Source of the DNA: a virus
Lineage: Duplodnaviria; Heunggongvirae; Uroviricota; Caudoviricetes
DNA: 64,000 nucleotides
Direction: 5' to 3' (one strand)
Virus record (IMG/VR): IMGVR_UViG_2974624538_000001
Coordinates: 46,771 to 110,770 of that record
Shown here: one piece after another, positions 1 to 64,000 of the stretch
Position numbering within the stretch: the stretch's first letter is position 1
How the letters are laid out: each line of letters begins with the position of its first letter
The notes under the pieces: model-generated
What the model was told of the DNA's origin: nothing
What the model saw: only the letters and a program-made list of their open reading frames with translations
Database searches by the model: none
Program-made: the position numbers and the translations under genes

Positions 1-598
1 TGGCTTTTCCGCAAAGAAGGATATCATCGCGGTCCCAATGCACACCATTAAGGGAAAGCCAGTTGGGGTTATTGGTAGGCCAGCGGACAAGGAGAATAAG
101 TTCTTCAAGAATTCGCAAGGTTTGCCAACGAGCAAGACGCTATGGAATATTCATAGAGCAAAGCGACACGGTGAAGTGGTCATTGTGTGCGAAGCATCAT
201 TTGATGCAATGAGAATTCATCAAGCCGGGTTTCCCAATGTGGTTGCTTGTCTTGGAGGAAACTTCAGTCCGTATCACTTTGAGCAGTTGAATCGGCACTT
301 CAGTCGTGTTATTATTATGACTGACTTTGACAAGAAGGAAAAGCACATCTACAAGAATTGTAGAAAGTGTAAGAGGAAGGGTTACAATCTCTGTGTAGGC
401 CACAATCCTGGAAGAGACTTGGGTGCAACAATTGCGGCGGGCCTTCACAGGAAGGATATCCTATGGGCTTCTTACCAAGAAGGAATGGTATATCCTGGAA
501 TGGCCAAGGATGCTGGAGATATGACTGACGATGAAATTCGTCAGTGCCTCAAGAATGCGGTTCCAAACTTCGTATACGAGGGATGGAATTTGTACTGA
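1..598 (+). CDS. dnaG: DNA primase, C-terminal TOPRIM part (5'-truncated by window edge)
   Basis: TOPRIM motifs VIVCEASFDAMRIHQAGF (E..D) and IIMTDFDKKE (DxD) typical of DnaG-type primases; ORF runs off the 5' edge. Confidence 0.65.
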   Translation, partial: GFSAKKDIIAVPMHTIKGKPVGVIGRPADKENKFFKNSQGLPTSKTLWNIHRAKRHGEVVIVCEASFDAMRIHQAGFPNVVACLGGNFSPYHFEQLNRHFSRVIIMTDFDKKEKHIYKNCRKCKRKGYNLCVGHNPGRDLGATIAAGLHRKDILWASYQEGMVYPGMAKDAGDMTDDEIRQCLKNAVPNFVYEGWNLY

Positions 599-710
599 GG
601 GACGGGAGGAACATTCCTCCCAAGCTTGCCTTTGCGAGAGCGAAGGTGGTACAATAGTAATTAGTAGCCTCGGTAGTAGGCTCGAATATACATAGGAGAT
701 TATAAAACAA

Positions 711-1421
711 ATGGCAAAGGTTATTAAGGGACTCGCGTCCATTCAGGCAAACCAGAAGGCGCAGCAGGAGCGCGCTGAGGCAGGTAATCGCCCCAAGGCG
801 GATTGGTTCAAGTTTCCGAAGGGTCAGTCTAATGTGACTGTTCGTTTCCTTCAGGAGCTGGACCCTGGAATGGAGGGTTATCGTGAGGACCGTGGTATTG
901 GCTTCATTGCAACGGAGCACAATGCCCCTGGCCCGGATGGCTGGAAGCGTCGCGGACTGTGCACGGTTGACGATGGCGCATGTTACGCTTGTGAGCGTCA
1001 CAAGTTGGACTACAAGGCTGGTTGGAGGCAGAAGCAGAACCTTTACATCAATGTTCTCGCTGACCTCGGAGATGGGCCTAAGGTCTACATTCTGACTCGT
1101 AATGGAAACTCTGCCTTTGCTCAGTCTCTCATTGAAGAGGCTGTTCTTGAGGGAAGCATTACGAACGCAAACTTCCGAATCACCAAGACTGGTGAGGGTA
1201 CGTCTACTCAGTGGCTTCTCCGTCGAATGAAGGATGAGCCTTTCGATGACAGCAAGGTTGAGGTCTGGGACCTTGACAAGACTGCTGTTCGTGAGGTAGA
1301 GTACGAGAAGCAGCCGGAATACTACGGTGAGGTCGCCTCTGAGAGCGATGCACCTGCTACTTCCACTTCTAAGGCTTCTTCTTACACCCCGTCTACCAGC
1401 ACTGCTGACGACGAGTGGTGA
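711..1421 (+). CDS. ssDNA-binding protein, gp32-like (putative)
   Basis: His/Cys3 cluster (EHNAP...GLCTVDDGACYAC) with spacing like the T4 gp32 Zn site, acidic C-terminal tail ADDEW, position beside primase/polymerase. Confidence 0.4.
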   Translation: MAKVIKGLASIQANQKAQQERAEAGNRPKADWFKFPKGQSNVTVRFLQELDPGMEGYREDRGIGFIATEHNAPGPDGWKRRGLCTVDDGACYACERHKLDYKAGWRQKQNLYINVLADLGDGPKVYILTRNGNSAFAQSLIEEAVLEGSITNANFRITKTGEGTSTQWLLRRMKDEPFDDSKVEVWDLDKTAVREVEYEKQPEYYGEVASESDAPATSTSKASSYTPSTSTADDEW

Positions 1422-1433
1422 TGTGATTTAGCT

Positions 1434-1468
1434 GGAACCCCCGCTGTTGATTCGGCGGGGGTTCTTTG
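1434..1468 (+). terminator. rho-independent terminator
   Basis: GGAACCCCCGC-loop-GCGGGGGTTC followed by a T-rich tract. Confidence 0.6.
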
Positions 1469-1480
1469 CTATGATAGAGC

Positions 1481-1777
1481 ATGTTTGAATTTAGCGAAGA
1501 GTATAAGAGGTATATCGGTAGTGACCGATGGAAGCTTGTGTGTGCTAGATACTGGACAACGTTCGGCAGGAAGTGCCAGGCGTGTGGGTCCAGAAAAAAT
1601 CTGCACGTACATCATAATACCTATGAAAGGTTCGGCCGGGAGCGTTTGTCAGACCTTACAGGGGTTTGTCAGTCATGCCATAAGGTCATCCACGCGATTC
1701 ATCGGCGGGATAGACGAAAGAGCCTGAGGTCTGTTACACTAAGCTTCGTAAACAAAAAGAGATTGAGTCGTCTGTAG
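1481..1777 (+). CDS. HNH endonuclease
   Basis: HVHHNTYERFG...CQSCHKVIH HNH/zinc motif. Confidence 0.7.
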   Translation: MFEFSEEYKRYIGSDRWKLVCARYWTTFGRKCQACGSRKNLHVHHNTYERFGRERLSDLTGVCQSCHKVIHAIHRRDRRKSLRSVTLSFVNKKRLSRL

Positions 1778-1826
1778 CCCATGAGCCTATAAGCGCTATA
1801 GATTATGAAAATGAAAGGAAAAGGCT

Positions 1827-4800
1827 TTGGCATATACTGAATTGCATTTGCACGATTACTATTCAACTCTGGATGGTCTGAATTCTCCAGAGGAGTACAT
1901 GGTCCGTGCCAAGGAACTGGGAATGACCCACCTTGCACAGACTAATCACGGTACCCTTCTTGGCCACCGTGAATTCCAGAAGGCTGCTAATAGCGCCGGA
2001 ATTGTTCCCATCCTTGGCGTTGAGGCGTACATTTCGCCTACCGACCGGTTTGACCGTCGAGCTAAGGCTAAGCGTACTGACGGAACGAATGTTTACAACC
2101 ACCTTATCATTGTGTCTCAGAATGAGACTGGCCTGAAGACTCTTCAGACTCTCAATGAAAAGGCATGGACGGAGGGCTTTTACAACAAGCCACGTATCGA
2201 CATGGAACTGCTTGAGGAGCACAATGAGGGGCTTATCGTTCTTTCTGGCTGTCTCAACTCCATGCTCTGTAAGGCGATTGAGGCTGGTAATTACGAAGAG
2301 GCTGAAAGGATTGCGCTTGAGTTTAAGCGGATTCTTGGTGACCGATTCTACATTGAGGTCCAGGCTCACAATCCAGTCAAGATGAACGAGGCTCTGTTCA
2401 AGATTGCTGATGACAATGGCATTAAGCCTGTCGTAACTTCTGACTGTCATTATGCCAGGAAGGAAGACCTTTGGATTGAAGAGGCAATGCTAATTCTGTC
2501 TACAAATCCGAAGTTCAGCAAGGAATACGACTTCAGCAAGTCTCAGAAGATGGACATGCTTGAGCGGTTCAACTATCTCTATCCTGACCGCACGATGACA
2601 TTCGAGGAAATTCAGATTTATCTGAAGTCTGCCGAAGAGCAGCTTAATGACTTCAGGAGTCATGGATTCGACCGAGAAGACATTGTAAAGAATACGGAAG
2701 AGATTGCCTCTCGCATTGAGGAGTATCCTTTCCATCAGAATCTTGACCTTCTCCCGAAGCCCAAGAGTGGAAATCCTGATGACCTTCTGGAAAAGAAGGC
2801 GCGGGCGGGCCTGCGTAATCGTGGTCTGGATAAGAACCCTGAGTACGTTGCTCGTCTAGAAGAGGAATTGGAGATTATCAAGTCTAAGGACTTCTCCACC
2901 TACTTCCTTGTTGTTGCCAACATGATTAAGTGGGCAAAGGACCAGGGAATTTTGGTTGGTCCTGGCCGTGGTTCTGGTGCTGGTTCACTCGTGAATTACG
3001 CGCTTGGAATTACTGAGGTTGACCCAATTAAGTGGGGCTTGCTGTTCTTCCGATTCATCAATCCGGAACGAAATGACTTCCCTGACATTGACACCGACTT
3101 TGAGGACCGTAGGCGTAACGAGATTAAGGACTATCTAACCCGAAAGTTCACTCATGTTGCATCTATTGCCACGGTTGGTTATTTCAAGGATAAGGGTGTT
3201 GTTCGTGACGCTGCACGAGTTTTCCGAATTGACCCTAAGGAAACCGACGAGGCCCTTAAGACGATTGCAACCTTTGAAGAGTACCAGACTTCTTCTGCCA
3301 CAGAGGAATATCGAAAGAAGTATCCTGAGGTAGAGAAGTTGGCGAATGAGCTTCGTGGTCGTATTCGTCAGACTGGTATGCACGCGGCCGGTATCGTAAT
3401 CTCTAAGGAACCTATTGCAAAGTACGCTCCGATTGAGACTGCTGCTGACCCGAAGGATAAGACAGCTCCGCGACGTGCTCTTGTGGCTTTGGACATGAAT
3501 GAGGCTGCTGACCTTGGCCTTATTAAGTTGGATGCTCTTGGATTGAAGACGCTTTCTGTTATGGGTGACGCTTTGGCAATGATTGAGAAGCGACACGGCA
3601 GGAAGATTGTCTTGACAGACATCCCTCTTGAAGACCCTAAGGTGTACAGCATGATTTCTGCCGGACATACAAAGGGAATCTTCCAGTGTGAGGCTACGCC
3701 GTATACTGGTCTTATCATGAATATGGGTGGTGTGAATTCATTCGCTGAGCTTGCAGCGTCTAACGCTCTTGTTCGGCCGGGTGCTATGAATACCATTGGT
3801 GCTGAGTACATCGCTCGAAAGAACGGTGAATCTGCTGTCACCTTCCCTCATGAAGACATGCGTTGGTTTACCGAAGAGACGTATGGTGAGATTCTTTATC
3901 AGGAGCAGGTTATGCTTACCATGACCGAGCTTGCTGGAATGTCTATGGCTACTGCTGATAAGGTTAGGAAGATTATCGGTAAGAAGAAGGATGCTCGTGA
4001 ATTCGACGCATATCGTGACGAGTTTATCCAGGGCGCTTCTAAGAAGGTTTCAAAGGCTGTGGCTGAAAAGCTCTGGCATGACTTTGAGGCTCACGCTGGA
4101 TACTCCTTCAACAAGAGCCACGCTGTGGCTTACTCGATGATTTCCTACTGGACTGCATGGCTCAAGACGTACTACCCAGTTGAGTTCATTTATGCTATGA
4201 TGAAGAACGAGAACGACAAGGACGTTCGAACCACGTACCTTATTGAAGCCAAGCGTATTGGTGTGAAGGTGAAGTTGCCTCACGTCAATCATTCCGAGCT
4301 TGACTTTTCCGTTGAGGATGATGGTATTCGATTCGGACTGGCAAACATCAAGTTCATTTCAGATAATCTCGGAAAGAAGTTGATTGATTCACGACCTTAC
4401 GAGAATTACGCTGCCCTAGAGGCAAAGGTGATGGAAAAGGGTAACGGGCTCAATATCAGGGTTCTCAAGTCTCTGAATGCAATTGGAGCGGCCACTTTTG
4501 TGGACAATCCTAAGCGAGGAGATGAGAGGCATTACTTCTACGAGTATCTGAGCATTCCTGCGTTCGAGGTGCCAGATATGCCTCCGGGTGTTCGTGACCA
4601 ATTCACTCCACTGAGTGAGTTCCGTGAAGATGAAACCAGTATTATCATGGGAATGGTTAAGAATGTGAAGCGTGGCAAGGGATGGTCTAGAATTGAAGTG
4701 GTGGACGAAACTGGAGAGGCGTCGTTCTTCCACAAGGAAGATACGCTAATTGCTCCCGGTAACATGTATGCTATGCTGATTGCAAACAAGAGATTGGCTA

Positions 4801-5117
4801 GATATGTGGAAGCGAGTGATTTTGTCCGGGGTTCGCAGAACACCTTTGTGAGATTCGTATACACAAGGTCTTTCAATACGCTAACGGACGGATTCTACTA
4901 TGTTGTTTCCAATCAGACTCGAAAGACAAAGGCTGGAAAGAACATGGCTGACCTAGTTCTGGCGGATGCGGAAAAGAACTTGTACCCGGTGCTAGCATTT
5001 CCACAGATGTTCCATAAGGCTTATGGCTACTGTAAGGAAGGTGCCACGGTCGAAGCAACACTAAAGAAGACTCAGGACGGAGATAGTTACTTCCTTGATG
5101 AAGTGATTCCGCGTTGA
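1827..5117 (+). CDS. dnaE: DNA polymerase III alpha subunit (DnaE-type replicative polymerase)
   Basis: N-terminal PHP domain (LHLHDYYSTLDG), polymerase core motif GPGRGSGAGSLVNYALGITEVDP, 1096 aa. Confidence 0.9.
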   Translation: MAYTELHLHDYYSTLDGLNSPEEYMVRAKELGMTHLAQTNHGTLLGHREFQKAANSAGIVPILGVEAYISPTDRFDRRAKAKRTDGTNVYNHLIIVSQNETGLKTLQTLNEKAWTEGFYNKPRIDMELLEEHNEGLIVLSGCLNSMLCKAIEAGNYEEAERIALEFKRILGDRFYIEVQAHNPVKMNEALFKIADDNGIKPVVTSDCHYARKEDLWIEEAMLILSTNPKFSKEYDFSKSQKMDMLERFNYLYPDRTMTFEEIQIYLKSAEEQLNDFRSHGFDREDIVKNTEEIASRIEEYPFHQNLDLLPKPKSGNPDDLLEKKARAGLRNRGLDKNPEYVARLEEELEIIKSKDFSTYFLVVANMIKWAKDQGILVGPGRGSGAGSLVNYALGITEVDPIKWGLLFFRFINPERNDFPDIDTDFEDRRRNEIKDYLTRKFTHVASIATVGYFKDKGVVRDAARVFRIDPKETDEALKTIATFEEYQTSSATEEYRKKYPEVEKLANELRGRIRQTGMHAAGIVISKEPIAKYAPIETAADPKDKTAPRRALVALDMNEAADLGLIKLDALGLKTLSVMGDALAMIEKRHGRKIVLTDIPLEDPKVYSMISAGHTKGIFQCEATPYTGLIMNMGGVNSFAELAASNALVRPGAMNTIGAEYIARKNGESAVTFPHEDMRWFTEETYGEILYQEQVMLTMTELAGMSMATADKVRKIIGKKKDAREFDAYRDEFIQGASKKVSKAVAEKLWHDFEAHAGYSFNKSHAVAYSMISYWTAWLKTYYPVEFIYAMMKNENDKDVRTTYLIEAKRIGVKVKLPHVNHSELDFSVEDDGIRFGLANIKFISDNLGKKLIDSRPYENYAALEAKVMEKGNGLNIRVLKSLNAIGAATFVDNPKRGDERHYFYEYLSIPAFEVPDMPPGVRDQFTPLSEFREDETSIIMGMVKNVKRGKGWSRIEVVDETGEASFFHKEDTLIAPGNMYAMLIANKRLARYVEASDFVRGSQNTFVRFVYTRSFNTLTDGFYYVVSNQTRKTKAGKNMADLVLADAEKNLYPVLAFPQMFHKAYGYCKEGATVEATLKKTQDGDSYFLDEVIPR

Positions 5118-5161
5118 GTTAGCGGCCCTTCGGGGCCGCAAGCTTTCTTGTAAGGAGGAAT

Positions 5162-5353
5162 ATGGCTGAGGAGCCTACGCAAATTGACCTTGCTCCATTT
5201 CTGGCGGCGGCGGTAGAGGAGGCAGGCGGAGAAATCCGAATTCCCTACGACGTATTTAGAAGTCAGGTTGGAGAGAAGGCTCTTGCAATTGATATTGAAG
5301 ATGACGGAGCAACGCTAGTTCTCCGAGTAGTAGATGGGATTCCAAATGAGTGA
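5162..5353 (+). CDS. hypothetical protein
   Basis: ORF with AAGGAGG RBS directly downstream of a hairpin+AAGCTT element. Confidence 0.4.
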   Translation: MAEEPTQIDLAPFLAAAVEEAGGEIRIPYDVFRSQVGEKALAIDIEDDGATLVLRVVDGIPNE

Positions 5354-5702
5354 TTACAGCATGTCAATGAATCAGTACCAGGACTTTACGCTTGATACAG
5401 CTATGTATCCTGGTGCTGGAGAGGGTGACCTTCAGGCCATCCTTTACACAACCCTTGGTCTCGCTGGAGAGGCTGGAGAAATTCCTAACAAGGTCAAGAA
5501 AATCCTCCGGGATGACAACGGCGTTCTGACTGAGGAGAAGCGTAAGGCAATTCTTGACGAGGTTGGTGACGTGCTTTGGTACGCTGCCCGACTTGCTCAC
5601 GAACTAGGTGCCCGTCTTGGTGACATTGCCGAGGCTAATGTCGATAAGTTGGACGACCGAGCAAATCGTGGAGTTATCCAGGGTAGTGGAGACTACCGCT
5701 AA
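5334..5702 (+). CDS. mazG: MazG-like nucleoside triphosphate pyrophosphohydrolase
   Basis: MazG motifs LGLAGEAGE, EVGDVLWY, LGDIAEANVDKLDDR. Confidence 0.7.
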   Translation: MGFQMSDYSMSMNQYQDFTLDTAMYPGAGEGDLQAILYTTLGLAGEAGEIPNKVKKILRDDNGVLTEEKRKAILDEVGDVLWYAARLAHELGARLGDIAEANVDKLDDRANRGVIQGSGDYR

Positions 5703-5718
5703 CTGGTATAATCATAGT

Positions 5719-5919
5719 ATGATGAACGGCTACTTCCTCAGGGGAATCACAGAAGATAACATTCTGGTTTTCAGAAGTGATGACCCTGAGGAACTTCTGC
5801 GAATTATCAAGCGACTATGCGCCAGCCGCGATAAACAAATTAGAGCGCTTGCCCAGCAACTAGAAATCGACTGGAATAGTCGAGAAAATACAAGAAAAGG
5901 TAATAATCGTAACAGATGA
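5719..5919 (+). CDS. hypothetical small protein
   Basis: in-frame ATG inside the longer 5608 ORF, avoiding overlap with MazG. Confidence 0.3.
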   Translation: MMNGYFLRGITEDNILVFRSDDPEELLRIIKRLCASRDKQIRALAQQLEIDWNSRENTRKGNNRNR

Positions 5920-6938
5920 GTTTTGAAGATTTCATGTCGAGATTGGACCCCAAGACTGCCAAGCGTCTTAAGGTTGCTCAGGAGATTGAGACTGTACAGC
6001 TCCCTCTTGCAAGCATTGGTCTAACGCACGCTTTGAATGGAGGAATCGGAACCGGTAGGGTTTCTACCTTCTACGGTAATCAGAGTAGTGGTAAGTCTCT
6101 CGTTCTCATGCAGACAATTGGTTTGCTTCAGAGGCAGGGATTCGTATGCGCATATGCAGACGCGGAAGGTACCTACACAAAGGAATTCGGTAAGCGTCTT
6201 GGTATCAACAATGATGAGTTGATTTATGTACGAAAGAAGTCAACAGGTGCAATGACTGACAGTATTATCCCGTATATTGAGGCGGGAGTTGATTTCATGG
6301 TGATTGACAGTATTAGTGATTTGCTTCCTGAGGTTTTCGTTGGAACTGATGGAAATGTAAAGGAATTCGCGGATATGAAGCAGATTGGTGCTCACGCAAA
6401 GTCTATTACAGCAATGCTTAATGCAATTCACTATGCTAATGAAAAAACGGCGGTTGCTCTTGTCAGTCAGACAACTACCAAGATTGAGTCAACCTATGTA
6501 CAGCAGGTTCCTCACGGAGGCCAGAAGGTTCTATTTGGTTCTTCTCAGATTGTAAAGTTGACGTCAAGCAATACCGACGCCAAGCAAATTAAGGGCATGG
6601 TTCAGCAAGGAGACCGATTGGTTGAAAAGCCTATCGGTCGTAGAGTTGACCTACTCGTTGAAAAGAACAAGTTGGGACCGCAGCATCGCCGCTGTGCATA
6701 CGATATGTATTACGATGGTCCCCAGGTAGGCGTAGACCTTGCGGGTGAAGTATTCGACCTTGCTGTAGATTTCGGTATTGTAAACAAGTCTGGCGCATGG
6801 TTTAATTACAATGACAAGACTGTTTACACTCAGGGACGACCAGCGTTCCTTGAGGAAATCAAGAAGGACGATGAACTATATTCACAGCTAAAGAAGGAGG
6901 TCAACATCGCTCTAAACGGTGGTGTTATTGACGAGTGA
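5916..6938 (+). CDS. recA: RecA-like recombinase
   Basis: Walker A GNQSSGKS, RecA-like core (CAYADAEGTYTKEFGKRLGIN..., DFMVIDSISDL). Confidence 0.85.
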   Translation: MSFEDFMSRLDPKTAKRLKVAQEIETVQLPLASIGLTHALNGGIGTGRVSTFYGNQSSGKSLVLMQTIGLLQRQGFVCAYADAEGTYTKEFGKRLGINNDELIYVRKKSTGAMTDSIIPYIEAGVDFMVIDSISDLLPEVFVGTDGNVKEFADMKQIGAHAKSITAMLNAIHYANEKTAVALVSQTTTKIESTYVQQVPHGGQKVLFGSSQIVKLTSSNTDAKQIKGMVQQGDRLVEKPIGRRVDLLVEKNKLGPQHRRCAYDMYYDGPQVGVDLAGEVFDLAVDFGIVNKSGAWFNYNDKTVYTQGRPAFLEEIKKDDELYSQLKKEVNIALNGGVIDE

Positions 6939-7126
6939 AGTTTAGTGAATTTGTTGCTCAGGAGCAGGAAGCGGAAGCCCCAAAGGGTATGGCTATTGAT
7001 GGCGGATTTAGTTGTCAGACCTGCTATGAGCAAGTTGATGAGGCGGAATATTTTCGTCTAGAAAAGATTTTGAAGTGGAAGTGTTCGGAGGGACACATTT
7101 CCTATGTTGAGGAATTTGTTCTCTGA
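6935..7126 (+). CDS. hypothetical Cys-containing small protein
   Basis: CxxC...C..H pattern. Confidence 0.3.
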   Translation: MKFSEFVAQEQEAEAPKGMAIDGGFSCQTCYEQVDEAEYFRLEKILKWKCSEGHISYVEEFVL

Positions 7127-7237
7127 GATTACAGAGAACGTAAGTCTATTTCTCGGCGGTATGCTTTTGGGGGTGGCTTTGGGAATCATTGCCACCCTCA
7201 TTGGCGTTACGGCTTATATGAATAAGGATAAAGAATA

Positions 7238-7465
7238 ATGTGGTGGTCATGGATTTTGACCGCTGTCGGAGTGACAGGTCTGTATTTTGCAGGCAAGAAC
7301 AATAAAATTGGTTGGGCCATCGGGATTTTTGCTCAGACCTTGTGGACAGCCTATGCTCTGACGACAGAGCAGTATGGATTCCTGGTCTCAGCTTTTGCCT
7401 ATGGTTGGGTTTATGTAAAGAATTATCTAGCATGGAGGAAAATTGAGCGAAGCGGAAGAGATTAA
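7238..7465 (+). CDS. small membrane protein
   Basis: two hydrophobic helices (WWSWILTAVGVTGLYFA, GFLVSAFAYGWVYV). Confidence 0.4.
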   Translation: MWWSWILTAVGVTGLYFAGKNNKIGWAIGIFAQTLWTAYALTTEQYGFLVSAFAYGWVYVKNYLAWRKIERSGRD

Positions 7466-7751
7466 GCGAGACGGCGCTACGCCTGTGAAAAATTCCGGGC
7501 GGGGTCTGCACAAGGGAGATGCCATTCTTGAACCGTTTCTGGTAGACTATAAGGAATACAGCAAGTCCTTTGGTGTGACTCAGGAGATGTGGGCAAAGGT
7601 TTCTACAGATTCAATCAAGAACGGTCGTAGACAGCCTGCCCTAAAGTTGGTCATTGGTAAGGAAGGTGAGGTTCGTACCCGCCTTTGGGTTATCGGTGAC
7701 AAGATGTTCCATGAGATGCTAGAGGCATGGAAGGAAAAGTATGACGTGTGA
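7443..7751 (+). CDS. hypothetical protein, possible PD-(D/E)XK-type nuclease
   Basis: GDAILEPFLVDYK resembles a D...(D/E)xK motif; weak. Confidence 0.3.
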   Translation: MSEAEEIKRDGATPVKNSGRGLHKGDAILEPFLVDYKEYSKSFGVTQEMWAKVSTDSIKNGRRQPALKLVIGKEGEVRTRLWVIGDKMFHEMLEAWKEKYDV

Positions 7752-7944
7752 ATATGAAGATGGTTGCTGTGACACTTGCGACGGAAAGGGAACATCATAT
7801 GATGAGCAAACGAGTGGCAAGTGTTGGGATTGCAGAGGAACAGGTCACGTTCATGTAATCGTGGAAGTTCGAGGAGTAATTACAGCAGACCAAATCAATC
7901 GTGAGATTGGTAGAATGATTCAGCAGAGTTCGAGGTTTAGGTGA
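7741..7944 (+). CDS. DnaJ-type CxxCxGxG zinc-finger protein
   Basis: CDTCDGKG...CWDCRGTG repeats. Confidence 0.5.
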   Translation: MTCEYEDGCCDTCDGKGTSYDEQTSGKCWDCRGTGHVHVIVEVRGVITADQINREIGRMIQQSSRFR

Positions 7945-8270
7945 CAGACGAGAATCCACTAGAGACTGTCTCTGTTCTAACAGAGTTCAATGATTTGACT
8001 GAGTTCATGCAGGACGACCAGCTTGACCGTGCTCTTGAACTGGCAATCAAATGTATCGCACAGCCGGATATTGCGGCTGTAAAGGCTCCACGACTAATTG
8101 TTGAGCTTCAGGCAATTTCCTTCAAGTTCGCTGTGAAGGCCGTTGAGTACGCAACCATTAAGAAGGACCGGGCGGGTACAGACAACAACCATCGCAAGAA
8201 CGTTTATTACTCAACCAAGGAAGCATTGGACCGATTGGTAGACGCATTGAAGTACGCTGCTAGAGCGTAA
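7941..8270 (+). CDS. hypothetical protein
   Basis: ORF, start overlaps upstream stop (ATGA). Confidence 0.45.
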   Translation: MTDENPLETVSVLTEFNDLTEFMQDDQLDRALELAIKCIAQPDIAAVKAPRLIVELQAISFKFAVKAVEYATIKKDRAGTDNNHRKNVYYSTKEALDRLVDALKYAARA

Positions 8271-8330
8271 ACTAGTCAACCAAGATTTAATGTGTTACAA
8301 TGGTTATACAATAAACAAGATAGGAATTAA

Positions 8331-9113
8331 ATGAAGCGAGAGATTATCCAGGGTCTCAAGTTTCGTAAGCAGCCCGAGGGTTTCGATGCCAATGAGCTTT
8401 CCGAAATCCTTGAGGCTGCCTATATGAAGCAGCGACGCCCTAATAAGCATACACAGAAGAAGACATTTTCACCCAGTACCATTGGTTACGGTCATGGAAC
8501 CTGCCCAAGGTATTGGTTTCTTGCGTTTACTGGCGGGATGTTTGTAGAGACAGTAGATGCATTGGGAATTGCCAATATGTCTAATGGAACACAGGCTCAC
8601 GAACGTATTGAGAAGTTGTTTGATGAGTCCGGAATTCGCCTAGGAAATGAAATTGAGATTACTATGTCGGACCCGCCTGTGCGCGGATTTGCTGACGTAG
8701 AAATCAATTGGAAGGGCGAAGAGGTAATTGGTGAAATCAAGACAACGCGACAAGAGTCTTTCCTTGTCCGACAGGCAACAATGAAGCCAACACCAAATCA
8801 CCTTTTCCAGATTCTCATTTACATGAAGGCAAGAAATCGTAAGATGGGTTTCCTCTTGTATGAAAACAAGAATTCACAGGAATTCCTCATTCTTCCAATT
8901 GAGATGAATGAAACTAATGAGAAGATTGTCGATAATGCGCTTGATTGGATGAGAGAGACCTATAAGGCGTATACTGACGGCAATGTTCCGAACAGACCAT
9001 TGCAGAAGCGCAGCAAGATTTGTAAGGGCTGCCCATTTTACGAATGGTGCTGGAGTGACGATTCTCCTGAGGGAACGATTGATATTCCTGTAATGGAGGT
9101 TCCGAAGATTTGA
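8331..9113 (+). CDS. Cas4/RecB-family PD-(D/E)XK exonuclease with Fe-S cysteine cluster
   Basis: N-terminal CPRYW and C-terminal CKGCPFYEWC cysteines; DVEINWKGEEVIGEIKT (D..E.K) nuclease core. Confidence 0.65.
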   Translation: MKREIIQGLKFRKQPEGFDANELSEILEAAYMKQRRPNKHTQKKTFSPSTIGYGHGTCPRYWFLAFTGGMFVETVDALGIANMSNGTQAHERIEKLFDESGIRLGNEIEITMSDPPVRGFADVEINWKGEEVIGEIKTTRQESFLVRQATMKPTPNHLFQILIYMKARNRKMGFLLYENKNSQEFLILPIEMNETNEKIVDNALDWMRETYKAYTDGNVPNRPLQKRSKICKGCPFYEWCWSDDSPEGTIDIPVMEVPKI

Positions 9114-9391
9114 TTACGTGTGCATACGCTGAGTGTGGTCGTTTGTTTGAGGCAAAGACGCATAATCAGCGTTATTGTTCAGACGAATGTTGCCGGAAGG
9201 CGACCAATGCTCGATTGATGGAGCAATACTACGAAAAGAAGGCTCGTAGACAGGGCCACATTCGTGTATGCAAAAACTCTGACTGTAACACAAGACTGTC
9301 TAGATACAATGACAGCAATGAGTGTCAGAGTTGTGCTGCGGCCAAGGAAACTGAGCGCCGCAAGCAGTTGTTTAATCTTGTAGGAATTTAA
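9110..9391 (+). CDS. Cys-rich zinc-ribbon protein
   Basis: multiple CxxC pairs. Confidence 0.4.
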   Translation: MITCAYAECGRLFEAKTHNQRYCSDECCRKATNARLMEQYYEKKARRQGHIRVCKNSDCNTRLSRYNDSNECQSCAAAKETERRKQLFNLVGI

Positions 9392-9392
9392 T

Positions 9393-9980
9393 ATGTCACT
9401 GCTAGACCTGAAGAAGACCAAGGCGAGTAGGGTGATGGGGATTGACTGTTCCACCCACTCGCTCGCTTTTACCATCTTCTACAATAGAAGGCCCATCAAG
9501 TGGGGCAAGATTATTTTTGAAGGCGCTGACGTTTTTGACAGGCTGGAGGATGCAGCAAATAAGCTCCGGGCCGTCAAGGACGAGTTTGATGTTGACTACA
9601 TCGCCTTTGAGAGCGCCATCCTTGCCCGCACGAAGAATGCCGACGTGACAATCAAGTTGGCGATGGTGTATGGTGCTTGTATCGCAGAGTTGATGCGGAA
9701 GGGTGTTAAGGTAGTTACCGTTAAGCCATTGACGTGGCAGTCGTATATTGGTAATCCAAACTTTAAGCCTGCCGAGAAGGCTGCGTTGAAGGTTCAATTT
9801 CCAGATAAGTCAGCTTCCTGGTATTCAGCAAAAATTAGAGAACTTCGGAAGCAAAGAACTATGGATTACTTCAACAAGAAGTGGCCTCACATGGAGCTAA
9901 CAGATAATGATGTTGGCGACTCTGCGGGAATTGCTTACTATGCCTACTACAGTTTGACAACTCGTGGTAAGGTAGATTGA
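9393..9980 (+). CDS. RuvC-like Holliday junction resolvase
   Basis: RNase H-fold start VMGIDCSTHSLAF, C-terminal DSAGIA catalytic Asp motif. Confidence 0.65.
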   Translation: MSLLDLKKTKASRVMGIDCSTHSLAFTIFYNRRPIKWGKIIFEGADVFDRLEDAANKLRAVKDEFDVDYIAFESAILARTKNADVTIKLAMVYGACIAELMRKGVKVVTVKPLTWQSYIGNPNFKPAEKAALKVQFPDKSASWYSAKIRELRKQRTMDYFNKKWPHMELTDNDVGDSAGIAYYAYYSLTTRGKVD

Positions 9981-10014
9981 GCAATAGGGCTTCGGCCCAA
10001 GCTTAGGAGGGAAC

Positions 10015-10224
10015 ATGTCAGATTATATAGATTGTGATGCGTGTGATTGGGTTGACATCGGAGTAGGAATGCAAATGGTTCGTCCTGACCATTTCTGCCG
10101 GGTTAAGAGTCACCGAATTGATGCGTATGCATATTATGATGAATTGCGTGGTCAAGAGCTTATTGATGCAGTGGAAGAGAATTGGCCACCTTACTGGAAT
10201 ACTTCATTGGAGAGTATTGAATGA
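10015..10224 (+). CDS. hypothetical protein
   Basis: ORF after hairpin+AAGCTT+RBS. Confidence 0.4.
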   Translation: MSDYIDCDACDWVDIGVGMQMVRPDHFCRVKSHRIDAYAYYDELRGQELIDAVEENWPPYWNTSLESIE

Positions 10225-10724
10225 TTGTTGTAGGAACAGGCCATCGGCCCGAGAAGATTACTGACAGAGATTGGCTTTTGGAGCAAATCACATATGTGTA
10301 CATGCTTGCTGGAGCCGAGAAGGTAATTCAAGGCTGCGCGGCCGGTGCGGATTTGCTGTTTGCCTATGCTGCTCATGCGATGAACATTCCGTATGTTGCG
10401 GCCAAGCCTTGGGAGAATCACAAGGCTAGAATGGGTGGCTCTTCTGGATTCAAGAATGAGGATGCTGTCGTTTATGACAAGATGATTAAGTATGCTTCTG
10501 AGGTTGTCAATGTAACTGGAGAGATTGATTATCCAGGACCGTGGGCATACTTTCGTCGTAACGAATGGATGGTTGACCAAATCACCCCGGACACTGGTAT
10601 TGTGCTGGCAGTTTGGAATGGAAAGCCAAGCGGTACCTCTCACTGCCTTGAATACGCTCAGAAGAAGGGTATCAGGGTTTTTCAGATTAATCCAGAAAGT
10701 AATGAGGTGGTTGGATGGCTGTAA
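10221..10724 (+). CDS. SLOG-family (DprA/LOG-like) Rossmann-fold protein
   Basis: VVGTGHRP, GCAAGAD and VWNGKPSGT glycine-rich motifs resemble YpsA/DprA/LOG-type nucleotide-binding folds. Confidence 0.4.
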   Translation: MIVVGTGHRPEKITDRDWLLEQITYVYMLAGAEKVIQGCAAGADLLFAYAAHAMNIPYVAAKPWENHKARMGGSSGFKNEDAVVYDKMIKYASEVVNVTGEIDYPGPWAYFRRNEWMVDQITPDTGIVLAVWNGKPSGTSHCLEYAQKKGIRVFQINPESNEVVGWL

Positions 10725-10867
10725 AAAAGCATCTGTCTAGAGCATGGCTTTATCGTCAATATATTGTTCTTAGGAGAAATGTTGACGATATTGCTGAAGA
10801 ATGCAATGTGGATAGAAGGACTATCTATCGGCAGCTAAACACTTTTCAAATCGTAAAGAAGAGGTAA

Positions 10868-11494
10868 ATGCGATATACAATTTTTAGTGTTGATAATTCA
10901 AGACAGCACTACATTGATGAAATTAAAAATCAACTACGTAATGAAGAATATGTAGAAACAGAAGTAGTTGATGGGCGGGACCCCGAACAACTTCGGGCAG
11001 CTATGAAAAAGTGGCCGTATGAAATTAAGTACGATGCCAAGGTAGGCCATCTGGGTATTTGGTACACAGTTCTTAATTCCTTGGAGTATGCTCCGCTGGT
11101 AACATTTGAGGATGACGCTCTTCTGAATGAGAATTTTATGACTGAATTCGGATGGAGAATTGGTGAGCTTCCCGGAGACACCGACTTCTTTTCTCTATTC
11201 CTTCCTCGTGACAGTGACCACATGTACACAGAAGACCTCTCTGTCGGAACATTCACATGCCGTACCTATCAAAGATACGGCGGGGTTTCCATGTTGTACA
11301 CTCAGCATGGAGCAGATATGATTAAGGAACTTCTTAAGAGGGATGGAATCACTGGACAGTACGATGACACTTTGTACATGTACTCTAAGAGTGGTGAACT
11401 AAAGGGGTATTGCTCAAAGCCGAGATACAATGATTTGGTTTACATCACTGGTACTGAAAAGAGCATTGTTCAGGAGACGGAGGATTATAGATGA
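10868..11494 (+). CDS. putative glycosyltransferase (GT25-like)
   Basis: GHLGIWYTVLNSL...FEDDALL resembles GT25 motifs; weak. Confidence 0.4.
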   Translation: MRYTIFSVDNSRQHYIDEIKNQLRNEEYVETEVVDGRDPEQLRAAMKKWPYEIKYDAKVGHLGIWYTVLNSLEYAPLVTFEDDALLNENFMTEFGWRIGELPGDTDFFSLFLPRDSDHMYTEDLSVGTFTCRTYQRYGGVSMLYTQHGADMIKELLKRDGITGQYDDTLYMYSKSGELKGYCSKPRYNDLVYITGTEKSIVQETEDYR

Positions 11495-12147
11495 GGATTT
11501 TGGTTATTGTTCCTACTCGCGGTAGGCCAGAAAATATCGTCCGGCTGGACCAGGCGATGCTTGACACCAAGGTGGATGTTGAGGTAATGTACTGTGTTGA
11601 TGAGGACGACCCGAGCCTTGCCGATTATGTAAGAACTGGCATTCCTCTGGTTATTGGTCCCCGGAAGCGACTAGTTGGCACATTGAACGATGTTGCCACT
11701 CAGTTTGCTGACGAATATGATATTGTCGGCTTCCTTGGGGATGACGTTCTTCCTAAGACCCCTCGTTGGGATAACGTGCTACGTGACAATTTCAAGTCCA
11801 ACATGGTAGCCTATGGTAATGATGGTCACCAGGGAGAGGGTCTTCCGACTGGTGTATTTTTGGATGCTCGAATCGTAACTGGTTTGGGCTACATGGTTCC
11901 GCCAACATTTATCCACTTGTTTGCGGATAATTTCTGGAAGACTCTCGGTGAGGCTCTAGGAACCCTGACATATTTGCCAGGGGTTGACATGGAGCACCTA
12001 CACCCATATGCTGGTAAGGCAGAGCACGACCAAACCTATGCAGAAGCCAACTCAGGTCCTACATGGGAAAATGATGAGCGTGCCTATAATGAGTACGTCA
12101 GGAATGACCTGGCGTTTGATGTGGAGATTTTGACACTTAATGAGTAA
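11491..12147 (+). CDS. putative glycosyltransferase (GT2-like N-terminus)
   Basis: VIVPTRGRPENI start resembles GT-A fold N-terminus. Confidence 0.35.
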   Translation: MRILVIVPTRGRPENIVRLDQAMLDTKVDVEVMYCVDEDDPSLADYVRTGIPLVIGPRKRLVGTLNDVATQFADEYDIVGFLGDDVLPKTPRWDNVLRDNFKSNMVAYGNDGHQGEGLPTGVFLDARIVTGLGYMVPPTFIHLFADNFWKTLGEALGTLTYLPGVDMEHLHPYAGKAEHDQTYAEANSGPTWENDERAYNEYVRNDLAFDVEILTLNE

Positions 12148-12592
12148 CATCGTGTACACCGGTGGAACATTTGACTTGTTCCACGAGGGTCATGTAGAGT
12201 TGCTTCGTTCGTGCAAAAGAATGGCTGGACCGGATGGAATTGTCGTTGTCTCTCTTAATACAGATGAGTTTATTAAGAGGTTCAAGATTAATCCTCCGGT
12301 CCAGACGTATCGAGAGCGAGAGGTTGTATTGACTTCTTGCCGGTATGTTGATAAGGTCGTTCCGAATGTAGGCGAAGAGAATTCTAAAATCACTATTGAG
12401 AAGTTTATGATGGACGAAAGGAAGTCCATTGATATTGTGGCGATTGGTTCTGATTGGGCTGGTCGTGACTACTATGGACAAATGGGGTTCACTAAGGCTT
12501 GGCTCGATAGTCTAGATATCATGCTTGTCTATGTAGACAGGCGAACAGGAATGTCAACTACTAAGATTAAGGATAAGTTGAGAAATGGCTGA
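12140..12592 (+). CDS. cytidylyltransferase (TagD/ADP-heptose synthase-like nucleotidyltransferase)
   Basis: GGTFDLFHEGHVELL HxGH motif. Confidence 0.7.
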   Translation: MSNIVYTGGTFDLFHEGHVELLRSCKRMAGPDGIVVVSLNTDEFIKRFKINPPVQTYREREVVLTSCRYVDKVVPNVGEENSKITIEKFMMDERKSIDIVAIGSDWAGRDYYGQMGFTKAWLDSLDIMLVYVDRRTGMSTTKIKDKLRNG

Positions 12593-12770
12593 TAAGGGCC
12601 AAGGATACGCTCCCTATCCTGAGGGAGATAATTGGACGTACCGAGGAATTCCTGTTCCTGGTCGTCTAAAGGCGACGTGGAATAATGTTTCCGGCCGGTG
12701 GTGGAGACAGGGTATTGATGACGCTCTGGATTCCATCGATGATTTTGAACAGGAGACTTTTGGACGATGA
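12585..12770 (+). CDS. hypothetical small protein
   Basis: ORF only. Confidence 0.3.
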   Translation: MADKGQGYAPYPEGDNWTYRGIPVPGRLKATWNNVSGRWWRQGIDDALDSIDDFEQETFGR

Positions 12771-13255
12771 AAGAACTTGTATTTGTTGACACTGAGACTA
12801 CGGGCCTTGATGCATCATCTGATTACCTAGTTGAACTTTCATATGCTAGGCTTGAAGGTGACATCAAGACTTTGTACTTTGGCGTTAAGGAAGTACCGGA
12901 CTTTATCGACAACCTCACCAAGTTTTACGAGCGTGGTGTCGATAAGATGCCTGAGGCCACAATGGACGAAATCAGGGAGTTTTTGGATGTAATGGAGGGC
13001 AACACAATGGTTGCCGCTAATCCTGCATTCGATAAGACTTTCCTTGAGTCTGAGGCTCTTTGGAACGCTCACTATCGAATGCTTGACATTGAGTCCTACG
13101 CTATGGCAAGATTGGGTCTAGATGAAGTTCCTTCCATGTTCAAGATTGTTCAGGAACTTGAGAAGCGAGGCTATGTCTTGACACAGCCGGACCATTCGTC
13201 ATACAATGACGTAAAGGCCCTTCGAGAGGCATACAAGATTTTGAGGTATATGTAA
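12767..13255 (+). CDS. DnaQ-like DEDDh 3'-5' exonuclease
   Basis: ExoI VFVDTETTGLD, ExoII ANPAFDKTFL, ExoIII HSSYNDVKALREAY. Confidence 0.75.
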   Translation: MKELVFVDTETTGLDASSDYLVELSYARLEGDIKTLYFGVKEVPDFIDNLTKFYERGVDKMPEATMDEIREFLDVMEGNTMVAANPAFDKTFLESEALWNAHYRMLDIESYAMARLGLDEVPSMFKIVQELEKRGYVLTQPDHSSYNDVKALREAYKILRYM

Positions 13256-13256
13256 A

Positions 13257-13805
13257 ATGATTATCGGCTTGGCTGGATACGCTAGGTCAGGTAAGGATTC
13301 GGCAGCCGATGCTCTGGAGAGCATCGGCTTTCGCCGTATTGCCTTCGCTGACAAATTGAGAGAATTCATGTATGAGATGAATCCCCCACTAAACTGTAAT
13401 GGAATGATTGCAAATTTGCGGGATGTAATCGATAGGTACGGATGGAATGGGTACAAAGATACAATTTGGGCTCAGGATATCAGAAGGTGGATGCAGGTAG
13501 TTGGTACTAACTGTGTTCGCGGTATTCTCGGAAATGAAATTTGGGCGGATGCCACATTCAACTCCATGCATATGAATAGGAATTATGTAGTGACGGATGT
13601 TCGCTTCGTTAACGAGGCTAATGGCATTAGACAGCGTGGCGGAAGAATGTATAGGATTGTTCGAGAGGGTGTTGGTCCTGCGAACAACCATGTTTCTGAA
13701 ACCGCCCTGGATAATTATGATTATGATGGATTCATTCATAATGATGGCTCTCTTGAGGAATTTCATGATAGTGTAAGGAGAAGGATTCTTGAGGGTAGGA
13801 TTTGA
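13257..13805 (+). CDS. deoxynucleoside monophosphate kinase (T4 gp1-like)
   Basis: GLAGYARSGKDSAAD P-loop resembling the T4 dNMP kinase N-terminus. Confidence 0.55.
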   Translation: MIIGLAGYARSGKDSAADALESIGFRRIAFADKLREFMYEMNPPLNCNGMIANLRDVIDRYGWNGYKDTIWAQDIRRWMQVVGTNCVRGILGNEIWADATFNSMHMNRNYVVTDVRFVNEANGIRQRGGRMYRIVREGVGPANNHVSETALDNYDYDGFIHNDGSLEEFHDSVRRRILEGRI

Positions 13806-14358
13806 TATCGATGGCGTAATGTACGATTTCGCTGAATCTCTTCGCCAATACATGAGGTACTTTGGTTATGACAAGAGGTACAAGATGTGTGAGGGTGAAG
13901 TTAGCGAATGGTACTTTTACCGTCATTGGGGCATGACAGACAGTGAGTTCGTAAACCACTGTCACAAGGGTGTGGACGCGGGCTTCGTTTTCGCTCATGG
14001 AGGCACCCGTGACAATTCTTCTGACGCTGTGAGATTTGTGAAGGACCTGGGTCACTCGGTTCATATCATTACGGACAGGAGTTTTGGCAGCACCCCAGAG
14101 CGTTCTCATTTCGCCACGAAGCAGTGGCTCTATCTGAACGATATTCCGTATGATACGATTGACTTCTCTGCTGACAAGACGTGTCGAGAGACTGACATGT
14201 TCATTGAGGACAAGTTGGAGAACTATGATGCCCTTGTTGCGGCGGGTGTTGACTGCTATCTTGTAAATCGACCGTGGAACATGGTTCCTGGAGACAACAG
14301 GAAGCGCATCAAGAGTATTCAGGAGTATGCTACAATTATTGGAAATCTTAGTGTTTGA
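13789..14358 (+). CDS. HAD-family 5'(3')-deoxyribonucleotidase
   Basis: FDIDGVMYDF HAD motif I; NT5C-like layout. Confidence 0.6.
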   Translation: MRVGFDIDGVMYDFAESLRQYMRYFGYDKRYKMCEGEVSEWYFYRHWGMTDSEFVNHCHKGVDAGFVFAHGGTRDNSSDAVRFVKDLGHSVHIITDRSFGSTPERSHFATKQWLYLNDIPYDTIDFSADKTCRETDMFIEDKLENYDALVAAGVDCYLVNRPWNMVPGDNRKRIKSIQEYATIIGNLSV

Positions 14359-14401
14359 CTTTTTGGTTGACTAAGATTACAATTGTTTTAGAAAGGATAA
14401 T

Positions 14402-14578
14402 ATGCCAATTTATACATACTGGTGTCAGTGTTGTGACGATGACCAGGAAAAGATTGTAAGCATCGCAGAGCGTGATAGCCAGAAGTGTGAGTCTTGTGGT
14501 AACAGGCTTATTCGCGCTATTGACCGTCCTGGTGGCGTTTGGGCTCCAACTAGTACAAGTGGGGGTTTGAAGGTATAA
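14402..14578 (+). CDS. FmdB-type zinc-ribbon small protein
   Basis: YWCQCCD...CESCGNRL paired CxxC, 58 aa (below the ORF-track cutoff). Confidence 0.35.
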   Translation: MPIYTYWCQCCDDDQEKIVSIAERDSQKCESCGNRLIRAIDRPGGVWAPTSTSGGLKV

Positions 14579-14883
14579 TGGCACCAAGGACCAAAAATGT
14601 TGCTAACGCAGATGCGTGGTGGCAGCAGGCATATCAGAACCATCCAGACATTGAGGCTTCATTTGAGTATGAACATAATGGAGACACAATGGTTCCTGGA
14701 ACAAAATTCAAGGTAAAGTACCACAGAGGAGAGTTTAAGTTTCGCTGCCTTGCGACTAACACAAAGACCGGAAAGGTCTGGATTGATTGCATGGAAGTAG
14801 GTTCGGCTTTTAGGTCGTTCTATCCAGAAGCAATCAAGGGTGTCGTAAAGCCTAAGCGTAGGCGACGAACAAAGAAGGTATGA
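14578..14883 (+). CDS. hypothetical protein (basic C-terminus)
   Basis: ORF. Confidence 0.45.
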   Translation: MAPRTKNVANADAWWQQAYQNHPDIEASFEYEHNGDTMVPGTKFKVKYHRGEFKFRCLATNTKTGKVWIDCMEVGSAFRSFYPEAIKGVVKPKRRRRTKKV

Positions 14884-15098
14884 GACGGTTTAATCTCGTA
14901 AGAAATGAAGATGAGACCGGTGTTTCTGGCACCGGTACCGTCGCACAGGGAGTCCAGTTTGATGATGGAACTTGTGCGATGCGATGGCTTACCGAATTTT
15001 CAAGTACAGCTCTGTACAATAACATTGTTGAACTTGAGAAGATTCATGGTCATGGCGGTAAGACAGTAATTGAATGGATTGATACGGTAAATGTCTAA
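14880..15098 (+). CDS. hypothetical protein
   Basis: ORF. Confidence 0.4.
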   Translation: MRRFNLVRNEDETGVSGTGTVAQGVQFDDGTCAMRWLTEFSSTALYNNIVELEKIHGHGGKTVIEWIDTVNV

Positions 15099-15633
15099 CG
15101 AAATTGAATTGCTTGATAGATATGAGCAAATCAATAAGGTAGCCCAGCTATATATTAAGGGCACAACCAACCCAACTACTATTGCTAAGGAGTTGGGCAT
15201 TAAGCGTGCTGAAGCACTCGACCTTATTTCCGAATGGCGCGAAATTGCACGGGAAAATGATGACATCAAGGAACAGGCTGCGGAGGCATTGCAGGCTGGT
15301 ATTCAGCACTATTCCATGATTGTTGAGCGTTTCTGGGAAACCGTCGAACAGGCAGATACCAACCAGGATTACAAGACAAAGAATGCTGTTCTGAAGAATA
15401 TTGCTGACGTTGAAGCCAAGAAGATTGATATGCTTCAAAAGGCGGGTCTTTATGATGACGCTGCAATTGGTGACGAGCTTGCTGAGATGGAAGAAAAGCA
15501 GGCTATCCTCATCAATATTCTAAAGGAAGTCACAAGCGATTGTGAGCATTGTAAGTATGAAGTTGCACGACGCTTGTCCAAGGTGACAGGCAAGACTGAA
15601 CCAGTGACACTTGCTGGGGAGGTGGAAAGCTGA
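15091..15633 (+). CDS. putative terminase small subunit
   Basis: HTH-like N-terminus (TIAKELGIKRAEALDLI) and position immediately upstream of the large terminase. Confidence 0.4.
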   Translation: MSNEIELLDRYEQINKVAQLYIKGTTNPTTIAKELGIKRAEALDLISEWREIARENDDIKEQAAEALQAGIQHYSMIVERFWETVEQADTNQDYKTKNAVLKNIADVEAKKIDMLQKAGLYDDAAIGDELAEMEEKQAILINILKEVTSDCEHCKYEVARRLSKVTGKTEPVTLAGEVES

Positions 15634-15676
15634 TACCCTGTCCTCCGTAAGGAGGGCGGGGCTATTGGCGTTTCTC

Positions 15677-17488
15677 ATGTCATTCGATTTTAATGACCTA
15701 CTAAATATTCTGGACGGTGAAGAATTTGAAGAGCGTCCAGTCACCATTGAAGAATTTGTGCAGTCTGAGGATTACCTCGGGCTACCACCACTGTCAAAGT
15801 ATCAGTACACCCTAATCAAAGCTTCTACACAGATTTACAAGCGCGAAACGCTGCACAACCTGTATGGTTTCGAAGAGGGGGAGAAGCGATGGTCTCAGAC
15901 ATGTAACGAGGTTATCTTCCAGCTAGGCAAGGGAAGTGGTAAGGACTATACGTCAACCATCGCCTGTGCCTACATCGTGTATCTGCTGCTGTGTCTAAAG
16001 GACCCGGCCAAGTATTATGGCAAGCCTCCCGGTGACACCATCGATATTTTGAACATCGCTATTAACGCTCAGCAGGCCACGAACGTCTTCTTCAAGGGCT
16101 TTAAGAACCGCATTGAGCGCTCACCTTGGTTCATCGGAAAGTACGACATCAAGAATGGTCAGGTAACCTTTGATAAGAACGTCAACGTTTATTCCGGTCA
16201 CTCTGAGCGCGAGGCTTGGGAAGGATATAACGTAATTTACGTTGTTCTTGACGAGATTTCCGGTTTTGCTCTTGAGTCTACTTCTGGAAATGAACAGGCA
16301 AAGACGGCTGAGGCTGTGTATAAGATGTATAGGGCTTCAGTTTCATCACGATTCCCTGACTTTGGTAAGCTGGTTTTGCTTTCGTTCCCTCGTTTCCGAG
16401 ACGACTTTATTCAGCAGCGTTACAAGGCTGTTATTGCCGAGAAGGAAACAATTATTCGCAAGCACACATTTAAGCTTGACCCCGAGCTTCCTGACGATAC
16501 AGAAGGAAATGAATTCTCTATCGAATGGGAAGAGGACAACATTATCTCATACAAGACGCCTAGGGTTTATGCCCTTAAGCGTCCTACATGGGAAGTTAAT
16601 CCTACAAAGTCAATCGATGACTTTACTCGTGATTTCTTTGATGACCCTATTGATAGTCTATCCAGATTCGCATGTATGCCACCTGATGCTATCGACGCGT
16701 TCTTCAAGGACCGGGCCAAGATTGAGACAGCGTTTAATTCTCAGAGCACGCTAAACGATGACAACACCTTCCGTCCAAACTTTATTCCGGACTCGGAGAA
16801 GCGTTATTACGTCCACGTGGACCTTGCTCGTGTCCACGACCATGCGGCGGTTGCTCTGGCTCACGTAGAAAAGTGGGAGCAGAGAAATATTGGTGGTAAG
16901 ATGACAGAACCAGCACCGGTTGTAGTTGTTGACCAAGTGAGATACTGGACTCCGAGCAAGACGAAGAACGTAGACTTTACTGAGATTCGTGAATATATCC
17001 TGAGTCTCAAGCGTCGTGGGTTCAATATTCGTCTCGTCACATTTGACCGCTGGGAGTCTCACGACACTATGGAGTATTTGAAGGAGCGTGGATTGAATTC
17101 CGAGCGGCTATCTGTAGCAAAGAAGCACTATGAGGACTTTGCTATGGTAGTAGCAGAGGAAAGACTTGTCGGCCCTAAGATTGAATTGCTTATTGAAGAG
17201 CTTCTACAGCTTAGGATTATGAAGAATGACAAGGTTGACCACCCAAGAAAGGGCTCAAAGGACTTGGCGGATGCTGTTTGTGGTGCAATTTACAATGCTA
17301 TCGCACATACGCCACGAAATCTAGATGAGGTTGTTGAGGTTAAGACTCTAGAATCTGTACGGCAAGAGGTCAGGCGGAATAGCATTGAAGACTATGAACA
17401 GATGAAGAAGGATGGCGTGATTCGTGCTCCAAAGAGGCAGATGCCGAAGGAGCTTGAAGAGTACCTTGCCAGAATCTCCACAATCTGA
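15677..17488 (+). CDS. terminase large subunit
   Basis: Walker B VVLDEISGF; C-terminal nuclease motifs VHVDLARVHDHAAV and DLADAVCGAIYNA; ORF track begins at a TTG (15611), so start is uncertain. Confidence 0.75.
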   Translation: MSFDFNDLLNILDGEEFEERPVTIEEFVQSEDYLGLPPLSKYQYTLIKASTQIYKRETLHNLYGFEEGEKRWSQTCNEVIFQLGKGSGKDYTSTIACAYIVYLLLCLKDPAKYYGKPPGDTIDILNIAINAQQATNVFFKGFKNRIERSPWFIGKYDIKNGQVTFDKNVNVYSGHSEREAWEGYNVIYVVLDEISGFALESTSGNEQAKTAEAVYKMYRASVSSRFPDFGKLVLLSFPRFRDDFIQQRYKAVIAEKETIIRKHTFKLDPELPDDTEGNEFSIEWEEDNIISYKTPRVYALKRPTWEVNPTKSIDDFTRDFFDDPIDSLSRFACMPPDAIDAFFKDRAKIETAFNSQSTLNDDNTFRPNFIPDSEKRYYVHVDLARVHDHAAVALAHVEKWEQRNIGGKMTEPAPVVVVDQVRYWTPSKTKNVDFTEIREYILSLKRRGFNIRLVTFDRWESHDTMEYLKERGLNSERLSVAKKHYEDFAMVVAEERLVGPKIELLIEELLQLRIMKNDKVDHPRKGSKDLADAVCGAIYNAIAHTPRNLDEVVEVKTLESVRQEVRRNSIEDYEQMKKDGVIRAPKRQMPKELEEYLARISTI

Positions 17489-17491
17489 CTC

Positions 17492-17521
17492 TTGACAGCA
17501 TCCTAGGAGAGGAGTTAGAAT
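17492..17521 (+). promoter_or_regulatory. sigma70-like promoter TTGACA-N18-TAGAAT
   Basis: seen directly downstream of the terminase stop. Confidence 0.4.
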
Positions 17522-17553
17522 AGAAACTAATTAAAACAATTAGTAGCAAAGAG

Positions 17554-17793
17554 ATGAAGATTACTCTAGTTAATACTAATGAAGTATGTGAATGCGTGGG
17601 CAAGCACATCCCGAAGCCCAACAAGCTCTATCGGGTTGACTATGCTGATGGTCAGGTGTACGTTTGTCCTACTGCCTACGCAAATCTTGTAGCTCTTGAA
17701 GAAGAGTACACAAGATACGGCGGACTTCCGCCCGGCTCTGTTCGTAAGCACTATTCGGAGTTCACGCACAACCTTTACAGGCTCTTGACATGA
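17554..17793 (+). CDS. hypothetical protein
   Basis: ORF, CxC pairs. Confidence 0.4.
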   Translation: MKITLVNTNEVCECVGKHIPKPNKLYRVDYADGQVYVCPTAYANLVALEEEYTRYGGLPPGSVRKHYSEFTHNLYRLLT

Positions 17794-17848
17794 GAGTCAG
17801 TGCTGAGTTAAGCTTCTAAGCATCAGTTAACGAACGAAGGGAAACAAA

Positions 17849-18130
17849 ATGTCCACCGTTGAAGAGCGTTTCGAGCTTGCTAAGGGTGCCGTTGAGGCGG
17901 TTGCCAAGGTTACGAAGGACATGCACGCTATCGGTGTGTATGACGAGCCTGAGTACAAGGCAGCAGCAGTCTTGCTTATCACCCTGACTCGTGCTATGGT
18001 TGTTCTCGACCCTGAGAAGACAAGGGAGTACAGCAAGGAGTCTCTTGAGGCTGCTAAGACTGACATTCTCGCTCAGCGTCCTGAGCTTGCGAGTCTTTTT
18101 GATGGTAAGGGTCTTGGCCAGTACCTCTGA
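17849..18130 (+). CDS. hypothetical protein
   Basis: ORF with GAAGGGAAAC RBS. Confidence 0.5.
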   Translation: MSTVEERFELAKGAVEAVAKVTKDMHAIGVYDEPEYKAAAVLLITLTRAMVVLDPEKTREYSKESLEAAKTDILAQRPELASLFDGKGLGQYL

Positions 18131-18211
18131 TTGCACAAATCGGGGGGTTATGGTAGACTAAAAACATGAGAGGCCAGGTCCGGATAGGGTTCGGTCACCA
18201 GCTTCTCACCT

Positions 18212-18282
18212 GTGGGTATAGTGAAGTGGTATAACGGGTGTTTTGGGAACATCTGACGTCGGTTCGATTCCGGCTACCCGCA
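18212..18282 (+). tRNA. tRNA-Pro(TGG), probable (imperfect D-stem)
   Basis: acceptor GTGGGTA/TACCCGC, anticodon arm GGTGT-TTTGGGA-ACATC, T-arm GTCGG-TTCGATT-CCGGC. Confidence 0.45.
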
Positions 18283-18450
18283 CGATGGGGAATGTAGAAG
18301 CTCTCCAGGAGTATCGAAGGACGTAACCTGAGGATACGAAAACGCTAGACGGCAGACGTGCTACGAACTAGTGTGTCGCTTCTACAAGCTTATTCAATGC
18401 GCATTGAAGAACCTCGGTATAGGCACACCGGGCGAAATAAGTGCCTGCCT

Positions 18451-18525
18451 CGGGATATAGCTCAGCTTGGTCAGAGCGCTGCATTTGGGATGCAGAAGTC
18501 GTCAGTTCGAATCTGACTATCCCGA
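18451..18525 (+). tRNA. tRNA-Pro(TGG)
   Basis: acceptor CGGGATA/TATCCCG, D-arm GCTC-AGCTTGGTCA-GAGC, anticodon arm CTGCA-TTTGGGA-TGCAG, T-arm GTCAG-TTCGAAT-CTGAC. Confidence 0.7.
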
Positions 18526-18557
18526 CTCTCAATAAATTGCCATGCGAGGAAAGAGAT

Positions 18558-19079
18558 ATGAATGACATAATGACGCGCGAGGACCTAATCCTTGCGATTG
18601 AGGCTAGAGACGGTTTAGACTGTTTCTTGTGTAAGAAGCCATTTTCTAAGGATATAAACAGTGAATGGCATGAGGTAACCATTGACCACTGGTACCCACA
18701 GTCTGTAGCATATGCAGAAGGATGGACCTATGAGCAGGTCAATGACCTTTCGAACCTTAGGAAGGCTCACAGACCTTGCAATACTCAAAAGAGTGATATT
18801 GTTCCCAATCCAGATGGAACGCTTCCTGAGCGTCCAAAGAAGGATAGAACAATCAGGGTTCCTCGTCCAGTGTCATGTGATACCTGCATGAATGGCAGAA
18901 TTCTTCTTCTCGGAGAATTCTGCCCGGATTGTAATTCTGGACCACAACCGGCTGCATTCCCTAAGACGCTTCAGAAGCGACCAAAGGAATGTGACCACAG
19001 TAAGTTTCACTGTTGGATGTGTGTTATCGGACACATACCACGTAAAAGTGCTATCCAAGCAATAATAATTGGAGATTAA
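18558..19079 (+). CDS. HNH endonuclease
   Basis: HEVTIDHWYPQS...NLRKAHRPCNTQK HNH motif and C-terminal Cys cluster; the longer 18441 ORF start overlaps a tRNA, so the ATG at 18558 (RBS GAGGAAAGAG) is used. Confidence 0.6.
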   Translation: MNDIMTREDLILAIEARDGLDCFLCKKPFSKDINSEWHEVTIDHWYPQSVAYAEGWTYEQVNDLSNLRKAHRPCNTQKSDIVPNPDGTLPERPKKDRTIRVPRPVSCDTCMNGRILLLGEFCPDCNSGPQPAAFPKTLQKRPKECDHSKFHCWMCVIGHIPRKSAIQAIIIGD

Positions 19080-19438
19080 TGTCTGAGTGGGATTGGCCAC
19101 TTGAGTCATTTAAGGATGAGCCTGACAAGATTGAGAAGCATTATGCTGAACGAGCTAAGTCAGGCTTTTCCACATTTGACTGGTGGAATTTTGATACGTA
19201 CATTGCTGGTGTTATTGGCCGGGCTGTGAGAGAATTCTCAGATGGTCACGGATACCATAGTGACTTCAGCAACATGGAAGATTTTGCGGAGTTCTGCAAG
19301 ACAATCTACGAACCCCTTGAGTTTTACGCTAGCAGGGAATACAGTAGACTTAAGTTTGACGAACAGGCAGTCAAGTATGAAGAGGCTGTCGAAGCAATGA
19401 AGAAGTTTTCCGAGCGTCTAGGCGCTTGGTGGGACTGA
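19079..19438 (+). CDS. hypothetical protein
   Basis: ORF, start overlaps upstream stop. Confidence 0.5.
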   Translation: MSEWDWPLESFKDEPDKIEKHYAERAKSGFSTFDWWNFDTYIAGVIGRAVREFSDGHGYHSDFSNMEDFAEFCKTIYEPLEFYASREYSRLKFDEQAVKYEEAVEAMKKFSERLGAWWD

Positions 19439-19439
19439 C

Positions 19440-19469
19440 TTGACAACCCCAGTCGTCAAGTGGTAAGGT
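19440..19469 (+). promoter_or_regulatory. sigma70-like promoter TTGACA-N18-TAAGGT with -35 inside inverted repeat TTGAC...GTCAA
   Basis: seen immediately upstream of the tRNA-like/Y RNA cluster. Confidence 0.35.
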
Positions 19470-19516
19470 AGTAACACGTCAGAAGCCTTCGGAAGACGTT
19501 AAAACATCCGGGCTCT

Positions 19517-19590
19517 TGCTCGCTAGCACAATTGGCAGTTGCACTCCGCTCTGGACGGAGAGGTTCCAGGTTCGAATCCTGGGCGGGCAG
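19517..19590 (+). tRNA. tRNA-like element, possibly tRNA-Gln(CTG) (non-canonical D-arm)
   Basis: acceptor TGCTCGC/GCGGGCA, anticodon arm CTCCG-CTCTGGA-CGGAG, T-arm CCAGG-TTCGAAT-CCTGG; flanked by an ATATCC motif. Confidence 0.4.
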
Positions 19591-19642
19591 CAATTGGGTT
19601 AAGGACATATCCATCGGTGAGAATCCGTAAAAACTGTCCCAT

Positions 19643-19713
19643 ATCTCAGAGCGTAGGTTGTGTCGGTCGGTCTCCAAAACCGACTCGTGAGAGTTCGAAT
19701 CTCTCCTGGGGTG
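19643..19713 (+). tRNA. tRNA-like element, possibly tRNA-Trp(CCA) (D-arm does not fold canonically)
   Basis: acceptor ATCTCAG/CTGGGGT (wobble-rich), anticodon arm TCGGT-CTCCAAA-ACCGA, T-arm GAGAG-TTCGAAT-CTCTC. Confidence 0.4.
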
Positions 19714-19845
19714 CTTGACTTCCAAGTCTTGGAGGTGCTACGATGGTATACAAGTTGAAGGCATTGTTCTTCAAGTTCCGCCCGGTGGTTGACAAGCTGC
19801 TGAGTAGATGGTACGTTAGAAGAACAAAGTAAGCAGCAAGCTTTC

Positions 19846-19962
19846 GGGTCGGCTGGATGAGGGTTATCTAACCTAAATTATACAACAGTCAATGGTAATT
19901 CCTGGTGGATTCCAGGGAGTGTGGTGACTATAACACTATCTCCCTCGCCTACAACATATCCG
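19846..19962 (+). ncRNA. Y RNA-like element 1
   Basis: 5' GGGTCGGCTGGATG...GGTTATCT...3' ACATATCCG shared framework; AAGCTT ends 2 nt upstream; internal hairpin TTCCTGG/CCAGGGA. Confidence 0.55.
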
Positions 19963-19989
19963 AAATGTTTTACAGCGCTTAGGCGCTAT

Positions 19990-20064
19990 TGGGGTGTAGC
20001 TCGGTCTGGTTAGAGCATTCCGCTGATAACGGAACGGTCGTGGGTTCAAATCCCACCGCCCCAA
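19990..20064 (+). tRNA. tRNA-Ile(GAT)
   Basis: acceptor TGGGGTG/CGCCCCA, D GCTC-GGTCTGGTTA-GAGC, anticodon arm TTCCG-CTGATAA-CGGAA, T GTGGG-TTCAAAT-CCCAC. Confidence 0.75.
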
Positions 20065-20070
20065 CTTTAT

Positions 20071-20202
20071 GGGTCGGATTCAATAGTTTAACTTAAATCC
20101 AAACCGCGTGTCCTAGGTTCGAATCCTAGTCCCGGCTTTCAAGTCGGGGTAGCTCAGTGGCAGAGCAGTGGTCATTAAAAACACTATTGAAACAACATAT
20201 CC
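20071..20202 (+). ncRNA. Y RNA-like element 2 with tRNA-like module (YrlA-like)
   Basis: 5' GGGTCGGAT...3' ACATATCC; internal T-arm CCTAGG-TTCGAAT-CCTAG and an acceptor/D-arm-like GGGGTAGCTCAGTGGCAGAGC segment. Confidence 0.55.
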
Positions 20203-20222
20203 ATGAAAAACTTAAAATTTGC

Positions 20223-20358
20223 GGGTCGGATGAATTCAGTTATCTTCCTACCATAAATCAGAAAGTCAAGGTTCGACTCCTTGAAGGGGTGAATGAGAGA
20301 GGTCTCAGCTAGCCTGAACAGTTAGTGAATCCCACTTCTGAATTCAATATTATATCCG
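20223..20358 (+). ncRNA. Y RNA-like element 3 with tRNA-like T-arm
   Basis: GGGTCGGATGAATTCAGTTATCT...CTGAATTCAATATTATATCCG terminal stem (GAATTCAG/CTGAATTC 8 bp); internal CAAGG-TTCGACT-CCTTG. Confidence 0.6.
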
Positions 20359-20368
20359 CAAAAGCTTT

Positions 20369-20462
20369 GGGTCGGATGGAAATCTTTATCATAAGTTCAA
20401 CTCTTATCATCCCCCCTCATGGGGATGGGGCGTGGTGCCCACTGGTTTACTGCAACATACCC
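20369..20462 (+). ncRNA. Y RNA-like element 4
   Basis: GGGTCGGATGG...TTTATC...ACATACCC; AAGCTT ends 1 nt upstream. Confidence 0.5.
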
Positions 20463-20468
20463 AATTAT

Positions 20469-20552
20469 GGAGGCGCTAACATCGGCGGCGTGGAACGGTC
20501 TTGAAAACCGTACGTTCGAAAGGACGTGTGAGTTCGAATCTCACCGCCTCCG
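20469..20552 (+). tRNA. tRNA-Ser(TGA)
   Basis: acceptor GGAGGCG/CGCCTCC, anticodon arm ACGGT-CTTGAAA-ACCGT, long variable arm, T GTGAG-TTCGAAT-CTCAC. Confidence 0.7.
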
Positions 20553-20573
20553 CTTTACCCTAAGGAGTAAAGT

Positions 20574-20759
20574 ATGACTGAGACAGAGAATGTCGGTCCT
20601 ACTTCGTATCAGCTAGCAATCATCCTTGCACTTCAGAGCAAGCATGTCTATGCTAATACAGTTAGTTACGAAGAGATTGCACGACGACGTAAGGCAAGCA
20701 AGCGAGCGCGGCTTCAGCGCAGAGTAAACAGAAGGCTTGACACGACACGTCGCTCGTGA
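20574..20759 (+). CDS. hypothetical small basic protein
   Basis: ORF with TAAGGAG RBS. Confidence 0.4.
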   Translation: MTETENVGPTSYQLAIILALQSKHVYANTVSYEEIARRRKASKRARLQRRVNRRLDTTRRS

Positions 20760-20851
20760 TAAGGTTTTATTAGTGCAGGGGAATTGATTGACCAATGGTC
20801 AGGCAAGAAGCACGCGGGTTCTTCATCATCCCGTCCCCATAAAATGAATAT

Positions 20852-20928
20852 GCGCCGTGGGGCTGCTAGGTTGTGGCCACTGCCCTGTCAAGGCAGACAT
20901 CAGGCGGGTTCGATTCCCGTACGGCGCG
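20852..20928 (+). tRNA. tRNA-Asp(GTC)
   Basis: acceptor GCGCCGT/ACGGCGC, anticodon arm CTGCC-CTGTCAA-GGCAG, T CGGG-TTCGATT-CCCG. Confidence 0.7.
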
Positions 20929-20956
20929 CTTTCGTAAATGAACAAAAGGAGTTCTG

Positions 20957-21157
20957 ATGGCACGAGTTAAGAAGTTCGACCTTGTTGAGCTTGACAAGGA
21001 CGGGTGGTTCTCTGCTAAGGTTAGTGGAAAGTTCCGGGGTTTGGTCGAGAAGACTGGTCGTAGCAACTACACACTTCACCTTGGCAAGAATGATGTGACA
21101 AACTTCAAGACTAAGAAGGCTCTTGAGACGTGGCTCACCGAGAAGTGGGCATCTTAA
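20957..21157 (+). CDS. hypothetical protein
   Basis: ORF with AAAGGAG RBS. Confidence 0.45.
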   Translation: MARVKKFDLVELDKDGWFSAKVSGKFRGLVEKTGRSNYTLHLGKNDVTNFKTKKALETWLTEKWAS

Positions 21158-21178
21158 ACAATTGAATATTTAGCGTTC

Positions 21179-21239
21179 GGGTCGGATGCAATCGCTTATC
21201 TATTATGGGAATATAAACGCGATTGCTCTAACATATCCG
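21179..21239 (+). ncRNA. Y RNA-like element 5 (minimal form)
   Basis: GGGTCGGATG-CAATCGC-TTATCT...-GCGATTG-CTCTAACATATCCG. Confidence 0.5.
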
Positions 21240-21251
21240 TTCTAAACTTCT

Positions 21252-21408
21252 AGCCCCTAATGATTTCGGGTCGGATGTTTCTTGGTTATCTTACTGTGAA
21301 TGAGGAGTTCTGGGTTCGAATCCCAGCGGGTCCACTCTTGGGCCTGTAGTTTAACTGGCAAAACGTAAACCCGAGGAACGCTTATATATCCGTCATATCA
21401 TTAGGGGC
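21252..21408 (+). ncRNA. Y RNA-like element 6 with tRNA-like T-arm and extended terminal stem
   Basis: core GGGTCGGATG...GGTTATCT...ATATATCCG (21268-21392) enclosed by a perfect 13-bp inverted repeat AGCCCCTAATGAT/ATCATTAGGGGCT; internal CTGGG-TTCGAAT-CCCAG. Confidence 0.6.
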
Positions 21409-21415
21409 TAAGCTT

Positions 21416-21622
21416 TTGTCTAGAAAAGGAGAGACAATGCCTCGCTACGAGAAGAAGCCGAAGATTAACGCAAACCTTGTGAAGAAGTTTGATGAGGAGT
21501 ATTACCGCGTACTTGACGATGTGCAGATGCGTGCGCTAAAGTTCAAGGGCAACGTGCGGCCGGAAGGCAAGGTTGTTGAAACCAAGACGCACATCATCAG
21601 TTATTACATTGAGGTGGATTAA
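21416..21622 (+). CDS. hypothetical protein
   Basis: ORF with AAAAGGAGAG RBS. Confidence 0.45.
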   Translation: MSRKGETMPRYEKKPKINANLVKKFDEEYYRVLDDVQMRALKFKGNVRPEGKVVETKTHIISYYIEVD

Positions 21623-21988
21623 ATGCTGAACTGGCTAGGCCAGGACGTAAAGGTAGGCTCTGTGGTTTTTCGCGGGGCTAGGCAAGGCAACTCTTCCAGT
21701 CACAAGATTGGTGTGGTAGAGTCTATCAATGAGAAGACACGCAAGGCGCGGGTTGCATGGAAGTATGAATGTGGTGTCCAGTGGATTCGTCCAGCACAAG
21801 GACAGTCATACTACCTTGAGTGTCCATACAAGTTGAGTGATAAGTCAAAGGGAAATCCTGACGTCGGTCCTCTTGTGGTTGTTCCTCATGGTCTGCTAAC
21901 ATCAGCAGAGAACATGATTAAGGGTGCGGAGATGGCTAAGGCTCAGAATGTTCCAGCCGATGAAATTGACAATTTCATTCAGGTCTAA
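21623..21988 (+). CDS. hypothetical protein (KOW-like N-terminus)
   Basis: VKVGSVVFRGARQGN...HKIGVVESI resembles the small KOW-like paralogue family. Confidence 0.45.
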   Translation: MLNWLGQDVKVGSVVFRGARQGNSSSHKIGVVESINEKTRKARVAWKYECGVQWIRPAQGQSYYLECPYKLSDKSKGNPDVGPLVVVPHGLLTSAENMIKGAEMAKAQNVPADEIDNFIQV

Positions 21989-22059
21989 AATTTAATAGCC
22001 GGTAATACCGGCAAGCTTCCATAAACAATATGCCCAGAATGGGCCGAAAGGATTAGAAA

Positions 22060-23676
22060 ATGTCTAATGCACTTGGTAAGTTTGCTGCTTCTCAGAAGCA
22101 GGACCGTGTTTCTACTCCTCAGACAAAGCGTACCCCTGGTCGCACGGATGAGGTAAAGAACAACGCGGGCGGGTTTGTGTTCAAGGTAGACGACAAGTCT
22201 CGCCTTGAGCGATTCCTGGTTCTTGGTACTGACAAGGGTACCTACTACGTTGGTGAGCAGAAGTTGACGGCTCAGAACATTTCCTTCCTGAAGGAGATGG
22301 TCCGTAAGGATGAGCGTCTGGTCGTGGACACTGCTGTTGACGTCTCTGTAAATGGTCGTGCGCTTAAGAATTCTCCTGCGCTCTTCGCTATGGCTACGGT
22401 TATGACGGAGGGTCAGGATAAGGCTTACGCTCGTGAGGCCGTTCAGAAGGTTGCTCGTACTTCTACCCACCTGTTCGAGTACGCACAGTACATCGATGAC
22501 CTTGGTGGTTGGGGTCGTGCAAAGCGTCGTTCTGTCGCTGAGTGGTACGAGAACAAGTCTCTGGATATGCTTGCATACCAGGCTGTCAAGTACCGTCAGA
22601 GGAATGGTTGGACGCACCGTGACCTGTTCCGTCTGTCTCATCCTCAGGGTGTGGACCAGGGCGTTGGCAACTTCATCCTTGGCAAGGACGTAGAGTCTGA
22701 GGTGGAAATTCTTAAGGGCTTCGCTGAGATGCAGTCTGCGACTTCGGTCAAGGATGTTATCAGGACGCTGGAGACTTTTAGGAACCTTCCTTGGGAGACC
22801 ATTCCTACTCAGTTCCTCAAGGACGTGAAGGTGTGGAAGACTCTCTTCTACAATGGTCAGCTTCGTGGCCAGGCTCTCATTCGTAACATCACTCGACTCG
22901 CTCGAATTGGTGCGTTTGATGACATGGTTTTCGCAACTGACTACGCGAATGCAATTGCTAACCAGGAAATGATTCAGAAGACTCGTCTTCACCCAATCAA
23001 CTTCCTGAATGCGGTTGTTGTTCACGAGTACGGTCAGATTGACCGTAACGGTTACAGCATGTGGAGTGCCGGACGTAAGAAGGATTGGAAGTCTAATGGA
23101 AAGATTGTGGATGCTCTCAATGAGGGATTCCACATGGCATTCAAGACTGTCGAGCCTTCTGGCAAGAGGACTCTCGTTGCAACTGACGTTTCTGGCTCCA
23201 TGAGTCAGAGCGCCATCGGACTTGACCTTTCTTGCGCTCAGGTTTCTGCGGCTGTTGCCATGACGGTTGCTCGCACTGAGCCTTACAGTGACATTGTTGG
23301 CTTCTCTAGCAGCATTGTTGACTTGGGCATTACCGCTAAGAGTTCTTTTGCCGACGCAATGCGTAAGGTGAGTAACAGGAACTTCGGTGGTACGGATGCG
23401 GCTGCTGCAATTAAGTACGCTGACCAGAAGGGAATTCAGGTTGACACCTTCGTTGTTATCACTGATAACGAGACGTGGGGCGGAAGCCAGAAGCCTTTCC
23501 AGGCACTTAAGCAGTACCGTCAGAAGACCGGAATTGATGCGCGTCTTGCGGTTCTCGGTGTGGCGTCTACGGACTTCACCATCGCTGACCCTACGGACCG
23601 TGGAATGATGGACTTCGTTGGTTTCGATGCAAATGCGCCTAAGGCCCTCGCGGACTTCAGCGCTGGTCGTATCTGA
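22060..23676 (+). CDS. rsr: Ro60-like ribonucleoprotein (TROVE domain plus C-terminal vWA/MIDAS), Rsr orthologue
   Basis: 538 aa; TROVE-like N-terminal region; vWA with MIDAS DVSGSM...TDNETWGG; adjacent to the Y RNA-like array. Confidence 0.8.
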   Translation: MSNALGKFAASQKQDRVSTPQTKRTPGRTDEVKNNAGGFVFKVDDKSRLERFLVLGTDKGTYYVGEQKLTAQNISFLKEMVRKDERLVVDTAVDVSVNGRALKNSPALFAMATVMTEGQDKAYAREAVQKVARTSTHLFEYAQYIDDLGGWGRAKRRSVAEWYENKSLDMLAYQAVKYRQRNGWTHRDLFRLSHPQGVDQGVGNFILGKDVESEVEILKGFAEMQSATSVKDVIRTLETFRNLPWETIPTQFLKDVKVWKTLFYNGQLRGQALIRNITRLARIGAFDDMVFATDYANAIANQEMIQKTRLHPINFLNAVVVHEYGQIDRNGYSMWSAGRKKDWKSNGKIVDALNEGFHMAFKTVEPSGKRTLVATDVSGSMSQSAIGLDLSCAQVSAAVAMTVARTEPYSDIVGFSSSIVDLGITAKSSFADAMRKVSNRNFGGTDAAAAIKYADQKGIQVDTFVVITDNETWGGSQKPFQALKQYRQKTGIDARLAVLGVASTDFTIADPTDRGMMDFVGFDANAPKALADFSAGRI

Positions 23677-23731
23677 AACACTGGGGGGTGAAGAGAAATC
23701 TTCACCCCCCAAGCTTGTTTTAAGGAGACGA

Positions 23732-24676
23732 ATGTTCATGTACAATGATGCCTTCGTCAATTATGAAGTCAGTGCTGACCATGATTATATGGATGTGTAT
23801 GCAGACCAATATTCTGCACCATTCCAATATAAACTAGAAAGTAAGATTGTGCATAAGTTGCACGTAAGGACTCTGGACACAGAAGCAAACGTCCGAATGG
23901 AGACAGGCTACAAATATTCTACAGCCGTTGTAATCTCCTGCCTACTAGCTGCACTGAAGAATATTGATGATGGCTACGTTTTTAGCCTGGCCTGTAAGAG
24001 GATTGAATCTCAGATGGGCTTTGAGGTAGATAGCTGGATTTCCCCCAAGATTATTGGGGGTATGGATATTGAATATCAGTATGTTGATAGCACCATATTC
24101 AATATTGATATTGTGGCAAGCATGTATTCCGGCGGGATTCATGAGCCAACGCTAGAACTAATCAAGACAGATTTGCAGTGGGATGTAACAATGAGACTCA
24201 ATTATTACTCTGGAGTTCATAAGGGTTGTATTGATATCACAATCCCACAAGAATGCATTCATGATTCGACAGCAATGAACCACGCACAAAATGTTCTATG
24301 GTCAAAGGCGTACGAAGTTATGCCAATGATGGGTCCTGACCTCTCATTTATGAGGTATACTCTTGGCATGTTGAATGGAGCAAAGTACCACAGCGGCGGG
24401 TTTGTTCCGCCACCAACTAAGGAAGTAAATTTCTCCGGTCCACTTGCGCACAGCAAGCAGCCGGTATATAGTGGTAAGGATGAGAGAGTGAATTTGCTGC
24501 CGGGTGTTAGAGAAAAGGTAAAGCATCCAGTAACAGGTTCAGAAAATACTCTGGAAAGAGTTATTATTAGTTTGAATGACCAGCATAAATGGACAAGGGA
24601 AGAGATTGCTGATTGGCTAGACACCCTTGACATTGACCTAACTTTTAAGGTAGAGGTAGATAATGAACAAGATTGA
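23732..24676 (+). CDS. hypothetical protein co-oriented immediately downstream of rsr
   Basis: ORF with AAGGAGA RBS after hairpin+AAGCTT; no recognisable motifs. Confidence 0.5.
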   Translation: MFMYNDAFVNYEVSADHDYMDVYADQYSAPFQYKLESKIVHKLHVRTLDTEANVRMETGYKYSTAVVISCLLAALKNIDDGYVFSLACKRIESQMGFEVDSWISPKIIGGMDIEYQYVDSTIFNIDIVASMYSGGIHEPTLELIKTDLQWDVTMRLNYYSGVHKGCIDITIPQECIHDSTAMNHAQNVLWSKAYEVMPMMGPDLSFMRYTLGMLNGAKYHSGGFVPPPTKEVNFSGPLAHSKQPVYSGKDERVNLLPGVREKVKHPVTGSENTLERVIISLNDQHKWTREEIADWLDTLDIDLTFKVEVDNEQD

Positions 24677-24869
24677 TGAGAAGGCCAAGGAACTTCAGGA
24701 GACCATCAATGAAATTGGCATGAGTGTTCTCACGAGTTACACCCTTGCTGATGCTATTCGTGATGGCTCAAAGGTCTCTGAGCAGGAGTATGGTTGGGGA
24801 GATGGCGAGACTGCCTGTGCTCTCACCGCTGCTGTAATCGGTGCCAAGTCTCGTGGATATGTCGATTGA
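24663..24869 (+). CDS. hypothetical protein
   Basis: ORF. Confidence 0.4.
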   Translation: MNKIDEKAKELQETINEIGMSVLTSYTLADAIRDGSKVSEQEYGWGDGETACALTAAVIGAKSRGYVD

Positions 24870-24946
24870 CATTGACTCGTGGTCATGTTAGTATAACTAC
24901 ATGAGGTCTTAAGGAAACCGTTGGGCCGTTGTCAACGGAACCACTT

Positions 24947-25019
24947 AGTCCCGTAGCTCAGGGGATAGAGCGTCACACTGCGGATGTGAAGGTCGGAGGT
25001 TCGAATCCTCTCGGGACTG
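24947..25019 (+). tRNA. tRNA-Arg(GCG)
   Basis: acceptor AGTCCCG/CGGGACT, D GCTC-AGGGGATA-GAGC, anticodon arm TCACA-CTGCGGA-TGTGA, T GGAGG-TTCGAAT-CCTCT. Confidence 0.6.
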
Positions 25020-25161
25020 CGTTAGCGAGTGTTAGCCTAGCTTATTTTTGGCGGGTAGCATAAGCCATTAATAGGCAAGACACAATGTGAAAAGGATAGA
25101 CCATGCTACAGTCTCCTGAGTAACTAGTAGGAAATAGGTCTCCAAGGTGCGCTAACACCAT

Positions 25162-25235
25162 GCCCCAGTAATGGCCCGGTCTTCTAAACCAGAGGTGCAT
25201 AACGGATGATGCTGGTTCGAATCCAGTCTGGGGTG
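25162..25235 (+). tRNA. tRNA-like element, anticodon/D region non-canonical (identity undetermined)
   Basis: acceptor GCCCCAG/CTGGGGT and T-arm GCTGG-TTCGAAT-CCAGT are clear; the middle does not fold as a standard D/anticodon arm. Confidence 0.35.
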
Positions 25236-25381
25236 CGTGGAACGTAAACTAACTATCTATTACGAATCCAATTCACAAATCGATGAAGACGCTCTGTTTG
25301 AGCACATTCATCGATTCTTTTGTGAAAATCCGGAAGACCCGGATGTGGACAACTGTCCTCTGTATGCCATGACAGCTCAGA

Positions 25382-26008
25382 ATGTATTGGACTAAGAATA
25401 ATATGAGTGGTAGGATACTCCTAAGAAGAAAATTTAGGAGGACTGAGTTGCCTAAGAGAAAGTTTTTTTATGATACCGAATTCCATGAGGATGGTAAGAC
25501 GATTGACTTGATTTCAATTGGCATTGTTCGTGGAGACGGTAAGGAATACTATGCGGTATCATCTGATGCAGATTATCGCAGGGTGTTCGAGAATACATGG
25601 CTAATGAACCATGTAATGAATACTATCGACCATGTAGTGGTTGAAGACATTAATCATGGTGGATATACAATCATTCCAACAGGGCCTTTCGTAAAGACAC
25701 GTGAACAAATTCGAGATGAAATTATCGAATTTGTTATGGAAAGTCAGGACGAATTCCATGACCCTCATGGAGAAGCAAAGGCTGAACTGTGGGCCTGGTA
25801 TGCTGATTATGACCATGTAGCGCTCTGTCAGCTCTTTGGTAAAATGATTGATTTGCCTACCGGATTCCCGATGTTTACAAGAGATTTGAGACAGCATTGG
25901 GAATACAAGGGATATCCAGAGCTGCCAAGGCAGTCTGATGGAGAGCACAACGCGCTTGACGATGCACGCCACAATCTGGTAATGTATAAGTACATGGAAG
26001 GTCTGTGA
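25382..26008 (+). CDS. DEDDh 3'-5' exo(ribo)nuclease (RNase T/oligoribonuclease-like)
   Basis: ExoI FYDTEFHEDG, ExoII WAWYADYDHVAL, ExoIII HNALDDARHNLVMY. Confidence 0.65.
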   Translation: MYWTKNNMSGRILLRRKFRRTELPKRKFFYDTEFHEDGKTIDLISIGIVRGDGKEYYAVSSDADYRRVFENTWLMNHVMNTIDHVVVEDINHGGYTIIPTGPFVKTREQIRDEIIEFVMESQDEFHDPHGEAKAELWAWYADYDHVALCQLFGKMIDLPTGFPMFTRDLRQHWEYKGYPELPRQSDGEHNALDDARHNLVMYKYMEGL

Positions 26009-26155
26009 GCGTCATGGAAGAGTATACACTAACTTTGCAGTTGACTGTAAAGATTGAGGCACCTGACGCAGGAGACGCACTAGACGTTGCTCTCGACAAT
26101 TTTGGCAAGGGTTGCGCGGGTGGCGTTGATGTGGTAGAGTATGAGGTGTTGAAGA

Positions 26156-26362
26156 TTGCTGAACCTAAGTGACCTAGAAAACCAAGGGCTGACTGTAAAG
26201 AAGTTCTGTGGGCTAGACATTCAAGAAAATGTGGGTTGCACTGGAGAGGCTGTAGGTGATATTGTTGCAGAGATGGAAGATGGAATGCAAATTCCAATCC
26301 CAGTCTGCCAGCAGCACCTAGATGTAATTCAGTCACATTTTGATGTTGAAAGTCTAGGTTGA
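26156..26362 (+). CDS. hypothetical protein
   Basis: ORF. Confidence 0.3.
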   Translation: MLNLSDLENQGLTVKKFCGLDIQENVGCTGEAVGDIVAEMEDGMQIPIPVCQQHLDVIQSHFDVESLG

Positions 26363-26388
26363 CACACACCAAGACTCTTGCTATGATA
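26359..26388 (+). promoter_or_regulatory. sigma70-like promoter TTGACA-N18-TATGAT
   Basis: about 13 nt upstream of tRNA-Ala. Confidence 0.5.
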
Positions 26389-26400
26389 GAAGAGTCAATG

Positions 26401-26474
26401 GGGGCTTAGCTCATCGTAGGTAGAGCACTTGCCTTGCAAGCAAGAGGTGGCCGGTTCGAGCCCGGCAGTCTCCA
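26401..26474 (+). tRNA. tRNA-Ala(TGC)
   Basis: acceptor GGGGCTT with G3:U70, anticodon arm CTTGC-CTTGCAA-GCAAG, T GCCGG-TTCGAGC-CCGGC. Confidence 0.7.
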
Positions 26475-26509
26475 CTGGTCATATTTGACCTACAAGGAGG
26501 TGGACAGCT

Positions 26510-26569
26510 ATGCTGTACACACTACTAGTAATCTTGGTAATCATCGTTATCTTGATGCTGATTTTCTAA
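26510..26569 (+). CDS. 19-aa hydrophobic micropeptide MLYTLLVILVIIVILMLIF
   Basis: AAGGAGG RBS 7 nt upstream of ATG; wholly hydrophobic. Confidence 0.3.
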   Translation: MLYTLLVILVIIVILMLIF

Positions 26570-26580
26570 GGAGGGTTGGC

Positions 26581-26670
26581 ATGAGAGGTAGCGACGTAGT
26601 ATGGACAATCGCAGGAGTTCTTATCTGTATTGCTCTTGTCGTATGGCTTGCAGATAATGTGAGCTTCTGA
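26581..26670 (+). CDS. 29-aa hydrophobic micropeptide MRGSDVVWTIAGVLICIALVVWLADNVSF
   Basis: TAAGGAGGG RBS; single TM helix. Confidence 0.35.
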   Translation: MRGSDVVWTIAGVLICIALVVWLADNVSF

Positions 26671-26780
26671 TAGAGTAAAGCTAAACGGCCACGATGGAGG
26701 TCAAGGTAATCAGGAAGTTGGCTATGGATTGCCGGAAGTTCGAGACGCGGAGCCAAACCTACGTCGAACAATCCATCAAT

Positions 26781-26853
26781 GCTCCGGTAGCTCAGTTGGC
26801 AGAGCAGGCGGCTCTTAACCGTCGTGTCGGGAGTTCAAGTCTCCCTCGGAGTA
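26781..26853 (+). tRNA. tRNA-Lys(CTT)
   Basis: acceptor GCTCCGG/TCGGAGT, D GCTC-AGTTGGCA-GAGC, anticodon arm GGCGG-CTCTTAA-CCGTC, T GGGAG-TTCAAGT-CTCCC. Confidence 0.65.
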
Positions 26854-26865
26854 CGTAAAATTAAA

Positions 26866-26896
26866 ACACCCCCGTTAGTTTCTGGCGGGGGTTTTC
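26866..26896 (+). terminator. rho-independent terminator
   Basis: ACCCCCGttagtttctgGCGGGGGTTTT. Confidence 0.6.
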
Positions 26897-26921
26897 CATT
26901 TAATAAAACAAAGGAGAAAAA

Positions 26922-27722
26922 ATGTTCGGTCGTCGCAAGGCTTTCGTCGCTGATAACTCTAAGCGTGTCCTCAAGACTGTTAAGGTTGTCAAGCGTGACC
27001 CTTCTGTCGCCGCTGCACCTGTTGACCTTATTAAGAAGGTTGGTGTTTCTTTCGAGAAGAAGGTTGAGTCTGCTGTTAACCTGAACAAGAATGTTAGTGG
27101 TCCTTCTCGCGGTGTTGTGTGGAATGTAATTGGTCTGCTCGATGAGTCTTACTCTATGGACCCGTTCTTCTATGATGGTACTGTTCAGGAGATTGTTGAC
27201 CGTGTGCTTGCGTGGTCTGCCTCGGTTGATGCTGATGGTCTGGTGCCCTTTGGCGGGTTTGCTAACAGTCACGTTTGGCATGGTGACGTTGACCTGACGA
27301 ACGTTAATAACGTCGTTCAGACGAATAACTGGTCCCCGTGGGGCGGTACGAATCTCGCTGACTCTCTCAAGGCTATCCTTGACATGGTTAAGGATATGGG
27401 AGATGCTTGGCAGGAGAACCCCATCCTTCTCTTCATCGTGACGGATGGTATGCCTCAGAATCAGGGTCTTGTGAAGCAGTACATTCAGGAGCTTTCTCAG
27501 TATCCTGTGTTCATCAAGATTCTTCGGGTTGGCAATGACCTCGGTGCCAAGGCTTTCGTTGAGGACCTTGACAACATGACCACCGGTCGTCTTGTGGATA
27601 ATGTTGAGGCTCCGGATGATGGTCTTTACAAGGGTATGCCCGACGATGCGTTTAATGCTGCTATGATTCATGACATGGACAAGTACGTGAATGACGCAAC
27701 TGCGGTGGGTCTTCTCAGTTGA
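26922..27722 (+). CDS. von Willebrand factor A (vWA) domain protein
   Basis: MIDAS DESYSMD...GGTN...TDGMP; TerY-like layout. Confidence 0.6.
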   Translation: MFGRRKAFVADNSKRVLKTVKVVKRDPSVAAAPVDLIKKVGVSFEKKVESAVNLNKNVSGPSRGVVWNVIGLLDESYSMDPFFYDGTVQEIVDRVLAWSASVDADGLVPFGGFANSHVWHGDVDLTNVNNVVQTNNWSPWGGTNLADSLKAILDMVKDMGDAWQENPILLFIVTDGMPQNQGLVKQYIQELSQYPVFIKILRVGNDLGAKAFVEDLDNMTTGRLVDNVEAPDDGLYKGMPDDAFNAAMIHDMDKYVNDATAVGLLS

Positions 27723-27748
27723 CAAGCCTGAGCTTGTCATGTAGTATA
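27720..27748 (+). promoter_or_regulatory. sigma70-like promoter TTGACA-N17-TAGTAT; -35 within palindrome TTGACAAGC..GCTTGTCA
   Basis: about 28 nt upstream of tRNA-Met. Confidence 0.5.
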
Positions 27749-27776
27749 TAAGAACAAGGCGTCGAGAGACGCTGTG

Positions 27777-27850
27777 GCGGTATAGCTCAGTTGGTCAGAG
27801 CGTTCCCCTCATAAGGGAAAGGCCACTGGTTCGAGTCCAGTTGCCGCTAC
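27777..27850 (+). tRNA. tRNA-Met(CAT), elongator type
   Basis: acceptor GGCGGTA/TGCCGCT, anticodon arm TTCCC-CTCATAA-GGGAA, T ACTGG-TTCGAGT-CCAGT. Confidence 0.65.
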
Positions 27851-27851
27851 T

Positions 27852-27925
27852 GCGCGGTAGTGAAGTTCGGTTATCACGCGGGGCTCATAATCCCGTATCG
27901 TGGGTTCAAATCCCACCTGCGCCAC
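27852..27925 (+). tRNA. tRNA-fMet(CAT), initiator type
   Basis: unpaired 1:72 (T1 x C72), three consecutive G:C pairs in anticodon stem (GGGG-CTCATAA-TCCC), D GTGA/TCAC. Confidence 0.6.
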
Positions 27926-27926
27926 G

Positions 27927-27998
27927 GTCCTTTAGCTTAGTTGGTAAAGCGGTCGGTTGAAGCCCGATAGTCTACGGTTCGATTCCGTGAGGGACCAC
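27927..27998 (+). tRNA. tRNA-Phe(GAA)
   Basis: acceptor GGTCCTT/AGGGACC, anticodon arm GTCGG-TTGAAGC-CCGAT, T ACGG-TTCGATT-CCGT. Confidence 0.7.
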
Positions 27999-28284
27999 AT
28001 GGTTAATACAAATAAGAAACCATTGCACAAGGCTCAGTCTAGAATTGAGGCAGATGCATGGATTGCGAGTATTGGAAAGAGTCAGTATCCTGGTGAGAAG
28101 CTAATTGTTCATCGTCAGGGTAACGAGTGGCACGTCTATAAGGGGTAAAAATGGGAATCTTCAGCAAGAGTCCAAAGCCTGTTTCGACGGGTGATGATTC
28201 AACGCCAGAAGAGAAGGCAGACCAGAAGTTGAAGTTTGCTACCGCATCTGCTAGGTTTGGTCCAGTAGGAAGGCGAGACAAGAC

Positions 28285-28479
28285 ATGGCAAGAGCAGAGC
28301 AAGTGACGGTTTATGATGAAGTCATTGAGCGAATGGCAGTCAAGCTAGGCTTGACAGTCCAGGAGGTTGATGCCATCATGGACATGTACACGGAAGAGTC
28401 CAAGCAAGTTCACATTGAACGAGGTCACATTCGGCCGGATTCAAGGCTTGCATCCACACAACGCACTGTGGTAAGGTAA
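28285..28479 (+). CDS. hypothetical protein
   Basis: ORF. Confidence 0.3.
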   Translation: MARAEQVTVYDEVIERMAVKLGLTVQEVDAIMDMYTEESKQVHIERGHIRPDSRLASTQRTVVR

Positions 28480-28649
28480 ATACATGAACAGAGAGCAGTA
28501 CGAAAAGTTCAAGGAACGAGCGAAGAATGCTGGTCTCCACCTAGATAAGGATGGTTTCCAAAAGCACATGGAAGAGATTATGTCGAATCCGTCTGCTAGA
28601 GTGAACTATCTGAATCTAATGAAGTAAGTAAAACGCCCGAAAGGGCAAT

Positions 28650-28735
28650 GGATGGATAACACGTAATTGGTAGCGTCGCGGCCTGTAAAGCCGTTGTCCG
28701 AAAGGGCTCTGGGGGTTCAAGTCCCTCTCCATCCA
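28650..28735 (+). tRNA. tRNA-Tyr(GTA)
   Basis: acceptor GGATGGA/TCCATCC, anticodon arm CGGC-CTGTAAA-GCCG, long variable arm, T GGGGG-TTCAAGT-CCCTC. Confidence 0.65.
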
Positions 28736-28737
28736 CT

Positions 28738-28810
28738 GTGACTGTAGCATAACGGCTAATGCACTGCGTTGTGGTCGCAGCCAATGCGGGTTCGAGTCCC
28801 GTCAGTCACC
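28738..28810 (+). tRNA. tRNA-His(GTG)
   Basis: acceptor GTGACTG/CAGTCAC with C73, anticodon arm CTGCG-TTGTGGT-CGCAG. Confidence 0.7.
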
Positions 28811-28812
28811 CC

Positions 28813-28884
28813 GGTCCTTTGTTGCGAGTGGTTAGCAATCGGTCTGCAAAACCGAATACGTCGGTTCGAATCCGACAAGGGCCT
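28813..28884 (+). tRNA. tRNA-Cys(GCA)
   Basis: acceptor GGTCCTT/AAGGGCC with U73, anticodon arm TCGGT-CTGCAAA-ACCGA, T GTCGG-TTCGAAT-CCGAC. Confidence 0.7.
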
Positions 28885-29250
28885 CTATACATTCCCCACC
28901 TGAATGTAGAAGGTAACCGAAAGTGTAAAAGTCAGCTAACTGACTGCCTGTGTAAGTGGAACGGGACTCCTCTAGCAGGGAGATTGAAACCATAGGGAAT
29001 AGCCCGTATAGACCTATGGCACCACGGACTACGATGTGCTAGCATTGGTGGTGGTTCCGGGGAAGAGTCTAGTCAACTCCAACTGGGTATTATGCAATGA
29101 GGTGTTTCACCAGTCGTCACCTTGTAAATCTAGGCTGGAGCGACTAATTTAAGTTAGGGGCGGTAAGCCCAGACCTTAAAGAATGGCCGGGATAGTGCAT
29201 CCTGTCGCGCAAGCACTCTAGAGCGTAGGCTAGTTAAACCTACGCATCAT

Positions 29251-29325
29251 TCCCTCGTAGCTCAATGGCAGAGCAGAGAGCTGTTAACTCTAAGGTTGTT
29301 GGTTCGAGTCCAGCCGGGGGAGCCA
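29251..29325 (+). tRNA. tRNA-Asn(GTT), CCA encoded
   Basis: acceptor TCCCTCG/CGGGGGA, D GCTC-AATGGCA-GAGC, anticodon arm GAGAG-CTGTTAA-CTCTA, 3' GCCA. Confidence 0.75.
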
Positions 29326-29576
29326 CACGCACAGAATTGGGAAAAGAACGGATTTGGAAGCCATGTAATAACCTAGGTAAAGATGGTGAAAGATGAAGGG
29401 GAGATACTGAAGAGCGGTGCGCCAAGACTATTATCCTGGTTAGGCACCCGCGTGGGACCACTTCAAATTTTACGGCATCGGTTGAATGCCCACAAAGGAT
29501 AACTCGTATATCCTGGTAGACGCGCTTTCGCGGCGGGTTATCTGAATGTAAAGGAGTCACGCCCAATCAACCACTT

Positions 29577-29647
29577 GCCTCTATGGTGTAAGGGATGCAC
29601 AATGGTCTTCGGAACCATTAGTCCGGGTTCGAATCCTGGTGGGGGTA
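29577..29647 (+). tRNA. tRNA-Arg(TCG)
   Basis: acceptor GCCTCTA/TGGGGGT (wobble pairs), anticodon arm ATGGT-CTTCGGA-ACCAT, T CCGGG-TTCGAAT-CCTGG. Confidence 0.6.
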
Positions 29648-29648
29648 C

Positions 29649-29828
29649 ATGGCAAAGGAAGTGTATGTCGGGGCTCAAATCCTTATTCTTTCTGGACCTT
29701 ATGATGGTCAGATGGCTACGGTAGAAAGAATTGACCGTAGAAAGGATGTTTGGGCAAAGATTAATAGAGGAAGTGACGCTGGTGAAAAGACTAGAGTCAC
29801 TAAGGGAAACTATAAGGTGGTAGCATAA
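29649..29828 (+). CDS. small KOW-like protein (59 aa)
   Basis: MAKEVYVGAQILILSGPYDGQMATV... KOW-like GxxV.I..G..xG pattern; below the ORF-track cutoff. Confidence 0.4.
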   Translation: MAKEVYVGAQILILSGPYDGQMATVERIDRRKDVWAKINRGSDAGEKTRVTKGNYKVVA

Positions 29829-30004
29829 TGCCAACTGTAAAGGTAGGCGAGATTGTGAAAATCACCGGTGGACAGCGTTCAGGAAATAAGGCTAAGGTCT
29901 TGGCTAACCTGAACGCTTTTGCTATTAAGGCACAAATTATCGGTGGTAAGTACGATGGATTGATTCTGAACAATGTTAGATTCAATCACTATGAGAAGGC
30001 TTGA
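29828..30004 (+). CDS. small KOW-like protein (58 aa)
   Basis: MPTVKVGEIVKITGGQRSGNKAKV...; paralogous to the preceding ORF. Confidence 0.4.
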   Translation: MPTVKVGEIVKITGGQRSGNKAKVLANLNAFAIKAQIIGGKYDGLILNNVRFNHYEKA

Positions 30005-30055
30005 CACAAGCATCACCATGATGTAAGGTATAAGCACAGACAAACAGTCTGTGTC

Positions 30056-30127
30056 TGTTCCTGAAGTTCAACGGATGAACAACTCCCTCCTAAGGAGTAG
30101 GCTGCTGGTTCGAATCCAGTCAGGAAC
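30056..30127 (+). tRNA. tRNA-Arg(CCT)
   Basis: acceptor GTTCCTG/CAGGAAC, D GTTC-AACGGAT-GAAC, anticodon arm ACTCC-CTCCTAA-GGAGT, T GCTGG-TTCGAAT-CCAGT. Confidence 0.7.
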
Positions 30128-30223
30128 ACTTTACAAGACACGGGGGCTTGGCCCGTCCCCCAATCATGAGTCTTGGGCTCTCGTCCATAGAGAGTTTATA
30201 GTTAACGGGCCTGCCAAGCTATG

Positions 30224-30393
30224 AGAATCAAAAAGGGCCGGGTGTATGAAATTGAGCCTGGTGGAAGAGCATATGAAATTCTGAATGATGATGAAATTAT
30301 CTATCTAAAGGACCTTCAGTCTGGTAAGATTGTTCAGAGATTTAGAGGACAACTAAAAACTGACCACATTCGTGATAAGCGACGTGGCGAATA
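30224..30393 (+). CDS. hypothetical small protein (57 aa)
   Basis: ATG directly after GCCAAGCT; stop codon abuts the tmRNA 5' end. Confidence 0.3.
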
Positions 30394-30661
30394 AGGGCCT
30401 GCTTGGTTTCGACTTTGCTGGACGGGATATAGACGCAACCCTTCTTGGTCAAAGAAGTAAAACGGGCCAAAACAATAGATGCAAATTCTAACTTTGCTCT
30501 CGCTGCGTAAGTAGCCGGATTTGTCGGGAACCTTGGAACAGAATCCCGACTAGACAAAATGTGTAGATAATGTGTAAGACCCTTCAGTGTGATTGACAAT
30601 GGTTGTAGAACGGATATATGCTAGATAGTGAAGGACAGGGGTTCGACTCCCCTCAGGTCCA
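30394..30661 (+). ncRNA. ssrA: tmRNA (SsrA), tag peptide (A)ANSNFALAA
   Basis: 5' GGGCCTGCTTGGTTTCGAC and 3' GGTTCGACTCCCCTCAGGTCCA form a tRNA-Ala-like acceptor with G3:U70; internal frame GCA AAT TCT AAC TTT GCT CTC GCT GCG TAA (30481-30510) encodes ANSNFALAA-stop. Confidence 0.75.
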
Positions 30662-30678
30662 CACAGAAAGATACGGTA

Positions 30679-30852
30679 ATGAAAGTAACTAATCTATATA
30701 TCTACGGTAACAGCGATTACCTACGTAGACTGGAAGAAGATTACGTGTTCATGGGTAGACAGGTGAGGCTAGAAGATGATAGGCTTATCGTATTCGCTCT
30801 CCCAAAGAAGAGGCGGAAGAAGTCTCCCAGCAAGCAGCGTCGTAGGCGTTGA
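30679..30852 (+). CDS. hypothetical small basic protein
   Basis: internal ATG of the 30628 ORF chosen to avoid overlapping the tmRNA 3' end; Lys/Arg-rich tail. Confidence 0.3.
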   Translation: MKVTNLYIYGNSDYLRRLEEDYVFMGRQVRLEDDRLIVFALPKKRRKKSPSKQRRRR

Positions 30853-31576
30853 CAGGCAGGGTTGGAACCTGCTAGAGTATGACTAAGAGGTCAGGCAGTC
30901 GGACAAGGCTTAGGCGGATGAGAGTAGTTCAAGCGGTGGTAACTTAAATGCCCACTTAATGATGCTCAACAAGCCGGTGGGATGCGAGTGGACTAGTCCT
31001 GACCTTTTAAGCTTGCAAGGTTCAGAGCAGATTAATCGCCAACGTAGGATAGCGTAGGTTGCCTTGCAGAGGCCCGAGGAGTAGGATGTGGGTAGGCAGT
31101 CGGAGCCGTTGCGTATGCGGCGGGGTTAGCGACGTGTAGGGTCTCAAGCTTCAATCTGTGGATAACGAAAGGGGTCCGGCGTTCTGTGAACTGGCAGTCG
31201 GGTAGCCTGGCATGATACAATAAGCCTCTAGCGGGGCTAGTCACCCAAGAGTAAAGTTCATTGAGGGTGAGCAGATTGAAAACATGGTTGCGAGAGGGCC
31301 AACGGGTATGCTAAGGTGGTGTACAACACCGAAGCGCAAAGGAGATAGGGGCACCAAGTAAATGGGTGCTGTGTATCGCAACCAAGCTTTGCAGCAAGCA
31401 GGCCAAACGCTATAGACAGGGATACAAGGTTCTGAAAAGGTAACGCCCATTTGGCAGGGTAGGAAGTTACCACCTGATGATATCCATGCTGCAACTATGG
31501 AGATGACCGGAAACTTCTCCATAAGCTTCCTTCGTAAAAGCTGTAATGTAGTAAACAAAACACGAAGGGTATTAAA

Positions 31577-32458
31577 ATGGGTTACATTGTTTTCGCTAGC
31601 ATCTTCGTTCTTATTGGACTGATTGCTCTTGGAGTCGGCTTTGCCGCACGAAATGAGCCGGGAGTCCGAAGGGGAGCGTTTGGTGTAACTGCGGGAATGT
31701 TTGTACTACTTCTTGTCGTCACTGCGTTTAATTCTGTGACTAGTGTTGGCGCTCGTAATGTTGGTATTCAGACTGCTTTCGGTCGATACCAGGGAACGCT
31801 TGACAATGGTCTTCAGATTATCGCTCCGTGGTCTGAGCACGAGGACTTCTCTACTCAGATTCAGTACCTTGACCTTGATGGTGATAAGGATTCGGATGGC
31901 GCTGAAGTGACTTTCGCTGGTGGTGGTCGCGGTGTTGTGATGGCTACTCCGCGTTGGTACATTAACGAGAAGGATGCTGGTCAGCTCTGGAAGAAGTACA
32001 AGAATTTCGACAATGTTCGGGACCAGCTTGTTCAGTCTTCTGCTAAGGCTTCCTTCCGTGATGTTGTAAAGGATTACGCTCCGAATGAGGCTCTTGTTCA
32101 GACTGGCAAGATTGCCAATGAGGTGAAGGCTAACCTTGAGGCTTCTCTTGCCGACGATGGTGTTAAGATTGATTCCATCAGTATCCGAACGATTCGCCTT
32201 GATGGTCGTAGTCAGCAGTCCCTTGACAAGATTGTTCAGGCTAACAACGACATTGAGCGTGCTAAGGCTGAGCAGGAGCGGGCTAAGATTGATGCCGAGA
32301 CTGCCAAGATTCGTGAGAAGACTGGTGCTCTCAAGCCTGAGGCTCTTCAGCGTTACTGCCTTGACGTTGTGAACAACTGGGATGTCAAGAAGAATGGTTC
32401 TCTGCCCGCAGGCTTTAACTGCAACAGCAGCGTTCCTTTCACTGTTACCAACAAGTAA
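31577..32458 (+). CDS. SPFH/band-7 (prohibitin/stomatin-like) membrane protein
   Basis: N-terminal TM segments followed by an SPFH-like core (IAPWSEHEDF...IRTIRLD) and a coiled-coil tail. Confidence 0.65.
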   Translation: MGYIVFASIFVLIGLIALGVGFAARNEPGVRRGAFGVTAGMFVLLLVVTAFNSVTSVGARNVGIQTAFGRYQGTLDNGLQIIAPWSEHEDFSTQIQYLDLDGDKDSDGAEVTFAGGGRGVVMATPRWYINEKDAGQLWKKYKNFDNVRDQLVQSSAKASFRDVVKDYAPNEALVQTGKIANEVKANLEASLADDGVKIDSISIRTIRLDGRSQQSLDKIVQANNDIERAKAEQERAKIDAETAKIREKTGALKPEALQRYCLDVVNNWDVKKNGSLPAGFNCNSSVPFTVTNK

Positions 32459-32515
32459 CAACAGGGTGGCCTTCGGGCCACCAAGCTTACCTGACAAATT
32501 ACCTAAGGAGTTGAA

Positions 32516-32818
32516 ATGGCTACCGGCAAGGAGCGCGGCTACAAGGATTGGAAGCTCTCCAAGGAATTTAAGCGCAGCGCTCGAAACTATACTGAGTCCG
32601 ATGTTATGCCCGCTCGTAAGGTCCGCCCCAAGAACGCTAAGAAGTGGTGTAAGAAGAAGGTCGGTCGTGAGCACAAGTTCGAGAAGACCGGAATGACTTT
32701 CTTTTGGGCGGGTTATTTTCCCTGGCAGACTCGTGACGAATGGCGTACTAGCTATAAGTGCACTGACTGTGGTGCCACTAAGACCGAAAGCATCTTCCGA
32801 AACAATCCGGTTGACTGA
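32516..32818 (+). CDS. hypothetical protein (C-terminal CxxC)
   Basis: ORF after hairpin+AAGCTT. Confidence 0.45.
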   Translation: MATGKERGYKDWKLSKEFKRSARNYTESDVMPARKVRPKNAKKWCKKKVGREHKFEKTGMTFFWAGYFPWQTRDEWRTSYKCTDCGATKTESIFRNNPVD

Positions 32819-32879
32819 TTGGACAGACAACCTCAGACTGGTATAATGGATAATGAATCCATCAAGTTGGGAGGAAATT

Positions 32880-33305
32880 ATGAGCGATACTTTCCTAGAA
32901 CAAATGGGATTTAAGTTCATTGCCGACCTATTGACGGAAATCCGAGAAGGCCAGATGAGATTGGAGGTTACAATGGCAGACCTACAGACAGAAGTTGCAA
33001 ACCTTCGTGACGCGGTAACCGGTGTTTCACAGCGTGTTGACGCTCTCGTTGGTCCTCTTACGGATGCCGTAAGGGAGGCACAGGATGCTCTTGCAGCAGA
33101 GCGTGAAGCAGCCGCAAATCTAGCAGCAGCAGAAGATGCTGAGGACGTTGAGCAGAACCGTCAGCTAGACGAGGCTAAGGCAGCAACAGACGCCGCTCTC
33201 GCAAATGCTCAGGCAGCAGCAGATGAGATTGGAGCTGAGACATCACGTCTTAATTCAATCGCACAGCCTGCAAATCCAGAGCAGCCAGAAGAGCCAACAG
33301 CCTAA
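32880..33305 (+). CDS. coiled-coil protein (Ala/Glu-rich)
   Basis: ATG with GGGAGG RBS inside the 32853 ORF; low-complexity AAEDAEDVEQ repeats. Confidence 0.45.
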   Translation: MSDTFLEQMGFKFIADLLTEIREGQMRLEVTMADLQTEVANLRDAVTGVSQRVDALVGPLTDAVREAQDALAAEREAAANLAAAEDAEDVEQNRQLDEAKAATDAALANAQAAADEIGAETSRLNSIAQPANPEQPEEPTA

Positions 33306-33324
33306 TAACAACTGAATACTTCAG

Positions 33325-33355
33325 AACCCCGCTTCGGCGGGGTTTCTGTTTTTGG
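33325..33355 (+). terminator. rho-independent terminator
   Basis: GAACCCCGCttcgGCGGGGTTTCTGTTTTT. Confidence 0.6.
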
Positions 33356-33362
33356 AGGATGT

Positions 33363-33545
33363 ATGATAAAGTTCTATGCAATTGCATGTGACCAAGCAGA
33401 AGCAATTAAGAATTGTGCTTCAGGCAAGTATACGAATCAGCCATATTGGCCTGAGCATAAAACTTTGGTACCATATCTAAAGAGAGCGCAAGAAGAGAAT
33501 CCAGAACTTCAATTGAGAATCTTCGTAATTAAGGTTGGTGGATGA
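33363..33545 (+). CDS. hypothetical protein
   Basis: ORF. Confidence 0.35.
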   Translation: MIKFYAIACDQAEAIKNCASGKYTNQPYWPEHKTLVPYLKRAQEENPELQLRIFVIKVGG

Positions 33546-33822
33546 CATGTCAAAGAGCCGGAAGAAGTTTCTTTGCCTGGATTGCGGAATTGATACCGGG
33601 CGGATTGGCGAACACTACATGCTCATTGATGAAACATGGCACTTGACAGGGCTTCGTAAGTATGGAATGCTCTGTATTGAGCACGTAGAGAGCCGGATTG
33701 GAAGGAAGCTCGTTCCATCTGATTTTAACAACTCGTATTTGAATCGAGCAAGAACTGGTATTGTAAGCCAGAGACTATCGGATAGGATGATGCTAAATGG
33801 AAACCAACGAGCTGGTGAATGA
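33535..33822 (+). CDS. hypothetical zinc-finger protein
   Basis: CLDCG...C..H pattern. Confidence 0.35.
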   Translation: MVDDMSKSRKKFLCLDCGIDTGRIGEHYMLIDETWHLTGLRKYGMLCIEHVESRIGRKLVPSDFNNSYLNRARTGIVSQRLSDRMMLNGNQRAGE

Positions 33823-34159
33823 GTTCCTTCTTGACAAGTTTAAGAGGGAGGCGAAGCAGAGGTATCGAATTGGATTTGCGAGAGAAGATGAGCTTCCTGG
33901 ATACGATAAGGAAAAGCATCTAGCAAATTGTGAGACAACTTCCATTCGAAGTGCTGAATGTGAATGGTCTTGTGGATGTTATTCATGTTACACTCGTGAT
34001 GACAGTTTTGATATGTCTGCGCATGTAGGTTGTGATTGCGGCGTAGAAATGCGTTGGCGTTACGGTTACATGTACGATTTGCCAAATTTCATCACAGAAC
34101 TTGATGAGTACAAGAACAATGAAGTTTGTAGTCACAGCGATGATTGCGAATACTGCTAG
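33797..34159 (+). CDS. Cys-rich hypothetical protein
   Basis: many Cys pairs (CEWSCGCYSCY, CDCG, CSHSDDCEYC). Confidence 0.4.
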   Translation: METNELVNEFLLDKFKREAKQRYRIGFAREDELPGYDKEKHLANCETTSIRSAECEWSCGCYSCYTRDDSFDMSAHVGCDCGVEMRWRYGYMYDLPNFITELDEYKNNEVCSHSDDCEYC

Positions 34160-34193
34160 AACATGGTAAACTAAAAAGACCCGAAAGGGTCCG

Positions 34194-34268
34194 GCACACG
34201 TAGCCCAATTTGGTAGAGGCGCAGCGTTGAGGTCGCTGTTGTTGGAGGTTCGAGTCCTCTCGTGTGCA
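34194..34268 (+). tRNA. tRNA with anticodon GAG in a class-I (short variable arm) scaffold, nominally Leu(GAG), atypical
   Basis: acceptor GCACACG/CGTGTGC, anticodon arm CAGCG-TTGAGGT-CGCTG, T GGAGG-TTCGAGT-CCTCT; no long variable arm. Confidence 0.45.
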
Positions 34269-34269
34269 C

Positions 34270-34459
34270 GTCCTTGTAGCTTAAAAGGAAGAGCGCCGTA
34301 AAAACGGAGACGGGTCATGGTAGGATGGTTTGCGGATGCACCGGGACCGGGCCGTGGTACTTAAAAGGTACATGGTTGGGGAACCTTAACCCCCGGCAGG
34401 GAAGCGCGTATATTCCACGTCTACCTACATTGGTGTGAGTTCGAATCTCACCGGGGACA
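34270..34459 (+). ncRNA. 190-nt composite tRNA-like element (acceptor, D-arm and T-arm modules around a ~115-nt insertion)
   Basis: 5' GTCCTTG-TA-GCTT-AAAAGGAA-GAGC and 3' GTGAG-TTCGAAT-CTCAC-CGGGGAC pair as an acceptor stem; AGACG/CGTCT stem flanks an insert with hairpins and GGATGG/ATATTCC motifs. Confidence 0.4.
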
Positions 34460-34630
34460 CATGGTATATTTGAGAGTAGGTGGCCGGGCCACAATTTGTG
34501 AAAACCATATCATCAATGGCGTCAATTACAAGAATGTAACCGGTCGCGTACTGATGATTACTCGCAAGCTTGTGACCCTTGAAGTTGGACGAACAACGCT
34601 TTTTATTCCAAAGGATAAGGTGGTTCCAGC

Positions 34631-34906
34631 ATGAGTTATATCGTTTGGCGTGACCTTCTTGATATGGACGAGGATGACCCGATTTTCGAGCGGGTCAATG
34701 GACTGGATGATATTATCGTTCAGAAGTATCAGCAAGGTTGGGTAGAAGATGAATTTGGGCAGGGTTGGACAATTGAACAGGCTGAGGAATACATGAAGGA
34801 AAAGGGCTATCCTGCCTTCTTTCCAGAGCCTAGCAGCTACAATACTTTGCTCATCCTTATTCACATGATTAAGAATGGAGAAATTGACCTCAATGGGAAT
34901 CTTTAA
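34631..34906 (+). CDS. hypothetical protein
   Basis: ORF. Confidence 0.4.
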   Translation: MSYIVWRDLLDMDEDDPIFERVNGLDDIIVQKYQQGWVEDEFGQGWTIEQAEEYMKEKGYPAFFPEPSSYNTLLILIHMIKNGEIDLNGNL

Positions 34907-35060
34907 GCGAAATGGCTTTAGCAAGGGCCAGAAGGTTTATGTGGTTCGTAAGGCCGAGTTTGGTCGCATTGAGCAGTTCAAGGACGGACTGATTAAGGTT
35001 CGTGGCTTTAAGACTGGCGAGATGTGGGTTCGTGCCTCAGACATTGAGGCAGGAGACTAA
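34875..35060 (+). CDS. small KOW-like protein
   Basis: KGQKVYVVRKAEFGRIEQFKDGLIKV pattern. Confidence 0.4.
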   Translation: MEKLTSMGIFKRNGFSKGQKVYVVRKAEFGRIEQFKDGLIKVRGFKTGEMWVRASDIEAGD

Positions 35061-35079
35061 CAAAAGCCCTTCGGGGCAT

Positions 35080-35169
35080 GGAAGTGTGGCTGAGTCCGGT
35101 TTAAGGCGCTTCACTGCTAATGAAGTGGTTTCGTAAAGAGGCCCGCAGGTTCGAATCCTGTCACTTCCG
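35080..35169 (+). tRNA. tRNA-Ser(GCT)
   Basis: acceptor GGAAGTG/CACTTCC, anticodon arm GCTTCA-CTGCTAA-TGAAGT, long variable arm containing GGTTTCGTAAAGAGGCCC, T GCAGG-TTCGAAT-CCTGT. Confidence 0.75.
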
Positions 35170-35205
35170 CTGCTACCCTATGTAGAACCGTGTAGGGGCT
35201 ATGCA

Positions 35206-35559
35206 ATGTACCACGGGGTTGGTATCCCGAACGGTTCAAGCTATAATGGTGTCATGAAGATGAATCGACATCGTTACGAGGGGAGTTTCGTAAGACGTCA
35301 CAGTCTTTCGCTAGCTCTCCTTTTTGTTTTCTTGCTTCAATCAATCATCGTATGGTACAGTGGCTACGCAGATTGGAAGCAGGACCAAATTACACACAAG
35401 CAGGATGTTGCAATCTGGCCGGGGTTCGTGATTTACTATCTCTATCAGATGTCAGTCAGCATCGTAGCTGATACGTATGGGGCTCTCCTTCTGGTACTTT
35501 TTGCTAAATGGTTCTATGAAAAGGGTAGCCCAGAATCGGAAGACAATGGGAATTCTTAG
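35206..35559 (+). CDS. membrane protein
   Basis: three predicted TM helices. Confidence 0.4.
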   Translation: MYHGVGIPNGSSYNGVMKMNRHRYEGSFVRRHSLSLALLFVFLLQSIIVWYSGYADWKQDQITHKQDVAIWPGFVIYYLYQMSVSIVADTYGALLLVLFAKWFYEKGSPESEDNGNS

Positions 35560-35701
35560 AAGGAAATGGAAGTTTAAGAAAAAGGATTGTCCTCACATGC
35601 ACATTCGAAATATCCACGGTGATGAAATTATCGCAGCGGGTTGGAAGAGAAGTCAGTGCATGGATTGTGGTAAGTTCTTCAATAACCTAAACGGAAGGTA
35701 A
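35477..35701 (+). CDS. hypothetical zinc-ribbon protein (start uncertain)
   Basis: CPHMH...CMDCGKFF. Confidence 0.3.
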   Translation: MGLSFWYFLLNGSMKRVAQNRKTMGILRRKWKFKKKDCPHMHIRNIHGDEIIAAGWKRSQCMDCGKFFNNLNGR

Positions 35702-35706
35702 AAGAA

Positions 35707-36774
35707 ATGGTACACGTTTCGTCAATCTTCTCTGTGGATGACCTGGAGAAGGCAATTGCTGATGGTTGGGTGCGAGTTCAGACCAATGAGGACAACACCC
35801 TGTCTATTTACAATTACACTGAGGAGGCTCAGTATAAGCGTTACTGGAATGAGGTAACGCTGAATTGCCGTGGCTTGATTCTCGACAACTACATGCACGT
35901 CGTTGCCCGTCCTTGGAAGAAGTTTTTCAATTTCGGTGAGCGGCCTCTTCTTTTCAGCACTGACACTCCGGTTGAGGTGACGGACAAGAAGGATGGCAGT
36001 CTTGGCATTCTTTATCGACACCCGATGACTGGCGATTATCGAATCGCTACGCGAGGGTCTTTCCTTTCGGAGCAGGCTCTTCACGCAACGGATGTCTGGA
36101 ATGACAAGTATTCCCATATTGCTCAGCCGTGGGATGGAGTGACTTTCTTGTTCGAGATTGTGTATCCCGAGAACCGAATTGTTTTGAACTATGGTGAGAT
36201 GGATGACCTTATCCTTCTCGGTGCGGTTCACAATCAGTACGGTTGGTATTACGGTCCGAACGAGACTGCCGGGATGCTCAACTGGACTGGTCCAGTCACG
36301 GAGGTCTTTGAGTACCGCACCACGAACGACTGCTTCAAGGTGCATCGCTCAAATGCTGAGGGTCTGGTAATTCGGGCGGGCAGCGAGATGGTCAAGATGA
36401 AGCAGGAGGACTACGTAGCTTTGCACAAGCTGGTTACGGGTCTTAATGAGCGAGCAGTCTGGGAGCGCTTGAAGGATGGTGAGAGCCGTGCTAGTATCTG
36501 TTCAGCACTACCGGATGAGTTCCACGACTTTGTTGACAGGGTTGCAGATGACCTAGAGGCTCAGTTCAAGGAGATTTACCACAGTTCACACGTGGACTAT
36601 TGTAAGATTCTGAACAAGATGCCTGGCAAGTCTTCTATGGCTCAGAGTGAATGGCGAAAGCTATTCGCTTCGTATGCGACAAAGATGCCCAACTATGACC
36701 TTATCTTCAACTACTTGGACAACCGACCGGTTGCTGAGTCGATTTGGAAGATGATTCGTCCGAAGGGTGAGTAA
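35707..36774 (+). CDS. ATP-dependent RNA ligase (Rnl family, T4 Rnl-like)
   Basis: nucleotidyltransferase motif I TDKKDGSLG (KxDG), motif FEIVYPENRIV; 355 aa; followed by a polynucleotide kinase. Confidence 0.6.
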   Translation: MVHVSSIFSVDDLEKAIADGWVRVQTNEDNTLSIYNYTEEAQYKRYWNEVTLNCRGLILDNYMHVVARPWKKFFNFGERPLLFSTDTPVEVTDKKDGSLGILYRHPMTGDYRIATRGSFLSEQALHATDVWNDKYSHIAQPWDGVTFLFEIVYPENRIVLNYGEMDDLILLGAVHNQYGWYYGPNETAGMLNWTGPVTEVFEYRTTNDCFKVHRSNAEGLVIRAGSEMVKMKQEDYVALHKLVTGLNERAVWERLKDGESRASICSALPDEFHDFVDRVADDLEAQFKEIYHSSHVDYCKILNKMPGKSSMAQSEWRKLFASYATKMPNYDLIFNYLDNRPVAESIWKMIRPKGE

Positions 36775-36933
36775 TTAAATGTGGTTCCTGATTCCCCCAG
36801 CATATCTGTTACTTGGAATTGCTGGGGGTTCTTGGGTTAACTTGTCATTTTGGTCTGGTCTACTGACACTATGTGTGGTAGGTTGGGTTAAGTCAAGCTA
36901 ACCACTGCGGGCTAGTCCCGCAAGCTTGGAGGT

Positions 36934-37206
36934 ATGATGGATTACGAAAAGATTATTGATGGATATAATGACCTTCGTGAGACATGTCTTGTCATCGCTA
37001 AGCTTAACGATGAGTTGATGGGTCCAGACAGATGGTTGAAGTTTGCCATCCAAGACTCAGACATCACGTTGATGTTTACAGAGCGAGGCGTTGTGTGCTA
37101 TGGTAGTGCTTACACGACACAGACGATGGACAACGAACACTTCAGTTTCATGATTCCGTTCGAGTATCTAGAGGAGTTTGAGGCAAATGCTAGAGATGGT
37201 GATTAA
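36934..37206 (+). CDS. hypothetical protein
   Basis: ORF after hairpin+AAGCTT+GGAGG. Confidence 0.45.
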   Translation: MMDYEKIIDGYNDLRETCLVIAKLNDELMGPDRWLKFAIQDSDITLMFTERGVVCYGSAYTTQTMDNEHFSFMIPFEYLEEFEANARDGD

Positions 37207-37606
37207 TCGGGGGATTCCCGGAAGCGGTAAGTCCACGTATGCTCGAAAGTGGGTCTTGACGCCTGGTACACGACGTGCTAGGGTTAATCGTGATGACATT
37301 CGGAAGCAGCTTTATGGAGTTGATTTCGGGGTTCCGATTGAAGAGACTGTAGTTACGGCAATTGAAGACCAGATGATTCACACTCTCCTTGCAGAGGGAG
37401 TCTCGGTTATCGTTGACGACTGCAATATTTCACAGAAGTACATCAACAGATTCACCAAAATTGCTGAGCAGTATGGTGCAGAGGTGAGTGTAAACCTCAT
37501 CAATGTTGACCTTCAGACAGCAATCAACAGGAATCAGGGCCGTGAGCGTTTTGTTCCTGTCCATGTGATTAAGCGGATGTACAAGCAACTTCAGGAGTCT
37601 CTGTGA
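37178..37606 (+). CDS. polynucleotide 5'-kinase (T4 Pnk kinase-domain-like P-loop kinase)
   Basis: GIPGSGKSTYARKW Walker A similar to the T4 Pnk N-terminus; 142 aa kinase domain only. Confidence 0.6.
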   Translation: MRQMLEMVINRGIPGSGKSTYARKWVLTPGTRRARVNRDDIRKQLYGVDFGVPIEETVVTAIEDQMIHTLLAEGVSVIVDDCNISQKYINRFTKIAEQYGAEVSVNLINVDLQTAINRNQGRERFVPVHVIKRMYKQLQESL

Positions 37607-37800
37607 TGTTTCTGGGCATTCTTGGCGCGCTGCTTGTAACATGGTTCCTTGCCGGGTTCTTCCTTGCAGGTATTTGGGCGGGAATGGCATCATCAATGTG
37701 GTATGATAGACTGACTGGATGGCTGGTTAGCTCTGGTTGCCTCGGTCTTTGGTACTGGATTGTAGGGACCCATATTAACTGGGGAGGTTTGATTAAGTGA
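37603..37800 (+). CDS. small membrane protein
   Basis: two TM helices. Confidence 0.4.
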   Translation: MMFLGILGALLVTWFLAGFFLAGIWAGMASSMWYDRLTGWLVSSGCLGLWYWIVGTHINWGGLIK

Positions 37801-38018
37801 ACATTCCTGAGGCGGATTACTTTGACAACATTGAAGTAATGCCACACGAAGAGGATTTCACAATGTGGAAGGTGGTTGGCGTCAGAGTTGATATTGACCA
37901 TGTTAAGATGACCACACTTAAGGAGTACATTGCCAACAAGCCTCTTGCGGAAGCGTTCGTAAGATGGTACACTGATAAGTATTGGTCGGACATGCTCGAT
38001 GGTGCACAAGATTGTTGA
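37797..38018 (+). CDS. hypothetical protein
   Basis: ORF. Confidence 0.4.
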   Translation: MNIPEADYFDNIEVMPHEEDFTMWKVVGVRVDIDHVKMTTLKEYIANKPLAEAFVRWYTDKYWSDMLDGAQDC

Positions 38019-38041
38019 GCAACTGCGGCTTCGGCCGCAAG

Positions 38042-38071
38042 CTTGACAACCACATTGGTTGTCTGTTAGTA
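38042..38071 (+). promoter_or_regulatory. sigma70-like promoter AAGCTTGACA-N18-TAGTAT with palindrome GACAACCA/TGGTTGTC over the -35
   Basis: about 17 nt upstream of tRNA-Leu(TAG). Confidence 0.5.
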
Positions 38072-38087
38072 TAGAATACATAATGCA

Positions 38088-38168
38088 AGCGCCCGTGGCG
38101 GAATTAGGCAGACGCGCTGGTCTTAGGAACCAGTCTTTCGGGGTGCAGGTTCGAGTCCTGTCGGGCGT
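38088..38168 (+). tRNA. tRNA-Leu(TAG)
   Basis: acceptor GCGCCCG/CGGGCGT, anticodon arm CTGGT-CTTAGGA-ACCAG, long variable arm, T GCAGG-TTCGAGT-CCTGT. Confidence 0.7.
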
Positions 38169-38198
38169 ACTTTATCGTTAATTACAAAGGGGAATGTA

Positions 38199-38369
38199 AT
38201 GGGTTACACGCGAGTCCGCAAGGGTGACAATGTTTTTGTCCAGAAGGGTCCGGACAAGGGCAAGAAGTTGAAGGTCACGGAAGAGGGCAAGGGTATGAAC
38301 CGGGATTACATCAAGTTGTCGAATGGTGAGTGGTATCACCAGGACATGGTTTCCGGCACTGGGATGTAA
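38199..38369 (+). CDS. small KOW-like protein (56 aa)
   Basis: KGDNVFVQKGPDKGKK... strongly KOW/L24-like. Confidence 0.4.
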   Translation: MGYTRVRKGDNVFVQKGPDKGKKLKVTEEGKGMNRDYIKLSNGEWYHQDMVSGTGM

Positions 38370-38409
38370 AAAATGGCGGGGTTCGCCCCGCCAAGCTTAG
38401 GAGGTCATA

Positions 38410-38601
38410 ATGGCTAAGAGACCAAGAATGAATTCTCCTGTTAGAATCACAAAACCAAATAACGCAATCAACAGGAGATACAAGAACGAACTTGGTATCA
38501 TTTTTGATATCAAGACAGAAGGACGAAATACTTATTATATGGTTCGTCTAAATGGAGGTCACGAAATCTCAGTTGATAAGAGCGAGATTACGGTGCTATG
38601 A
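38410..38601 (+). CDS. small KOW-like protein
   Basis: ORF after hairpin+AAGCTT+AGGAGG. Confidence 0.45.
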   Translation: MAKRPRMNSPVRITKPNNAINRRYKNELGIIFDIKTEGRNTYYMVRLNGGHEISVDKSEITVL

Positions 38602-38789
38602 AACTACCACATTATATCAGTAGAAAGTCATGGTCACAGGGTGACCGAGTGGTTGTCGCAGTTGGACAGTACAAGGGCAAACATGGTACGGTGAAGCTAT
38701 TCGCCACGAAGCACAACTACTTGGTGCTTCTTGATGGTGAAGAGAGACCAAGACAGTTTCACAAAGGTGCACTAGACCCAGAGAAGTAG
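38598..38789 (+). CDS. small KOW-like protein
   Basis: GDRVVVAVGQYKGKHGTV. Confidence 0.45.
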   Translation: MKLPHYISRKSWSQGDRVVVAVGQYKGKHGTVKLFATKHNYLVLLDGEERPRQFHKGALDPEK

Positions 38790-38985
38790 GAGATTAAAAT
38801 GGGCAGAGGCGGAATGAGTCCAGTTCCACCATCAGCTAAGTACGCCGTTAAGTGTGATAAGTCAAACACTGGTAAGCATAAGCCACAGACTTACGAAGGT
38901 AAGTTTGATGGAAAGCCTATCAAGTGGAAGGCTTGCACAGAGTGCGGTTTTACGCTAAAGTAATACCAAGGCCCTTCGGGGTCAC

Positions 38986-39057
38986 GCCGGGTTAGCTCAG
39001 TGGGAGAGCGTCTGCCTTACAAGCAGAGGGCCGGGGGTTCGAATCCCTCACCCGGTA
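38986..39057 (+). tRNA. tRNA-Val(TAC)
   Basis: acceptor GCCGGGT/ACCCGGT, D GCTC-AGTGGGA-GAGC, anticodon arm TCTGC-CTTACAA-GCAGA. Confidence 0.7.
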
Positions 39058-39181
39058 CACTATTCTCTTGAAGTGCCAGCATTAGCAGAGAGAAGGCCAT
39101 TGGCGTCTGGCAGCGCTCGAATGGTACCCTGTGGGTAGTAACCACTTGGGAGGGGTTGAGCCTAGGGCTATCTCCCAACAT

Positions 39182-39266
39182 GGCCGCATGGCGGAATTTG
39201 GCATACGCGATAGTCTCAAAAACTATTGTCCGAAAGGAATTGAGGGTTCAAGTCCCTCTGCGGCTA
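39182..39266 (+). tRNA. tRNA-Leu(CAA)
   Basis: acceptor GGCCGCA/TGCGGCT, anticodon arm ATAGT-CTCAAAA-ACTAT, long variable arm, T GAGGG-TTCAAGT-CCCTC. Confidence 0.7.
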
Positions 39267-39290
39267 CTTCCCGAAACAAAAAGGAGAACA

Positions 39291-39506
39291 ATGATGCAGT
39301 TTACTCAGGTTGACGAAGATGCTTTTGATGTTCGTGTGAATCTCAACACGATTTCACGAATTGGTGAGGCTTTTGATGCTCTTGTCGGTTCTGGAAACGC
39401 AGACGAGCGCGATGAAGTTCTTCGTAGGTCTTTCAATGGCGCTTATGCCAAGTTGACTCAGTCTGACGCTGAAGAGGTTGAAGAGGCTGATTCCGGTCTT
39501 GAGTGA
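39291..39506 (+). CDS. hypothetical acidic protein
   Basis: ATG with AAAAGGAGAA RBS downstream of tRNA-Leu; the longer 39156 ORF overlaps the tRNA. Confidence 0.45.
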   Translation: MMQFTQVDEDAFDVRVNLNTISRIGEAFDALVGSGNADERDEVLRRSFNGAYAKLTQSDAEEVEEADSGLE

Positions 39507-39553
39507 CCCTGCGGCCCTTCGGGGCCGCTAGCTTTTTGAGAGAGGGTGGAAAA

Positions 39554-39778
39554 ATGTCCAAGTGGATTCAGCCGGGACACCGGATTATGGACAAGGCGTA
39601 TTTGCGCCACGGCCGAGTGACATACACTGGCGAACAACTTGTGCTAGCATTGCTGCTACACACCAAGGGTCGAACCAAGCGAGGCTCAGGAGAGCTTGAG
39701 CAGGTAGCTAAGATGCTTGATGACCCGAATGTAAATCGAAAGAGGAAGAACCCCCGTAGGAAGCCTAAGGCAGCCTGA
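39554..39778 (+). CDS. hypothetical basic protein
   Basis: RBS GAGAGGGTGG; internal ATG of the 39503 ORF. Confidence 0.4.
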   Translation: MSKWIQPGHRIMDKAYLRHGRVTYTGEQLVLALLLHTKGRTKRGSGELEQVAKMLDDPNVNRKRKNPRRKPKAA

Positions 39779-39806
39779 CGGGGGTTTCCCGTTTAAGGAG
39801 ATAATC

Positions 39807-40160
39807 ATGGCACAAATCATTATCAACCGTTCAGATTCTAGATGTGGTAATTGTGGTAAGCCAGCCTTTATGGAAGAGAATGGGCATTACACAATTGCTG
39901 GTTACAAGGACAACGGAAAGCCGGGTTGCGGAGAGAGCTGGGATAGTGTAGGCTCTGACTATCTCGACATTCCTGAGATGGTTGCTTCCAGTGACCAGGG
40001 TTACTGGTTTGCAGACAATTTGCGGGGGCTTCCCGTTTATGATGCAGCACATACAGAGTCGATTGGAGTTTACGGTGGCCCGTCAAGAAAGAATGCGGAA
40101 GTGTCAGCGCTGCGGCGTCAGGCGGATATCTCCGTTTCTAGAGACGACAATTTGCGGTGA
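39807..40160 (+). CDS. hypothetical protein (CxxC pairs)
   Basis: ORF with AAGGAGA RBS. Confidence 0.45.
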   Translation: MAQIIINRSDSRCGNCGKPAFMEENGHYTIAGYKDNGKPGCGESWDSVGSDYLDIPEMVASSDQGYWFADNLRGLPVYDAAHTESIGVYGGPSRKNAEVSALRRQADISVSRDDNLR

Positions 40161-40337
40161 ATGCAAGGCACTCGATATCATTGGAGAGATAAGAAATGGC
40201 GGATTGGTACAGGGACCACAATGTGAGTCCGGAAGCAGTGAGTGACGAAGAGTATCGTGACTGGCTTGCTGTGAACGTAGGGGTTGAAGAGGCAGAGCGC
40301 TTCTGGTATGGTGTTGAAGACGCAGAGTTTCTAGGGG

Positions 40338-40577
40338 ATGATGATGGCTGGACTTCCTAAGAAGATGTATTACGTGCTTATCAAGCCTGGCGGTAAGCCT
40401 CTCGGGTATGGTAAAAAGGGTGGTGGAACATACACCATCGAGAAGAACGCACGTGGGCAGTATGAGCATCTGAAGTCTCAGGGATGCAAGGTTGAGCTTT
40501 ACACTACTGAAGTTAGCTGGAGCATGCTAGAGTCTAATGTAAACGACCCAATCGAAGGGCAGGAACCACTATGGTAA
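40338..40577 (+). CDS. hypothetical protein
   Basis: ORF. Confidence 0.4.
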   Translation: MMMAGLPKKMYYVLIKPGGKPLGYGKKGGGTYTIEKNARGQYEHLKSQGCKVELYTTEVSWSMLESNVNDPIEGQEPLW

Positions 40578-41059
40578 TGTATGTCAAGGGTGACGCTACT
40601 AAGCCTCAGGGTGATGGTAAGAAGATTATCGCCCATGTTTGTAATGATGAGGGCGGATGGGGAGCAGGATTTGTTCTCGCTCTTGATAGGATGTCACCGT
40701 TGCCGCGCATTTCTTATCTCCAGGAATACAAGTATTGGACCAAGAATGAGGGTCTGACTTTCATCCCTCTTGGCCTGATTCAGGTTGTTAGCGCTGGACA
40801 TGCAAATCCTGATGTTGAGGTTTGCAACATGATTGCTCAGCACCGAACAATTCGAAATGTTCCAAAGCCTATTTGTTACAAGTCTCTTGAGGTTGCTCTC
40901 ACCCGACTTGCTGAGGAGGCTATTGAAAAGAATGCTACGGTTCATATGCCTCGTATCGGTTGCGGACTTGCGGGTGGCGACTGGAACGTGGTAGAGTCAA
41001 TCATCAACCGAACGCTAACGCTGAGGGATGTTGACGTGACTGTGTATGACCTGCCGTAA
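40571..41059 (+). CDS. Macro domain protein (ADP-ribose binding/hydrolase)
   Basis: IAHVCNDEGGWGAGFVLAL and HMPRIGCGLAGGDW macro-domain signatures. Confidence 0.7.
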   Translation: MVMYVKGDATKPQGDGKKIIAHVCNDEGGWGAGFVLALDRMSPLPRISYLQEYKYWTKNEGLTFIPLGLIQVVSAGHANPDVEVCNMIAQHRTIRNVPKPICYKSLEVALTRLAEEAIEKNATVHMPRIGCGLAGGDWNVVESIINRTLTLRDVDVTVYDLP

Positions 41060-41122
41060 TTCGGCCGGGGTTCGTAAAGAACCCCAAGCTTCATTGGTTC
41101 GTAAACAAAGGAGAAATAACCA

Positions 41123-43048
41123 ATGCGACCTAATGCAAATGTGGCTGAGCGCAAGGGTGACCTTGGTGGCCAGAAGATTGCAATGACGTTTGACCAGAAC
41201 AGTCTAGCTCATCTTATGAATGTCATGACCGACCTTTATGCCGATGCCGAGCTTGCGGTAATTCGTGAGTACAGCACTAATGCATGGGATTCGCACAAGG
41301 CGGCGGGCATTAATAAGCCTATTGAGGTTACGCTTCCTAATGGACTTTCACCTTACTTCAAGGTGAAGGATTATGGTCTGGGAATGGATATTGACGATAT
41401 TGAGAACATCTATTCTCAGTATGGTGCTTCTACCAAGCGTGACACTGATGACCAAGTTGGTATGCTTGGTCTGGGATGTAAGTCTGCACTCTCTTATACC
41501 CAGCAATTTAACGTTGTGGCCGTGAAGAATGGTCACAAGTACAATGTTGCTGTGAGTAGGACTGAGAATGGTTCTGGTGTTATGGAGATTGTTCTTGACA
41601 CTGAGACCGATGAGCCTAATGGCGTGGAAATCATTGTCCCTGCTAAGCGTGGAAACATGTTTGAGCAGAAGGCTAAGGAGTTTTACCAGTTCTGGGAGCG
41701 CGGAAGTGTTCTTGTTAATGGTGAAGAGCCTGATTACATTTCCGGCCGGGAGGTGAAGGATGGACTTCTTATGGTTCCCGAGCTGTCCAAGGATTACCTG
41801 ATTATGGGTAACGTTGGATATCCTCTCGATGACCGACACCAGATTGGTAATCGCACCTATTACTCTCGATATGGTGTTGTTGCTCGTGTTGAGATTGGTG
41901 ATGTCAACTTTACGCCTTCTCGTGAGTCTCTGCACTACACGAAGAAGACTGAGGCTACTATCAATCGAATCCGTGAGGAATTCAAGACGGGGCTCGATGG
42001 AATTGTTGAGCGTGATGTTACTGCCTGTGCAACTCAGGAAGAGGCTCTTAACACTTATCTTGAGTGGTACAATCTTCTTGGCGGCGGATACAATCGATAC
42101 CCGTTTGCTGATGTTGAATACCAGGGCAAGAAGGTTCCTCTGCGAATTGAGCACCCCTTCCTTGTGTATAAGGTGAATCACACGCGATATGCAGTTGATT
42201 CTCACAACTTCATTGACATCAAGACTGCGCGCGATACCCCTATCATTTATGGGTTCGCTGGTGAAAAGATTAGCGGCCATCAGCGAGAGAAGATGCGTAC
42301 ATGGCGCACTCTCAATGGATTCACTTCCAACAACATTCTTATCTGTGATGAACTGCCGGATGTTCTTGAAGAGGATTGGATTCCTGAGAGCAAGGTCTAC
42401 TCTTGGGATGACGTAAAGACTGCTAAGGCTCCAGGCCAGAAGTCTGGTCGGCCCGCTGCTCTGTATGACGTTTATCTGCCGGGTGCCACTCGCATCAAGC
42501 AAATCAAGGCTGACGAATTTCCTGAGGATGTGGAAATTGCTCTGGTGGCTCCGAGGGACCTGCCTAACTTCCGTACCGTTAAGGCTTTCCTTGAGGAGAA
42601 GGACAATGTTATGATTGTTCGACTTCAGCAGTACCGTTGGGAAAAGTTCCGCAGGAGTTACCCTGATGCAAAGGACCTTACTTCCTTCTTCAAGGAAATG
42701 TATGAGTCTGCCGTTAATGGTCTGACTGAGGATGACAAGTTCAACCTTGGCCTTGACTACCGGGTGCGAAGTCTGCTACAGTCTCTTAATGAGAAGGAAA
42801 TTGCAGACCCGGAGCTGGTAACGGCAATCATCGCTGCAAAGGAGGTCAAGCCTAGCGATACTCTCAAGCGATATGAGCAAATGAAGGAGCTGTATGGCAA
42901 CTTCCACTTTGCCCGCTATGGCCAGAGGGAAGTCGAGAGGGTCAATCCTCTTGAGAAGTATGTTCTTCTCAAGTATCATTACTACGACATGGACATTGAG
43001 CACGCAACGGTTTACATCAATGCGGCTTACGAGAAGTTCGTAAAGTAA
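41123..43048 (+). CDS. GHKL-family ATPase domain protein (possibly rIIA-like)
   Basis: N-terminal Bergerat-fold motifs (EYSTNAWDS N-box, DYGLGMD G1, GMLGLGCKSAL G2); 641 aa. Confidence 0.45.
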   Translation: MRPNANVAERKGDLGGQKIAMTFDQNSLAHLMNVMTDLYADAELAVIREYSTNAWDSHKAAGINKPIEVTLPNGLSPYFKVKDYGLGMDIDDIENIYSQYGASTKRDTDDQVGMLGLGCKSALSYTQQFNVVAVKNGHKYNVAVSRTENGSGVMEIVLDTETDEPNGVEIIVPAKRGNMFEQKAKEFYQFWERGSVLVNGEEPDYISGREVKDGLLMVPELSKDYLIMGNVGYPLDDRHQIGNRTYYSRYGVVARVEIGDVNFTPSRESLHYTKKTEATINRIREEFKTGLDGIVERDVTACATQEEALNTYLEWYNLLGGGYNRYPFADVEYQGKKVPLRIEHPFLVYKVNHTRYAVDSHNFIDIKTARDTPIIYGFAGEKISGHQREKMRTWRTLNGFTSNNILICDELPDVLEEDWIPESKVYSWDDVKTAKAPGQKSGRPAALYDVYLPGATRIKQIKADEFPEDVEIALVAPRDLPNFRTVKAFLEEKDNVMIVRLQQYRWEKFRRSYPDAKDLTSFFKEMYESAVNGLTEDDKFNLGLDYRVRSLLQSLNEKEIADPELVTAIIAAKEVKPSDTLKRYEQMKELYGNFHFARYGQREVERVNPLEKYVLLKYHYYDMDIEHATVYINAAYEKFVK

Positions 43049-43109
43049 TTGATACGCTCCCGAAAGGGAGCAAGCTCCGGAAAACTAATCTAATATTAGG
43101 AGAAAATAA

Positions 43110-44117
43110 ATGAAGTATAATCTTGTCCAGATGGAAGATGGCGGAGAGGCTAACCTTACCGTCGTTCATGATGGAGAGATGTACGTTGCAACGGATACTC
43201 ACCCGAATTTCGCGCGAATTGTCGCCGGTCTTGCTACGGGTGATGAGAGTGTAGTTGAACTGTTTGATGTTCAGAAGACTGCACAGAAGCGTTTCGAGCG
43301 CCTTTCTGAGCGGGTTACTGTTTCAAACGGCAAGGTCTATCTCGATGGTGAAGAGGTGGATAACGCTCTCACTCAGCAGGTTATCAACTTTATCAATGCT
43401 GGTGTTGAGGACTTCAAGCCCCTCATCAACTTCTTTGAGAAGGTTGAGACTAACCCTAACCCTCACAGTCGAGTTCAGCTCTATTCTTGGCTTCGTGACC
43501 GTAACATCACCCTGACTGAGGATGGCAATTTCATTGCCTACAAGGGTGTTCGTGTTGAGAATGACGAGTATTTCAGCATTTCCACTGGAAAGGCTATTTC
43601 GAATGGCGTCGAGTATGATGGTGCTATTCCTAACCCTCTCGGTGCTGTGGTTGAGATGCCTCGTTCTGAGGTTCAGCATGACCCTAGTGTTGGCTGTCAC
43701 ACTGGTCTGCACGCTGGTACGTGGAATTACGCTCGTGATTTTGCGCGGGGTGCGGTTCTGACTGTTGAGATTAATCCGCGTGACGTGGTTTCCGTTCCTA
43801 CGGACTGTGATGCTCAGAAGTTGCGTGTCTGTCGATACGTGGTTAAGGATGTGACGGAGGTTGAGCTTGACACCCCTGTCTACCCTAAGTACGATGACTA
43901 CAGTGTTGACGAGTACGATGACCTTGGTTATGACGACTACGATGATGATGAGGATGTTGACACCGACACCCCTACTCATGTAGAGTCTGAGGAAGAGAAG
44001 GAGGCCACCGAGTCTACGGGCGTGGTGACTGCTGATGTCTCTAGTGCAATTACTTGGCGTCCTGTAGAGTCCCACTGGGCTCCAGAGGACCCGGATGCAC
44101 CTTGGAACCGAGTCTAA
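43110..44117 (+). CDS. hypothetical protein with acidic C-terminal tail (possible rIIB-like partner)
   Basis: gene order after the GHKL ATPase; DDYDDDEDVD tail; no motifs recognised. Confidence 0.35.
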   Translation: MKYNLVQMEDGGEANLTVVHDGEMYVATDTHPNFARIVAGLATGDESVVELFDVQKTAQKRFERLSERVTVSNGKVYLDGEEVDNALTQQVINFINAGVEDFKPLINFFEKVETNPNPHSRVQLYSWLRDRNITLTEDGNFIAYKGVRVENDEYFSISTGKAISNGVEYDGAIPNPLGAVVEMPRSEVQHDPSVGCHTGLHAGTWNYARDFARGAVLTVEINPRDVVSVPTDCDAQKLRVCRYVVKDVTEVELDTPVYPKYDDYSVDEYDDLGYDDYDDDEDVDTDTPTHVESEEEKEATESTGVVTADVSSAITWRPVESHWAPEDPDAPWNRV

Positions 44118-44159
44118 TCGGTTCGGCCCTTCGGGGCCAAGCTTATTAAGGAGGAACAA

Positions 44160-44316
44160 TGACGGTTGCAGAATTGATTGCGAAGTTGCAGACGTATCAC
44201 AACCAGGATGCTAAGGTTAAGGTTCTTGTTGATGACGGATGTGGTTGTTGTTCAAGTGGGGGAACCTACGAGGACATTGATGTTGATGTAGTTGATGGAG
44301 AAATCCGGATTTCATG
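44160..44316 (+). CDS. hypothetical small protein (51 aa)
   Basis: TAAGGAGG RBS after hairpin+AAGCTT. Confidence 0.35.
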
Positions 44317-44363
44317 ATACACTAGCCTCTACGGAGGCAAGCTTCCTAACGAAAGGAGAAATA

Positions 44364-45143
44364 ATGTCCAAGATTATGGTCCTCGGTGATGTTCATGGAG
44401 AGACAAAGTGGCTGGTCAATATGATTAACAAGGCGAGTCGAATGGGCGTGAAGAAGATTCTCCAGGTTGGAGATTTCGGAATCTGGACCCATGAGGCTGA
44501 GGGTCACCGGTTTCTCGACCGTGCCAATGAGGAGCTTCGTAAGAATGGCATTAAGCTCTATTTCGTTGGCGGTAATCACGAGAACTGGGACCACCTGAAT
44601 TGGCACGAGAAGAATGGTGCCAAGGATTGGAATGGTCACACCTTTATTCGGTCTCACATTCTTTACACGGGCCGGGTGAATCGGTGGACTTGGGGCGAGA
44701 AGGGTTCTGAGAAGGTTTTTCAGGCCGTTGGTGGGGCTTATTCAATTGACCGTCGTCGGCGGGTTGTTGGAAAGACTCTCTGGCTTGATGAGGAGATTCC
44801 GGACCGTGTTGTTTATGGTCTGGAGAAGGCAAACAGGAAGTGTGACTATCTATTCACGCATGATGGCCCTACCTGCCTTCCTTACGCTAATCTGAAGCCT
44901 GATGTTGATTCTCAGATTCATCGTCAGAAGATGGACCGGATTGGCCAGGCTACTCGACCCAATCTGTGGTTCCACGGTCATTACCACAAGTGGATGGAGT
45001 ATACCTTTAACCACACTCAGCACACAGACTACGCCTTTGTGTATGGTCTTGACCGGGATTACCAGTTCTACAGTTACGTCATTCTCGACACTGAGACTGA
45101 CGATATTGAGACTGCTACTGGTAAGATTATCCAGCACGGATGA
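44364..45143 (+). CDS. calcineurin-like metallophosphatase (Ser/Thr phosphatase family)
   Basis: GDVHG, GDFG and GNHE motifs. Confidence 0.7.
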   Translation: MSKIMVLGDVHGETKWLVNMINKASRMGVKKILQVGDFGIWTHEAEGHRFLDRANEELRKNGIKLYFVGGNHENWDHLNWHEKNGAKDWNGHTFIRSHILYTGRVNRWTWGEKGSEKVFQAVGGAYSIDRRRRVVGKTLWLDEEIPDRVVYGLEKANRKCDYLFTHDGPTCLPYANLKPDVDSQIHRQKMDRIGQATRPNLWFHGHYHKWMEYTFNHTQHTDYAFVYGLDRDYQFYSYVILDTETDDIETATGKIIQHG

Positions 45144-45231
45144 GCATTTGCCATTTGAAAACATTTCCAATACAATGAAATGTATGGAGGTTTTATACCT
45201 CCGACAGATTTTGAGGAGGTGTACATACCAA

Positions 45232-45669
45232 ATGGCAAATGAGAATGAGAACGAGTCTCGTATCCTTTCTGACAAGGAGCGTGCGGCTGCCCTAAAGGAA
45301 GCTGATGCTCGTGCTGCAAAGAAGGACTACAATCCTACTACAGCTCAGGATGCTGTAGCCCCACATGGTCCACATGGAGTTGAGGAGGCTGCTGCTAAGC
45401 GCGCTAAGGATGCTGGAGTCACTGACCCTGCGTTCGTTAATTACGCTGAGGCTCTAGAGAATTACCAGGCCCGTCCAGACGTTGAGCCACTTGATGAGCG
45501 TCGCGCTCGTGAGGGTGGGCGTGATTTCCAGGCTGCGTCTTTCCGTCGTGAAATCGGTGGTACTGACAATTCTGGAGTTACCACTTCTGAGGACGTTTCT
45601 ACTGGAGCGGCTGAGGATAACAAGGACAACAACAAGACTGTTGGTGCCCGTAAGCCTTCAGCTAAGTAA
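45232..45669 (+). CDS. hypothetical low-complexity acidic protein
   Basis: in-frame ATG with GAGGAGG RBS inside the 44902 ORF. Confidence 0.4.
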   Translation: MANENENESRILSDKERAAALKEADARAAKKDYNPTTAQDAVAPHGPHGVEEAAAKRAKDAGVTDPAFVNYAEALENYQARPDVEPLDERRAREGGRDFQAASFRREIGGTDNSGVTTSEDVSTGAAEDNKDNNKTVGARKPSAK

Positions 45670-45689
45670 GGTTCATGCTTTTAGTGAAA

Positions 45690-45727
45690 ACCCGGTGTTG
45701 ACAAAGCACCGGGTTTTTGCATATAAT
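45690..45727 (+). promoter_or_regulatory. terminator hairpin with embedded sigma70 promoter (TTGACA in loop - N18 - TATAAT)
   Basis: AAAACCCGGTG-TTGACAAAG-CACCGGGTTTTTGC followed by TATAAT at 45722-45727. Confidence 0.55.
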
Positions 45728-45746
45728 GATAAGCCAAGGAGGGAAC

Positions 45747-46031
45747 ATGCAATTCGAAAAGGCTCTGAAGGTTTGGGGTGCACAGCGACTTTCAAACTCC
45801 CACAGGACTGTCAACCCTGACATCGTTAAGGTTGAGATGGAGTTCAATGAGGGGTATGCTTGTTGTGGTGGCACTGACCCTGACTGTTATTGTTCGTACG
45901 CCGAGTCTCCATCTGCTAAGGTGGTTATTTCGGCGGGTAGGGTAAGGGATACCATTGACGTAGAAGATTTCGATTTTGCTGAGATTCTTGGTGAAATCGT
46001 AAAGGCTGCAAATGGTACTATTACCGAGTAA
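45747..46031 (+). CDS. hypothetical protein
   Basis: AGGAGGGAAC RBS. Confidence 0.45.
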   Translation: MQFEKALKVWGAQRLSNSHRTVNPDIVKVEMEFNEGYACCGGTDPDCYCSYAESPSAKVVISAGRVRDTIDVEDFDFAEILGEIVKAANGTITE

Positions 46032-46045
46032 GGGCTTCGGCCCCT

Positions 46046-46118
46046 GATTCGTTAGCTCAGTTGGTAGAGCGGGGAACTTTTAATTCCACGGTCCTCGGTT
46101 CGAGTCCGAGACGAATCA
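46046..46118 (+). tRNA. tRNA-Lys(TTT)
   Basis: acceptor GATTCGT/ACGAATC, D GCTC-AGTTGGTA-GAGC, anticodon loop CTTTTAA, T CTCGG-TTCGAGT-CCGAG. Confidence 0.75.
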
Positions 46119-46122
46119 CTAT

Positions 46123-46151
46123 TGACACTCAGTTGTCAATCATGTTAAGAT
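46123..46151 (+). promoter_or_regulatory. sigma70-like promoter TTGACA-N17-TAAGAT within inverted repeat TTGACA...TTGTCAA
   Basis: seen directly after tRNA-Lys. Confidence 0.4.
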
Positions 46152-46188
46152 GTTTGTACAATGCAACTTAAGCGAAAGGTAAGGACTA

Positions 46189-46422
46189 ATGCCTAATCTC
46201 GATTACAAGGCGGCACACCGATTTGTTCGTGAGCAGCGTCGCAGTGGAAATGATGTGCGTTGGGAAGGCTGGGATATGGTATTCTGGAAGCCTACTCGAC
46301 ACGGATTCACTAGCGTGAATGGTGCTTTCAAGAATGGACGTTGGGGTGTAGAATCCCGGATTTCCGTTAATGAAGACGGTGTGTGGATGGTCCCTAAGAA
46401 GAATGTCAAGACTACTCGATGA
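46189..46422 (+). CDS. hypothetical protein
   Basis: ORF. Confidence 0.4.
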   Translation: MPNLDYKAAHRFVREQRRSGNDVRWEGWDMVFWKPTRHGFTSVNGAFKNGRWGVESRISVNEDGVWMVPKKNVKTTR

Positions 46423-46711
46423 ACTAGGTCTCGACCCTGAGGATTTCGAATGGCAAGACTTGGCTCTGTGTTCTAATATGCCGACTTCTTTCTTCTATGA
46501 CAATTATGAGTCAGACCAAGAAACGGCAAAGGCCACAGACCAAGTTTGCCTTCGTTGTCCAGTACAAAAGCAGTGCTTTTTTGCCGGTGCGGGTGGAGAG
46601 CATGGAGTATGGGGCGGGGTCTATTGGAACGGTGCTGGAAAGCCCGACAAGAATAGAAACGCACACAAAACCGAAGAGGTTTGGAACGAAATACAGAGGA
46701 AGGTAACATGA
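46370..46711 (+). CDS. WhiB-like (Wbl) Fe-S transcription factor (start uncertain, 46370 or 46403)
   Basis: Cys pattern C...C..C.....C (ALCSN...VCLRCPVQKQC) and GVWGG turn motif. Confidence 0.6.
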   Translation: MKTVCGWSLRRMSRLLDELGLDPEDFEWQDLALCSNMPTSFFYDNYESDQETAKATDQVCLRCPVQKQCFFAGAGGEHGVWGGVYWNGAGKPDKNRNAHKTEEVWNEIQRKVT

Positions 46712-46968
46712 GTCTTTATACTCAAGAAGTACAAAAAGTATTTAAGACCATTAAGCCTCCGTATCCAAACTTTATCGTAGACATGGTAGAGTACCAAGAC
46801 TACCTTGCTTTGAGAGTTTACAAGGATAATATCGAATCGTTCAGCGACAATCAGAAGGTTGCGCTCGCTGAATATCTCTATCAACTAAGAGATGCAATTA
46901 GGTCCGAATGTAAATGCCACATTGAAGGAGTCGAAAATGCACCACCGTCTAGAGGAAGTACGAAATAA
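46708..46968 (+). CDS. hypothetical protein
   Basis: ATG with GAGGAAGG RBS inside the 46681 ORF. Confidence 0.4.
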   Translation: MSLYTQEVQKVFKTIKPPYPNFIVDMVEYQDYLALRVYKDNIESFSDNQKVALAEYLYQLRDAIRSECKCHIEGVENAPPSRGSTK

Positions 46969-47134
46969 CTATCCTCTGATTTACATTATCGAAGAAAGGG
47001 TGTGGGGTTTTCTGATTCAAGAGAACGCTTTCTTTTCTGAGGTGAGGTACAGCGTAGGTGGAATTGAATACAACACTTGTCTGGAAAATGATGAAATCTT
47101 TGTTCCAGACCAGATTGGATATGAGAAGGGTTAA
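46937..47134 (+). CDS. hypothetical protein
   Basis: ATG with GAAGGAG RBS inside the 46892 ORF. Confidence 0.35.
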   Translation: MHHRLEEVRNNYPLIYIIEERVWGFLIQENAFFSEVRYSVGGIEYNTCLENDEIFVPDQIGYEKG

Positions 47135-47373
47135 TGAGCCAGGCAGAATGCAGTTCATGCGGAAGACAGCATAATGACCTGAGAGCACATAGGTCAAAGT
47201 TGCTCATCGGAACAACGTTTCTTATGTGCCCAACCTGCCGGGCAGGAAAGATGGAGCCGAGATTTGCCATCATTCTTGCTGGCAGGTCACAGGGTGTAGA
47301 TGTCGTTTCCGAGTATGTAAAGAATAGGCGATATTGTGGGGCAGATATCCTCGCAAAGGAACTTATGGTCTAA
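47134..47373 (+). CDS. zinc-ribbon protein
   Basis: CSSCG...CPTC. Confidence 0.4.
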   Translation: MSQAECSSCGRQHNDLRAHRSKLLIGTTFLMCPTCRAGKMEPRFAIILAGRSQGVDVVSEYVKNRRYCGADILAKELMV

Positions 47374-47404
47374 CAACTAAAAATCGGCGGGTTTATCCCG
47401 CTAC

Positions 47405-47476
47405 CCCTGGTTAGCTAATTGGTAAAGCAAGCGGTTTATAGCCGAACGAATGTGGGTTCGAATCCCACACCAGGGA
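47405..47476 (+). tRNA. tRNA with anticodon loop TTTATAG, nominally Ile(TAT); weak anticodon stem
   Basis: acceptor CCCTGGT/ACCAGGG, D GCTA-ATTGGTAA-AGC, T GTGGG-TTCGAAT-CCCAC; only a 3-bp anticodon stem. Confidence 0.45.
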
Positions 47477-47518
47477 CAATGATTGGACATTTAAGCATGT
47501 CACAGTTATACTTTAATC

Positions 47519-47950
47519 ATGTCCAGACTAGTAAATCTAGCGAGGGCTGCTGCCGAAAAGCCTACTGAAGCTGTCGAATACATCATTGGTGTAGCCGTTC
47601 TTTTTGTGGGACTTTGGTTTGTTAGCCCTTTTTATGAGCCATCTACGTCTATTCAGTCTCAGATTTGGGAGAATGCACATATCCCCCGCTACACTGGTGC
47701 TGTTCAGGCTTTGGTGGCAGCAACATTGTTGTTTGCTCTGGTCAGGAAAAAGTGGACAAGGAGGCAAACGGTTCGTCGTCAGGCAACGTTTGCCATTTTT
47801 GTTCTTTACCTATTTTACGGCTTCTCTTCCACAATCATTCTAGGAATGGGGAGGGTGTCATGGATTGCCACATTTGCACTTGCACTAATTTCGGGTGTGG
47901 CACATCTGAGGTTGAAGTGGGAGGAGGGTGAAGCTAATGCCAGAAATTAA
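47519..47950 (+). CDS. membrane protein (4 predicted TM helices)
   Basis: hydrophobic segments. Confidence 0.45.
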   Translation: MSRLVNLARAAAEKPTEAVEYIIGVAVLFVGLWFVSPFYEPSTSIQSQIWENAHIPRYTGAVQALVAATLLFALVRKKWTRRQTVRRQATFAIFVLYLFYGFSSTIILGMGRVSWIATFALALISGVAHLRLKWEEGEANARN

Positions 47951-48236
47951 TCAGGCTTGGCTAGCCCTACTGGGAGCTTTGCTGGGTGGTTCGGGACTTA
48001 AATTCATTGAACATTGGCTAAATCGCTCGAAGGTTAAGGAAGATGCTGCTGCGCAAATGAGAACAGAGCTTCGTGATGAAATTAAGATTCTTCGTGAAGA
48101 ATTGCGTACGGTAGAAGACGAACTAGACAAGTGGCGTGGCAAGTATTACGAACTAATGGATGAGTTCATGAAGGCCAAGGGTGACCTTGCTGAAGCTCTG
48201 CGCAAAGCTCAAGAAAAGTCTAATGGTGATTCCTGA
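47928..48236 (+). CDS. membrane-anchored coiled-coil protein (holin/spanin-like topology)
   Basis: N-terminal TM (WLALLGALLGGSGL) followed by a charged coiled coil. Confidence 0.35.
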   Translation: MKLMPEINQAWLALLGALLGGSGLKFIEHWLNRSKVKEDAAAQMRTELRDEIKILREELRTVEDELDKWRGKYYELMDEFMKAKGDLAEALRKAQEKSNGDS

Positions 48237-48323
48237 CCTTAAAAGCGAGCGGAGCGCTATATCTCCGCATTTTATTTCTAAACGATTATATAGTAGAATA
48301 GTTACGAAAGGAGGTGCACAATT

Positions 48324-48599
48324 TTGGCCTTTTACGTCGTAAACTCATTCTATTACAATGAGGAAACTGGCAACATGTTCCTTTATCTGACAAAGCCTGC
48401 GGACGTTTCTTACGAACACTCACCTGAGTACGCAGCCGAGGATATTTTTGAAGCTCAGATTTTCCTTGATGGCGGTATTCAGCTCATTGGAAAGAACCGT
48501 CCACCATCTGAGGATGGTACAATTCCAGGAGGTATGTACGGTCGTACAGCTAGCCCTAGCGACGACACGGTTAACCCACTGGAAGATGCTCCAGAGTGA
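48324..48599 (+). CDS. hypothetical protein
   Basis: ORF. Confidence 0.4.
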   Translation: MAFYVVNSFYYNEETGNMFLYLTKPADVSYEHSPEYAAEDIFEAQIFLDGGIQLIGKNRPPSEDGTIPGGMYGRTASPSDDTVNPLEDAPE

Positions 48600-48602
48600 C
48601 GC

Positions 48603-48632
48603 TTGACAGACCCGTTGAGGTTCTGGTAAGGT
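48603..48632 (+). promoter_or_regulatory. sigma70-like promoter TTGACA-N18-TAAGGT
   Basis: upstream of tRNA-Glu. Confidence 0.4.
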
Positions 48633-48674
48633 ATTAAGTACAAGGTAAGGCAACCGCCCAAGAGTTGCCAACAT

Positions 48675-48750
48675 GCTCCGGTGGTCTAGTCTGGTCTAGG
48701 ATACTTGACTCTCAATCAAGAGGACACGGGTTCGAATCCCGTTCGGAGTA
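48675..48750 (+). tRNA. tRNA-Glu(CTC)
   Basis: acceptor GCTCCGG/TCGGAGT, anticodon arm CTTGA-CTCTCAA-TCAAG, T ACGGG-TTCGAAT-CCCGT. Confidence 0.6.
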
Positions 48751-48898
48751 CAAATCGGTTCTGGTTGTATAGGGTAAAACGGTTGCAACCAATCCAGAAC
48801 TGGTCTAGGCTCAGTAGGTAACATTACGAACCCTCAATAGCCGACTCTAGACTTACAGCATGAGGGTGAATATCCAAAATGCTGTAAGATAGAGACAC

Positions 48899-48973
48899 GC
48901 CCCATTAGTCTAGCGGCCTAGGATTCCGGATTTTCACTCCGCGAGAACGTCGGTTCGAATCCGACATGGGGTA
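48899..48973 (+). tRNA. tRNA-Glu(TTC)
   Basis: acceptor GCCCCAT/ATGGGGT, anticodon arm CCGGA-TTTTCAC-TCCGC, T GTCGG-TTCGAAT-CCGAC. Confidence 0.65.
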
Positions 48974-48974
48974 C

Positions 48975-49160
48975 ATGAATTTAACTCCAAGAGCAAAATG
49001 GAACAGAGGAAGTAGAGTTTACTCTCAGATTCATGGAGCAAACGCTACTGTTGTTGCTGTTGACACTGACAATGCAGTTCCTATTTATATCATCAGGGTT
49101 GATGGTGCCACGAAGGATAGCTATAACGTTTACGAACGTCAGCTAAGAAATCCAAAGTAA
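48975..49160 (+). CDS. small KOW-like protein
   Basis: RGSRVYSQIHGANATVVAV pattern; ATG placed after the tRNA. Confidence 0.4.
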   Translation: MNLTPRAKWNRGSRVYSQIHGANATVVAVDTDNAVPIYIIRVDGATKDSYNVYERQLRNPK

Positions 49161-49180
49161 AATCTGGGCTTCGGCCCTAT

Positions 49181-49254
49181 TCCGGCGTAGTGAAATGGTA
49201 TCACGCAACTTTGCCAAAGTTGTAGCGCGAGTTCGATTCTCGTCGCCGGGACCA
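49181..49254 (+). tRNA. tRNA-Gly(GCC), CCA encoded
   Basis: acceptor TCCGGCG/CGCCGGG, D GTGA-AATGGTA-TCAC, anticodon arm CAACT-TTGCCAA-AGTTG, 3' ACCA. Confidence 0.75.
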
Positions 49255-49255
49255 C

Positions 49256-49300
49256 AAGCAGTCACACCGGGTAAAGCCGCACTGACTGCTTCTTTTTTAT
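49256..49300 (+). terminator. rho-independent terminator
   Basis: AAGCAGTCA...TGACTGCTT followed by TCTTTTTTAT. Confidence 0.6.
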
Positions 49301-49325
49301 CCATTTAACATAGTTAGGATTAAGA

Positions 49326-49847
49326 ATGATTCAGATGGGTGTTCGAGTTCGCGTCAAGGACAATTACGCTGGTGGACTTGACAACGTGGTGGGTCGCACT
49401 GGTAAGGTTCTTCGTGGAACTGCTGATGGTCTCTACCTTCTTGACATCAAGGGGAAGCGTAAGGCTTCTTGGGGTGACTACACGTATGAGCGTGAGGTTA
49501 TCGTTGAAGAGCACGAGGTTGAGGCTGTTGATTTTGAAATCAAGGATTCTCAGGGGCGCAAGATTGAGCTTGGTGATAAGATTGCTTACGGTCCTCTTGG
49601 TGGTGGTGTGACGATTGGTACGGTCGTAGATATTGACGAGCGTGGAGACGGCTGGAATCGTGCGGTGAAGTTCCGTCTTGAAACCAAGAGTCGTGAGTTT
49701 TTCTCTGATGGCGGAGACAGGACCATCGATGGGGCCAACGTGACCACTTATCGATGGTATGCACATCCCGGTCGGTGTGTTATTCTTGAGAAGAATCCCA
49801 TTAACCGGGACGTTTTTGAACTTCGCTCTGTTCCTGTCGCCTTCTGA
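49326..49847 (+). CDS. hypothetical protein with KOW-like N-terminus
   Basis: VRVRVKDNYAGGLDNVVGRTGKV. Confidence 0.45.
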   Translation: MIQMGVRVRVKDNYAGGLDNVVGRTGKVLRGTADGLYLLDIKGKRKASWGDYTYEREVIVEEHEVEAVDFEIKDSQGRKIELGDKIAYGPLGGGVTIGTVVDIDERGDGWNRAVKFRLETKSREFFSDGGDRTIDGANVTTYRWYAHPGRCVILEKNPINRDVFELRSVPVAF

Positions 49848-49848
49848 G

Positions 49849-49879
49849 GTTGACGAGACAGCGCAACATGTGTTAGTAT
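49849..49879 (+). promoter_or_regulatory. sigma70-like promoter TTGACG-N19-TAGTAT driving Y RNA-like element 7
   Basis: -10 hexamer ends about 6 nt before the Y RNA 5' end. Confidence 0.5.
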
Positions 49880-49884
49880 AGATA

Positions 49885-49970
49885 CATCGGGTCGGAGGAA
49901 AGACGGTTATCTTTCATTTGGCGAAAATCGCGGGAATGCCCGCTTTCCGTCTTCCACACCATATCCGATG
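49885..49970 (+). ncRNA. Y RNA-like element 7
   Basis: CATCGGGTCGGAGG...GGTTATCT...CCATATCCGATG terminal stem, inner stem GGAAAGACGG/CCGTCTTCC, hairpin GCGGGaatgCCCGC. Confidence 0.6.
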
Positions 49971-49974
49971 TAAT

Positions 49975-50047
49975 GCGGGTGTAACTCAATTGGCAGAGTG
50001 CTAGCCTTCCAAGCTAGATGTTGCCGGTTCGACCCCGGTCACCCGCT
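49975..50047 (+). tRNA. tRNA-Gly(TCC)
   Basis: acceptor GCGGGTG/CACCCGC with U73, D ACTC-AATTGGCA-GAGT, anticodon arm CTAGC-CTTCCAA-GCTAG. Confidence 0.75.
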
Positions 50048-50059
50048 CGGAACGAATAC

Positions 50060-50090
50060 CCCGCTAGTAAAAACTGGCGGGGTTTCGTTA
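50060..50090 (+). terminator. rho-independent terminator
   Basis: CCCCGCtagtaaaaactgGCGGGGTTTCGTTATTT. Confidence 0.55.
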
Positions 50091-50111
50091 TTTCTATGGT
50101 AAGATGGAGTC

Positions 50112-50309
50112 ATGGAAGAAATCGTATCCTACAGCTTTGCTGTAGACATTTACAAGAACGACTCTGGAACATTCACTTATGGTGTTTTCCAAGAGTTGGA
50201 GTCAGACGAAGAGGATGAGCTACAGTTGCTTGAGACTGGCGAGGCTGATACACTAGCCGAAGCAGCAGAGATTGCAGGACGTAGTATCAAGACTCTTTTC
50301 GCAGTCTGA
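50112..50309 (+). CDS. hypothetical acidic protein
   Basis: ORF. Confidence 0.4.
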   Translation: MEEIVSYSFAVDIYKNDSGTFTYGVFQELESDEEDELQLLETGEADTLAEAAEIAGRSIKTLFAV

Positions 50310-50351
50310 AATTTTCCGGCAAATTTTGTCGGGGGTTCGTAAAGGACCCAA

Positions 50352-50423
50352 TCCCCCTTAGTGTAATTGGCAGCACAACGGATTTTGGTTCCGTTAGTTC
50401 GAGTTCGAGTCTCGCCGGGGGAG
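50352..50423 (+). tRNA. tRNA-Gln(TTG)
   Basis: acceptor TCCCCCT/CGGGGGA (one mismatch), D GTGT-AATTGGCA-GCAC, anticodon arm ACGGA-TTTTGGT-TCCGT. Confidence 0.6.
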
Positions 50424-50447
50424 CAACCATAACAAAAGGAGAATGTA

Positions 50448-50684
50448 ATGGTTATCGCAGCAATTGTTATTTGGGTTATTGGGCTGCTCATGGCCCTTGT
50501 TGCTGGCTTCGGCTTTACGCTTGAAACGGAGCCTCACGACACGGAAGAGTTTGAGAAGTATTACAAGTCATGGGGCGGAACGCGATTCTACACCCTGTGG
50601 TTTATTGCCCTTCTCATTCTGGCCGTCATTTGGCCTATCGCCCTGGTCTCTCTTTGGATTGTCGCTCTTATCAAGGGATGGTAG
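50448..50684 (+). CDS. membrane protein
   Basis: TM helices. Confidence 0.45.
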   Translation: MVIAAIVIWVIGLLMALVAGFGFTLETEPHDTEEFEKYYKSWGGTRFYTLWFIALLILAVIWPIALVSLWIVALIKGW

Positions 50685-50685
50685 A

Positions 50686-50901
50686 ATGATTTTCCTGTGG
50701 ATTTATCTCATTGGGTTGATTGTCTGTCTCTTGGGTGGTACGGTTACAGCACTGTACGAGAAGCGCAAGTTTGATGAGAACAATGTTTCCAAGAGTGCAT
50801 GGGGTTCTATCATCCTGTATGCTGTTTGGTGGCCGCTTCTAGTGTTTCTCTATATTATTTGCCTTCCTTTCGAGATTATAGATAAGCGGAAGGGACGCTA
50901 A
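50686..50901 (+). CDS. membrane protein
   Basis: TM helices; ATG at 50686. Confidence 0.4.
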   Translation: MIFLWIYLIGLIVCLLGGTVTALYEKRKFDENNVSKSAWGSIILYAVWWPLLVFLYIICLPFEIIDKRKGR

Positions 50902-50949
50902 TGAAATGGGGGGTTCGCCCCCAAGCTTCCATTACAAAAGGAGAAGATA

Positions 50950-51405
50950 ATGGATATTCTGTTCTGGATTTGGGTAGTACCGGCCGGATTCTTCACTACA
51001 CTTTTCCTGCTGATTGTACTATTCGCATCACTGATTAACATTCAGACAGGTGCTGTTTTCGGCGGGCTTGCTATTGGAATTTTTGGTCCGCCTGTTGCTG
51101 TTGCTCTAGGTGTTCTTTGGCCGGTTACTTGGCCTCTCTTTTCCCTTCTTGGCAAGTTGGATGAAAAGCGAACCGAAAAGCGCAATCAGGAGTATGAGAA
51201 GAGACTTGCCAAGGGAAAGAATTACGGTAAGTTGATGAGGATTACCGAGAGCCATCCTCATCTTCCCGATGAGTACCTTGGCGCTATCGTAAAGATTGTT
51301 CAATGGCATGAGCCTGGAAGGCACAATGCTTATGTTGAGTTTGTTGACCAGAGCATTCGTCCTGGTCGATTCTATTGGCGACACTCCATGATGGAGGAAG
51401 TCTGA
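50950..51405 (+). CDS. membrane protein
   Basis: TM helices; hairpin+AAGCTT+AAGGAGAAG upstream. Confidence 0.45.
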   Translation: MDILFWIWVVPAGFFTTLFLLIVLFASLINIQTGAVFGGLAIGIFGPPVAVALGVLWPVTWPLFSLLGKLDEKRTEKRNQEYEKRLAKGKNYGKLMRITESHPHLPDEYLGAIVKIVQWHEPGRHNAYVEFVDQSIRPGRFYWRHSMMEEV

Positions 51406-51447
51406 TAGAATGGGACTTCGGTCCCAAGCTTCCTGAAAGGAGATGTT

Positions 51448-51747
51448 ATGGGATGGGTGTTGGCCGTTGCTATCGTTGCTGCACTATGGTACCGTAGCAA
51501 CTACAAGGGCGCGATGAAAATGTATGAGCATGAAAAGATGCTCAACCGGCTCGCTCAGGGAGAGAATTACCGCAGGCTTGTGGGATTTACTCACAATGGT
51601 AGGAAGTATGAGGCAAGGATTCGGCGCTGGAATGTTGACGAAGCCGGGCCGGATATGGCAGAGTTGTGGTGTGTCGAAGGGTCCAATCCTGACGGATGGA
51701 CTCAATTCTTTCTATGGAACAAGAGTGACCTCAAGTTTCTTGACTAA
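51448..51747 (+). CDS. hypothetical protein (N-terminal TM)
   Basis: ORF. Confidence 0.45.
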   Translation: MGWVLAVAIVAALWYRSNYKGAMKMYEHEKMLNRLAQGENYRRLVGFTHNGRKYEARIRRWNVDEAGPDMAELWCVEGSNPDGWTQFFLWNKSDLKFLD

Positions 51748-51789
51748 GAATTCTGCCCGAAAGGGCAAGCTTTATCGTAAGGAGGAAGT

Positions 51790-52038
51790 ATGACCGCTTG
51801 GATTATGGGAATCTATTTCGTTGGTTTCGGTCTCTGTTTCCTGTTTCTGCTGATGATGGCGGGGATTGGTAATAGCCCTGGCCTTGGCAGCGGACTTGGT
51901 TCTGAGGCAGTAACATTCGTAATGCTCGGTTCCTTTCTGTGGCCTGTGCTTCTTGTAATTTCAATTATGGCTGGTGGCTGGATGGCCATTAAGCGAATGC
52001 TTGGAAAGGAAAAGAATGGACTTCGTAACACTGCATGA
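51790..52038 (+). CDS. membrane protein
   Basis: TM helices. Confidence 0.45.
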   Translation: MTAWIMGIYFVGFGLCFLFLLMMAGIGNSPGLGSGLGSEAVTFVMLGSFLWPVLLVISIMAGGWMAIKRMLGKEKNGLRNTA

Positions 52039-52630
52039 AATGATTCCTCGGGCTACCGGAGATAAACTTCATGTGATGGAAATGAAGCCATATCCTAACA
52101 TTACCCTCGCCATGCCGGGAAGACATCAGAATGATACTGACCCGGTTGGCGGGGATTTTGTTGTTATGGTAGACAGTAAGTCAAAGGGGTGGGTAAAGCA
52201 TCAATTTACTCATGGTGACCTATGGCACGACCTTGAATACAAGTTTGAAACAGACCCTACCGGAGCTAAGTTTCTCATGGTAGACTATGCCAAGGTTGTT
52301 AGAGGAGAAGACCCTAATGCACGTGGATGGGATTTTCAGCGCGGCGGATTTGATGGCGAAGTTGAAGACCCGTGGGCAAAAAGCCTACATCCTCAAACAT
52401 TTTTGTACGCCGTTCAGTGCCTCGCTGTGGCTGAGCACAGACGCTACTGGAAGCATGAACGAGACGGGGGCGGAAGGTACTTGCCAGCACGCTTCTCGGT
52501 TGGTATTGTAGAAGGCAAATGGACAGCCAAGGATGCTGAAGCCTTTCAGTACCGTGGTAGACAGGGACTCGAAAATCTGATTAAGGAAAAGGGTCGTCCA
52601 ACTTCTCTAAAGAAGTTTGCTGAAGGATAA
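52016..52630 (+). CDS. hypothetical protein
   Basis: internal ATG of the 51974 ORF. Confidence 0.4.
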   Translation: MDFVTLHEMIPRATGDKLHVMEMKPYPNITLAMPGRHQNDTDPVGGDFVVMVDSKSKGWVKHQFTHGDLWHDLEYKFETDPTGAKFLMVDYAKVVRGEDPNARGWDFQRGGFDGEVEDPWAKSLHPQTFLYAVQCLAVAEHRRYWKHERDGGGRYLPARFSVGIVEGKWTAKDAEAFQYRGRQGLENLIKEKGRPTSLKKFAEG

Positions 52631-52690
52631 TTTTCTGGCAAATTTCTGAAAGGGTTCGTAAAGAGCCCTTTCAAGCTGTATACTAGACCT

Positions 52691-52960
52691 ATGAGAGATA
52701 TTTGCGAAGAACTAGCGCACTGGTTTTTGGTGCATGATTACAAATGGAAGTTTGATTATGGCCACGGAAATCCAGATGCGGATGACATTGAGGCAGTAAT
52801 CAATAGGGCAATGCAATTGCTCAGTGTTGAAGAAACAGACACCAGACTTGAAGTTGGTAGGCTAATCTTCATGAAGAATGCTGAGCTTGGTCTGGTAGAC
52901 ATTTATGTTCATGCTGGTACTATTGAGGAGAATTCACTAAATGAGGACAGCGACGTTTGA
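52691..52960 (+). CDS. hypothetical protein
   Basis: ORF. Confidence 0.4.
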   Translation: MRDICEELAHWFLVHDYKWKFDYGHGNPDADDIEAVINRAMQLLSVEETDTRLEVGRLIFMKNAELGLVDIYVHAGTIEENSLNEDSDV

Positions 52961-53363
52961 CTACACTGAGATGGCCGTAGTTGACAGCAGCTTTATTGAT
53001 GCTGTTTACTACAACACCGGGACCAGTGAACTGGCGGTTTCAATGCTTAATGGCGACACTCACTTTTACGCTGATGTCCCCGCTCGCGTTTTTTACGACA
53101 TGGTTGACGGCCCTTCCGCTGGTGCTGCCTATAACCGAGAGGTTAAGGACCAGTACACAAACATTGCGGGTGGCCCGGTCCATGAGGTACAGTTTGTTGA
53201 GCACGAGGTTGGTGTAACCAAGAGGTTCAACGTAAAGGCTGTGGTAGAATTTCAGCAGTGGTTCGATGCTGAATCTGCTGCGGACGCTGCCAGGCAAATG
53301 GAGAAGTACATGGCTCCAAACTATGGTAGTGTATCAATTACGGAGGTTAAGGAAGTTGGGTGA
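52941..53363 (+). CDS. hypothetical protein
   Basis: ORF. Confidence 0.45.
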   Translation: MRTATFDYTEMAVVDSSFIDAVYYNTGTSELAVSMLNGDTHFYADVPARVFYDMVDGPSAGAAYNREVKDQYTNIAGGPVHEVQFVEHEVGVTKRFNVKAVVEFQQWFDAESAADAARQMEKYMAPNYGSVSITEVKEVG

Positions 53364-53667
53364 GGTTCGTAAGGTCCGTACACTAACGGAACTTCACGAA
53401 ATCATGAACGACAATGATAAGGTCGTTCTCGACTTGGCCGCACCATCTTGGTGTGTTCCATGTCAGCGACTTGCACCGCATTTCGCTAAGGCTGCTGAAA
53501 AGTCAGATGCAGCATTCGTTGAGGTAGATATTGAGGATGCCGAACAGGCAATTCTTGACACCTACCCAACACAGTCAGTTCCTACTGTTTTGCTCTTGCA
53601 GAGTGGTGAACCAACTGTTACGCTTAAGGGACGCACTTCAGTGGCGCTTCTTAAGGAGATTGCATAA
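53359..53667 (+). CDS. thioredoxin
   Basis: WCVPCQ active site; proposed TTG start at 53359 after GGAGG; the longer ORF-track start at 53266 would overlap the upstream gene. Confidence 0.65.
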   Translation, partial: GEVRKVRTLTELHEIMNDNDKVVLDLAAPSWCVPCQRLAPHFAKAAEKSDAAFVEVDIEDAEQAILDTYPTQSVPTVLLLQSGEPTVTLKGRTSVALLKEIA

Positions 53668-53730
53668 TCTCAGCGGGTGTCGTAAGACGCCCGCAAGCTT
53701 CCTATAAACATACAGAAAAGGATTAGGAAA

Positions 53731-53967
53731 ATGACTGAGTTCACCGCTGAGCAGGAAGCCCAGAGCCGCGAGTTTGTTAAGACTGCTGCGCTTGCCGCTG
53801 TTCACATCAACGCCGTCAACGAGGCTGTTAAGCTCGGTGACATGGACCTTCTTCAGGGAAGTCTTGAGTTTGGTGAGAAGATTTCCGAGACGATTCTTTC
53901 TCAGATTCCTGAGGATGTTCGCATGGAGGTTCTTCTTGAACTGCTTGGTTCCGCACTGAATCTCTGA
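53731..53967 (+). CDS. hypothetical protein
   Basis: ORF after hairpin+AAGCTT. Confidence 0.45.
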   Translation: MTEFTAEQEAQSREFVKTAALAAVHINAVNEAVKLGDMDLLQGSLEFGEKISETILSQIPEDVRMEVLLELLGSALNL

Positions 53968-54015
53968 TGTTGCAGTACAATTGGGCTAGGGGAGAAATCC
54001 CCTAGCCTTTTTGTA

Positions 54016-54255
54016 TTGGAGGAAGCTTACATGTCCATTGAATCATGGGAGAATGAAGGAGGATATGTTCAAATGACTCATTCCTATTATGACCGAATGG
54101 GTTTTGAAGAGACGCATGAAGGTAGTCAGACAGACTGTCCAACCAAGCAATGTCGTAAGGAACGTGCGTATTTTCGCCGGATTCCCAGCATTGACCCTTG
54201 GCCAGATGGCTCTGGACCGTACGGCACTGACCCGTGGATGCAGGAGGGTATCTAG
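54016..54255 (+). CDS. hypothetical protein
   Basis: ORF. Confidence 0.4.
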   Translation: MEEAYMSIESWENEGGYVQMTHSYYDRMGFEETHEGSQTDCPTKQCRKERAYFRRIPSIDPWPDGSGPYGTDPWMQEGI

Positions 54256-54258
54256 AAA

Positions 54259-54753
54259 ATGCATGTGATTCCAAAATTTGAGGGAGACCACTTCTTCCTC
54301 AGCAACTTTTACCAGGCTCCCATACGTTTTGTGATGGGTGACGAGATGGTTGTCATGGAGACAGGCGAACATGCCTTCCAGGCAGCCAAGGGGAACGCCA
54401 TCCTTGACAGGCAGAAGAAAATGCGATACGTTCTTTCTGTTGCTGACGCTCCGACGCCTGCCAAGGCTAAGCATCTTGGTCGTTCAGTCAAGATAGACCT
54501 TGACTGGTGGGAGCGCATCAAGGTAGATTGTATGCGCGAGATTGTCTTTCAGAAGTTCTTGCAGAACCCTGAGCTAAGAGTGCAGCTCTTGAAGACGGGT
54601 GATGCTATGCTTGTGGAAGGAAATACCTGGGGTGATAAATTCTGGGGACGCGTAGATGGCAAGGGCTATAATAAGCTCGGTGTCATTTTGATGGAAGTGC
54701 GTGGCTACTGGTATTGGCAGTCACGTCGTAATAGCCCGGAGATGGGGTCATGA
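54259..54753 (+). CDS. NADAR (DUF1768/YbiA-like) domain protein
   Basis: FLSNFY...GEHAFQAAK...LLKTGDAMLVEGN...DKFWG matches NADAR family signatures. Confidence 0.65.
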   Translation: MHVIPKFEGDHFFLSNFYQAPIRFVMGDEMVVMETGEHAFQAAKGNAILDRQKKMRYVLSVADAPTPAKAKHLGRSVKIDLDWWERIKVDCMREIVFQKFLQNPELRVQLLKTGDAMLVEGNTWGDKFWGRVDGKGYNKLGVILMEVRGYWYWQSRRNSPEMGS

Positions 54754-54888
54754 GTCAAAGATATCGTAAGGCTCAGCGCCTTATTGCGGCCCGTCGATAT
54801 TCTCGGCGGGTTCGTAATCGGTGGCGCAAATATGGATGTTCGTGCGGAGAGCACAACATGAGAGGAAACAAATAAATAATGGGCGAAA

Positions 54889-55047
54889 AAGAGCCTAAGT
54901 TCAAGGTGGGGCAAAGAGTAAGATTCAATGGAGACACTGGTACCATTAAGAAGGTCTGGACTACAGACCCAAATATGCCAAAGTACACTGTTGATTTCAT
55001 CTTTCACACCCATGTACTGAGGGAAAATCAAATCCGAAAGGCTTGAT
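54889..55047 (+). CDS. small KOW-like protein (52 aa)
   Basis: KFKVGQRVRFNGDTGTIKKV. Confidence 0.35.
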
Positions 55048-55320
55048 ATGTGTTGTTGTGAATGCTGCAAGCGGAATAAAAATACCTTTTCTGTCGGAGA
55101 TGTCATTCACGGATTCTGTGGTGGTCATTTCGGTCGGGATTCCTATTCTTGCAAAAAGGTAGAATATATTGGTCCCGACTATATTGTATTTCGAATCCTG
55201 AACGATTGGGGTGCGGGTGGGGTAACAATCTATTCAGGCACTCAAGAGGAAATCTACAACGACCTGTCAGAATACATGGAGAAGCAAGACTCTGAGTATT
55301 ATGAGACTTGCGATTGCTAA
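55048..55320 (+). CDS. Cys-rich hypothetical protein
   Basis: MCCCECCK start. Confidence 0.35.
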   Translation: MCCCECCKRNKNTFSVGDVIHGFCGGHFGRDSYSCKKVEYIGPDYIVFRILNDWGAGGVTIYSGTQEEIYNDLSEYMEKQDSEYYETCDC

Positions 55321-55427
55321 AAACTTTGAGGGTAGCTCTTGACAAGCTACCCTCAAGCTCGTTAGACTAGAAAAAGAATAAAACAAGTTATAGCAAAGAG
55401 AAGAATATATAGAATAGGTAATATATT

Positions 55428-55616
55428 ATGACTATCTCAATGGTGGTTCTCTTCGGTATTGCTTTGGTTGTCTGTCTTGCAAAGGATGGTTTGGGCAAGT
55501 TCCATGCATTCATTGCGGTTATGTTTGGACTATACCTTGGTTCTACTGGTGTCGGTCCTTCCCTGAAGGAAGGCACGGAGAACTTTTTGGGCTGGATTAG
55601 TCAGATTCAGTTCTGA
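55428..55616 (+). CDS. small membrane protein
   Basis: two TM helices. Confidence 0.4.
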   Translation: MTISMVVLFGIALVVCLAKDGLGKFHAFIAVMFGLYLGSTGVGPSLKEGTENFLGWISQIQF

Positions 55617-55684
55617 TTTTCTGGCAAATTTTCGAAGGGGTTCGTAAAGGACCCTTTCAAGCTTCCACGATAAAGGAGAGGAAA

Positions 55685-56332
55685 ATGCGAGAGTATTCGA
55701 AGACCGAGAACCTTTACAAGCGTAATCCTAAGAACAAGTCTCAGCTTCTTGTCGGAGAATACACCCGGCCGGAATTCAATCACATTGTTTCTTGGTGGGT
55801 TACCGAGAAGGTTGATGGCACTAACGTCCGTCTTTGGTTTGATAAGGACGAGAACAGTAATTACGGTGGGCGCACTGACAATGCACACTTCAGCCCTGTT
55901 CAGCAGGAATTCATGGAGAATCTGCGGGATTCCCTGAAGGACAAGGCTGTCGCTCTCATTCATGAGTTTGGAATTGATGAGCTGCTTATCTTTGGTGAGC
56001 TTTACGGCCCGAAGATTCTTTCTGGTGGTAACTATTCTGAGCGTCTGGAATTCCGGGCGTTTGACATGATGGTCAACGACAAGGTATGGTTGGCACCTGA
56101 TGCAGTGAACAAGAACGCTGAGCGTCTTGGTGTCGAGATGGTTCCTTATCTTGGCATGATGACCACTGCACAGATTTTCTTTATGGTTGCTGGTGGGTTT
56201 AAGTCCACCTTTGCTCGTAACAGGGATTTCGATGCTGAGGGTGTTATTGCTCAGCCTGCGGTAAATCTGTATGACCAGCGCGGAGAGCGTGTTAAGTTCA
56301 AGTTGAAGACAAAGGACCTGAAGCATGTGTAA
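55685..56332 (+). CDS. ATP-dependent nucleic-acid ligase-family nucleotidyltransferase (second RNA/DNA ligase-like enzyme)
   Basis: motif I WWVTEKVDGTNVRLWF (KxDGxN); 215 aa minimal nucleotidyltransferase. Confidence 0.5.
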   Translation: MREYSKTENLYKRNPKNKSQLLVGEYTRPEFNHIVSWWVTEKVDGTNVRLWFDKDENSNYGGRTDNAHFSPVQQEFMENLRDSLKDKAVALIHEFGIDELLIFGELYGPKILSGGNYSERLEFRAFDMMVNDKVWLAPDAVNKNAERLGVEMVPYLGMMTTAQIFFMVAGGFKSTFARNRDFDAEGVIAQPAVNLYDQRGERVKFKLKTKDLKHV

Positions 56333-56403
56333 TCATTGTAGGCAAACAACTGCTTACGTCAAAATTCTTGACCGTAAGTATGCCAATGGAATCGCAAAGG
56401 TGA

Positions 56404-56622
56404 GTGAAAATTACAATGGCTGAGATGCCCGAAGAGATGAAGAACCTTGGTGCCCTTATCGCAGTTTCCAAGATTATTGAGGTTTTCGGTAACCTCTGTG
56501 ATGCTGCGGAAAAGGCCACTCCTGAGGTTAAGGCTTTCGTAAAGCCTTTCCAGGATGAGGTTGAGAAGTCAGCAGAGGCCCTTGAGGCTCTGTTTGGCAA
56601 GGGTTTTATGGACCCTAAGTGA
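56404..56622 (+). CDS. hypothetical protein
   Basis: ORF. Confidence 0.4.
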   Translation: MKITMAEMPEEMKNLGALIAVSKIIEVFGNLCDAAEKATPEVKAFVKPFQDEVEKSAEALEALFGKGFMDPK

Positions 56623-56666
56623 AATTGGGCGGGTTGTTCGTTGACCCGCCAAGCTTTGGAGGAAAC

Positions 56667-56867
56667 ATGGCTATTTACAAGTATGAGATTACTGTGGTAG
56701 AGTCAGAGCGTGGTTGGGGCAGAGACTCTTGGACTGAAGAGTTTGACACTCCAGAGAAGGCTCAGGAACGCATTGATGAAATCAATGGAAGGAATAAGCC
56801 TGGTCCTGCTCCCGATTATTACATGCAAGCATATGCAGAAATCCGGGCGGTTCGTAAGGAGGCGTAA
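56667..56867 (+). CDS. hypothetical protein
   Basis: ATG after hairpin+AAGCTT+GGAGG. Confidence 0.45.
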   Translation: MAIYKYEITVVESERGWGRDSWTEEFDTPEKAQERIDEINGRNKPGPAPDYYMQAYAEIRAVRKEA

Positions 56868-57011
56868 TGGCTGGAAAACTACCAGGACATAAGTGGAAGG
56901 TAGAAGGCTCAGACAAAAACAAGTCGGCATTTATCTATAAGTGTAATAGGTGCGGATGTGTTACACTCAGTGGCGAACCGCTGCCAGCACCGTATGACAA
57001 GACATGCTAAC

Positions 57012-57041
57012 TTGACAACCAACGAGAAAGGTTGGTAGTAT
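57012..57041 (+). promoter_or_regulatory. sigma70-like promoter TTGACA-N18-TAGTAT with palindrome CAACCAAC/GTTGGTAG
   Basis: seen in the intergenic region. Confidence 0.45.
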
Positions 57042-57215
57042 CTGACCATGAGATACGACGTTAGGAAAGACCCAAATGACGACACACAGTGGGTTATCTG
57101 GGATACTGTAGAAGAGCGCGTTTTTGCCCGGTATAGTAATCCAGATGAACCTCAGGCTATCGTTGACAAGTATCATGCTGCACAACTAGCAGCAGAAGCA
57201 AAGGGAGAGTAATAC

Positions 57216-57593
57216 ATGGTTGAGTACAATACTACATGTATTGTTGGTGGTACCAATATTCTTTGTGACCTTAAGTTTGATAAGAAGGTTCCAGCAGAAG
57301 TGAGCTTTACATTCCATGTGGAAGAGGATAAGTCCCCTGAATGGATTTTTTCTCGTGAACTTCTCAAGGATGCCATGAATGCTGATGGCGTTTCTGGTCA
57401 TGGAGATGTTGCATTTTATGACCACGGAGATGCAATCAGTATGCTCTTGCGCTCTCCTGAAGGAACTGGCCTTGCGATTTTTCAGCGGGGTGTTATTAAG
57501 GAATTCGTAAACGATATCTACAGTGAAGTTCCTGATGACTCGCTAAACCTCAGTGATGATGAGCTGAGCGAATGGCTTGACGGTTTGGTTTAA
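57216..57593 (+). CDS. hypothetical acidic protein
   Basis: ORF. Confidence 0.45.
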   Translation: MVEYNTTCIVGGTNILCDLKFDKKVPAEVSFTFHVEEDKSPEWIFSRELLKDAMNADGVSGHGDVAFYDHGDAISMLLRSPEGTGLAIFQRGVIKEFVNDIYSEVPDDSLNLSDDELSEWLDGLV

Positions 57594-57798
57594 TAAGCTC
57601 TTGGGGGTACAATGGACTCAGGAGGCAAGAATGGATTTGAATTTCAGCATGAACCCAGGTCTAGAAGTTTGGCTAGGCATTCTCCCACCACAGTGGGATG
57701 AAGATGATTTCGATGATTGGGAGGAAGAGGAATTCAAGGTAACCCAGAAGCGCCGAATCATTAATATTCGTAAGTCAGATTTCCGGCGAAATTTCTGA
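57577..57798 (+). CDS. hypothetical protein
   Basis: ORF; 3' end overlaps the 50-bp repeat. Confidence 0.4.
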   Translation: MTVWFNKLLGVQWTQEARMDLNFSMNPGLEVWLGILPPQWDEDDFDDWEEEEFKVTQKRRIINIRKSDFRRNF

Positions 57799-57883
57799 GG
57801 GGTTCGTAAAGAGCCCTTGCCCCTTCGGGGGCAAGCTTCCAGAGGGTTGACACAAGGTCCCCTCTCGTCTAAGGTGGTTGATA

Positions 57884-58086
57884 TGCAGGTCGGAGGAATT
57901 TATCGTTTCCAGGGTTCTACCACCACTGTTCGTGTGGTAGGCTTTGAGCGTGCAGGGTTGTTCCGCAAGTACGTGAAGTTTGAGACTCTGCACAATGGTC
58001 AGGTTTGTGGTCCCGTTCGTGAGGTTCTGAAGAGCTACGCAATGAGCAACTGGGAACCTGTTGACGTAGACCACTCGGTAGTGTAA
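57884..58086 (+). CDS. hypothetical protein
   Basis: ATG with TAAGGTGG RBS. Confidence 0.4.
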
Positions 58087-58122
58087 GGTAGTAACCACAA
58101 CGACAAGCCAGGGAGGCTAACA

Positions 58123-58473
58123 ATGAAGGTTTCGGCTCGTGTTTCTCGCAACGGCGGTATCTCCATCAAGAAGCTGGGGCGTCAGTCCCAGAGCCACAAG
58201 GCTGGCACGGTGGTTATGCGCAAGGTTCGTTTCAACGGTTCCGTTCTCGGTGACCTCGTTGAGGAGTCCAAGAACCGTTACGTGCCGCGTGTCAAGTCCT
58301 CCGTGGCCTTCTCGTCCGATGGTGACCTGATTGTCACTCGTGGAATTCAGGACTGGGGTCAGGCTCGCTACATCAAGTCTCTCGGCGGTTACTACAACAT
58401 CAAGAACGGTGAGCGCGTTGAGTCCGCTGAGTACGTGTACATCGTCGGTTCCACGATTTACTACACCGACTGA
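58123..58473 (+). CDS. hypothetical protein (GC3-rich codon usage)
   Basis: ORF; marked shift to G/C-ending codons. Confidence 0.45.
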   Translation: MKVSARVSRNGGISIKKLGRQSQSHKAGTVVMRKVRFNGSVLGDLVEESKNRYVPRVKSSVAFSSDGDLIVTRGIQDWGQARYIKSLGGYYNIKNGERVESAEYVYIVGSTIYYTD

Positions 58474-58531
58474 TTGACAACTCGCCCGAAGGTCCTGTAA
58501 GGTATAACTACCAACAACGAAGGAGAAGAAA

Positions 58532-59110
58532 ATGACCGAGCGTGAGTACCTGATTTCCCTTAAGCTTGCCAAGCCCGGCCGTGGACGCTACTCTCGTGAG
58601 GCCCGTGCTGCTCTTGACAAGGCAAAGGCGGATGGTATGGTGTTCGACAAGACTGCCGCTGAGATTGCCAAGGAAGAGCGTCAGAACAAGCCCAAGAGGG
58701 TTCGTTCTACAGCTCCCAAGGCTGTGAAGGAGGCTCGTCCCTCCCAGGATGCATACGACGCAAAGGCTGTTCGTTCCTGGGGTGAGCAGACTGGTGCTAT
58801 TGAGAAGGGGAAGCGTGGTAAGCTCCCTACGGCTCTCATCAACGCGTACCTTGCGGCCAATAAGACTGCAAAGAAGGTGACCGTTCGTAGGTCCGTGGGC
58901 AAGGCCGAGAAGGTCCGTGACGTGGCCGTAGGCTTCACCTACGCTCGTCGTGGCCCGAAGGACCCTTCCTTTATCTCTGAGCCTCTGGTGGCTGTTCAGA
59001 GCTGCGGAAGCTGCTCCAAGGGAGTGTCTTACTGCAAGTGCTCTTCCGGTCCGGTTGCTCCGAAGTACCTTGGTGGTGAAGTTCTGCTCTTGACTCGTCC
59101 CCAGGACTGA
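58532..59110 (+). CDS. Lsr2-like nucleoid-associated DNA-binding protein
   Basis: C-terminal VRSWGEQTGAIEKGKRGKLPTALINAYLAA resembles the Lsr2 DNA-binding domain (RGR motif); basic linker. Confidence 0.55.
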   Translation: MTEREYLISLKLAKPGRGRYSREARAALDKAKADGMVFDKTAAEIAKEERQNKPKRVRSTAPKAVKEARPSQDAYDAKAVRSWGEQTGAIEKGKRGKLPTALINAYLAANKTAKKVTVRRSVGKAEKVRDVAVGFTYARRGPKDPSFISEPLVAVQSCGSCSKGVSYCKCSSGPVAPKYLGGEVLLLTRPQD

Positions 59111-59168
59111 GGTAGAGTAGTCATCAGTGGGGGAGAGAAAGGCTCTCCCCCCTAACCAAGGAGTGTAT

Positions 59169-59489
59169 ATGTTTGATGGCCCCCGACGTGCCGTTGACCC
59201 TACTGGAGTGCGTCTGAGTGACGCCAATCATCGAGAGGACCGGCTTTATCGACTCGTTTCCAAGCACCTTCTGAATGGTCTGGAAAACTACACATTCAAT
59301 GTTCAGACCTTTGCGAATTTCATCGTGAAGACTTCTCCCGATGTTATCAAGTCCCGACTCATGCAGCTTGCACTTGCCATTGCAGACGCTTGCGCCGATG
59401 AGTACAAGGGTGGTAACATGACTGACGGACCTATCAACGGGATGCGGGTCCAGGAAGCAGTTCAGGTCTACAACATCCCGAGGGGTTGA
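59169..59489 (+). CDS. hypothetical protein
   Basis: ATG with CAAGGAG RBS. Confidence 0.4.
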   Translation: MFDGPRRAVDPTGVRLSDANHREDRLYRLVSKHLLNGLENYTFNVQTFANFIVKTSPDVIKSRLMQLALAIADACADEYKGGNMTDGPINGMRVQEAVQVYNIPRG

Positions 59490-59555
59490 CAGAAGCTTCC
59501 CCATCCTGCTAGTCTTTATACATCAAGCCAAACGAACTAAGGAGACTTAGAAAAT

Positions 59556-60578
59556 ATGCCTGCTGGTATTGAGGTTTACAAGGACATGGCCGCTTTCGCC
59601 TCGCTTCGTCAGCCTGCCTGGCATGACCTGGGGACGGTTTTCGACAAGCCGGTTTCCACGGCTGAGATGCTGGAGCTTGCGCACATGGCTGGTTGGAACC
59701 TGCGATTTGAGGATGCGTCCGACTGGATGCCCGGATTCAACTTCGTGGATGAGACTTTCCACGTGGTCCGTGACAACCCCTTCATTCCCGGTCAGAAGGA
59801 TGTTCTGGGAACTGTTGGCGGTCGGTATAACATCTTCTCGAATGAGCAGATTTTCGACTTTGCTGACACCCTTACGGATGGCCGTAGGCGTTGGGAAACG
59901 GCTGGTAGCATTAAGAACGGTCAGAAGGTTTTTGCTACTCTCGTGGCAACGGATGACCTTGTTCTTGACCCGAATGGTTCTGCCGACACTATCCGTCGAT
60001 ACATCATGCTGGTTTCCTCTCACGACGGTTCCACCACCATGATTGTCAAGATGGTGAATACGCGAGTGGTTTGCCAGAACACCCTTAACATTGCTCTTGG
60101 TGAAAAGGGTGCTGAGTTCAAGATTCGACACACTCAGGGAATGGAAACCAAGATTCAGGATGCTAAGAAGGCTCTTGGTCTGGCTACCATTTACGATGAG
60201 GTTTTCGAGAATGAAATGCAGGCTCTCTTTGAGAAGGAGATGACCTTGACCGAATTCGAGAAGATTGTCATGGACGTTTTCCCTGAGCCGGAAGAGGACG
60301 TTCGTGGAAGTCAGAAGAAGTGGGATGACAAGATGGATACCATTCTGAATATCTGGCAGAATTCCACTGGCTCTGTTGAGAATCTTCCGAACAACGCTTA
60401 CAAGGGTCTTCAGGTTCTCACTGAGCACAATCAGTGGTTCCGTGGAATTCGTAAGAGTTCCAAGACTGGTGAGCCGAACACCGAAAACTTCCTTGCGGCT
60501 GGTGCAGGTTTCGACCTGAAGACCACCGAGTTCCGTACCGAGGTTTTTGAGCGAATGAAGGAATTCGCAATGGCGTAA
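59556..60578 (+). CDS. hypothetical 340-aa protein, possibly structural (GC3-rich)
   Basis: strong RBS AAGGAGA; terminator-like hairpin downstream; no motifs recognised. Confidence 0.45.
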   Translation: MPAGIEVYKDMAAFASLRQPAWHDLGTVFDKPVSTAEMLELAHMAGWNLRFEDASDWMPGFNFVDETFHVVRDNPFIPGQKDVLGTVGGRYNIFSNEQIFDFADTLTDGRRRWETAGSIKNGQKVFATLVATDDLVLDPNGSADTIRRYIMLVSSHDGSTTMIVKMVNTRVVCQNTLNIALGEKGAEFKIRHTQGMETKIQDAKKALGLATIYDEVFENEMQALFEKEMTLTEFEKIVMDVFPEPEEDVRGSQKKWDDKMDTILNIWQNSTGSVENLPNNAYKGLQVLTEHNQWFRGIRKSSKTGEPNTENFLAAGAGFDLKTTEFRTEVFERMKEFAMA

Positions 60579-60630
60579 CGCTTGGCGGCCCCTTCGGGGG
60601 CCGCAAGCTTTTTCCTAGAAAGGGAATATA

Positions 60631-60786
60631 ATGGAAGAGTTCATTGGTTGTGTGATTCTGTCGCTGGTGGCTGCTGCACTGATAACTCCAATTGCCAATT
60701 ATGGATTTGACCAGCACCTGAACTTCTTTGTTGTTTGGATTGTTGCGTTCTGTCTGTGCTTTCTTGGTCTTTGGATTGCTGATTAA
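60631..60786 (+). CDS. small membrane protein (51 aa)
   Basis: after hairpin+AAGCTT; TATAATG start context. Confidence 0.35.
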   Translation: MEEFIGCVILSLVAAALITPIANYGFDQHLNFFVVWIVAFCLCFLGLWIAD

Positions 60787-60825
60787 AATATGGGGCGCAA
60801 TGCCCCAAGCTTGCAAGGAGGTAAA

Positions 60826-61113
60826 ATGGAAAACATGGCTTTGCCTAAAGCCCTGAGAACAAAGGTTGTTGATGGTCGAGTGTATTTCGACCTTGAGCAA
60901 CTGCTAGAAATTATGTATGATGTATGCAATAAGACATCAGTTCTGGCTACTGAGCTGAGAGACCCGGCTCTAGCCACCATGACGCTAGGCGTAGCGAACA
61001 TGTGCAAGGCTCTGGATGACGTTCTAACGGTCCAGAAGGCTGCTCATGGTCTGACTGGTCGCAGAGCTACTGACAGCGGCTCACAGAGCGATTCTGGCGG
61101 GGTTGCCGAGTAG
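60826..61113 (+). CDS. hypothetical protein
   Basis: CAAGGAGG RBS after hairpin+AAGCTT. Confidence 0.45.
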   Translation: MENMALPKALRTKVVDGRVYFDLEQLLEIMYDVCNKTSVLATELRDPALATMTLGVANMCKALDDVLTVQKAAHGLTGRRATDSGSQSDSGGVAE

Positions 61114-61411
61114 GACCGAATCTGATACACTAATTACATGTTCGTTAGGTGATAGGACACCTTTTCTCTTAGGATTCCGGTACCTCTATCAGTCAGGTCA
61201 GGCGAGAGGCTAAGTAACTAGTCGGCAGTTATGCCGGAATCCCTTCACAATTAGATAGTTGTTTACAAATGTCCAATTAACAGAAGGAGAATTAAGATGC
61301 CCGAAGTTTACGATTACGATGACGAGTCGCAGGATGTTTTCGTTGAGTCGGATTCTCCTGTTGACAGCATTTATATTCCGGATGGACTGACCGATTTTTA
61401 GGAGTTGACTT

Positions 61412-61681
61412 ATGCACACTGGACTTGAGAACACTAAGCAAGAGACACTTGAAATCTTGATTACTAACCTTAAGTCCGGTGTGCTTAAGGTTATTGATAT
61501 GGGTCCGGCTGCTTTGGTTTCCGACAATCCAAAGGAGTGCCCGCCCGCAGCAGCATTTGAAACTAATATGATGATTCTTCAAGCCTTTGAGGCCGAATGT
61601 CTCAGGCGTGGAATCGACTTTGATTCCATTGGTCCAAACATTCGAGAGATTGAGGACCGCTGGCTTGAAGCCCGACAATAA
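61412..61681 (+). CDS. hypothetical protein
   Basis: ORF. Confidence 0.4.
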   Translation: MHTGLENTKQETLEILITNLKSGVLKVIDMGPAALVSDNPKECPPAAAFETNMMILQAFEAECLRRGIDFDSIGPNIREIEDRWLEARQ

Positions 61682-61697
61682 GGAATAGGTAAAGACA

Positions 61698-61907
61698 TTG
61701 GCAATTGTTCGTATCAGCACTGTACTTAAGAATGCTCCATCCGTTGGCATTCAGGCTTGCGTCTATGGCGTTGAGTGTGAAACCATTGAGTCTAAGGACC
61801 CGGCTGGAATTGTTTTTGAACTAATGGGAAGCCGTGAGAAGATTGCCAACGTTGTTGGTCGCACTGGCTCTCGCATTCTAAGTATTGCTGAGCCTGTAGG
61901 TAAGTGA
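61698..61907 (+). CDS. hypothetical protein (possible KH-like GxxG, non-ATG start)
   Basis: ORF. Confidence 0.3.
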   Translation: MAIVRISTVLKNAPSVGIQACVYGVECETIESKDPAGIVFELMGSREKIANVVGRTGSRILSIAEPVGK

Positions 61908-61940
61908 GTCTGCCCCGCCATTTTGGCGGGGCTTTCTCGT
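61908..61940 (+). terminator. rho-independent terminator
   Basis: CTGCCCCGCCattttGGCGGGGCTTTCTCGTCT. Confidence 0.55.
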
Positions 61941-62006
61941 CTCATTGGTAGGTTGACAGACCTACCAAGCTTGATGTACAGTCTTACCAGAACGAAGGGA
62001 GACAGG

Positions 62007-62681
62007 GTGTCCAAGGCAACGTATCCGATTAAGCGTCTGATGACCCGAGACAGGGGTGTTTGCTGGCTGTGCCGTAAGCTTGTTTCAAGGGAACACGCAA
62101 CGCGTGACCACGTTATCCCTTACTCTCATGGTGGACCAAACCATGAGGCGAACCTTAAGCTTGCTCATCGTGCGTGCAACGAAAAGCGAGAAAACAAGAA
62201 TTTGATTTCTAAGGCAGAAAGTCTTAAGATTCTCCTGAAGTGCCAGAGCCATCTGTGCTTTAGGTGTGTCTCTCCGTTGCACAGTGATGACGCAATGATT
62301 TCTATGGATTGCCCGCGCGGGTCTCTTCGTGAAATCAGGGTGGCTATCTGTAAGTCAGGATGCGAAAAGAAGCTGCTCATTCCTTTCCAAAAGAGGAAGA
62401 GCGAGAAGCGCATCAATAAGAGGATTGAATCTAGGAAGAATAGGATTCCAATGGAAATGATTGTTGCTGATTCCCTTTACGCTGACCAGCTTCAGGATGG
62501 GGATTATGTAAGGTTCTACGCTGAAGGCGCTCTCCGATTCGGAATTGTCCGGGATGTTACGGACAACGACGAATTCTTCACCATCACCCTTGAGGATGAT
62601 GTTGAGGGGGATATTCAGGAATACAGTGCTGGTCCTGAAACGGTATATTCCCTTCTTGTTCATGAGGCTGTTTCGGTCTAA
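62007..62681 (+). CDS. HNH endonuclease
   Basis: CWLC...HATRDHVIPYSHGGPNHEANLKLAHRACN HNH motif; probable GTG start after GAAGGGAGA. Confidence 0.6.
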   Translation: MSKATYPIKRLMTRDRGVCWLCRKLVSREHATRDHVIPYSHGGPNHEANLKLAHRACNEKRENKNLISKAESLKILLKCQSHLCFRCVSPLHSDDAMISMDCPRGSLREIRVAICKSGCEKKLLIPFQKRKSEKRINKRIESRKNRIPMEMIVADSLYADQLQDGDYVRFYAEGALRFGIVRDVTDNDEFFTITLEDDVEGDIQEYSAGPETVYSLLVHEAVSV

Positions 62682-62768
62682 TGAAATGGGTGGGTTGACA
62701 AAACCCACCCAAGCTTGTTAGTCTTCTTTTAGGTAACCCGATTGAAGGGAGAAAACTAGGAGAAGACT

Positions 62769-63155
62769 ATGGAAAAGAAGTGGTATATTGGCATCATCGC
62801 GTTTGCGATTGCCATTGCAACTCTGGTTATTGTGGTGGTTTCCAACATGGACACTACACAGAGTAAGTTCGAGAAGTATGAAAGTTACGCTAAGCAAGTA
62901 AACATCGTTGATTGGTCAATTAGCGAGGATACTGCTAAGAGTTTTGCTGAGGCCAATTGTGACAAGCTCGCAACAGGAGAAATGCCAGCAATCAAGTTTC
63001 AAAGCACTGACCACGTAAAGTCAAGTGCCGCTGTATTGGCAGCATATTGTCCCGCCTCATTTGATAATTTTTTGGCGGGTATTATCATGAAGTACCCAGA
63101 ATACAAGAGTACAGCAATGTACCTAAATGAAAGGCTCAAGGTTGGTTCTGATTGA
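62769..63155 (+). CDS. membrane-anchored protein
   Basis: N-terminal TM helix. Confidence 0.45.
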   Translation: MEKKWYIGIIAFAIAIATLVIVVVSNMDTTQSKFEKYESYAKQVNIVDWSISEDTAKSFAEANCDKLATGEMPAIKFQSTDHVKSSAAVLAAYCPASFDNFLAGIIMKYPEYKSTAMYLNERLKVGSD

Positions 63156-63392
63156 GTGGCTGGTAAAGTGCCTGGTCATGGCCGTTGCGTGTTGTACTGG
63201 TGCCATGCTAGGGTTGTATCTAGGTTTCCAAATGGCAGTCAATGGATGGTTTGGGTAATGGCTAAGAAGCAACATCAGGATTCGTTAGAGGAATTTGTTT
63301 ATGGCTGCGTCGGGTTCATCATGATTGTTGGGATGGTCTGTGGCGCTGTGATTGTAGGTCTGACGTGGCTAGCCTTTGAGTTGTTCGGCTAG
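63156..63392 (+). CDS. small membrane protein
   Basis: TM helices. Confidence 0.4.
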   Translation: MAGKVPGHGRCVLYWCHARVVSRFPNGSQWMVWVMAKKQHQDSLEEFVYGCVGFIMIVGMVCGAVIVGLTWLAFELFG

Positions 63393-63458
63393 CCAGAGGG
63401 GGGTTGACACCAACCCCCCAAGCTTGGTAAGGTTTTCCTACAACGAAGGGAGACGGAC

Positions 63459-63860
63459 ATGGAGTCCACGGAAGGTTACAAGCTCGCTTTCACGAAGCAC
63501 GCTGAGGACCAGCTTGAAAAGAAGAGGGTTGGTTTTCTGCGAGCCCGTGAGGCTTTCGAGAATCCGGACAAGGTTTACCCCAATAAGAAGTATGCGGGTC
63601 AGTTCCGGGTTGTCGGAAACGGTATTTGCCTCATCGGTCGTCCGATGGGAAATACCTTCAAGGTTTTCACTGTGTATGAGGATGGCGTTATGACTCCGCC
63701 CCGTCCGGACCAGCTTGAGACGGAAGAGGGTAGGGCTTACGCTGAGCTTTACGAAAAGGCTCAGCGGAATAAGGGTCGGGTTGCTCGGAACAACGAGTAT
63801 TACCCTCGCGCTAAGAAGCGTGCTCAGGCACGTGACGTTCCTCACACTTACGTTCGATAA
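63459..63860 (+). CDS. hypothetical protein
   Basis: GAAGGGAGA RBS after TTGACA-loop hairpin+AAGCTT. Confidence 0.45.
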   Translation: MESTEGYKLAFTKHAEDQLEKKRVGFLRAREAFENPDKVYPNKKYAGQFRVVGNGICLIGRPMGNTFKVFTVYEDGVMTPPRPDQLETEEGRAYAELYEKAQRNKGRVARNNEYYPRAKKRAQARDVPHTYVR

Positions 63861-63879
63861 ATAAATATGTGATAACCTA

Positions 63880-63915
63880 GTGAAATCCGCCGCCCTCAAT
63901 TCCGGGGGCGGCGCG
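63880..63915 (+). terminator. rho-independent terminator
   Basis: CCGCCGCCCtcaattccGGGGGCGGCG. Confidence 0.55.
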
Positions 63916-63940
63916 TACTAAACTTAGGAGATTTGATTTT

Positions 63941-64000
63941 ATGCATAAGAAGACTGCGGCTATCGGAACGCTTCTTGCTTCGATGACTATGGTAGTAGGC
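63941..64000 (+). CDS. secreted/lipoprotein-like protein, 5' fragment (runs off the window)
   Basis: MHKKTAAIGTLLASMTMVVG signal-peptide-like start with TAGGAG RBS. Confidence 0.35.
   Translation, partial: MHKKTAAIGTLLASMTMVVG

What the first reader, a model, noticed from the sequence alone, without database searches (positions are those of the whole stretch)
34270..34459. 190-nt composite tRNA-like element with a ~115-nt insertion
The 5' GTCCTTG-TA-GCTT...GAGC and the 3' GTGAG-TTCGAAT-CTCAC-CGGGGAC form a good acceptor stem, D-arm and T-arm. Between them, an AGACG/CGTCT stem encloses about 115 nt rich in hairpins (GTACttaaaaGGTAC, GGGGaaccttaaCCCCC) plus GGATGG and ATATTCC motifs reminiscent of the Y RNA-like family. 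This could be an intron-containing tRNA, a YrlA-like tRNA mimic, or a split tRNA.
Basis: seen in the sequence. Interest (0 to 1): 0.6.

Follow-up and report, generated by a model that had tools for sequence, protein, structure and literature searches.

The report
tRNA-shaped RNA-repair-linked noncoding RNA
The 190-base element is a real, non-decoding, tRNA-shaped RNA gene that belongs to a large family absent from Rfam, found in phage tRNA clusters and in bacterial Ro60/RtcB RNA-repair operons, so it most likely works like a Y RNA rather than being a tRNA with an intron.

Summary
The window is Streptomyces phage Gilson. Positions 34270-34459 (+) directly follow tRNA-Leu(GAG). They fold into a complete tRNA frame: a 7-bp acceptor stem with discriminator A, a D arm and a T arm. 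The frame carries two unusual parts. One is an anticodon-like hairpin whose 8-nt loop, AAAACGGA, is near-invariant and is not an anticodon loop. The other is a conserved ~115-nt domain in the variable-arm position.

A covariance model built from nine relatives scores the element at 120.6 bits (E 5e-30); ordinary tRNAs in the window score at most 35.5 bits. I recovered 133 distinct full-length members, from about 38 phage loci and about 99 bacterial loci. The bacterial members come mainly from Bacteroidota and Myxococcota. Covariation is strong in every variable helix and in the 15:48 Levitt pair.

No Rfam 15 family matches. Intron-aware ARAGORN assigns 19 isotype labels (one of them 'Stop') across the family, so the intron reading is an artefact.

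In bacteria, 79 of 110 loci carry Band_7/SPFH, RtcB, RlaP or Ro60 (TROVE) genes within 3.5 kb, always on the RNA's strand. Seven of 33 phage loci have a Ro60 gene nearby. Gilson itself encodes Ro60, Band_7, an Rnl1-type RNA ligase and a kinase around the element.

Best reading: a Y-RNA-like tRNA mimic with the natural tRNA order, unlike the circularly permuted YrlA. The protein partner is not shown.

The parts
34270..34276 (+). Acceptor stem, 5' strand (GTCCTTG). It begins 1 nt after the discriminator of tRNA-Leu(GAG).
   Evidence: Pairs with 34452-34458. All 7 pairs covary across 70 members and 98.3% of cells are paired. Sequence; tRNA-Leu position.
34279..34294 (+). D arm: GCTT / AAAAGGAA / GAGC, carrying A14, A15 and G18 G19.
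   Evidence: Three of the 4 stem pairs covary. Across 133 members, A14 is present in 125, a GG in the D loop in 130, and U8 in 122.
34296..34313 (+). Anticodon-like hairpin: stem CCGTA/GACGG (4 Watson-Crick pairs plus one A.G) and the 8-nt loop AAAACGGA (34301-34308). It is not an anticodon loop.
   Evidence: The stem covaries (CAGU/ACUG, CUCGU/ACGGG, GCCCG/CGGGC). The loop is near-invariant in the compact phage-type members and longer in Bacteroidota.
34314..34318 (+). Linker GTCAT between the anticodon-like arm and the extra domain (family consensus roughly GGNRU).
34319..34324 (+). Closing stem of the extra domain, 5' strand (GGTAGG). It pairs with TCTACC at 34420-34425.
   Evidence: All 6 pairs covary (GAUAGG/CCUAUC, UACAGA/UCUGUA, GGCGAG/CUCGUC); 91.3% of cells are paired.
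34327..34328 (+). Two-pair helix GG, paired with CC at 34415-34416.
   Evidence: Both pairs show changes on both sides (GC to UA or AU).
34331..34340 (+). Near-invariant small hairpin TGC-GGAT-GCA.
   Evidence: The stem is almost invariant (UA 64, GC 66, CG 63 of 69 rows), while the loop varies (GGAU, AGAA, GGAA, AGAG).
34341..34342 (+). Invariant CC (part of GCACCG), paired with GG at 34399-34400. The internal loop next to it is CGAA-type in 108 of 133 members but reads CGGGA in Gilson.
   Evidence: CG pairs in 69 of 69 rows; motif counts.
34343..34398 (+). Distal variable arm, the 'three-way junction' flavour.
   Evidence: In ten members with this flavour, 94.1% of cells are paired against 34-57% when slid, and 7 pairs change on both sides. 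One of these is C-G to U-A in the outer helix.
34399..34416 (+). Conserved 3' core strand GGGAAGCGCG TATATT CC. GG pairs with 34341-42 and CC with 34327-28. The CGU(U) stretch is a candidate pseudoknot partner of the AAAACG loop.
   Evidence: GGGAAGCG is present in every recovered member, but it was part of every search pattern, so this is not independent evidence. Pseudoknot tabulation.
34420..34425 (+). Closing stem of the extra domain, 3' strand (TCTACC).
   Evidence: helix 4.
34426..34434 (+). Spacer TACATTGGT, ending in U48 (34434). U48 is the Levitt partner of A15 (34284).
   Evidence: Positions 15:48 are A:U in 103 members and G:C in 19, of 133.
34435..34451 (+). T arm: GTGAG / TTCGAAT / CTCAC.
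   Evidence: Four of the 5 stem pairs covary and 99.7% of cells are paired. The T loop is TTCRANY in all 133 members, although the extraction required a TTCRA-type loop.
34452..34459 (+). Acceptor stem, 3' strand (CGGGGAC) plus discriminator A. No CCA is encoded.
   Evidence: The discriminator is A in 108 of 133 members. CCA is encoded in only 11 of 133.
22060..23676 (+). Context: phage Ro60 orthologue (TROVE plus Ro60-type vWA domain), the candidate protein partner. The partnership is inferred.
   Evidence: Pfam TROVE E 1.5e-36 and vWA_Ro60 E 3.4e-56.
31577..32458 (+). Context: Band_7/SPFH protein, 1.8 kb upstream on the same strand. This is the most frequent neighbour of the family in bacteria.
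   Evidence: Pfam Band_7 E 3.1e-21. Band_7 is a neighbour in 55 of 110 bacterial loci, always on the same strand.
35707..37606 (+). Context: Rnl1-type RNA ligase (35707-36774) and a polynucleotide-kinase-like P-loop kinase (37187-37606).
   Evidence: Pfam RNA_lig_T4_1 and AAA_33; GenBank product names.

Best explanation
The element is one gene for a stable, non-decoding, tRNA-shaped RNA of about 190 nt.

**Shown**
- It has a full tRNA frame with the universal tertiary nucleotides.
- It has an anticodon-like hairpin with a fixed, non-anticodon loop.
- It has a conserved extra domain in the variable-arm position.
- It belongs to a large family found in phage tRNA arrays and in bacterial operons that encode RtcB, RlaP, Band_7/SPFH and Ro60.

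**Inferred**
- It is co-transcribed with the neighbouring tRNAs.
- Its 5' end is cut by RNase P, 1 nt after tRNA-Leu. Its 3' end is trimmed and probably receives CCA.
- The tRNA-like upper half is recognised by tRNA-handling enzymes.
- The invariant core of the extra domain carries a CGAA-type internal loop in most members. This core is the docking site for a repair-operon protein, most likely Ro60.
- The RNA would therefore act like a Y RNA. It would tether or gate Ro60, and possibly the ligase or SPFH proteins, during tRNA damage and repair in infection.

In architecture it is the natural-order counterpart of the circularly permuted YrlA.
For: **Family membership and structure**
- Model R1 scores the element at 120.6 bits, E 5e-30, over its full length.
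- The model finds 70 full-length matches in the 96 loci searched. Separately, 133 distinct full-length sequences were extracted.
- 94.9% of cells are paired against 38-46% when slid. There are 639 cells with changes on both sides against 108-144.
- The 15:48 Levitt pair is A:U in 103 members and G:C in 19.

**Not an ordinary tRNA**
- It is not called by standard ARAGORN or by the Rfam tRNA model.
- Intron-mode calls are inconsistent across the family.

**Bacterial context**
- 79 of 110 loci have Band_7 (55), RtcB (31), RlaP (20 ORFs) or TROVE (12) within 3.5 kb.
- All of these lie on the RNA's strand. WYL regulators, seen at 21 loci, are always on the opposite strand.

**Phage context**
- A TROVE gene lies on the same strand within 0.1-4.5 kb in 7 of 33 phage loci. 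It is 105-534 nt downstream in L017, L023, L121 and L135.
- Gilson encodes Ro60, Band_7, an Rnl1-type ligase and a kinase around the element.

**Motif and literature**
- A CGAA motif is present in 108 of 133 members.
- CGAA (GNCGAAN0-1G) is the proposed Ro60-binding signature of bacterial and phage Y RNAs (PMC4201824, PMC12135203).
- An SPFH gene inside an rtc locus has been reported independently in P. aeruginosa (PMC13086221).
Against: - No binding, expression or processing data exist for this RNA.
- A Ro60 gene was seen near only 12 of 110 bacterial loci and 7 of 33 phage loci. Band_7 and RtcB are more frequent neighbours, so the partner may not be Ro60.
- No family member lies within 3 kb of Ro60 in 39 phage loci with Gilson-like Ro60. 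In Gilson the Ro60 gene is 10.6 kb away.
- Gilson has separate, more classical YrlA-type candidates right next to Ro60.
- Gilson's own copy has CGGGA in place of CGAA.
- The pseudoknot that would compact the fold has an A.A mismatch in 73 Bacteroidota members.
- All family members were found through two conserved core motifs, so the apparent invariance of those motifs is partly circular.
Confidence: 0.6

Rival explanations
1. Bait or sensor. The RNA is a tRNA look-alike that is cut by anticodon-loop ribotoxins. Its fragments or nicked form are the ligand of the divergently encoded WYL regulator, or a dedicated substrate of RtcB/Rnl1. This would parallel the way nicked tRNAs induce the Salmonella rtc operon.
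For: - The family sits in RtcB/RlaP operons with a WYL regulator always encoded divergently upstream (21 of 21 cases).
- The exposed A-rich anticodon-like loop is conserved.
- Gilson places the RNA between Band_7 and the RNA ligase and kinase genes.
- There is precedent for tRNA halves or nicked tRNAs as the signal for RtcR (PMC7790460, PMC10159003).
Against: - The gene usually lies inside the regulated operon rather than being expressed constitutively.
- The large, invariant extra domain is not needed for a simple bait.
- Phage copies in tRNA arrays have no WYL regulator nearby.
Confidence: 0.15
2. Translation-related tRNA mimic. After CCA addition the RNA is aminoacylated and delivered to ribosomes or to another aminoacyl-tRNA-using enzyme, in the manner of tmRNA.
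For: - It has a perfect 7-bp acceptor stem, discriminator A in 108 of 133 members, an intact elbow and an open 3' end.
- It sits in tRNA arrays.
Against: - There is no shared acceptor identity: 1:72 is G:C in 57 members, A:U in 35 and C:G in 22, and G3:U70 occurs in only 4 of 133.
- There is no anticodon and no conserved ORF.
- Neither ARAGORN nor the Rfam tmRNA model hits it.
- The phage already has a tmRNA at 30395-30664.
- The operon partners are repair proteins, not translation factors.
Confidence: 0.07
3. Embedded ribozyme or ligand-binding domain. The extra domain would cleave or rearrange the RNA, for example making 2',3'-cyclic phosphate ends for RtcB.
For: - The core nucleotides are extremely conserved across phyla.
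- The family is linked to RtcB, which joins ribozyme-type ends.
Against: - No Rfam ribozyme or riboswitch model matches any of the three members scanned at E <= 10.
- There is no recognisable hammerhead, twister or HDV-like core by eye.
- BE-cluster phages pair the RNA with an Rnl1-type ligase plus a kinase rather than with RtcB.
Confidence: 0.05
4. Bona fide member of the YrlA family (Rfam RF02553).
For: It is a Ro60-linked tRNA mimic carrying a CGAA-type motif.
Against: - It has the natural tRNA order with an open acceptor end, not T arm, closed acceptor hairpin, then D arm.
- The Rfam hit is 23.4 bits against a gathering threshold of 69, and it spans the junction between tRNA-Leu and the element.
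- True YrlA-type candidates lie at 21160-21420, next to Ro60.
Confidence: 0.05
5. Intron-containing or split tRNA that matures into a ~75-nt decoding tRNA.
For: ARAGORN -i reports tRNA-Asn(att) with a 110-nt intron. The window alone lacks tRNA-Thr.
Against: - Intron-mode calls give 19 isotype labels (one of them 'Stop') and at least 30 anticodons across the family. Among the calls inspected, intron positions range from 29 to 41.
- The implied anticodon loop has C37 and A34 and is not conserved.
- No group I intron hit was found.
- Three tRNA-Thr genes exist elsewhere in Gilson.
- The relatives GiJojo and pSt2308 carry full tRNA-Thr sets as well as the element.
- The so-called intron is the most conserved part of the RNA.
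Confidence: 0.03

Closest known systems
YrlA (Y RNA-like A; Rfam RF02553; Chen et al. 2014, Wang et al. 2018)
   Same: - It is a tRNA-mimicking noncoding RNA encoded with Ro60 and RtcB genes in bacteria and phages.
- It has conserved D and T arms, an elbow and a Levitt pair.
- It has a CGAA-type motif beside a helix.
- It probably has the same modular logic: a tRNA-like module plus a protein-binding module.
   Different: - YrlA is a circularly permuted tRNA. Its paired 5'/3' ends form the Ro60-binding stem, and its acceptor stem is a closed hairpin with no CCA end and no anticodon loop.
- Here the ends form a normal 7-bp acceptor stem with a discriminator, the arms are in natural order, and an anticodon-like hairpin is present.
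- The conserved module sits in the variable-arm position.
- The Rfam YrlA model does not detect it.
Deinococcus radiodurans Yrn1 (Y RNA)
   Same: It has the natural order of D-like and T arms, a hairpin in the anticodon-arm position, and is Ro60-associated (PMC4201824).
   Different: In Yrn1 the Ro60 site lies in the terminal stem that replaces the acceptor stem. Yrn1 has no extra domain and an incomplete D arm. No sequence similarity was tested or seen.
Class II tRNAs (Leu, Ser, Tyr, Sec) with long variable arms
   Same: The extra helix emerges between the anticodon arm and the T arm, and the rest is a canonical cloverleaf.
   Different: - The arm is 100 nt or longer and is a multi-helix junction with invariant sequence.
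- The 'anticodon' loop has 8 or more nt without U33.
- tRNA detectors do not recognise it.
tmRNA
   Same: It is a large RNA with a tRNA-like acceptor and T-arm module, encoded by phages that carry tRNA arrays.
   Different: There is no mRNA-like reading frame and no pseudoknot series, and the D arm is full. The genuine tmRNA of this phage is at 30395-30664.
Thermus phage phiLo Yrl1/Yrl2 (PMC12135203)
   Same: They are phage-encoded RNAs next to a phage Ro60 gene and carry a CGAA motif in an internal loop flanked by stems. Ro60 binding has been shown experimentally for them.
   Different: They are simple stem-bulge-stem RNAs and are not described as having a tRNA frame.

Membership tests
Canonical tRNA (including intron-containing tRNA) | Cloverleaf with a 7-bp acceptor stem, D and T arms, and the universal tertiary nucleotides (U8, A14, R15:Y48, G18G19, TPsiC loop) | tested here: met
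Canonical tRNA (including intron-containing tRNA) | A 7-nt anticodon loop with U33 and a purine at 37, and a conserved anticodon among orthologues | tested here: not met
   The loop is AAAACGGA (8 nt, no U33) and is near-invariant in the compact members. Intron-mode ARAGORN gives 19 isotype labels (one of them 'Stop') and at least 30 anticodons across the family.
Canonical tRNA (including intron-containing tRNA) | Detected by standard tRNA models | tested here: not met
   Not called by default ARAGORN. The Rfam tRNA model matches only the T arm, at 13.8 bits.
Group I intron in a tRNA gene | Match to a group I intron covariance model, with insertion in the anticodon loop | tested here: not met
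   No Intron_gpI hit at E <= 10. The insertion lies 3' of an intact hairpin, and the ~115-nt size is below the group I introns I know of (from memory).
YrlA (RF02553) | Covariance-model score at or above the gathering threshold (69 bits) | tested here: not met
   The hit scores 23.4 bits and spans tRNA-Leu and the element. For calibration, a mycobacteriophage RNA in the published YrlA position scores 36.1 bits.
YrlA (RF02553) | Circularly permuted tRNA-like module: T arm, closed acceptor hairpin, D arm, with no free acceptor end | tested here: not met
   The order is natural (acceptor 5' strand, D, anticodon-like hairpin, extra domain, T, acceptor 3' strand). The definition is taken from PMC4201824 and bioRxiv 10.1101/312249.
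YrlA (RF02553) | Paired 5'/3' ends forming the Ro60-binding stem, with GNCGAAN0-1G near the 5' end | tested here: not met
   The ends form the acceptor stem. A related CGAA motif is internal (GCACCGAA in 108 of 133 members, CGGGA in Gilson).
YrlA (RF02553) | Encoded within about 4 kb of the Ro60 gene on the same strand | tested here: inconclusive
   In Gilson it is on the same strand but 10.6 kb downstream. It is met in 7 other phage loci. In 12 bacterial loci a TROVE gene lies within 3.5 kb.
Y RNA in the functional sense | Binds Ro60 | not testable with these tools
   Only genomic linkage and the CGAA motif are available.
tmRNA | tRNA-like domain plus a tag reading frame; detected by ARAGORN or Rfam | tested here: not met
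   (the -m run). Candidate frames are not conserved between Gilson, Comrade and pSt2308 by inspection.
The family defined here (model R1) | tRNA frame, fixed A-rich anticodon-like loop, and an extra domain with UUGC-NNNN-GCACCG ... GGGAAGCG(C)(G/A)UUU | tested here: met
   120.6 bits, full length, although Gilson was not in the seed.

The most novel reading that the evidence does not exclude
This is a previously undescribed class of Y-like RNA: a natural-order, end-processed and possibly CCA-tailed tRNA frame with a protein-binding module in the variable-arm position. It would serve as the RNA subunit of a conserved Ro60 / SPFH(Band_7) / RNA-ligase repair particle in Bacteroidota, Myxococcota, other bacteria and many large phages. 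It may also be the evolutionary precursor of the circularly permuted YrlA: opening the UGC-GGAU-GCA hairpin and closing the acceptor stem reproduces the YrlA order, with CGAA near a paired 5' end. A more speculative extension is that TROVE, vWA, an SPFH protein and a small RNA match the parts list of the eukaryotic vault.
Probability: 0.35. Interest if true: 0.8.

Novelty: new variant of a known kind. Interest (0 to 1): 0.7.

Why it matters
- **Annotation.** The RNA is absent from Rfam 15 and unannotated in every phage record I inspected. In phage Moab a 'hypothetical protein' CDS is drawn across it. Intron-aware tRNA finders will mislabel it with random isotypes.
- **Biology.** It adds a widespread third architecture to the tRNA-mimicking RNAs of Ro60/RtcB repair systems. 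It also links phage tRNA arrays to those systems. Its invariant core is a clear target for finding out what Ro60, RtcB or the enigmatic SPFH proteins of rtc loci recognise.
- **Evolution.** It offers a plausible un-permuted relative of YrlA.
- **Phage-host conflict.** Phages that carry dozens of tRNAs, a tmRNA, Ro60, an RNA ligase and a kinase appear to bring a complete tRNA-maintenance kit that includes this RNA.

Tried and rejected
**Resemblances noticed by eye and not confirmed**
- The 23S rRNA GTPase-associated centre (H43/H44), the 5S rRNA loop E region, the TPP riboswitch, and the P12-P14 region of RNase P RNA. The last arose from the GGUAAC and GUAAAC loops in one arm flavour.
- No Rfam hit supports any of these in Gilson, L145 or Aquimarina L157, so I dropped them.

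**Hypotheses tested and rejected**
- A tmRNA-like tag ORF: candidate frames are not conserved between Gilson, Comrade and pSt2308.
- A missing tRNA-Thr: three tRNA-Thr genes lie outside the window.
- The minimum-energy fold (mini-hairpin CCGU/ACGG and AGACG/CGUCU): contradicted by covariation.
- A GGAU/AUCC extension of the closing stem: not kept in pSt2308.
- Correlation between the CGAA/CGGA variant in the element and in the Ro60-proximal Y-like RNAs of the same phage: none. Comrade has CGAA in the element and CGGA next to Ro60.

**Searches that led nowhere or had limits**
- Gordonia phage Duffington matches only the D arm and hairpin (35 nt) and lacks the core. I did not treat it as a member.
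- A search for the RNA within 3 kb of 39 Gilson-like Ro60 genes found none.
- Ten literature searches found no description of this family. Burroughs & Aravind 2016 did not turn up in the searches, and Sim et al. 2020 is not held in the library, so neither could be read.
Full report
**Source and setting**

The window is Streptomyces phage Gilson (NC_048742, 128 kb). Window position equals genome position minus 46770. The window holds 31 tRNA genes and a tmRNA. The element at 34270-34459 (+) starts 1 nt after the discriminator of tRNA-Leu(GAG). It is unannotated in GenBank. No promoter or terminator consensus site separates it from its neighbours beyond what shuffled sequence gives. Co-transcription with the tRNA array is therefore the simplest assumption.

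**Observation check**

Default ARAGORN and the Rfam tRNA model do not call the element. At E <= 10, Rfam finds only its T arm (13.8 bits) and a 23.4-bit partial YrlA hit. That hit runs from the T arm of tRNA-Leu into the D arm of the element. This is the tandem-tRNA artefact that the YrlA authors themselves warn about (PMC4201824). Single-sequence folding is not informative (z = -0.76).

**Relatives**

- BLAST against phage genomes finds the element in 19 Streptomyces phage records, in 190-nt and ~155-nt forms. Two of these hits, pSt2308 and GiJojo, are more distant. There the element sits between tRNA-Asp and tRNA-Glu.
- Pattern scans with the two conserved core strings (TTGC-NNNN-GCACCG ... 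AGGGAAGCG) recover about 40 further viral contigs. Many are 100-450 kb, and nearly all carry the element inside a tRNA array.
They come from Flavobacteriaceae, Cytophagales, Chitinophagaceae, Polyangiaceae and other Myxococcota, some Proteobacteria, Planctomycetota and a Crocosphaera.
- From these loci I extracted 133 distinct full-length sequences of 148-428 nt with a complete tRNA frame.

**Structure**

I built covariance model R1 from nine short phage members with a hand-drawn structure that every seed sequence satisfies.

- R1 scores the Gilson element, which was not in the seed, at 120.6 bits (E 5e-30) over exactly 34270-34459. The best ordinary tRNA scores 35.5 bits.
- R1 also retrieves full-length bacterial members at E <= 1e-10.
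- On the 70-sequence alignment, 94.9% of pair cells are standard pairs, against 38-46% when the 3' partners are slid.
- 639 cells carry changes on both sides, against 108-144 in the slid controls.
- Covariation is present in the acceptor stem, the D stem, the anticodon-like stem, the closing stem of the extra domain, a 2-bp helix, the inner arm helix and the T stem. The alignment was fitted to the model, so these numbers lean its way, but the margins are large.
- The tertiary Levitt pair covaries: A15:U48 in 103 members and G15:C48 in 19, of 133. U8, A14 and G18G19 are near-universal. The TTCRA T loop is in every member but was an extraction criterion.

The hairpin in the anticodon position has a 5-bp stem and the loop AAAACGGA. 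The loop is longer in Bacteroidota but keeps the AAAA and CGNA ends.

The extra domain is a junction with these parts:
- the closing stem;
- the near-invariant hairpin UGC-RGAN-GCA;
- an invariant CC/GG pair flanking an internal loop, which is CGAA-type in 108 of 133 members;
- a distal arm that comes in several interchangeable flavours;
- the invariant strand GGGAAGCGC(G/A)UUU.

Gilson has the three-way-junction flavour of the distal arm. That flavour is itself supported: 94.1% of cells are paired against 34-57% when slid.

The A-rich loop may pair with CGUUU of the invariant strand. The central pair is C-G in 43 members and U-A or U.G in 4, but A.A in 73 Bacteroidota members. I regard this pseudoknot as a candidate only.

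**What it is not**

- **Not an intron-containing tRNA.** Intron-aware ARAGORN labels the Gilson element tRNA-Asn(att) with a 110-nt intron at position 31. The same program gives 19 isotype labels (one of them 'Stop') and at least 30 anticodons across the family, and different answers for near-identical relatives. No group I intron model matches.
- **Not a missing tRNA-Thr.** Gilson has three tRNA-Thr genes at genome positions 4694-5124.
- **Not a tmRNA**.
- **Not YrlA by architecture.** YrlA is a circularly permuted tRNA with a closed acceptor hairpin, and its paired ends form the Ro60 site (PMC4201824; bioRxiv 10.1101/312249). Here the order is natural and the acceptor end is open.
- **Not in Rfam 15.** No family matches members from Gilson, a jumbo-phage contig or Aquimarina.

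**Genomic context**

I clustered the ORFs within 3.5 kb of the RNA in 110 bacterial loci.

| Neighbour | Count | Strand relative to the RNA |
|---|---|---|
| Band_7/SPFH | 55 loci | same, always |
| RtcB | 31 loci | same, always |
| RlaP | 20 ORFs | same, always |
| TROVE/Ro60 (with Ro60-type vWA) | 12 loci | same, always |
| PF04308 RNase H-like | 9 ORFs | same, always |
| WYL-WCX regulator | 21 loci | opposite, always |

Seventy-nine of the 110 loci have at least one of Band_7, RtcB, RlaP or TROVE. An SPFH gene embedded in an rtc locus has been reported independently in P. aeruginosa (PMC13086221).

In the phage loci, a TROVE gene lies on the same strand near the RNA in 7 of 33 cases. In four of these it begins 105-534 nt downstream.

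Gilson encodes the following around the element:
- Ro60 (22060-23676)
- an Rv2179c-like exoribonuclease
- a vWA-TerF-like protein
- Band_7 (31577-32458)
- an Rnl1-type ligase (35707-36774)
- a kinase (37187-37606)

Against a simple 'Ro60 partner' reading:
- None of 39 phage loci with Gilson-like Ro60 has the RNA within 3 kb.
- Gilson has two more classical Y-like RNAs immediately upstream of Ro60, at 21160-21420. One has a permuted tRNA-like core that scores 27.4 bits against Rfam YrlA. A mycobacteriophage RNA in the published YrlA position scores 36.1 bits.
- The terminal stem of that Gilson candidate shows a compensatory change in Comrade.

**Mechanism**

Shown: a conserved, structured, tRNA-framed RNA gene that is embedded in RNA-repair operons and in phage tRNA arrays.

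Inferred:
- processing by RNase P and 3' trimming, with CCA addition (CCA is encoded in only 11 of 133 members);
- an L-shaped upper half that tRNA enzymes recognise;
- an extra domain whose invariant core, with its CGAA-type loop, binds a repair-operon protein.

Ro60 is the best candidate partner, because CGAA is its proposed signature in bacterial and phage Y RNAs (PMC4201824, PMC12135203). The RNA would then tether or gate Ro60 and associated enzymes, as Y RNAs do. My confidence in this functional class is about 0.6. For Ro60 specifically it is lower, about 0.4.

**Novelty**

tRNA-mimicking, Ro60-linked RNAs are known. This architecture is new in three respects: the natural order, the open acceptor end, and the module in the variable-arm position. 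Its breadth, and its link to SPFH and RtcB genes, were also not found in Rfam 15 or in ten full-text literature searches. Two key reviews could not be read, so an earlier mention cannot be excluded. I file it as a new variant of a known kind.

Noticed in passing
window 21160-21420 (+): Two unannotated Y-RNA-like genes lie just upstream of the phage Ro60 gene. Both start with UUCGGGUCGGAUG. The second (~21255-21415) has a 14-bp terminal stem and a circularly permuted tRNA-like core (T arm, acceptor hairpin, D arm). It scores 27.4 bits against Rfam YrlA. The region is conserved in 31 Streptomyces phage records, and the terminal stem shows a compensatory change in Comrade. In some records part of it is annotated as tRNA-His or tRNA-Ser.
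   Followed up: partly
window 22060-23676, 25448-26008, 26922-27722, 31577-32458, 35707-36774, 37187-37606 (+): An RNA-maintenance gene set is spread through the tRNA array: Ro60 (TROVE plus vWA_Ro60), an Rv2179c-like 3'-5' exoribonuclease, a vWA-TerF-like protein, Band_7/SPFH, an Rnl1-type RNA ligase and a P-loop kinase. GenBank labels the Ro60 gene only as 'RNA-binding protein'.
   Followed up: partly
window 34461-34634 (+): A 57-aa ORF (gp145, no Pfam hit) starts 2 nt after the RNA's discriminator. Its only Shine-Dalgarno-like GGGGA lies inside the acceptor 3' strand, so folding or processing of the RNA could affect its translation. The ORF is syntenic in Comrade and Francob.
   Followed up: no
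L002 (phage Moab) 1550-1882: The annotated 'hypothetical protein' gp140 overlaps the RNA gene (1503-1692). This is probably a mis-called start; an ATG right after the RNA (~1694) matches the start of Gilson gp145.
   Followed up: no
L005 (pSt2308) ~1390-1494; L006 (GiJojo) same range; L089: A stretch of ~100 nt immediately upstream of the element is conserved among three phages and lies in an unannotated gap between tRNAs (…GGGCCUCCAUGUGGGAGUACCGCUAGGUGCUGGCAAACCUAGUAGGCACAAGGGAUGAGACC…). It may be another structured RNA.
   Followed up: no
L157 (Aquimarina) 1441-1543: A Flavo-1 RNA motif (RF01705, 54.3 bits) lies ~0.7 kb downstream of the tRNA-framed RNA. It sits about where the family's usual downstream Band_7 gene begins (estimated from the family median offset, not checked in L157). 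This hints that Flavo-1 belongs to the same locus.
   Followed up: no
L145, L150, L152, L122, L153 (jumbo-phage contigs), distal arm of the RNA: One arm flavour carries a GNRA-type hairpin (CUGGUAACAG) followed by GGCCGUAAACUGCC. By eye, from memory of the E. coli M1 RNA sequence, this is the same order and loop sequences as P13/P14 of bacterial RNase P RNA. The one such locus scanned (L145) gave no Rfam RNase P hit.
   Followed up: partly
L007 (Gordonia phage Duffington) ~1495-1570: An isolated copy of the D arm plus a CCGU-GAAA-ACGG hairpin (88.6% identity over 35 nt) lies in an unannotated gap and ends in a terminator-like stem with a T run. It lacks the family core.
   Followed up: no
L160 (Aquimarina brevivitae) 423-508: An Rfam tRNA-Sec hit (50.9 bits, gathering threshold 47) lies in the small tRNA cluster ~1 kb upstream of the tRNA-framed RNA. 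It may be a class II tRNA scoring as Sec.
   Followed up: no

Follow-up and report, generated by a model that had tools for sequence, protein, structure and literature searches.

A predicted Rnl1-family RNA ligase and a polynucleotide kinase without its phosphatase half in the tRNA island of Streptomyces phage Gilson

Introduction

Neighboring genes for an RNA ligase-like and a kinase-like protein in Streptomyces phage Gilson raise the question of whether this phage brings its own enzymes for mending broken RNA into the cell and, if so, whether the set matches the ligase and kinase-phosphatase pair of phage T4. We addressed this in a 64,000-nucleotide stretch of the Gilson genome (MK061412, bases 46771-110770), referred to here as the window, starting from an initial annotation made from the letters and open reading frames (ORFs) alone; all coordinates are window positions.

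Results

The features on which the analysis rests are collected in Table 1. The gp151-gp153 block that holds the ligase and kinase genes is flanked by tRNA-Ser(GCU) at 35080-35170 and tRNA-Leu(UAG) at 38089-38170. The initial annotation had counted about 30 tRNAs and a tmRNA, which agrees with the 31 tRNAs and single tmRNA found by ARAGORN and Rfam; of the Ro60/Y RNA pair that it had also proposed, the Ro60 protein stands (gp106, with TROVE and vWA_Ro60 matches), whereas for the Y RNA no match reached the Rfam gathering score and the one partial match, to YrlA at 21307-21364, gave 27 bits where the gathering score is 69. The G+C content of the phage is 44 to 54% in 2-kb windows; that of Streptomyces hosts is typically above 70% (PMC12509530). 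Codon usage alone can account for the large tRNA set. A scan for promoters and terminators around the locus returned counts no higher than those for shuffled sequence.

Table 1 Features of the window discussed in the text, in order of position
Feature	Coordinates	Strand	Basis and remarks
gp84, NT5C-like HAD phosphatase (weak candidate for 3'-end healing)	13789..14358	+	Pfam NT5C 1e-6; adjoins dNMP kinase
tRNA island	18212..50424	+	31 tRNAs (ARAGORN, Rfam); ligase and kinase genes embedded
gp106, Ro60 RNA-binding protein	22060..23676	+	Pfam vWA_Ro60 3e-56, TROVE 1.5e-36
gp111, predicted RNase AS/Rv2179c-type DEDDh 3'-5' exoribonuclease	25448..26008	+	PDB, Pfam, NCBIfam
tmRNA	30395-30662		Within tRNA island (ARAGORN, Rfam)
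gp151, predicted Rnl1-family ATP-dependent RNA ligase, 355 aa	35707..36774	+	PHROG 562, Pfam, PDB, T4 alignment
Membrane-peptide ORF, 40 aa	36779..36901	+	Conserved; directly 3' of ligase; unannotated in Gilson
gp152, 89 aa	36937..37206	+	Gene overlaps kinase start by 20 nt
gp153, predicted polynucleotide 5'-kinase domain alone, 139 aa	37187..37606	+	PHROG 505, PDB, T4/Evy alignment
gp172, metallophosphoesterase (weak candidate for healing in trans)	44364..45143	+	Pfam Metallophos 2e-11
gp207, predicted single-domain Rnl2-like ligase, 215 aa	55685..56332	+	Pfam, PHROG, AF2 fold match

The ORF beginning at 35707, taken by the initial annotation for an Rnl-type ligase on account of its KxDG motif, encodes gp151, which GenBank names "RNA ligase" and which carries TDKKDGS with K94 as the motif I lysine. 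Profile and structure searches bore this out: PHROG 562, the family of T4 gp63 (the T4 annotation agrees), matches residues 18-352 of 355 with an E value of 2.3e-70, Pfam RNA_lig_T4_1 matches at 3.5e-14, and the T4 Rnl1 structures 2c5u, 9do4, and 5tt6 are the sole significant PDB matches (E about 1e-15 to 1e-16). Identity to T4 Rnl1 is about 31%, and the alignment shows 11 of 12 T4 catalytic residues retained in gp151. These are the Rnl1-specific N-terminal residues upstream of motif I, R55, K72, and F74 (T4 R54, K75, and F77); K94, D96, and G97 (T4 K99, D101, and G102); E150 in FEIV (T4 E159); E218 and G219 in EGLV (T4 E227 and G228); and K230 and K232 in VKMK (T4 K240 and K242). The exception, T4 K119, is R116 in gp151, a conservative swap that the ligase of Streptomyces phage Evy has made as well. 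Past about residue 260 the two proteins align weakly, with scattered identities, and the C-terminal region that confers tRNA specificity in T4 Rnl1 is among the parts affected. The gene is under purifying selection in Gilsonvirus (dN/dS of 0.10 to 0.14) and lies shortly upstream of the kinase gene, as T4 rnlA lies before pseT. By sequence, gp151 is an Rnl1-family ligase, predicted to be ATP dependent. T4 Rnl1 also has a role in tail-fiber attachment, which is unlikely to hold for Gilson, a siphovirus.

The GIPGSGKST P-loop that had marked the 37178-37606 ORF as T4 Pnk-like belongs to gp153, named "polynucleotide kinase" in GenBank, whose start is more likely the ATG at 37187 than the TTG at 37178 because the former fits both the alignment with T4 and Evy Pnk and the GenBank call. 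The likeness to T4 was upheld by profile: T4 Pnk (1ly1, 1ltq), rather than a dNMP or adenylate kinase, is the top PDB match (E 2.6e-11 to 1e-10, T4 residues 3-146), Pfam AAA_33 matches at 8.6e-20, and PHROG 505, the T4 pseT family, matches with an E value of 2e-34 over profile positions 1-143 of 295 only. Set against the T4 reference residues K15, S16, D35, R38, and R126, gp153 keeps K15, S16, D36, R39, R115, and R119, the last two within RNQGRER. It is homologous to the T4 kinase domain from end to end, including the P-loop, the general-base Asp, and the Arg residues, and it ends at the T4 kinase/linker boundary. T4 Pnkp continues into a C-terminal HAD (DxDxT) 3'-phosphatase, whereas gp153 does not, and no copy of that domain was found elsewhere: tblastn of the whole Gilson genome gave nothing better than an E value of 1.5, and the best match of a Pnkp-phosphatase HMM over the genome was a nonsignificant one to gp84 (E 0.26). 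The phosphatase half of Pnkp, which the initial annotation had singled out as something to look for, is thus absent genome-wide by both searches. Because the C-terminal HAD domain (DxDxT, PF25109) is absent, gp153 is a Pnk kinase and not a Pnkp, and since only the kinase half is present, T4-style heal-and-seal is not fully encoded by gp151 and gp153. Other characterized Pnkp enzymes include those of mycobacteriophages Omega and Cjw1.

The kinase-only form is not peculiar to one genome. Gilson, Comrade, and Moab all conserve it, at 139 to 141 aa in divergent Gilsonvirus genomes, with a dN/dS of 0.06 to 0.20 across the genus (similar to the ligase) at dS values of up to 1.5; as judged from these substitution rates, the short form is maintained and not decaying. 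Relatives of the stand-alone kinase fall into 55 sequence clusters of 107 to 173 aa, nearly all of 138 to 173 aa, and the Pnkp phosphatase domain was found in none of the 55; the genomic contexts of the distant kinase-only homologues gave no further information and have no ligase nearby. The closest full-length Pnkp relatives of gp153 are in the BE1-type phages (Boydwoodruffvirinae), Evy gp190 and MindFlayer gp201, which at 299 and 296 aa, respectively, comprise a kinase and a PF25109 HAD phosphatase (HAD_PNKP E 5e-52 for Evy). The BE1 genes lie within the tRNA region shortly downstream of the Rnl1 gene, matching the order in Gilson, and the kinase half of the 299-aa Evy protein is 52% identical to gp153. 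Together, sequence and gene order suggest that gp153 descends from a bifunctional Pnkp.

Two small ORFs lie between the ligase and the kinase. A near-identical counterpart of the 40-aa ORF occupies the same place in Comrade and in Moab, where it is annotated as gp146. The second, gp152, is confined to Gilson-like phages (16 homologues, 25 invariant columns) and has a dN/dS of 0.03 against Comrade. Its AF2 model is confident (pLDDT 90) and has no significant fold match in the PDB (best E 0.098). An Acb2/Tad1-like sponge was considered for gp152 and rejected, the Pfam match being weak (E 0.03) and the confident model lacking a significant PDB fold match.

The second KxDGxN nucleotidyltransferase that the initial annotation had placed at 55685 is gp207, in which EKVDGTN is present and Pfam RNA_ligase (PF09414) matches at 1e-17. 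PHROG 548 matches at an E value of 2.9e-28 over profile positions 3-232 of 341. In Foldseek, the AF2 model (pLDDT 94) is closest to the nucleotidyltransferase domain of T4 Rnl2 (1s68/2hvr; E about 1e-11, TM 0.74), followed by NgrRnl and REL1, with DNA ligases trailing by over six orders of magnitude. Family members are about 203 to 236 aa long, one reaching 304 aa, and K42, E105, F126, D127, E185, G186, K206, and K208, covering motifs I, III, IIIa, IV, and V, are invariant in 34 of them. Although gp207 shares the nucleotidyltransferase motifs and predicted fold of T4 Rnl2 and Naegleria NgrRnl (Rnl5), it has neither the N-terminal domain of NgrRnl nor the C-terminal domain of Rnl2: it ends 7 residues past motif V, without the C-terminal helical domain needed for 5'-adenylylation of nicks. 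On its own, the nucleotidyltransferase domain of T4 Rnl2 is defective in 5'-adenylylation during nick sealing, so it is uncertain how active the proteins of this minimal family are.

A DEDDh exonuclease had likewise been noted in the 25382-26008 ORF, and the motifs are present (YDTEF, YDHVA, and HNALDDA) in gp111, which starts at 25448 and is labeled "DnaQ-like DNA polymerase III subunit" in GenBank. The matches are to another enzyme: Pfam Rv2179c-like at 5.5e-12, the Mycobacterium tuberculosis Rv2179c structures 4oke, 4hec, and 6s0m at E values of about 1e-35 over Rv2179c residues 2-154, and NCBIfam RNase_AS at 2e-53, with 180.8 bits falling just under the equivalog cutoff of 200. Aligned over the whole of M. 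tuberculosis RNase AS (Rv2179c), gp111 keeps the DEDDh residues and differs by insertions totaling about 24 residues. On these matches we correct the annotation of gp111 to a predicted exoribonuclease of RNase AS type, not a DnaQ subunit.

We also considered which phage proteins might heal 3' ends in place of the missing phosphatase. A metallophosphoesterase can stand in for the HAD phosphatase in bacterial Pnkp/Hen1-type end healing (PMC4411300). Such systems, exemplified by Clostridium thermocellum (Cth) Pnkp/Hen1 and Capnocytophaga Pnkp1-Rnl-Hen1, include a Pnkp1 kinase domain to which gp153 is similar (4xrp, E 1.2e-10), but unlike them Gilson has no Hen1 methyltransferase and no fused phosphoesterase. 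Searched against the PDB, the family profile of the metallophosphoesterase gp172 gives Dbr1, which debranches RNA lariats, as its best match (E 8.6e-7 over nearly the full length) and YfcE as the next; up to an E value of 1, the matches include no chain of Cth Pnkp or lambda phosphatase. Because gp172 homologues also occur in BE1 phages that have a full Pnkp, gp172 is not a lineage-specific replacement, and we rejected it as such; nor is it of the Cth-Pnkp/lambda-phosphatase type. The HAD phosphatase gp84 was rejected as a split-off Pnkp HAD domain: it is NT5C-like, its match to the Pnkp-HAD HMM is the nonsignificant one given above, and in Gordonia and Mycobacterium phages the genes around its homologues belong to nucleotide metabolism or replication. 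Among the matches listed, all Streptomyces ones are in Gilson-type phages, and Evy lacks gp84; this complementary occurrence of gp84 and full Pnkp amounts to one evolutionary contrast, and we treat it as no more than a lead. Pfam scans of the larger hypothetical proteins tested found Macro and NADAR domains and no 2H, HD, RtcA/RtcB, Tpt1, or CCA-adding domains. Of two metallophosphoesterases encoded outside the window, gp238 has an uncharacterized Aquifex protein as its sole match and gp50 has no match.

Discussion

What we observe for this locus are the protein families with their catalytic residues, the domain architecture, the synteny, and purifying selection, and we think it probable that with gp151 and gp153 the phage supplies its own enzymes for repairing RNA breaks, a pair of common descent with T4 Rnl1/Pnkp. 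The substrates of the pathway, an anti-defense role, and the 3'-end healer are what we infer beyond this. In the proposed pathway, gp153 would phosphorylate 5'-OH RNA ends with ATP, and gp151 would adenylylate itself at K94, pass the AMP to the 5'-phosphate, and join that 5' end to a 3'-OH; likely substrates would be host or phage-encoded tRNAs nicked by host ribonucleases during infection. With nothing but the kinase half of Pnkp kept in the Gilson lineage, another enzyme would have to clear 2',3'-cyclic phosphates and 3'-phosphates, perhaps a phage metallophosphoesterase, a HAD phosphatase, or a host enzyme; alternatively, the pathway may be confined to breaks that already bear a 3'-OH. gp207 (Rnl2-like) and gp111 (RNase AS-like), encoded elsewhere in the genome, may act as further RNA-end enzymes. 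Several observations weigh against this reading: the Pnkp 3'-phosphatase, which T4 requires against PrrC, is absent from the genome by both searches; no 2H or HD cyclic phosphodiesterase domain was seen among the hypothetical proteins scanned; gp172 occurs alongside full Pnkp in other phages; and codon usage alone would suffice to explain the tRNAs. The RNA ligases and polynucleotide kinases of actinobacteriophages and large phages have been read as a counter to RNA-cleaving defenses (PMC7302621, PMC7824862), and an anti-defense role for gp151 and gp153 is a reasonable inference.

The pair might instead serve routine nucleic acid housekeeping rather than evasion of defense, whether it processes or salvages the tRNAs or tmRNA that the phage encodes or repairs DNA 5' ends, an explanation that we find unlikely but still deserving of some weight. 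It would suit the position of the genes inside the phage's own tRNA/tmRNA island, the activity of T4 Pnk on DNA as well as RNA, a genome in which a DNA ligase is neither annotated nor detectable, and a missing 3'-phosphatase that fits classic anticodon-nuclease cuts poorly. However, the tRNA predictions give no hint of introns or split genes for which a ligase would be required, and to our knowledge the sole established biological role of the T4 pair is the reversal of PrrC damage. A more speculative variant of RNA repair, which we hold to be rather improbable, is a rewired heal-and-seal in Gilson-type phages, with the Pnkp HAD domain replaced in trans (for example, by gp172 or gp84) or dispensable for breaks with a 3'-OH and with gp152 as an accessory subunit of the kinase.

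The remaining explanations concern what the proteins are. It is quite improbable that gp153 shares only the fold of Pnk and is some other small P-loop kinase or ATPase, be it PSTK/Kti12-like and tRNA associated or a small-molecule kinase. Its Pfam match is to the generic AAA_33, with weak KTI12 and Zeta_toxin matches, its best NCBIfam match is PSTK (52 bits, far under the cutoff), and the Moab copy is annotated "AAA-ATPase"; against this, the PDB search places T4 Pnk ahead of PSTK, PHROG 505 matches at the E value given above, D36 and R39 on the phosphoacceptor side are conserved, and the protein is syntenic with, and 52% identical to, the kinase half of a bifunctional Pnkp in sister phages. 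Loss of the phosphatase domain relative to the BE1 phages might also mark a decaying Pnkp remnant in a defunct repair pathway, but the selection analysis largely refutes this: the 139- to 141-aa form has been kept at low dN/dS over dS values reaching 1.5, the catalytic residues are all intact, and stand-alone homologues form a broad clade, which leaves decay with very little probability. We give the least credence, next to none, to the ligase-like proteins being DNA ligases or capping enzymes and the kinase being a dNMP or adenylate kinase. The KxDG motif is common to all covalent nucleotidyltransferases and no DNA ligase is annotated in Gilson; yet RNA ligases came first in profile, sequence, and fold searches, a T4 DNA ligase query found nothing in the Gilson genome, and a separate dNMP kinase, gp83, exists (PF21448, 2.7e-18). 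The profile searches, which could have overturned the initial annotation on this point, instead placed the ligases as Rnl1- and Rnl2-like and the kinase with T4 Pnk.

The gene set is ordinary and already annotated, and the notion of phages carrying RNA-repair sets is already published; the one modest architectural twist is a kinase without its phosphatase half. That twist makes the two sister phage groups a natural experiment, in which a full kinase-phosphatase stands against a conserved kinase-only form, and their comparison could reveal which 3'-end chemistry matters during infection of Streptomyces and whether any phosphoesterase has taken over. In addition, gp207 draws attention to a large, uncharacterized family whose members are minimal, Rnl2-like predicted ligases of a single domain. 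The RNA-repair kit is an established idea in T4, and comparative genomics has already widened it to actinobacteriophages and jumbo phages; if the inferred function is true, Gilson would add one more phage kit for surviving the tRNA-cutting ribonucleases of its host.

A T4-like ligase and kinase pair in the tRNA island of Gilson

Streptomyces phage Gilson (Stanwilliamsviridae, Loccivirinae, Gilsonvirus) has a genome of 128 kb, deposited as MK061412 / NC_048742. The window corresponds to bases 46771-110770 of that record, so that subtracting 46770 from a record position gives the window position; its segment 35000-38000 matches Gilson at 100% by megablast. The initial annotation had proposed an RNA repair set of two ligases, a kinase and an exonuclease, accompanied by tRNAs, a tmRNA and Ro60; on inspection of the sequence its ORFs and motifs lie where it had placed them, with family matches far above chance, and we counted 31 tRNAs and the tmRNA with ARAGORN and found TROVE and vWA_Ro60 domains in Ro60. 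The features discussed here are collected in the table.

Features of the Gilson window, with public record names and assignments made here
Feature	Coordinates	Public record name	Assignment or observation
gp68	7238-7465		PnuC-like nicotinamide riboside transporter fragment
gp80	12140-12592		Cytidylyltransferase-like, PF01467, E 4e-15
gp84	13789-14358		NT5C-like HAD phosphatase; adjoins dNMP kinase
Motif pair	about 21177-21240		UUCGGGUCGGAUG...AUAUCCGU
Candidate Y RNA-like element	21251-21415		Intergenic, upstream of rsr
gp106 (rsr)	at 22060	Ro-like RNA binding protein	Ro60
tRNA-like sequence	25162-25235		28.0 bits against Rfam tRNA gathering 29
gp111	25448-26008	DnaQ-like DNA polymerase III subunit	RNase AS-type DEDDh exonuclease
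gp118	26922-27722		vWA-TerF-like domain, Pfam E 5e-24
tRNA-Asn	29251-29325		Overlapped by gp130, same strand
gp130	29265-29396		CDS
Small ORFs	34461-35060; 38199-38789		About 55-65 aa, among tRNAs
gp151	35707-36774	RNA ligase	Rnl1-family ligase
40-aa ORF	36779-36901	unannotated	Predicted membrane peptide, directly after ligase gene
gp152	36937-37206		20-nt overlap with kinase start
gp153	37187-37606	polynucleotide kinase	Kinase-only Pnk
Small ORF	38598-38789		Weak uL24/KOW match, E 1e-3
gp168	40577-41059	hypothetical	Macro domain, E 5e-5, above Pfam cutoff
gp169	41123-43048	hypothetical	rIIA-like, PHROG 612, E 1.7e-97
gp172	44364-45143		Calcineurin-type metallophosphoesterase
gp204	54259-54753	hypothetical	NADAR domain, E 1e-25
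gp207	55685-56332	RNA ligase	Minimal Rnl2-like ligase
gp212	57216-57593	hypothetical	SsgA match, Pfam E 4.5e-14

Residues 18-352 of gp151 match PHROG 562 (E 2.3e-70), which the annotated T4 record identifies as the family of T4 gp63 (Rnl1), and the protein also matches Pfam RNA_lig_T4_1 (E 3.5e-14); in the PDB, only T4 Rnl1 reaches significance (2c5u, 9do4, and 5tt6; E 6e-16 to 4e-15). Residues essential in T4 Rnl1 were compared in an alignment with T4 Rnl1 and the homologue from Evy, a BE1-type phage. R54, K75, F77, K99, D101, G102, E159, E227, G228, K240, and K242 of T4 correspond to R55, K72, F74, K94, D96, G97, E150, E218, G219, K230, and K232 of gp151, whereas K119 is replaced by Arg (R116) in both Streptomyces phages. 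The C-terminal third aligns weakly with T4, and this region still falls inside the PHROG profile match.

The kinase, gp153, matches PHROG 505 (E 2e-34), the family of T4 pseT (Pnkp) per the annotated T4 record, and Pfam AAA_33 (E 8.6e-20). Its top PDB match is T4 Pnk (1ly1, E 2.6e-11; 1ltq, E 1e-10), in an alignment that covers T4 residues 3-146 and ends there. In a five-sequence alignment gp153 coincides exactly with the kinase domain and keeps K15, S16, D36, R39, R115, and R119, whereas the T4, Evy, Clautastrophe, and NihilNomen proteins run on into a DxDGT HAD phosphatase. Evy gp190 (299 aa) matches PF25109 HAD_PNKP (E 5e-52); like gp153, it and MindFlayer gp201 (296 aa) lie a short way downstream of an Rnl1 gene.

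The short Pnk is not peculiar to Gilson: it measures 139-141 aa in Gilson, Comrade, and Moab alike, and a large protein database contains 55 clusters of related sequences, of 107-173 aa with few outside 138-173 aa; many of these lie on contigs of about 130 kb. In Gilson/Comrade/Moab comparisons, in which dS reaches 1.5, dN/dS is 0.06-0.20 for the kinase versus 0.10-0.14 for the ligase; the kinase-only Pnk of Gilsonvirus is stably maintained, with no decay. The Pnkp phosphatase domain matches 121 Streptomyces phage records. Each of the best 60 is a phage genome of 120-136 kb and, one unannotated record aside, the match there lies inside an annotated polynucleotide kinase gene, which is the BE1 arrangement of Evy and MindFlayer.

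Between ligase and kinase, the 40-aa ORF is kept in Moab (annotated gp146) and Comrade. gp152 is strongly conserved, and its homologues were found only on contigs or genomes of Gilson-like phages. Its confident model (pLDDT 90) shows a helical hairpin, a three-stranded sheet and a C-terminal helix; a search for structural neighbors returned none of significance, so a reading as Acb2/Tad1, for which there is a weak Pfam match, is unsupported.

A second RNA ligase and an RNase AS-type exonuclease

The second ligase proposed initially, gp207, belongs to an RNA ligase family by both Pfam (PF09414, E 1e-17) and fold. Its likeness to T4 Rnl2 is weak by sequence and clear by structure: the AF2 model (pLDDT 94) matches the Rnl2 nucleotidyltransferase domain (1s68, 2hvr; E ~1e-11, TM 0.74), followed by Naegleria NgrRnl, trypanosome REL1, and archaeal RNA ligases, with DNA ligases far behind at E 1e-5 or worse. 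The family is large and single-domain (~203-236 aa), with invariant ligase motifs, and gp207 lacks the C-terminal domain of T4 Rnl2. By itself, the nucleotidyltransferase domain of T4 Rnl2 is not known to carry out 5'-adenylylation at a nick, so any sealing activity of this minimal family is putative. The Gilson annotation contains no DNA ligase, and a T4 DNA ligase query matches nothing genome-wide; gp151 and gp207 are the only nucleotidyltransferase-type ligases in the whole genome.

For gp111, the evidence favors the original designation of exoribonuclease over the GenBank name "DnaQ-like". It matches Pfam Rv2179c-like (E 5.5e-12) and NCBIfam RNase_AS (E 2e-53, slightly below the equivalog cutoff), and aligns across the whole of Mycobacterium tuberculosis RNase AS (Rv2179c; E ~1e-35) with the DEDDh residues kept; by these alignments it is a close homologue of this mycobacterial poly(A)-specific exoribonuclease.

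Other features of the window

The candidate Y RNA-like element has a long terminal stem (AGCCCCUAAUGAU...AUCAUUAGGGGCU) around a tRNA-like module, and a fold z-score of -2.6. Rfam YrlA matches it in part, at 21307-21364 (27.4 bits versus gathering 69; E 7e-4 in a local search). A second copy of the UUCGGGUCGGAUG...AUAUCCGU motif pair lies just upstream. The tRNA-like sequence, which is flanked by tRNA-Arg(GCG) and gp111, has neither an ARAGORN call nor a GenBank annotation. gp118 lies between tRNA genes and carries a vWA-TerF-like domain; it is therefore a second vWA protein besides Ro60 in the tRNA island. The small ORFs among the tRNAs encode similar basic, beta-rich sequences by eye, and the one with the uL24/KOW match echoes the "ribosomal protein uL24" annotation in BE1 phage Riptide (PMC12509530). 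Of the overlapping gp130 and tRNA-Asn calls, one is probably an error, and this is most likely gp130.

gp168 and gp204, with ADP-ribose-reversal domains, may counter DarT-type ADP-ribosylating defense toxins. gp169 immediately precedes gp170, which is annotated as rIIB-like. The match of gp212 to the Streptomyces sporulation/cell-division protein SsgA marks it as a putative host-like developmental regulator on a phage. gp80 adjoins two glycosyltransferases, with gp68 further upstream, and may have a part in the metabolism of sugar nucleotides or NAD.

Search for a 3'-end healing enzyme

The pair had been likened to T4 Rnl1 and Pnkp; of Pnkp, the kinase half alone is present, and the phosphatase domain is absent from the whole genome. 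T4 Pnkp aligned with the Gilson genome by tblastn over T4 residues 1-147 only, three phosphatase domains used as tblastn queries against the whole genome gave a best E of 1.5, and an HMM built from five Pnkp phosphatase domains gave nothing significant among all six-frame ORFs (best E 0.26).

No substitute healer sought in Gilson is convincing. HAD, calcineurin-like, HD, and 2H phosphoesterases occur in large phages (PMC7824862); among the larger hypothetical proteins of Gilson, Pfam scanning gave no 2H, HD, RtcA/RtcB, or Tpt1 domains. BE1 phages with full Pnkp carry gp172 just as Gilson does, and members of its family are common in phages of Streptomyces and Mycobacterium. Of solved structures, the RNA lariat debranching enzyme Dbr1 stands closest to the family, in a profile match of nearly full length (E 8.6e-7), and not a phosphatase of the Cth Pnkp or lambda type; the Dbr1 match hints that the substrate is a 2'-5' or cyclic phosphodiester in RNA. 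Of two other metallophosphoesterases encoded outside the window, gp238 resembles an uncharacterized Aquifex protein alone, and gp50 resembles no solved structure. The Streptomyces matches listed for gp84 are all Gilson-type phages of 125-131 kb (28 Streptomyces records overall), and gp84 was not found at the syntenic site in Evy; its presence thus complements the kinase-only architecture, in a single contrast. Its homologues in Gordonia and Mycobacterium phages adjoin dCMP deaminase or replication genes, and nucleotide metabolism is its likelier role.

Proposed function of the pair

The best-supported reading is that gp151 and gp153 repair RNA breaks, most likely in tRNA: gp153 would phosphorylate 5'-OH ends and gp151 would seal the 5'-phosphorylated ends onto 3'-OH, mirroring T4 Rnl1 and Pnkp in families, residues, and gene order. 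It is also plausible that the pair serves in the upkeep of RNAs made by the phage itself or mends DNA ends. After T4 Pnk, the PDB matches of gp153 pass from Capnocytophaga Pnkp1 (1.2e-10) to an uncharacterized P-loop NTPase (9drz, 3.6e-07) and archaeal PSTK (2.2e-06); a different P-loop kinase is unlikely, because gp153 descends from Pnkp. That the shortened gp153 is a decaying remnant is contradicted by the selection analysis, and the initial RNA ligase and kinase identities hold, with DNA ligase, capping enzyme, and dNMP kinase refuted at the family level.

The repair set is thus correct but already known, since the genome annotation and the concept both precede this analysis: RNA ligase and polynucleotide kinase genes of actinobacteriophages have been described as probably directed against RNA-cleaving defenses (PMC7302621), and large phages carry tRNAs with Rnl1, Rnl2, or RtcB ligases, Pnk, TROVE/Ro, and Macro domains (PMC7824862). 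Novelty is only modest and is limited to the stably maintained kinase-only Pnk of Gilsonvirus and the question of 3'-end healing, for which either healing is supplied in trans (by gp172, gp238, gp50, gp84, or the host) or only breaks with 3'-OH ends are handled.
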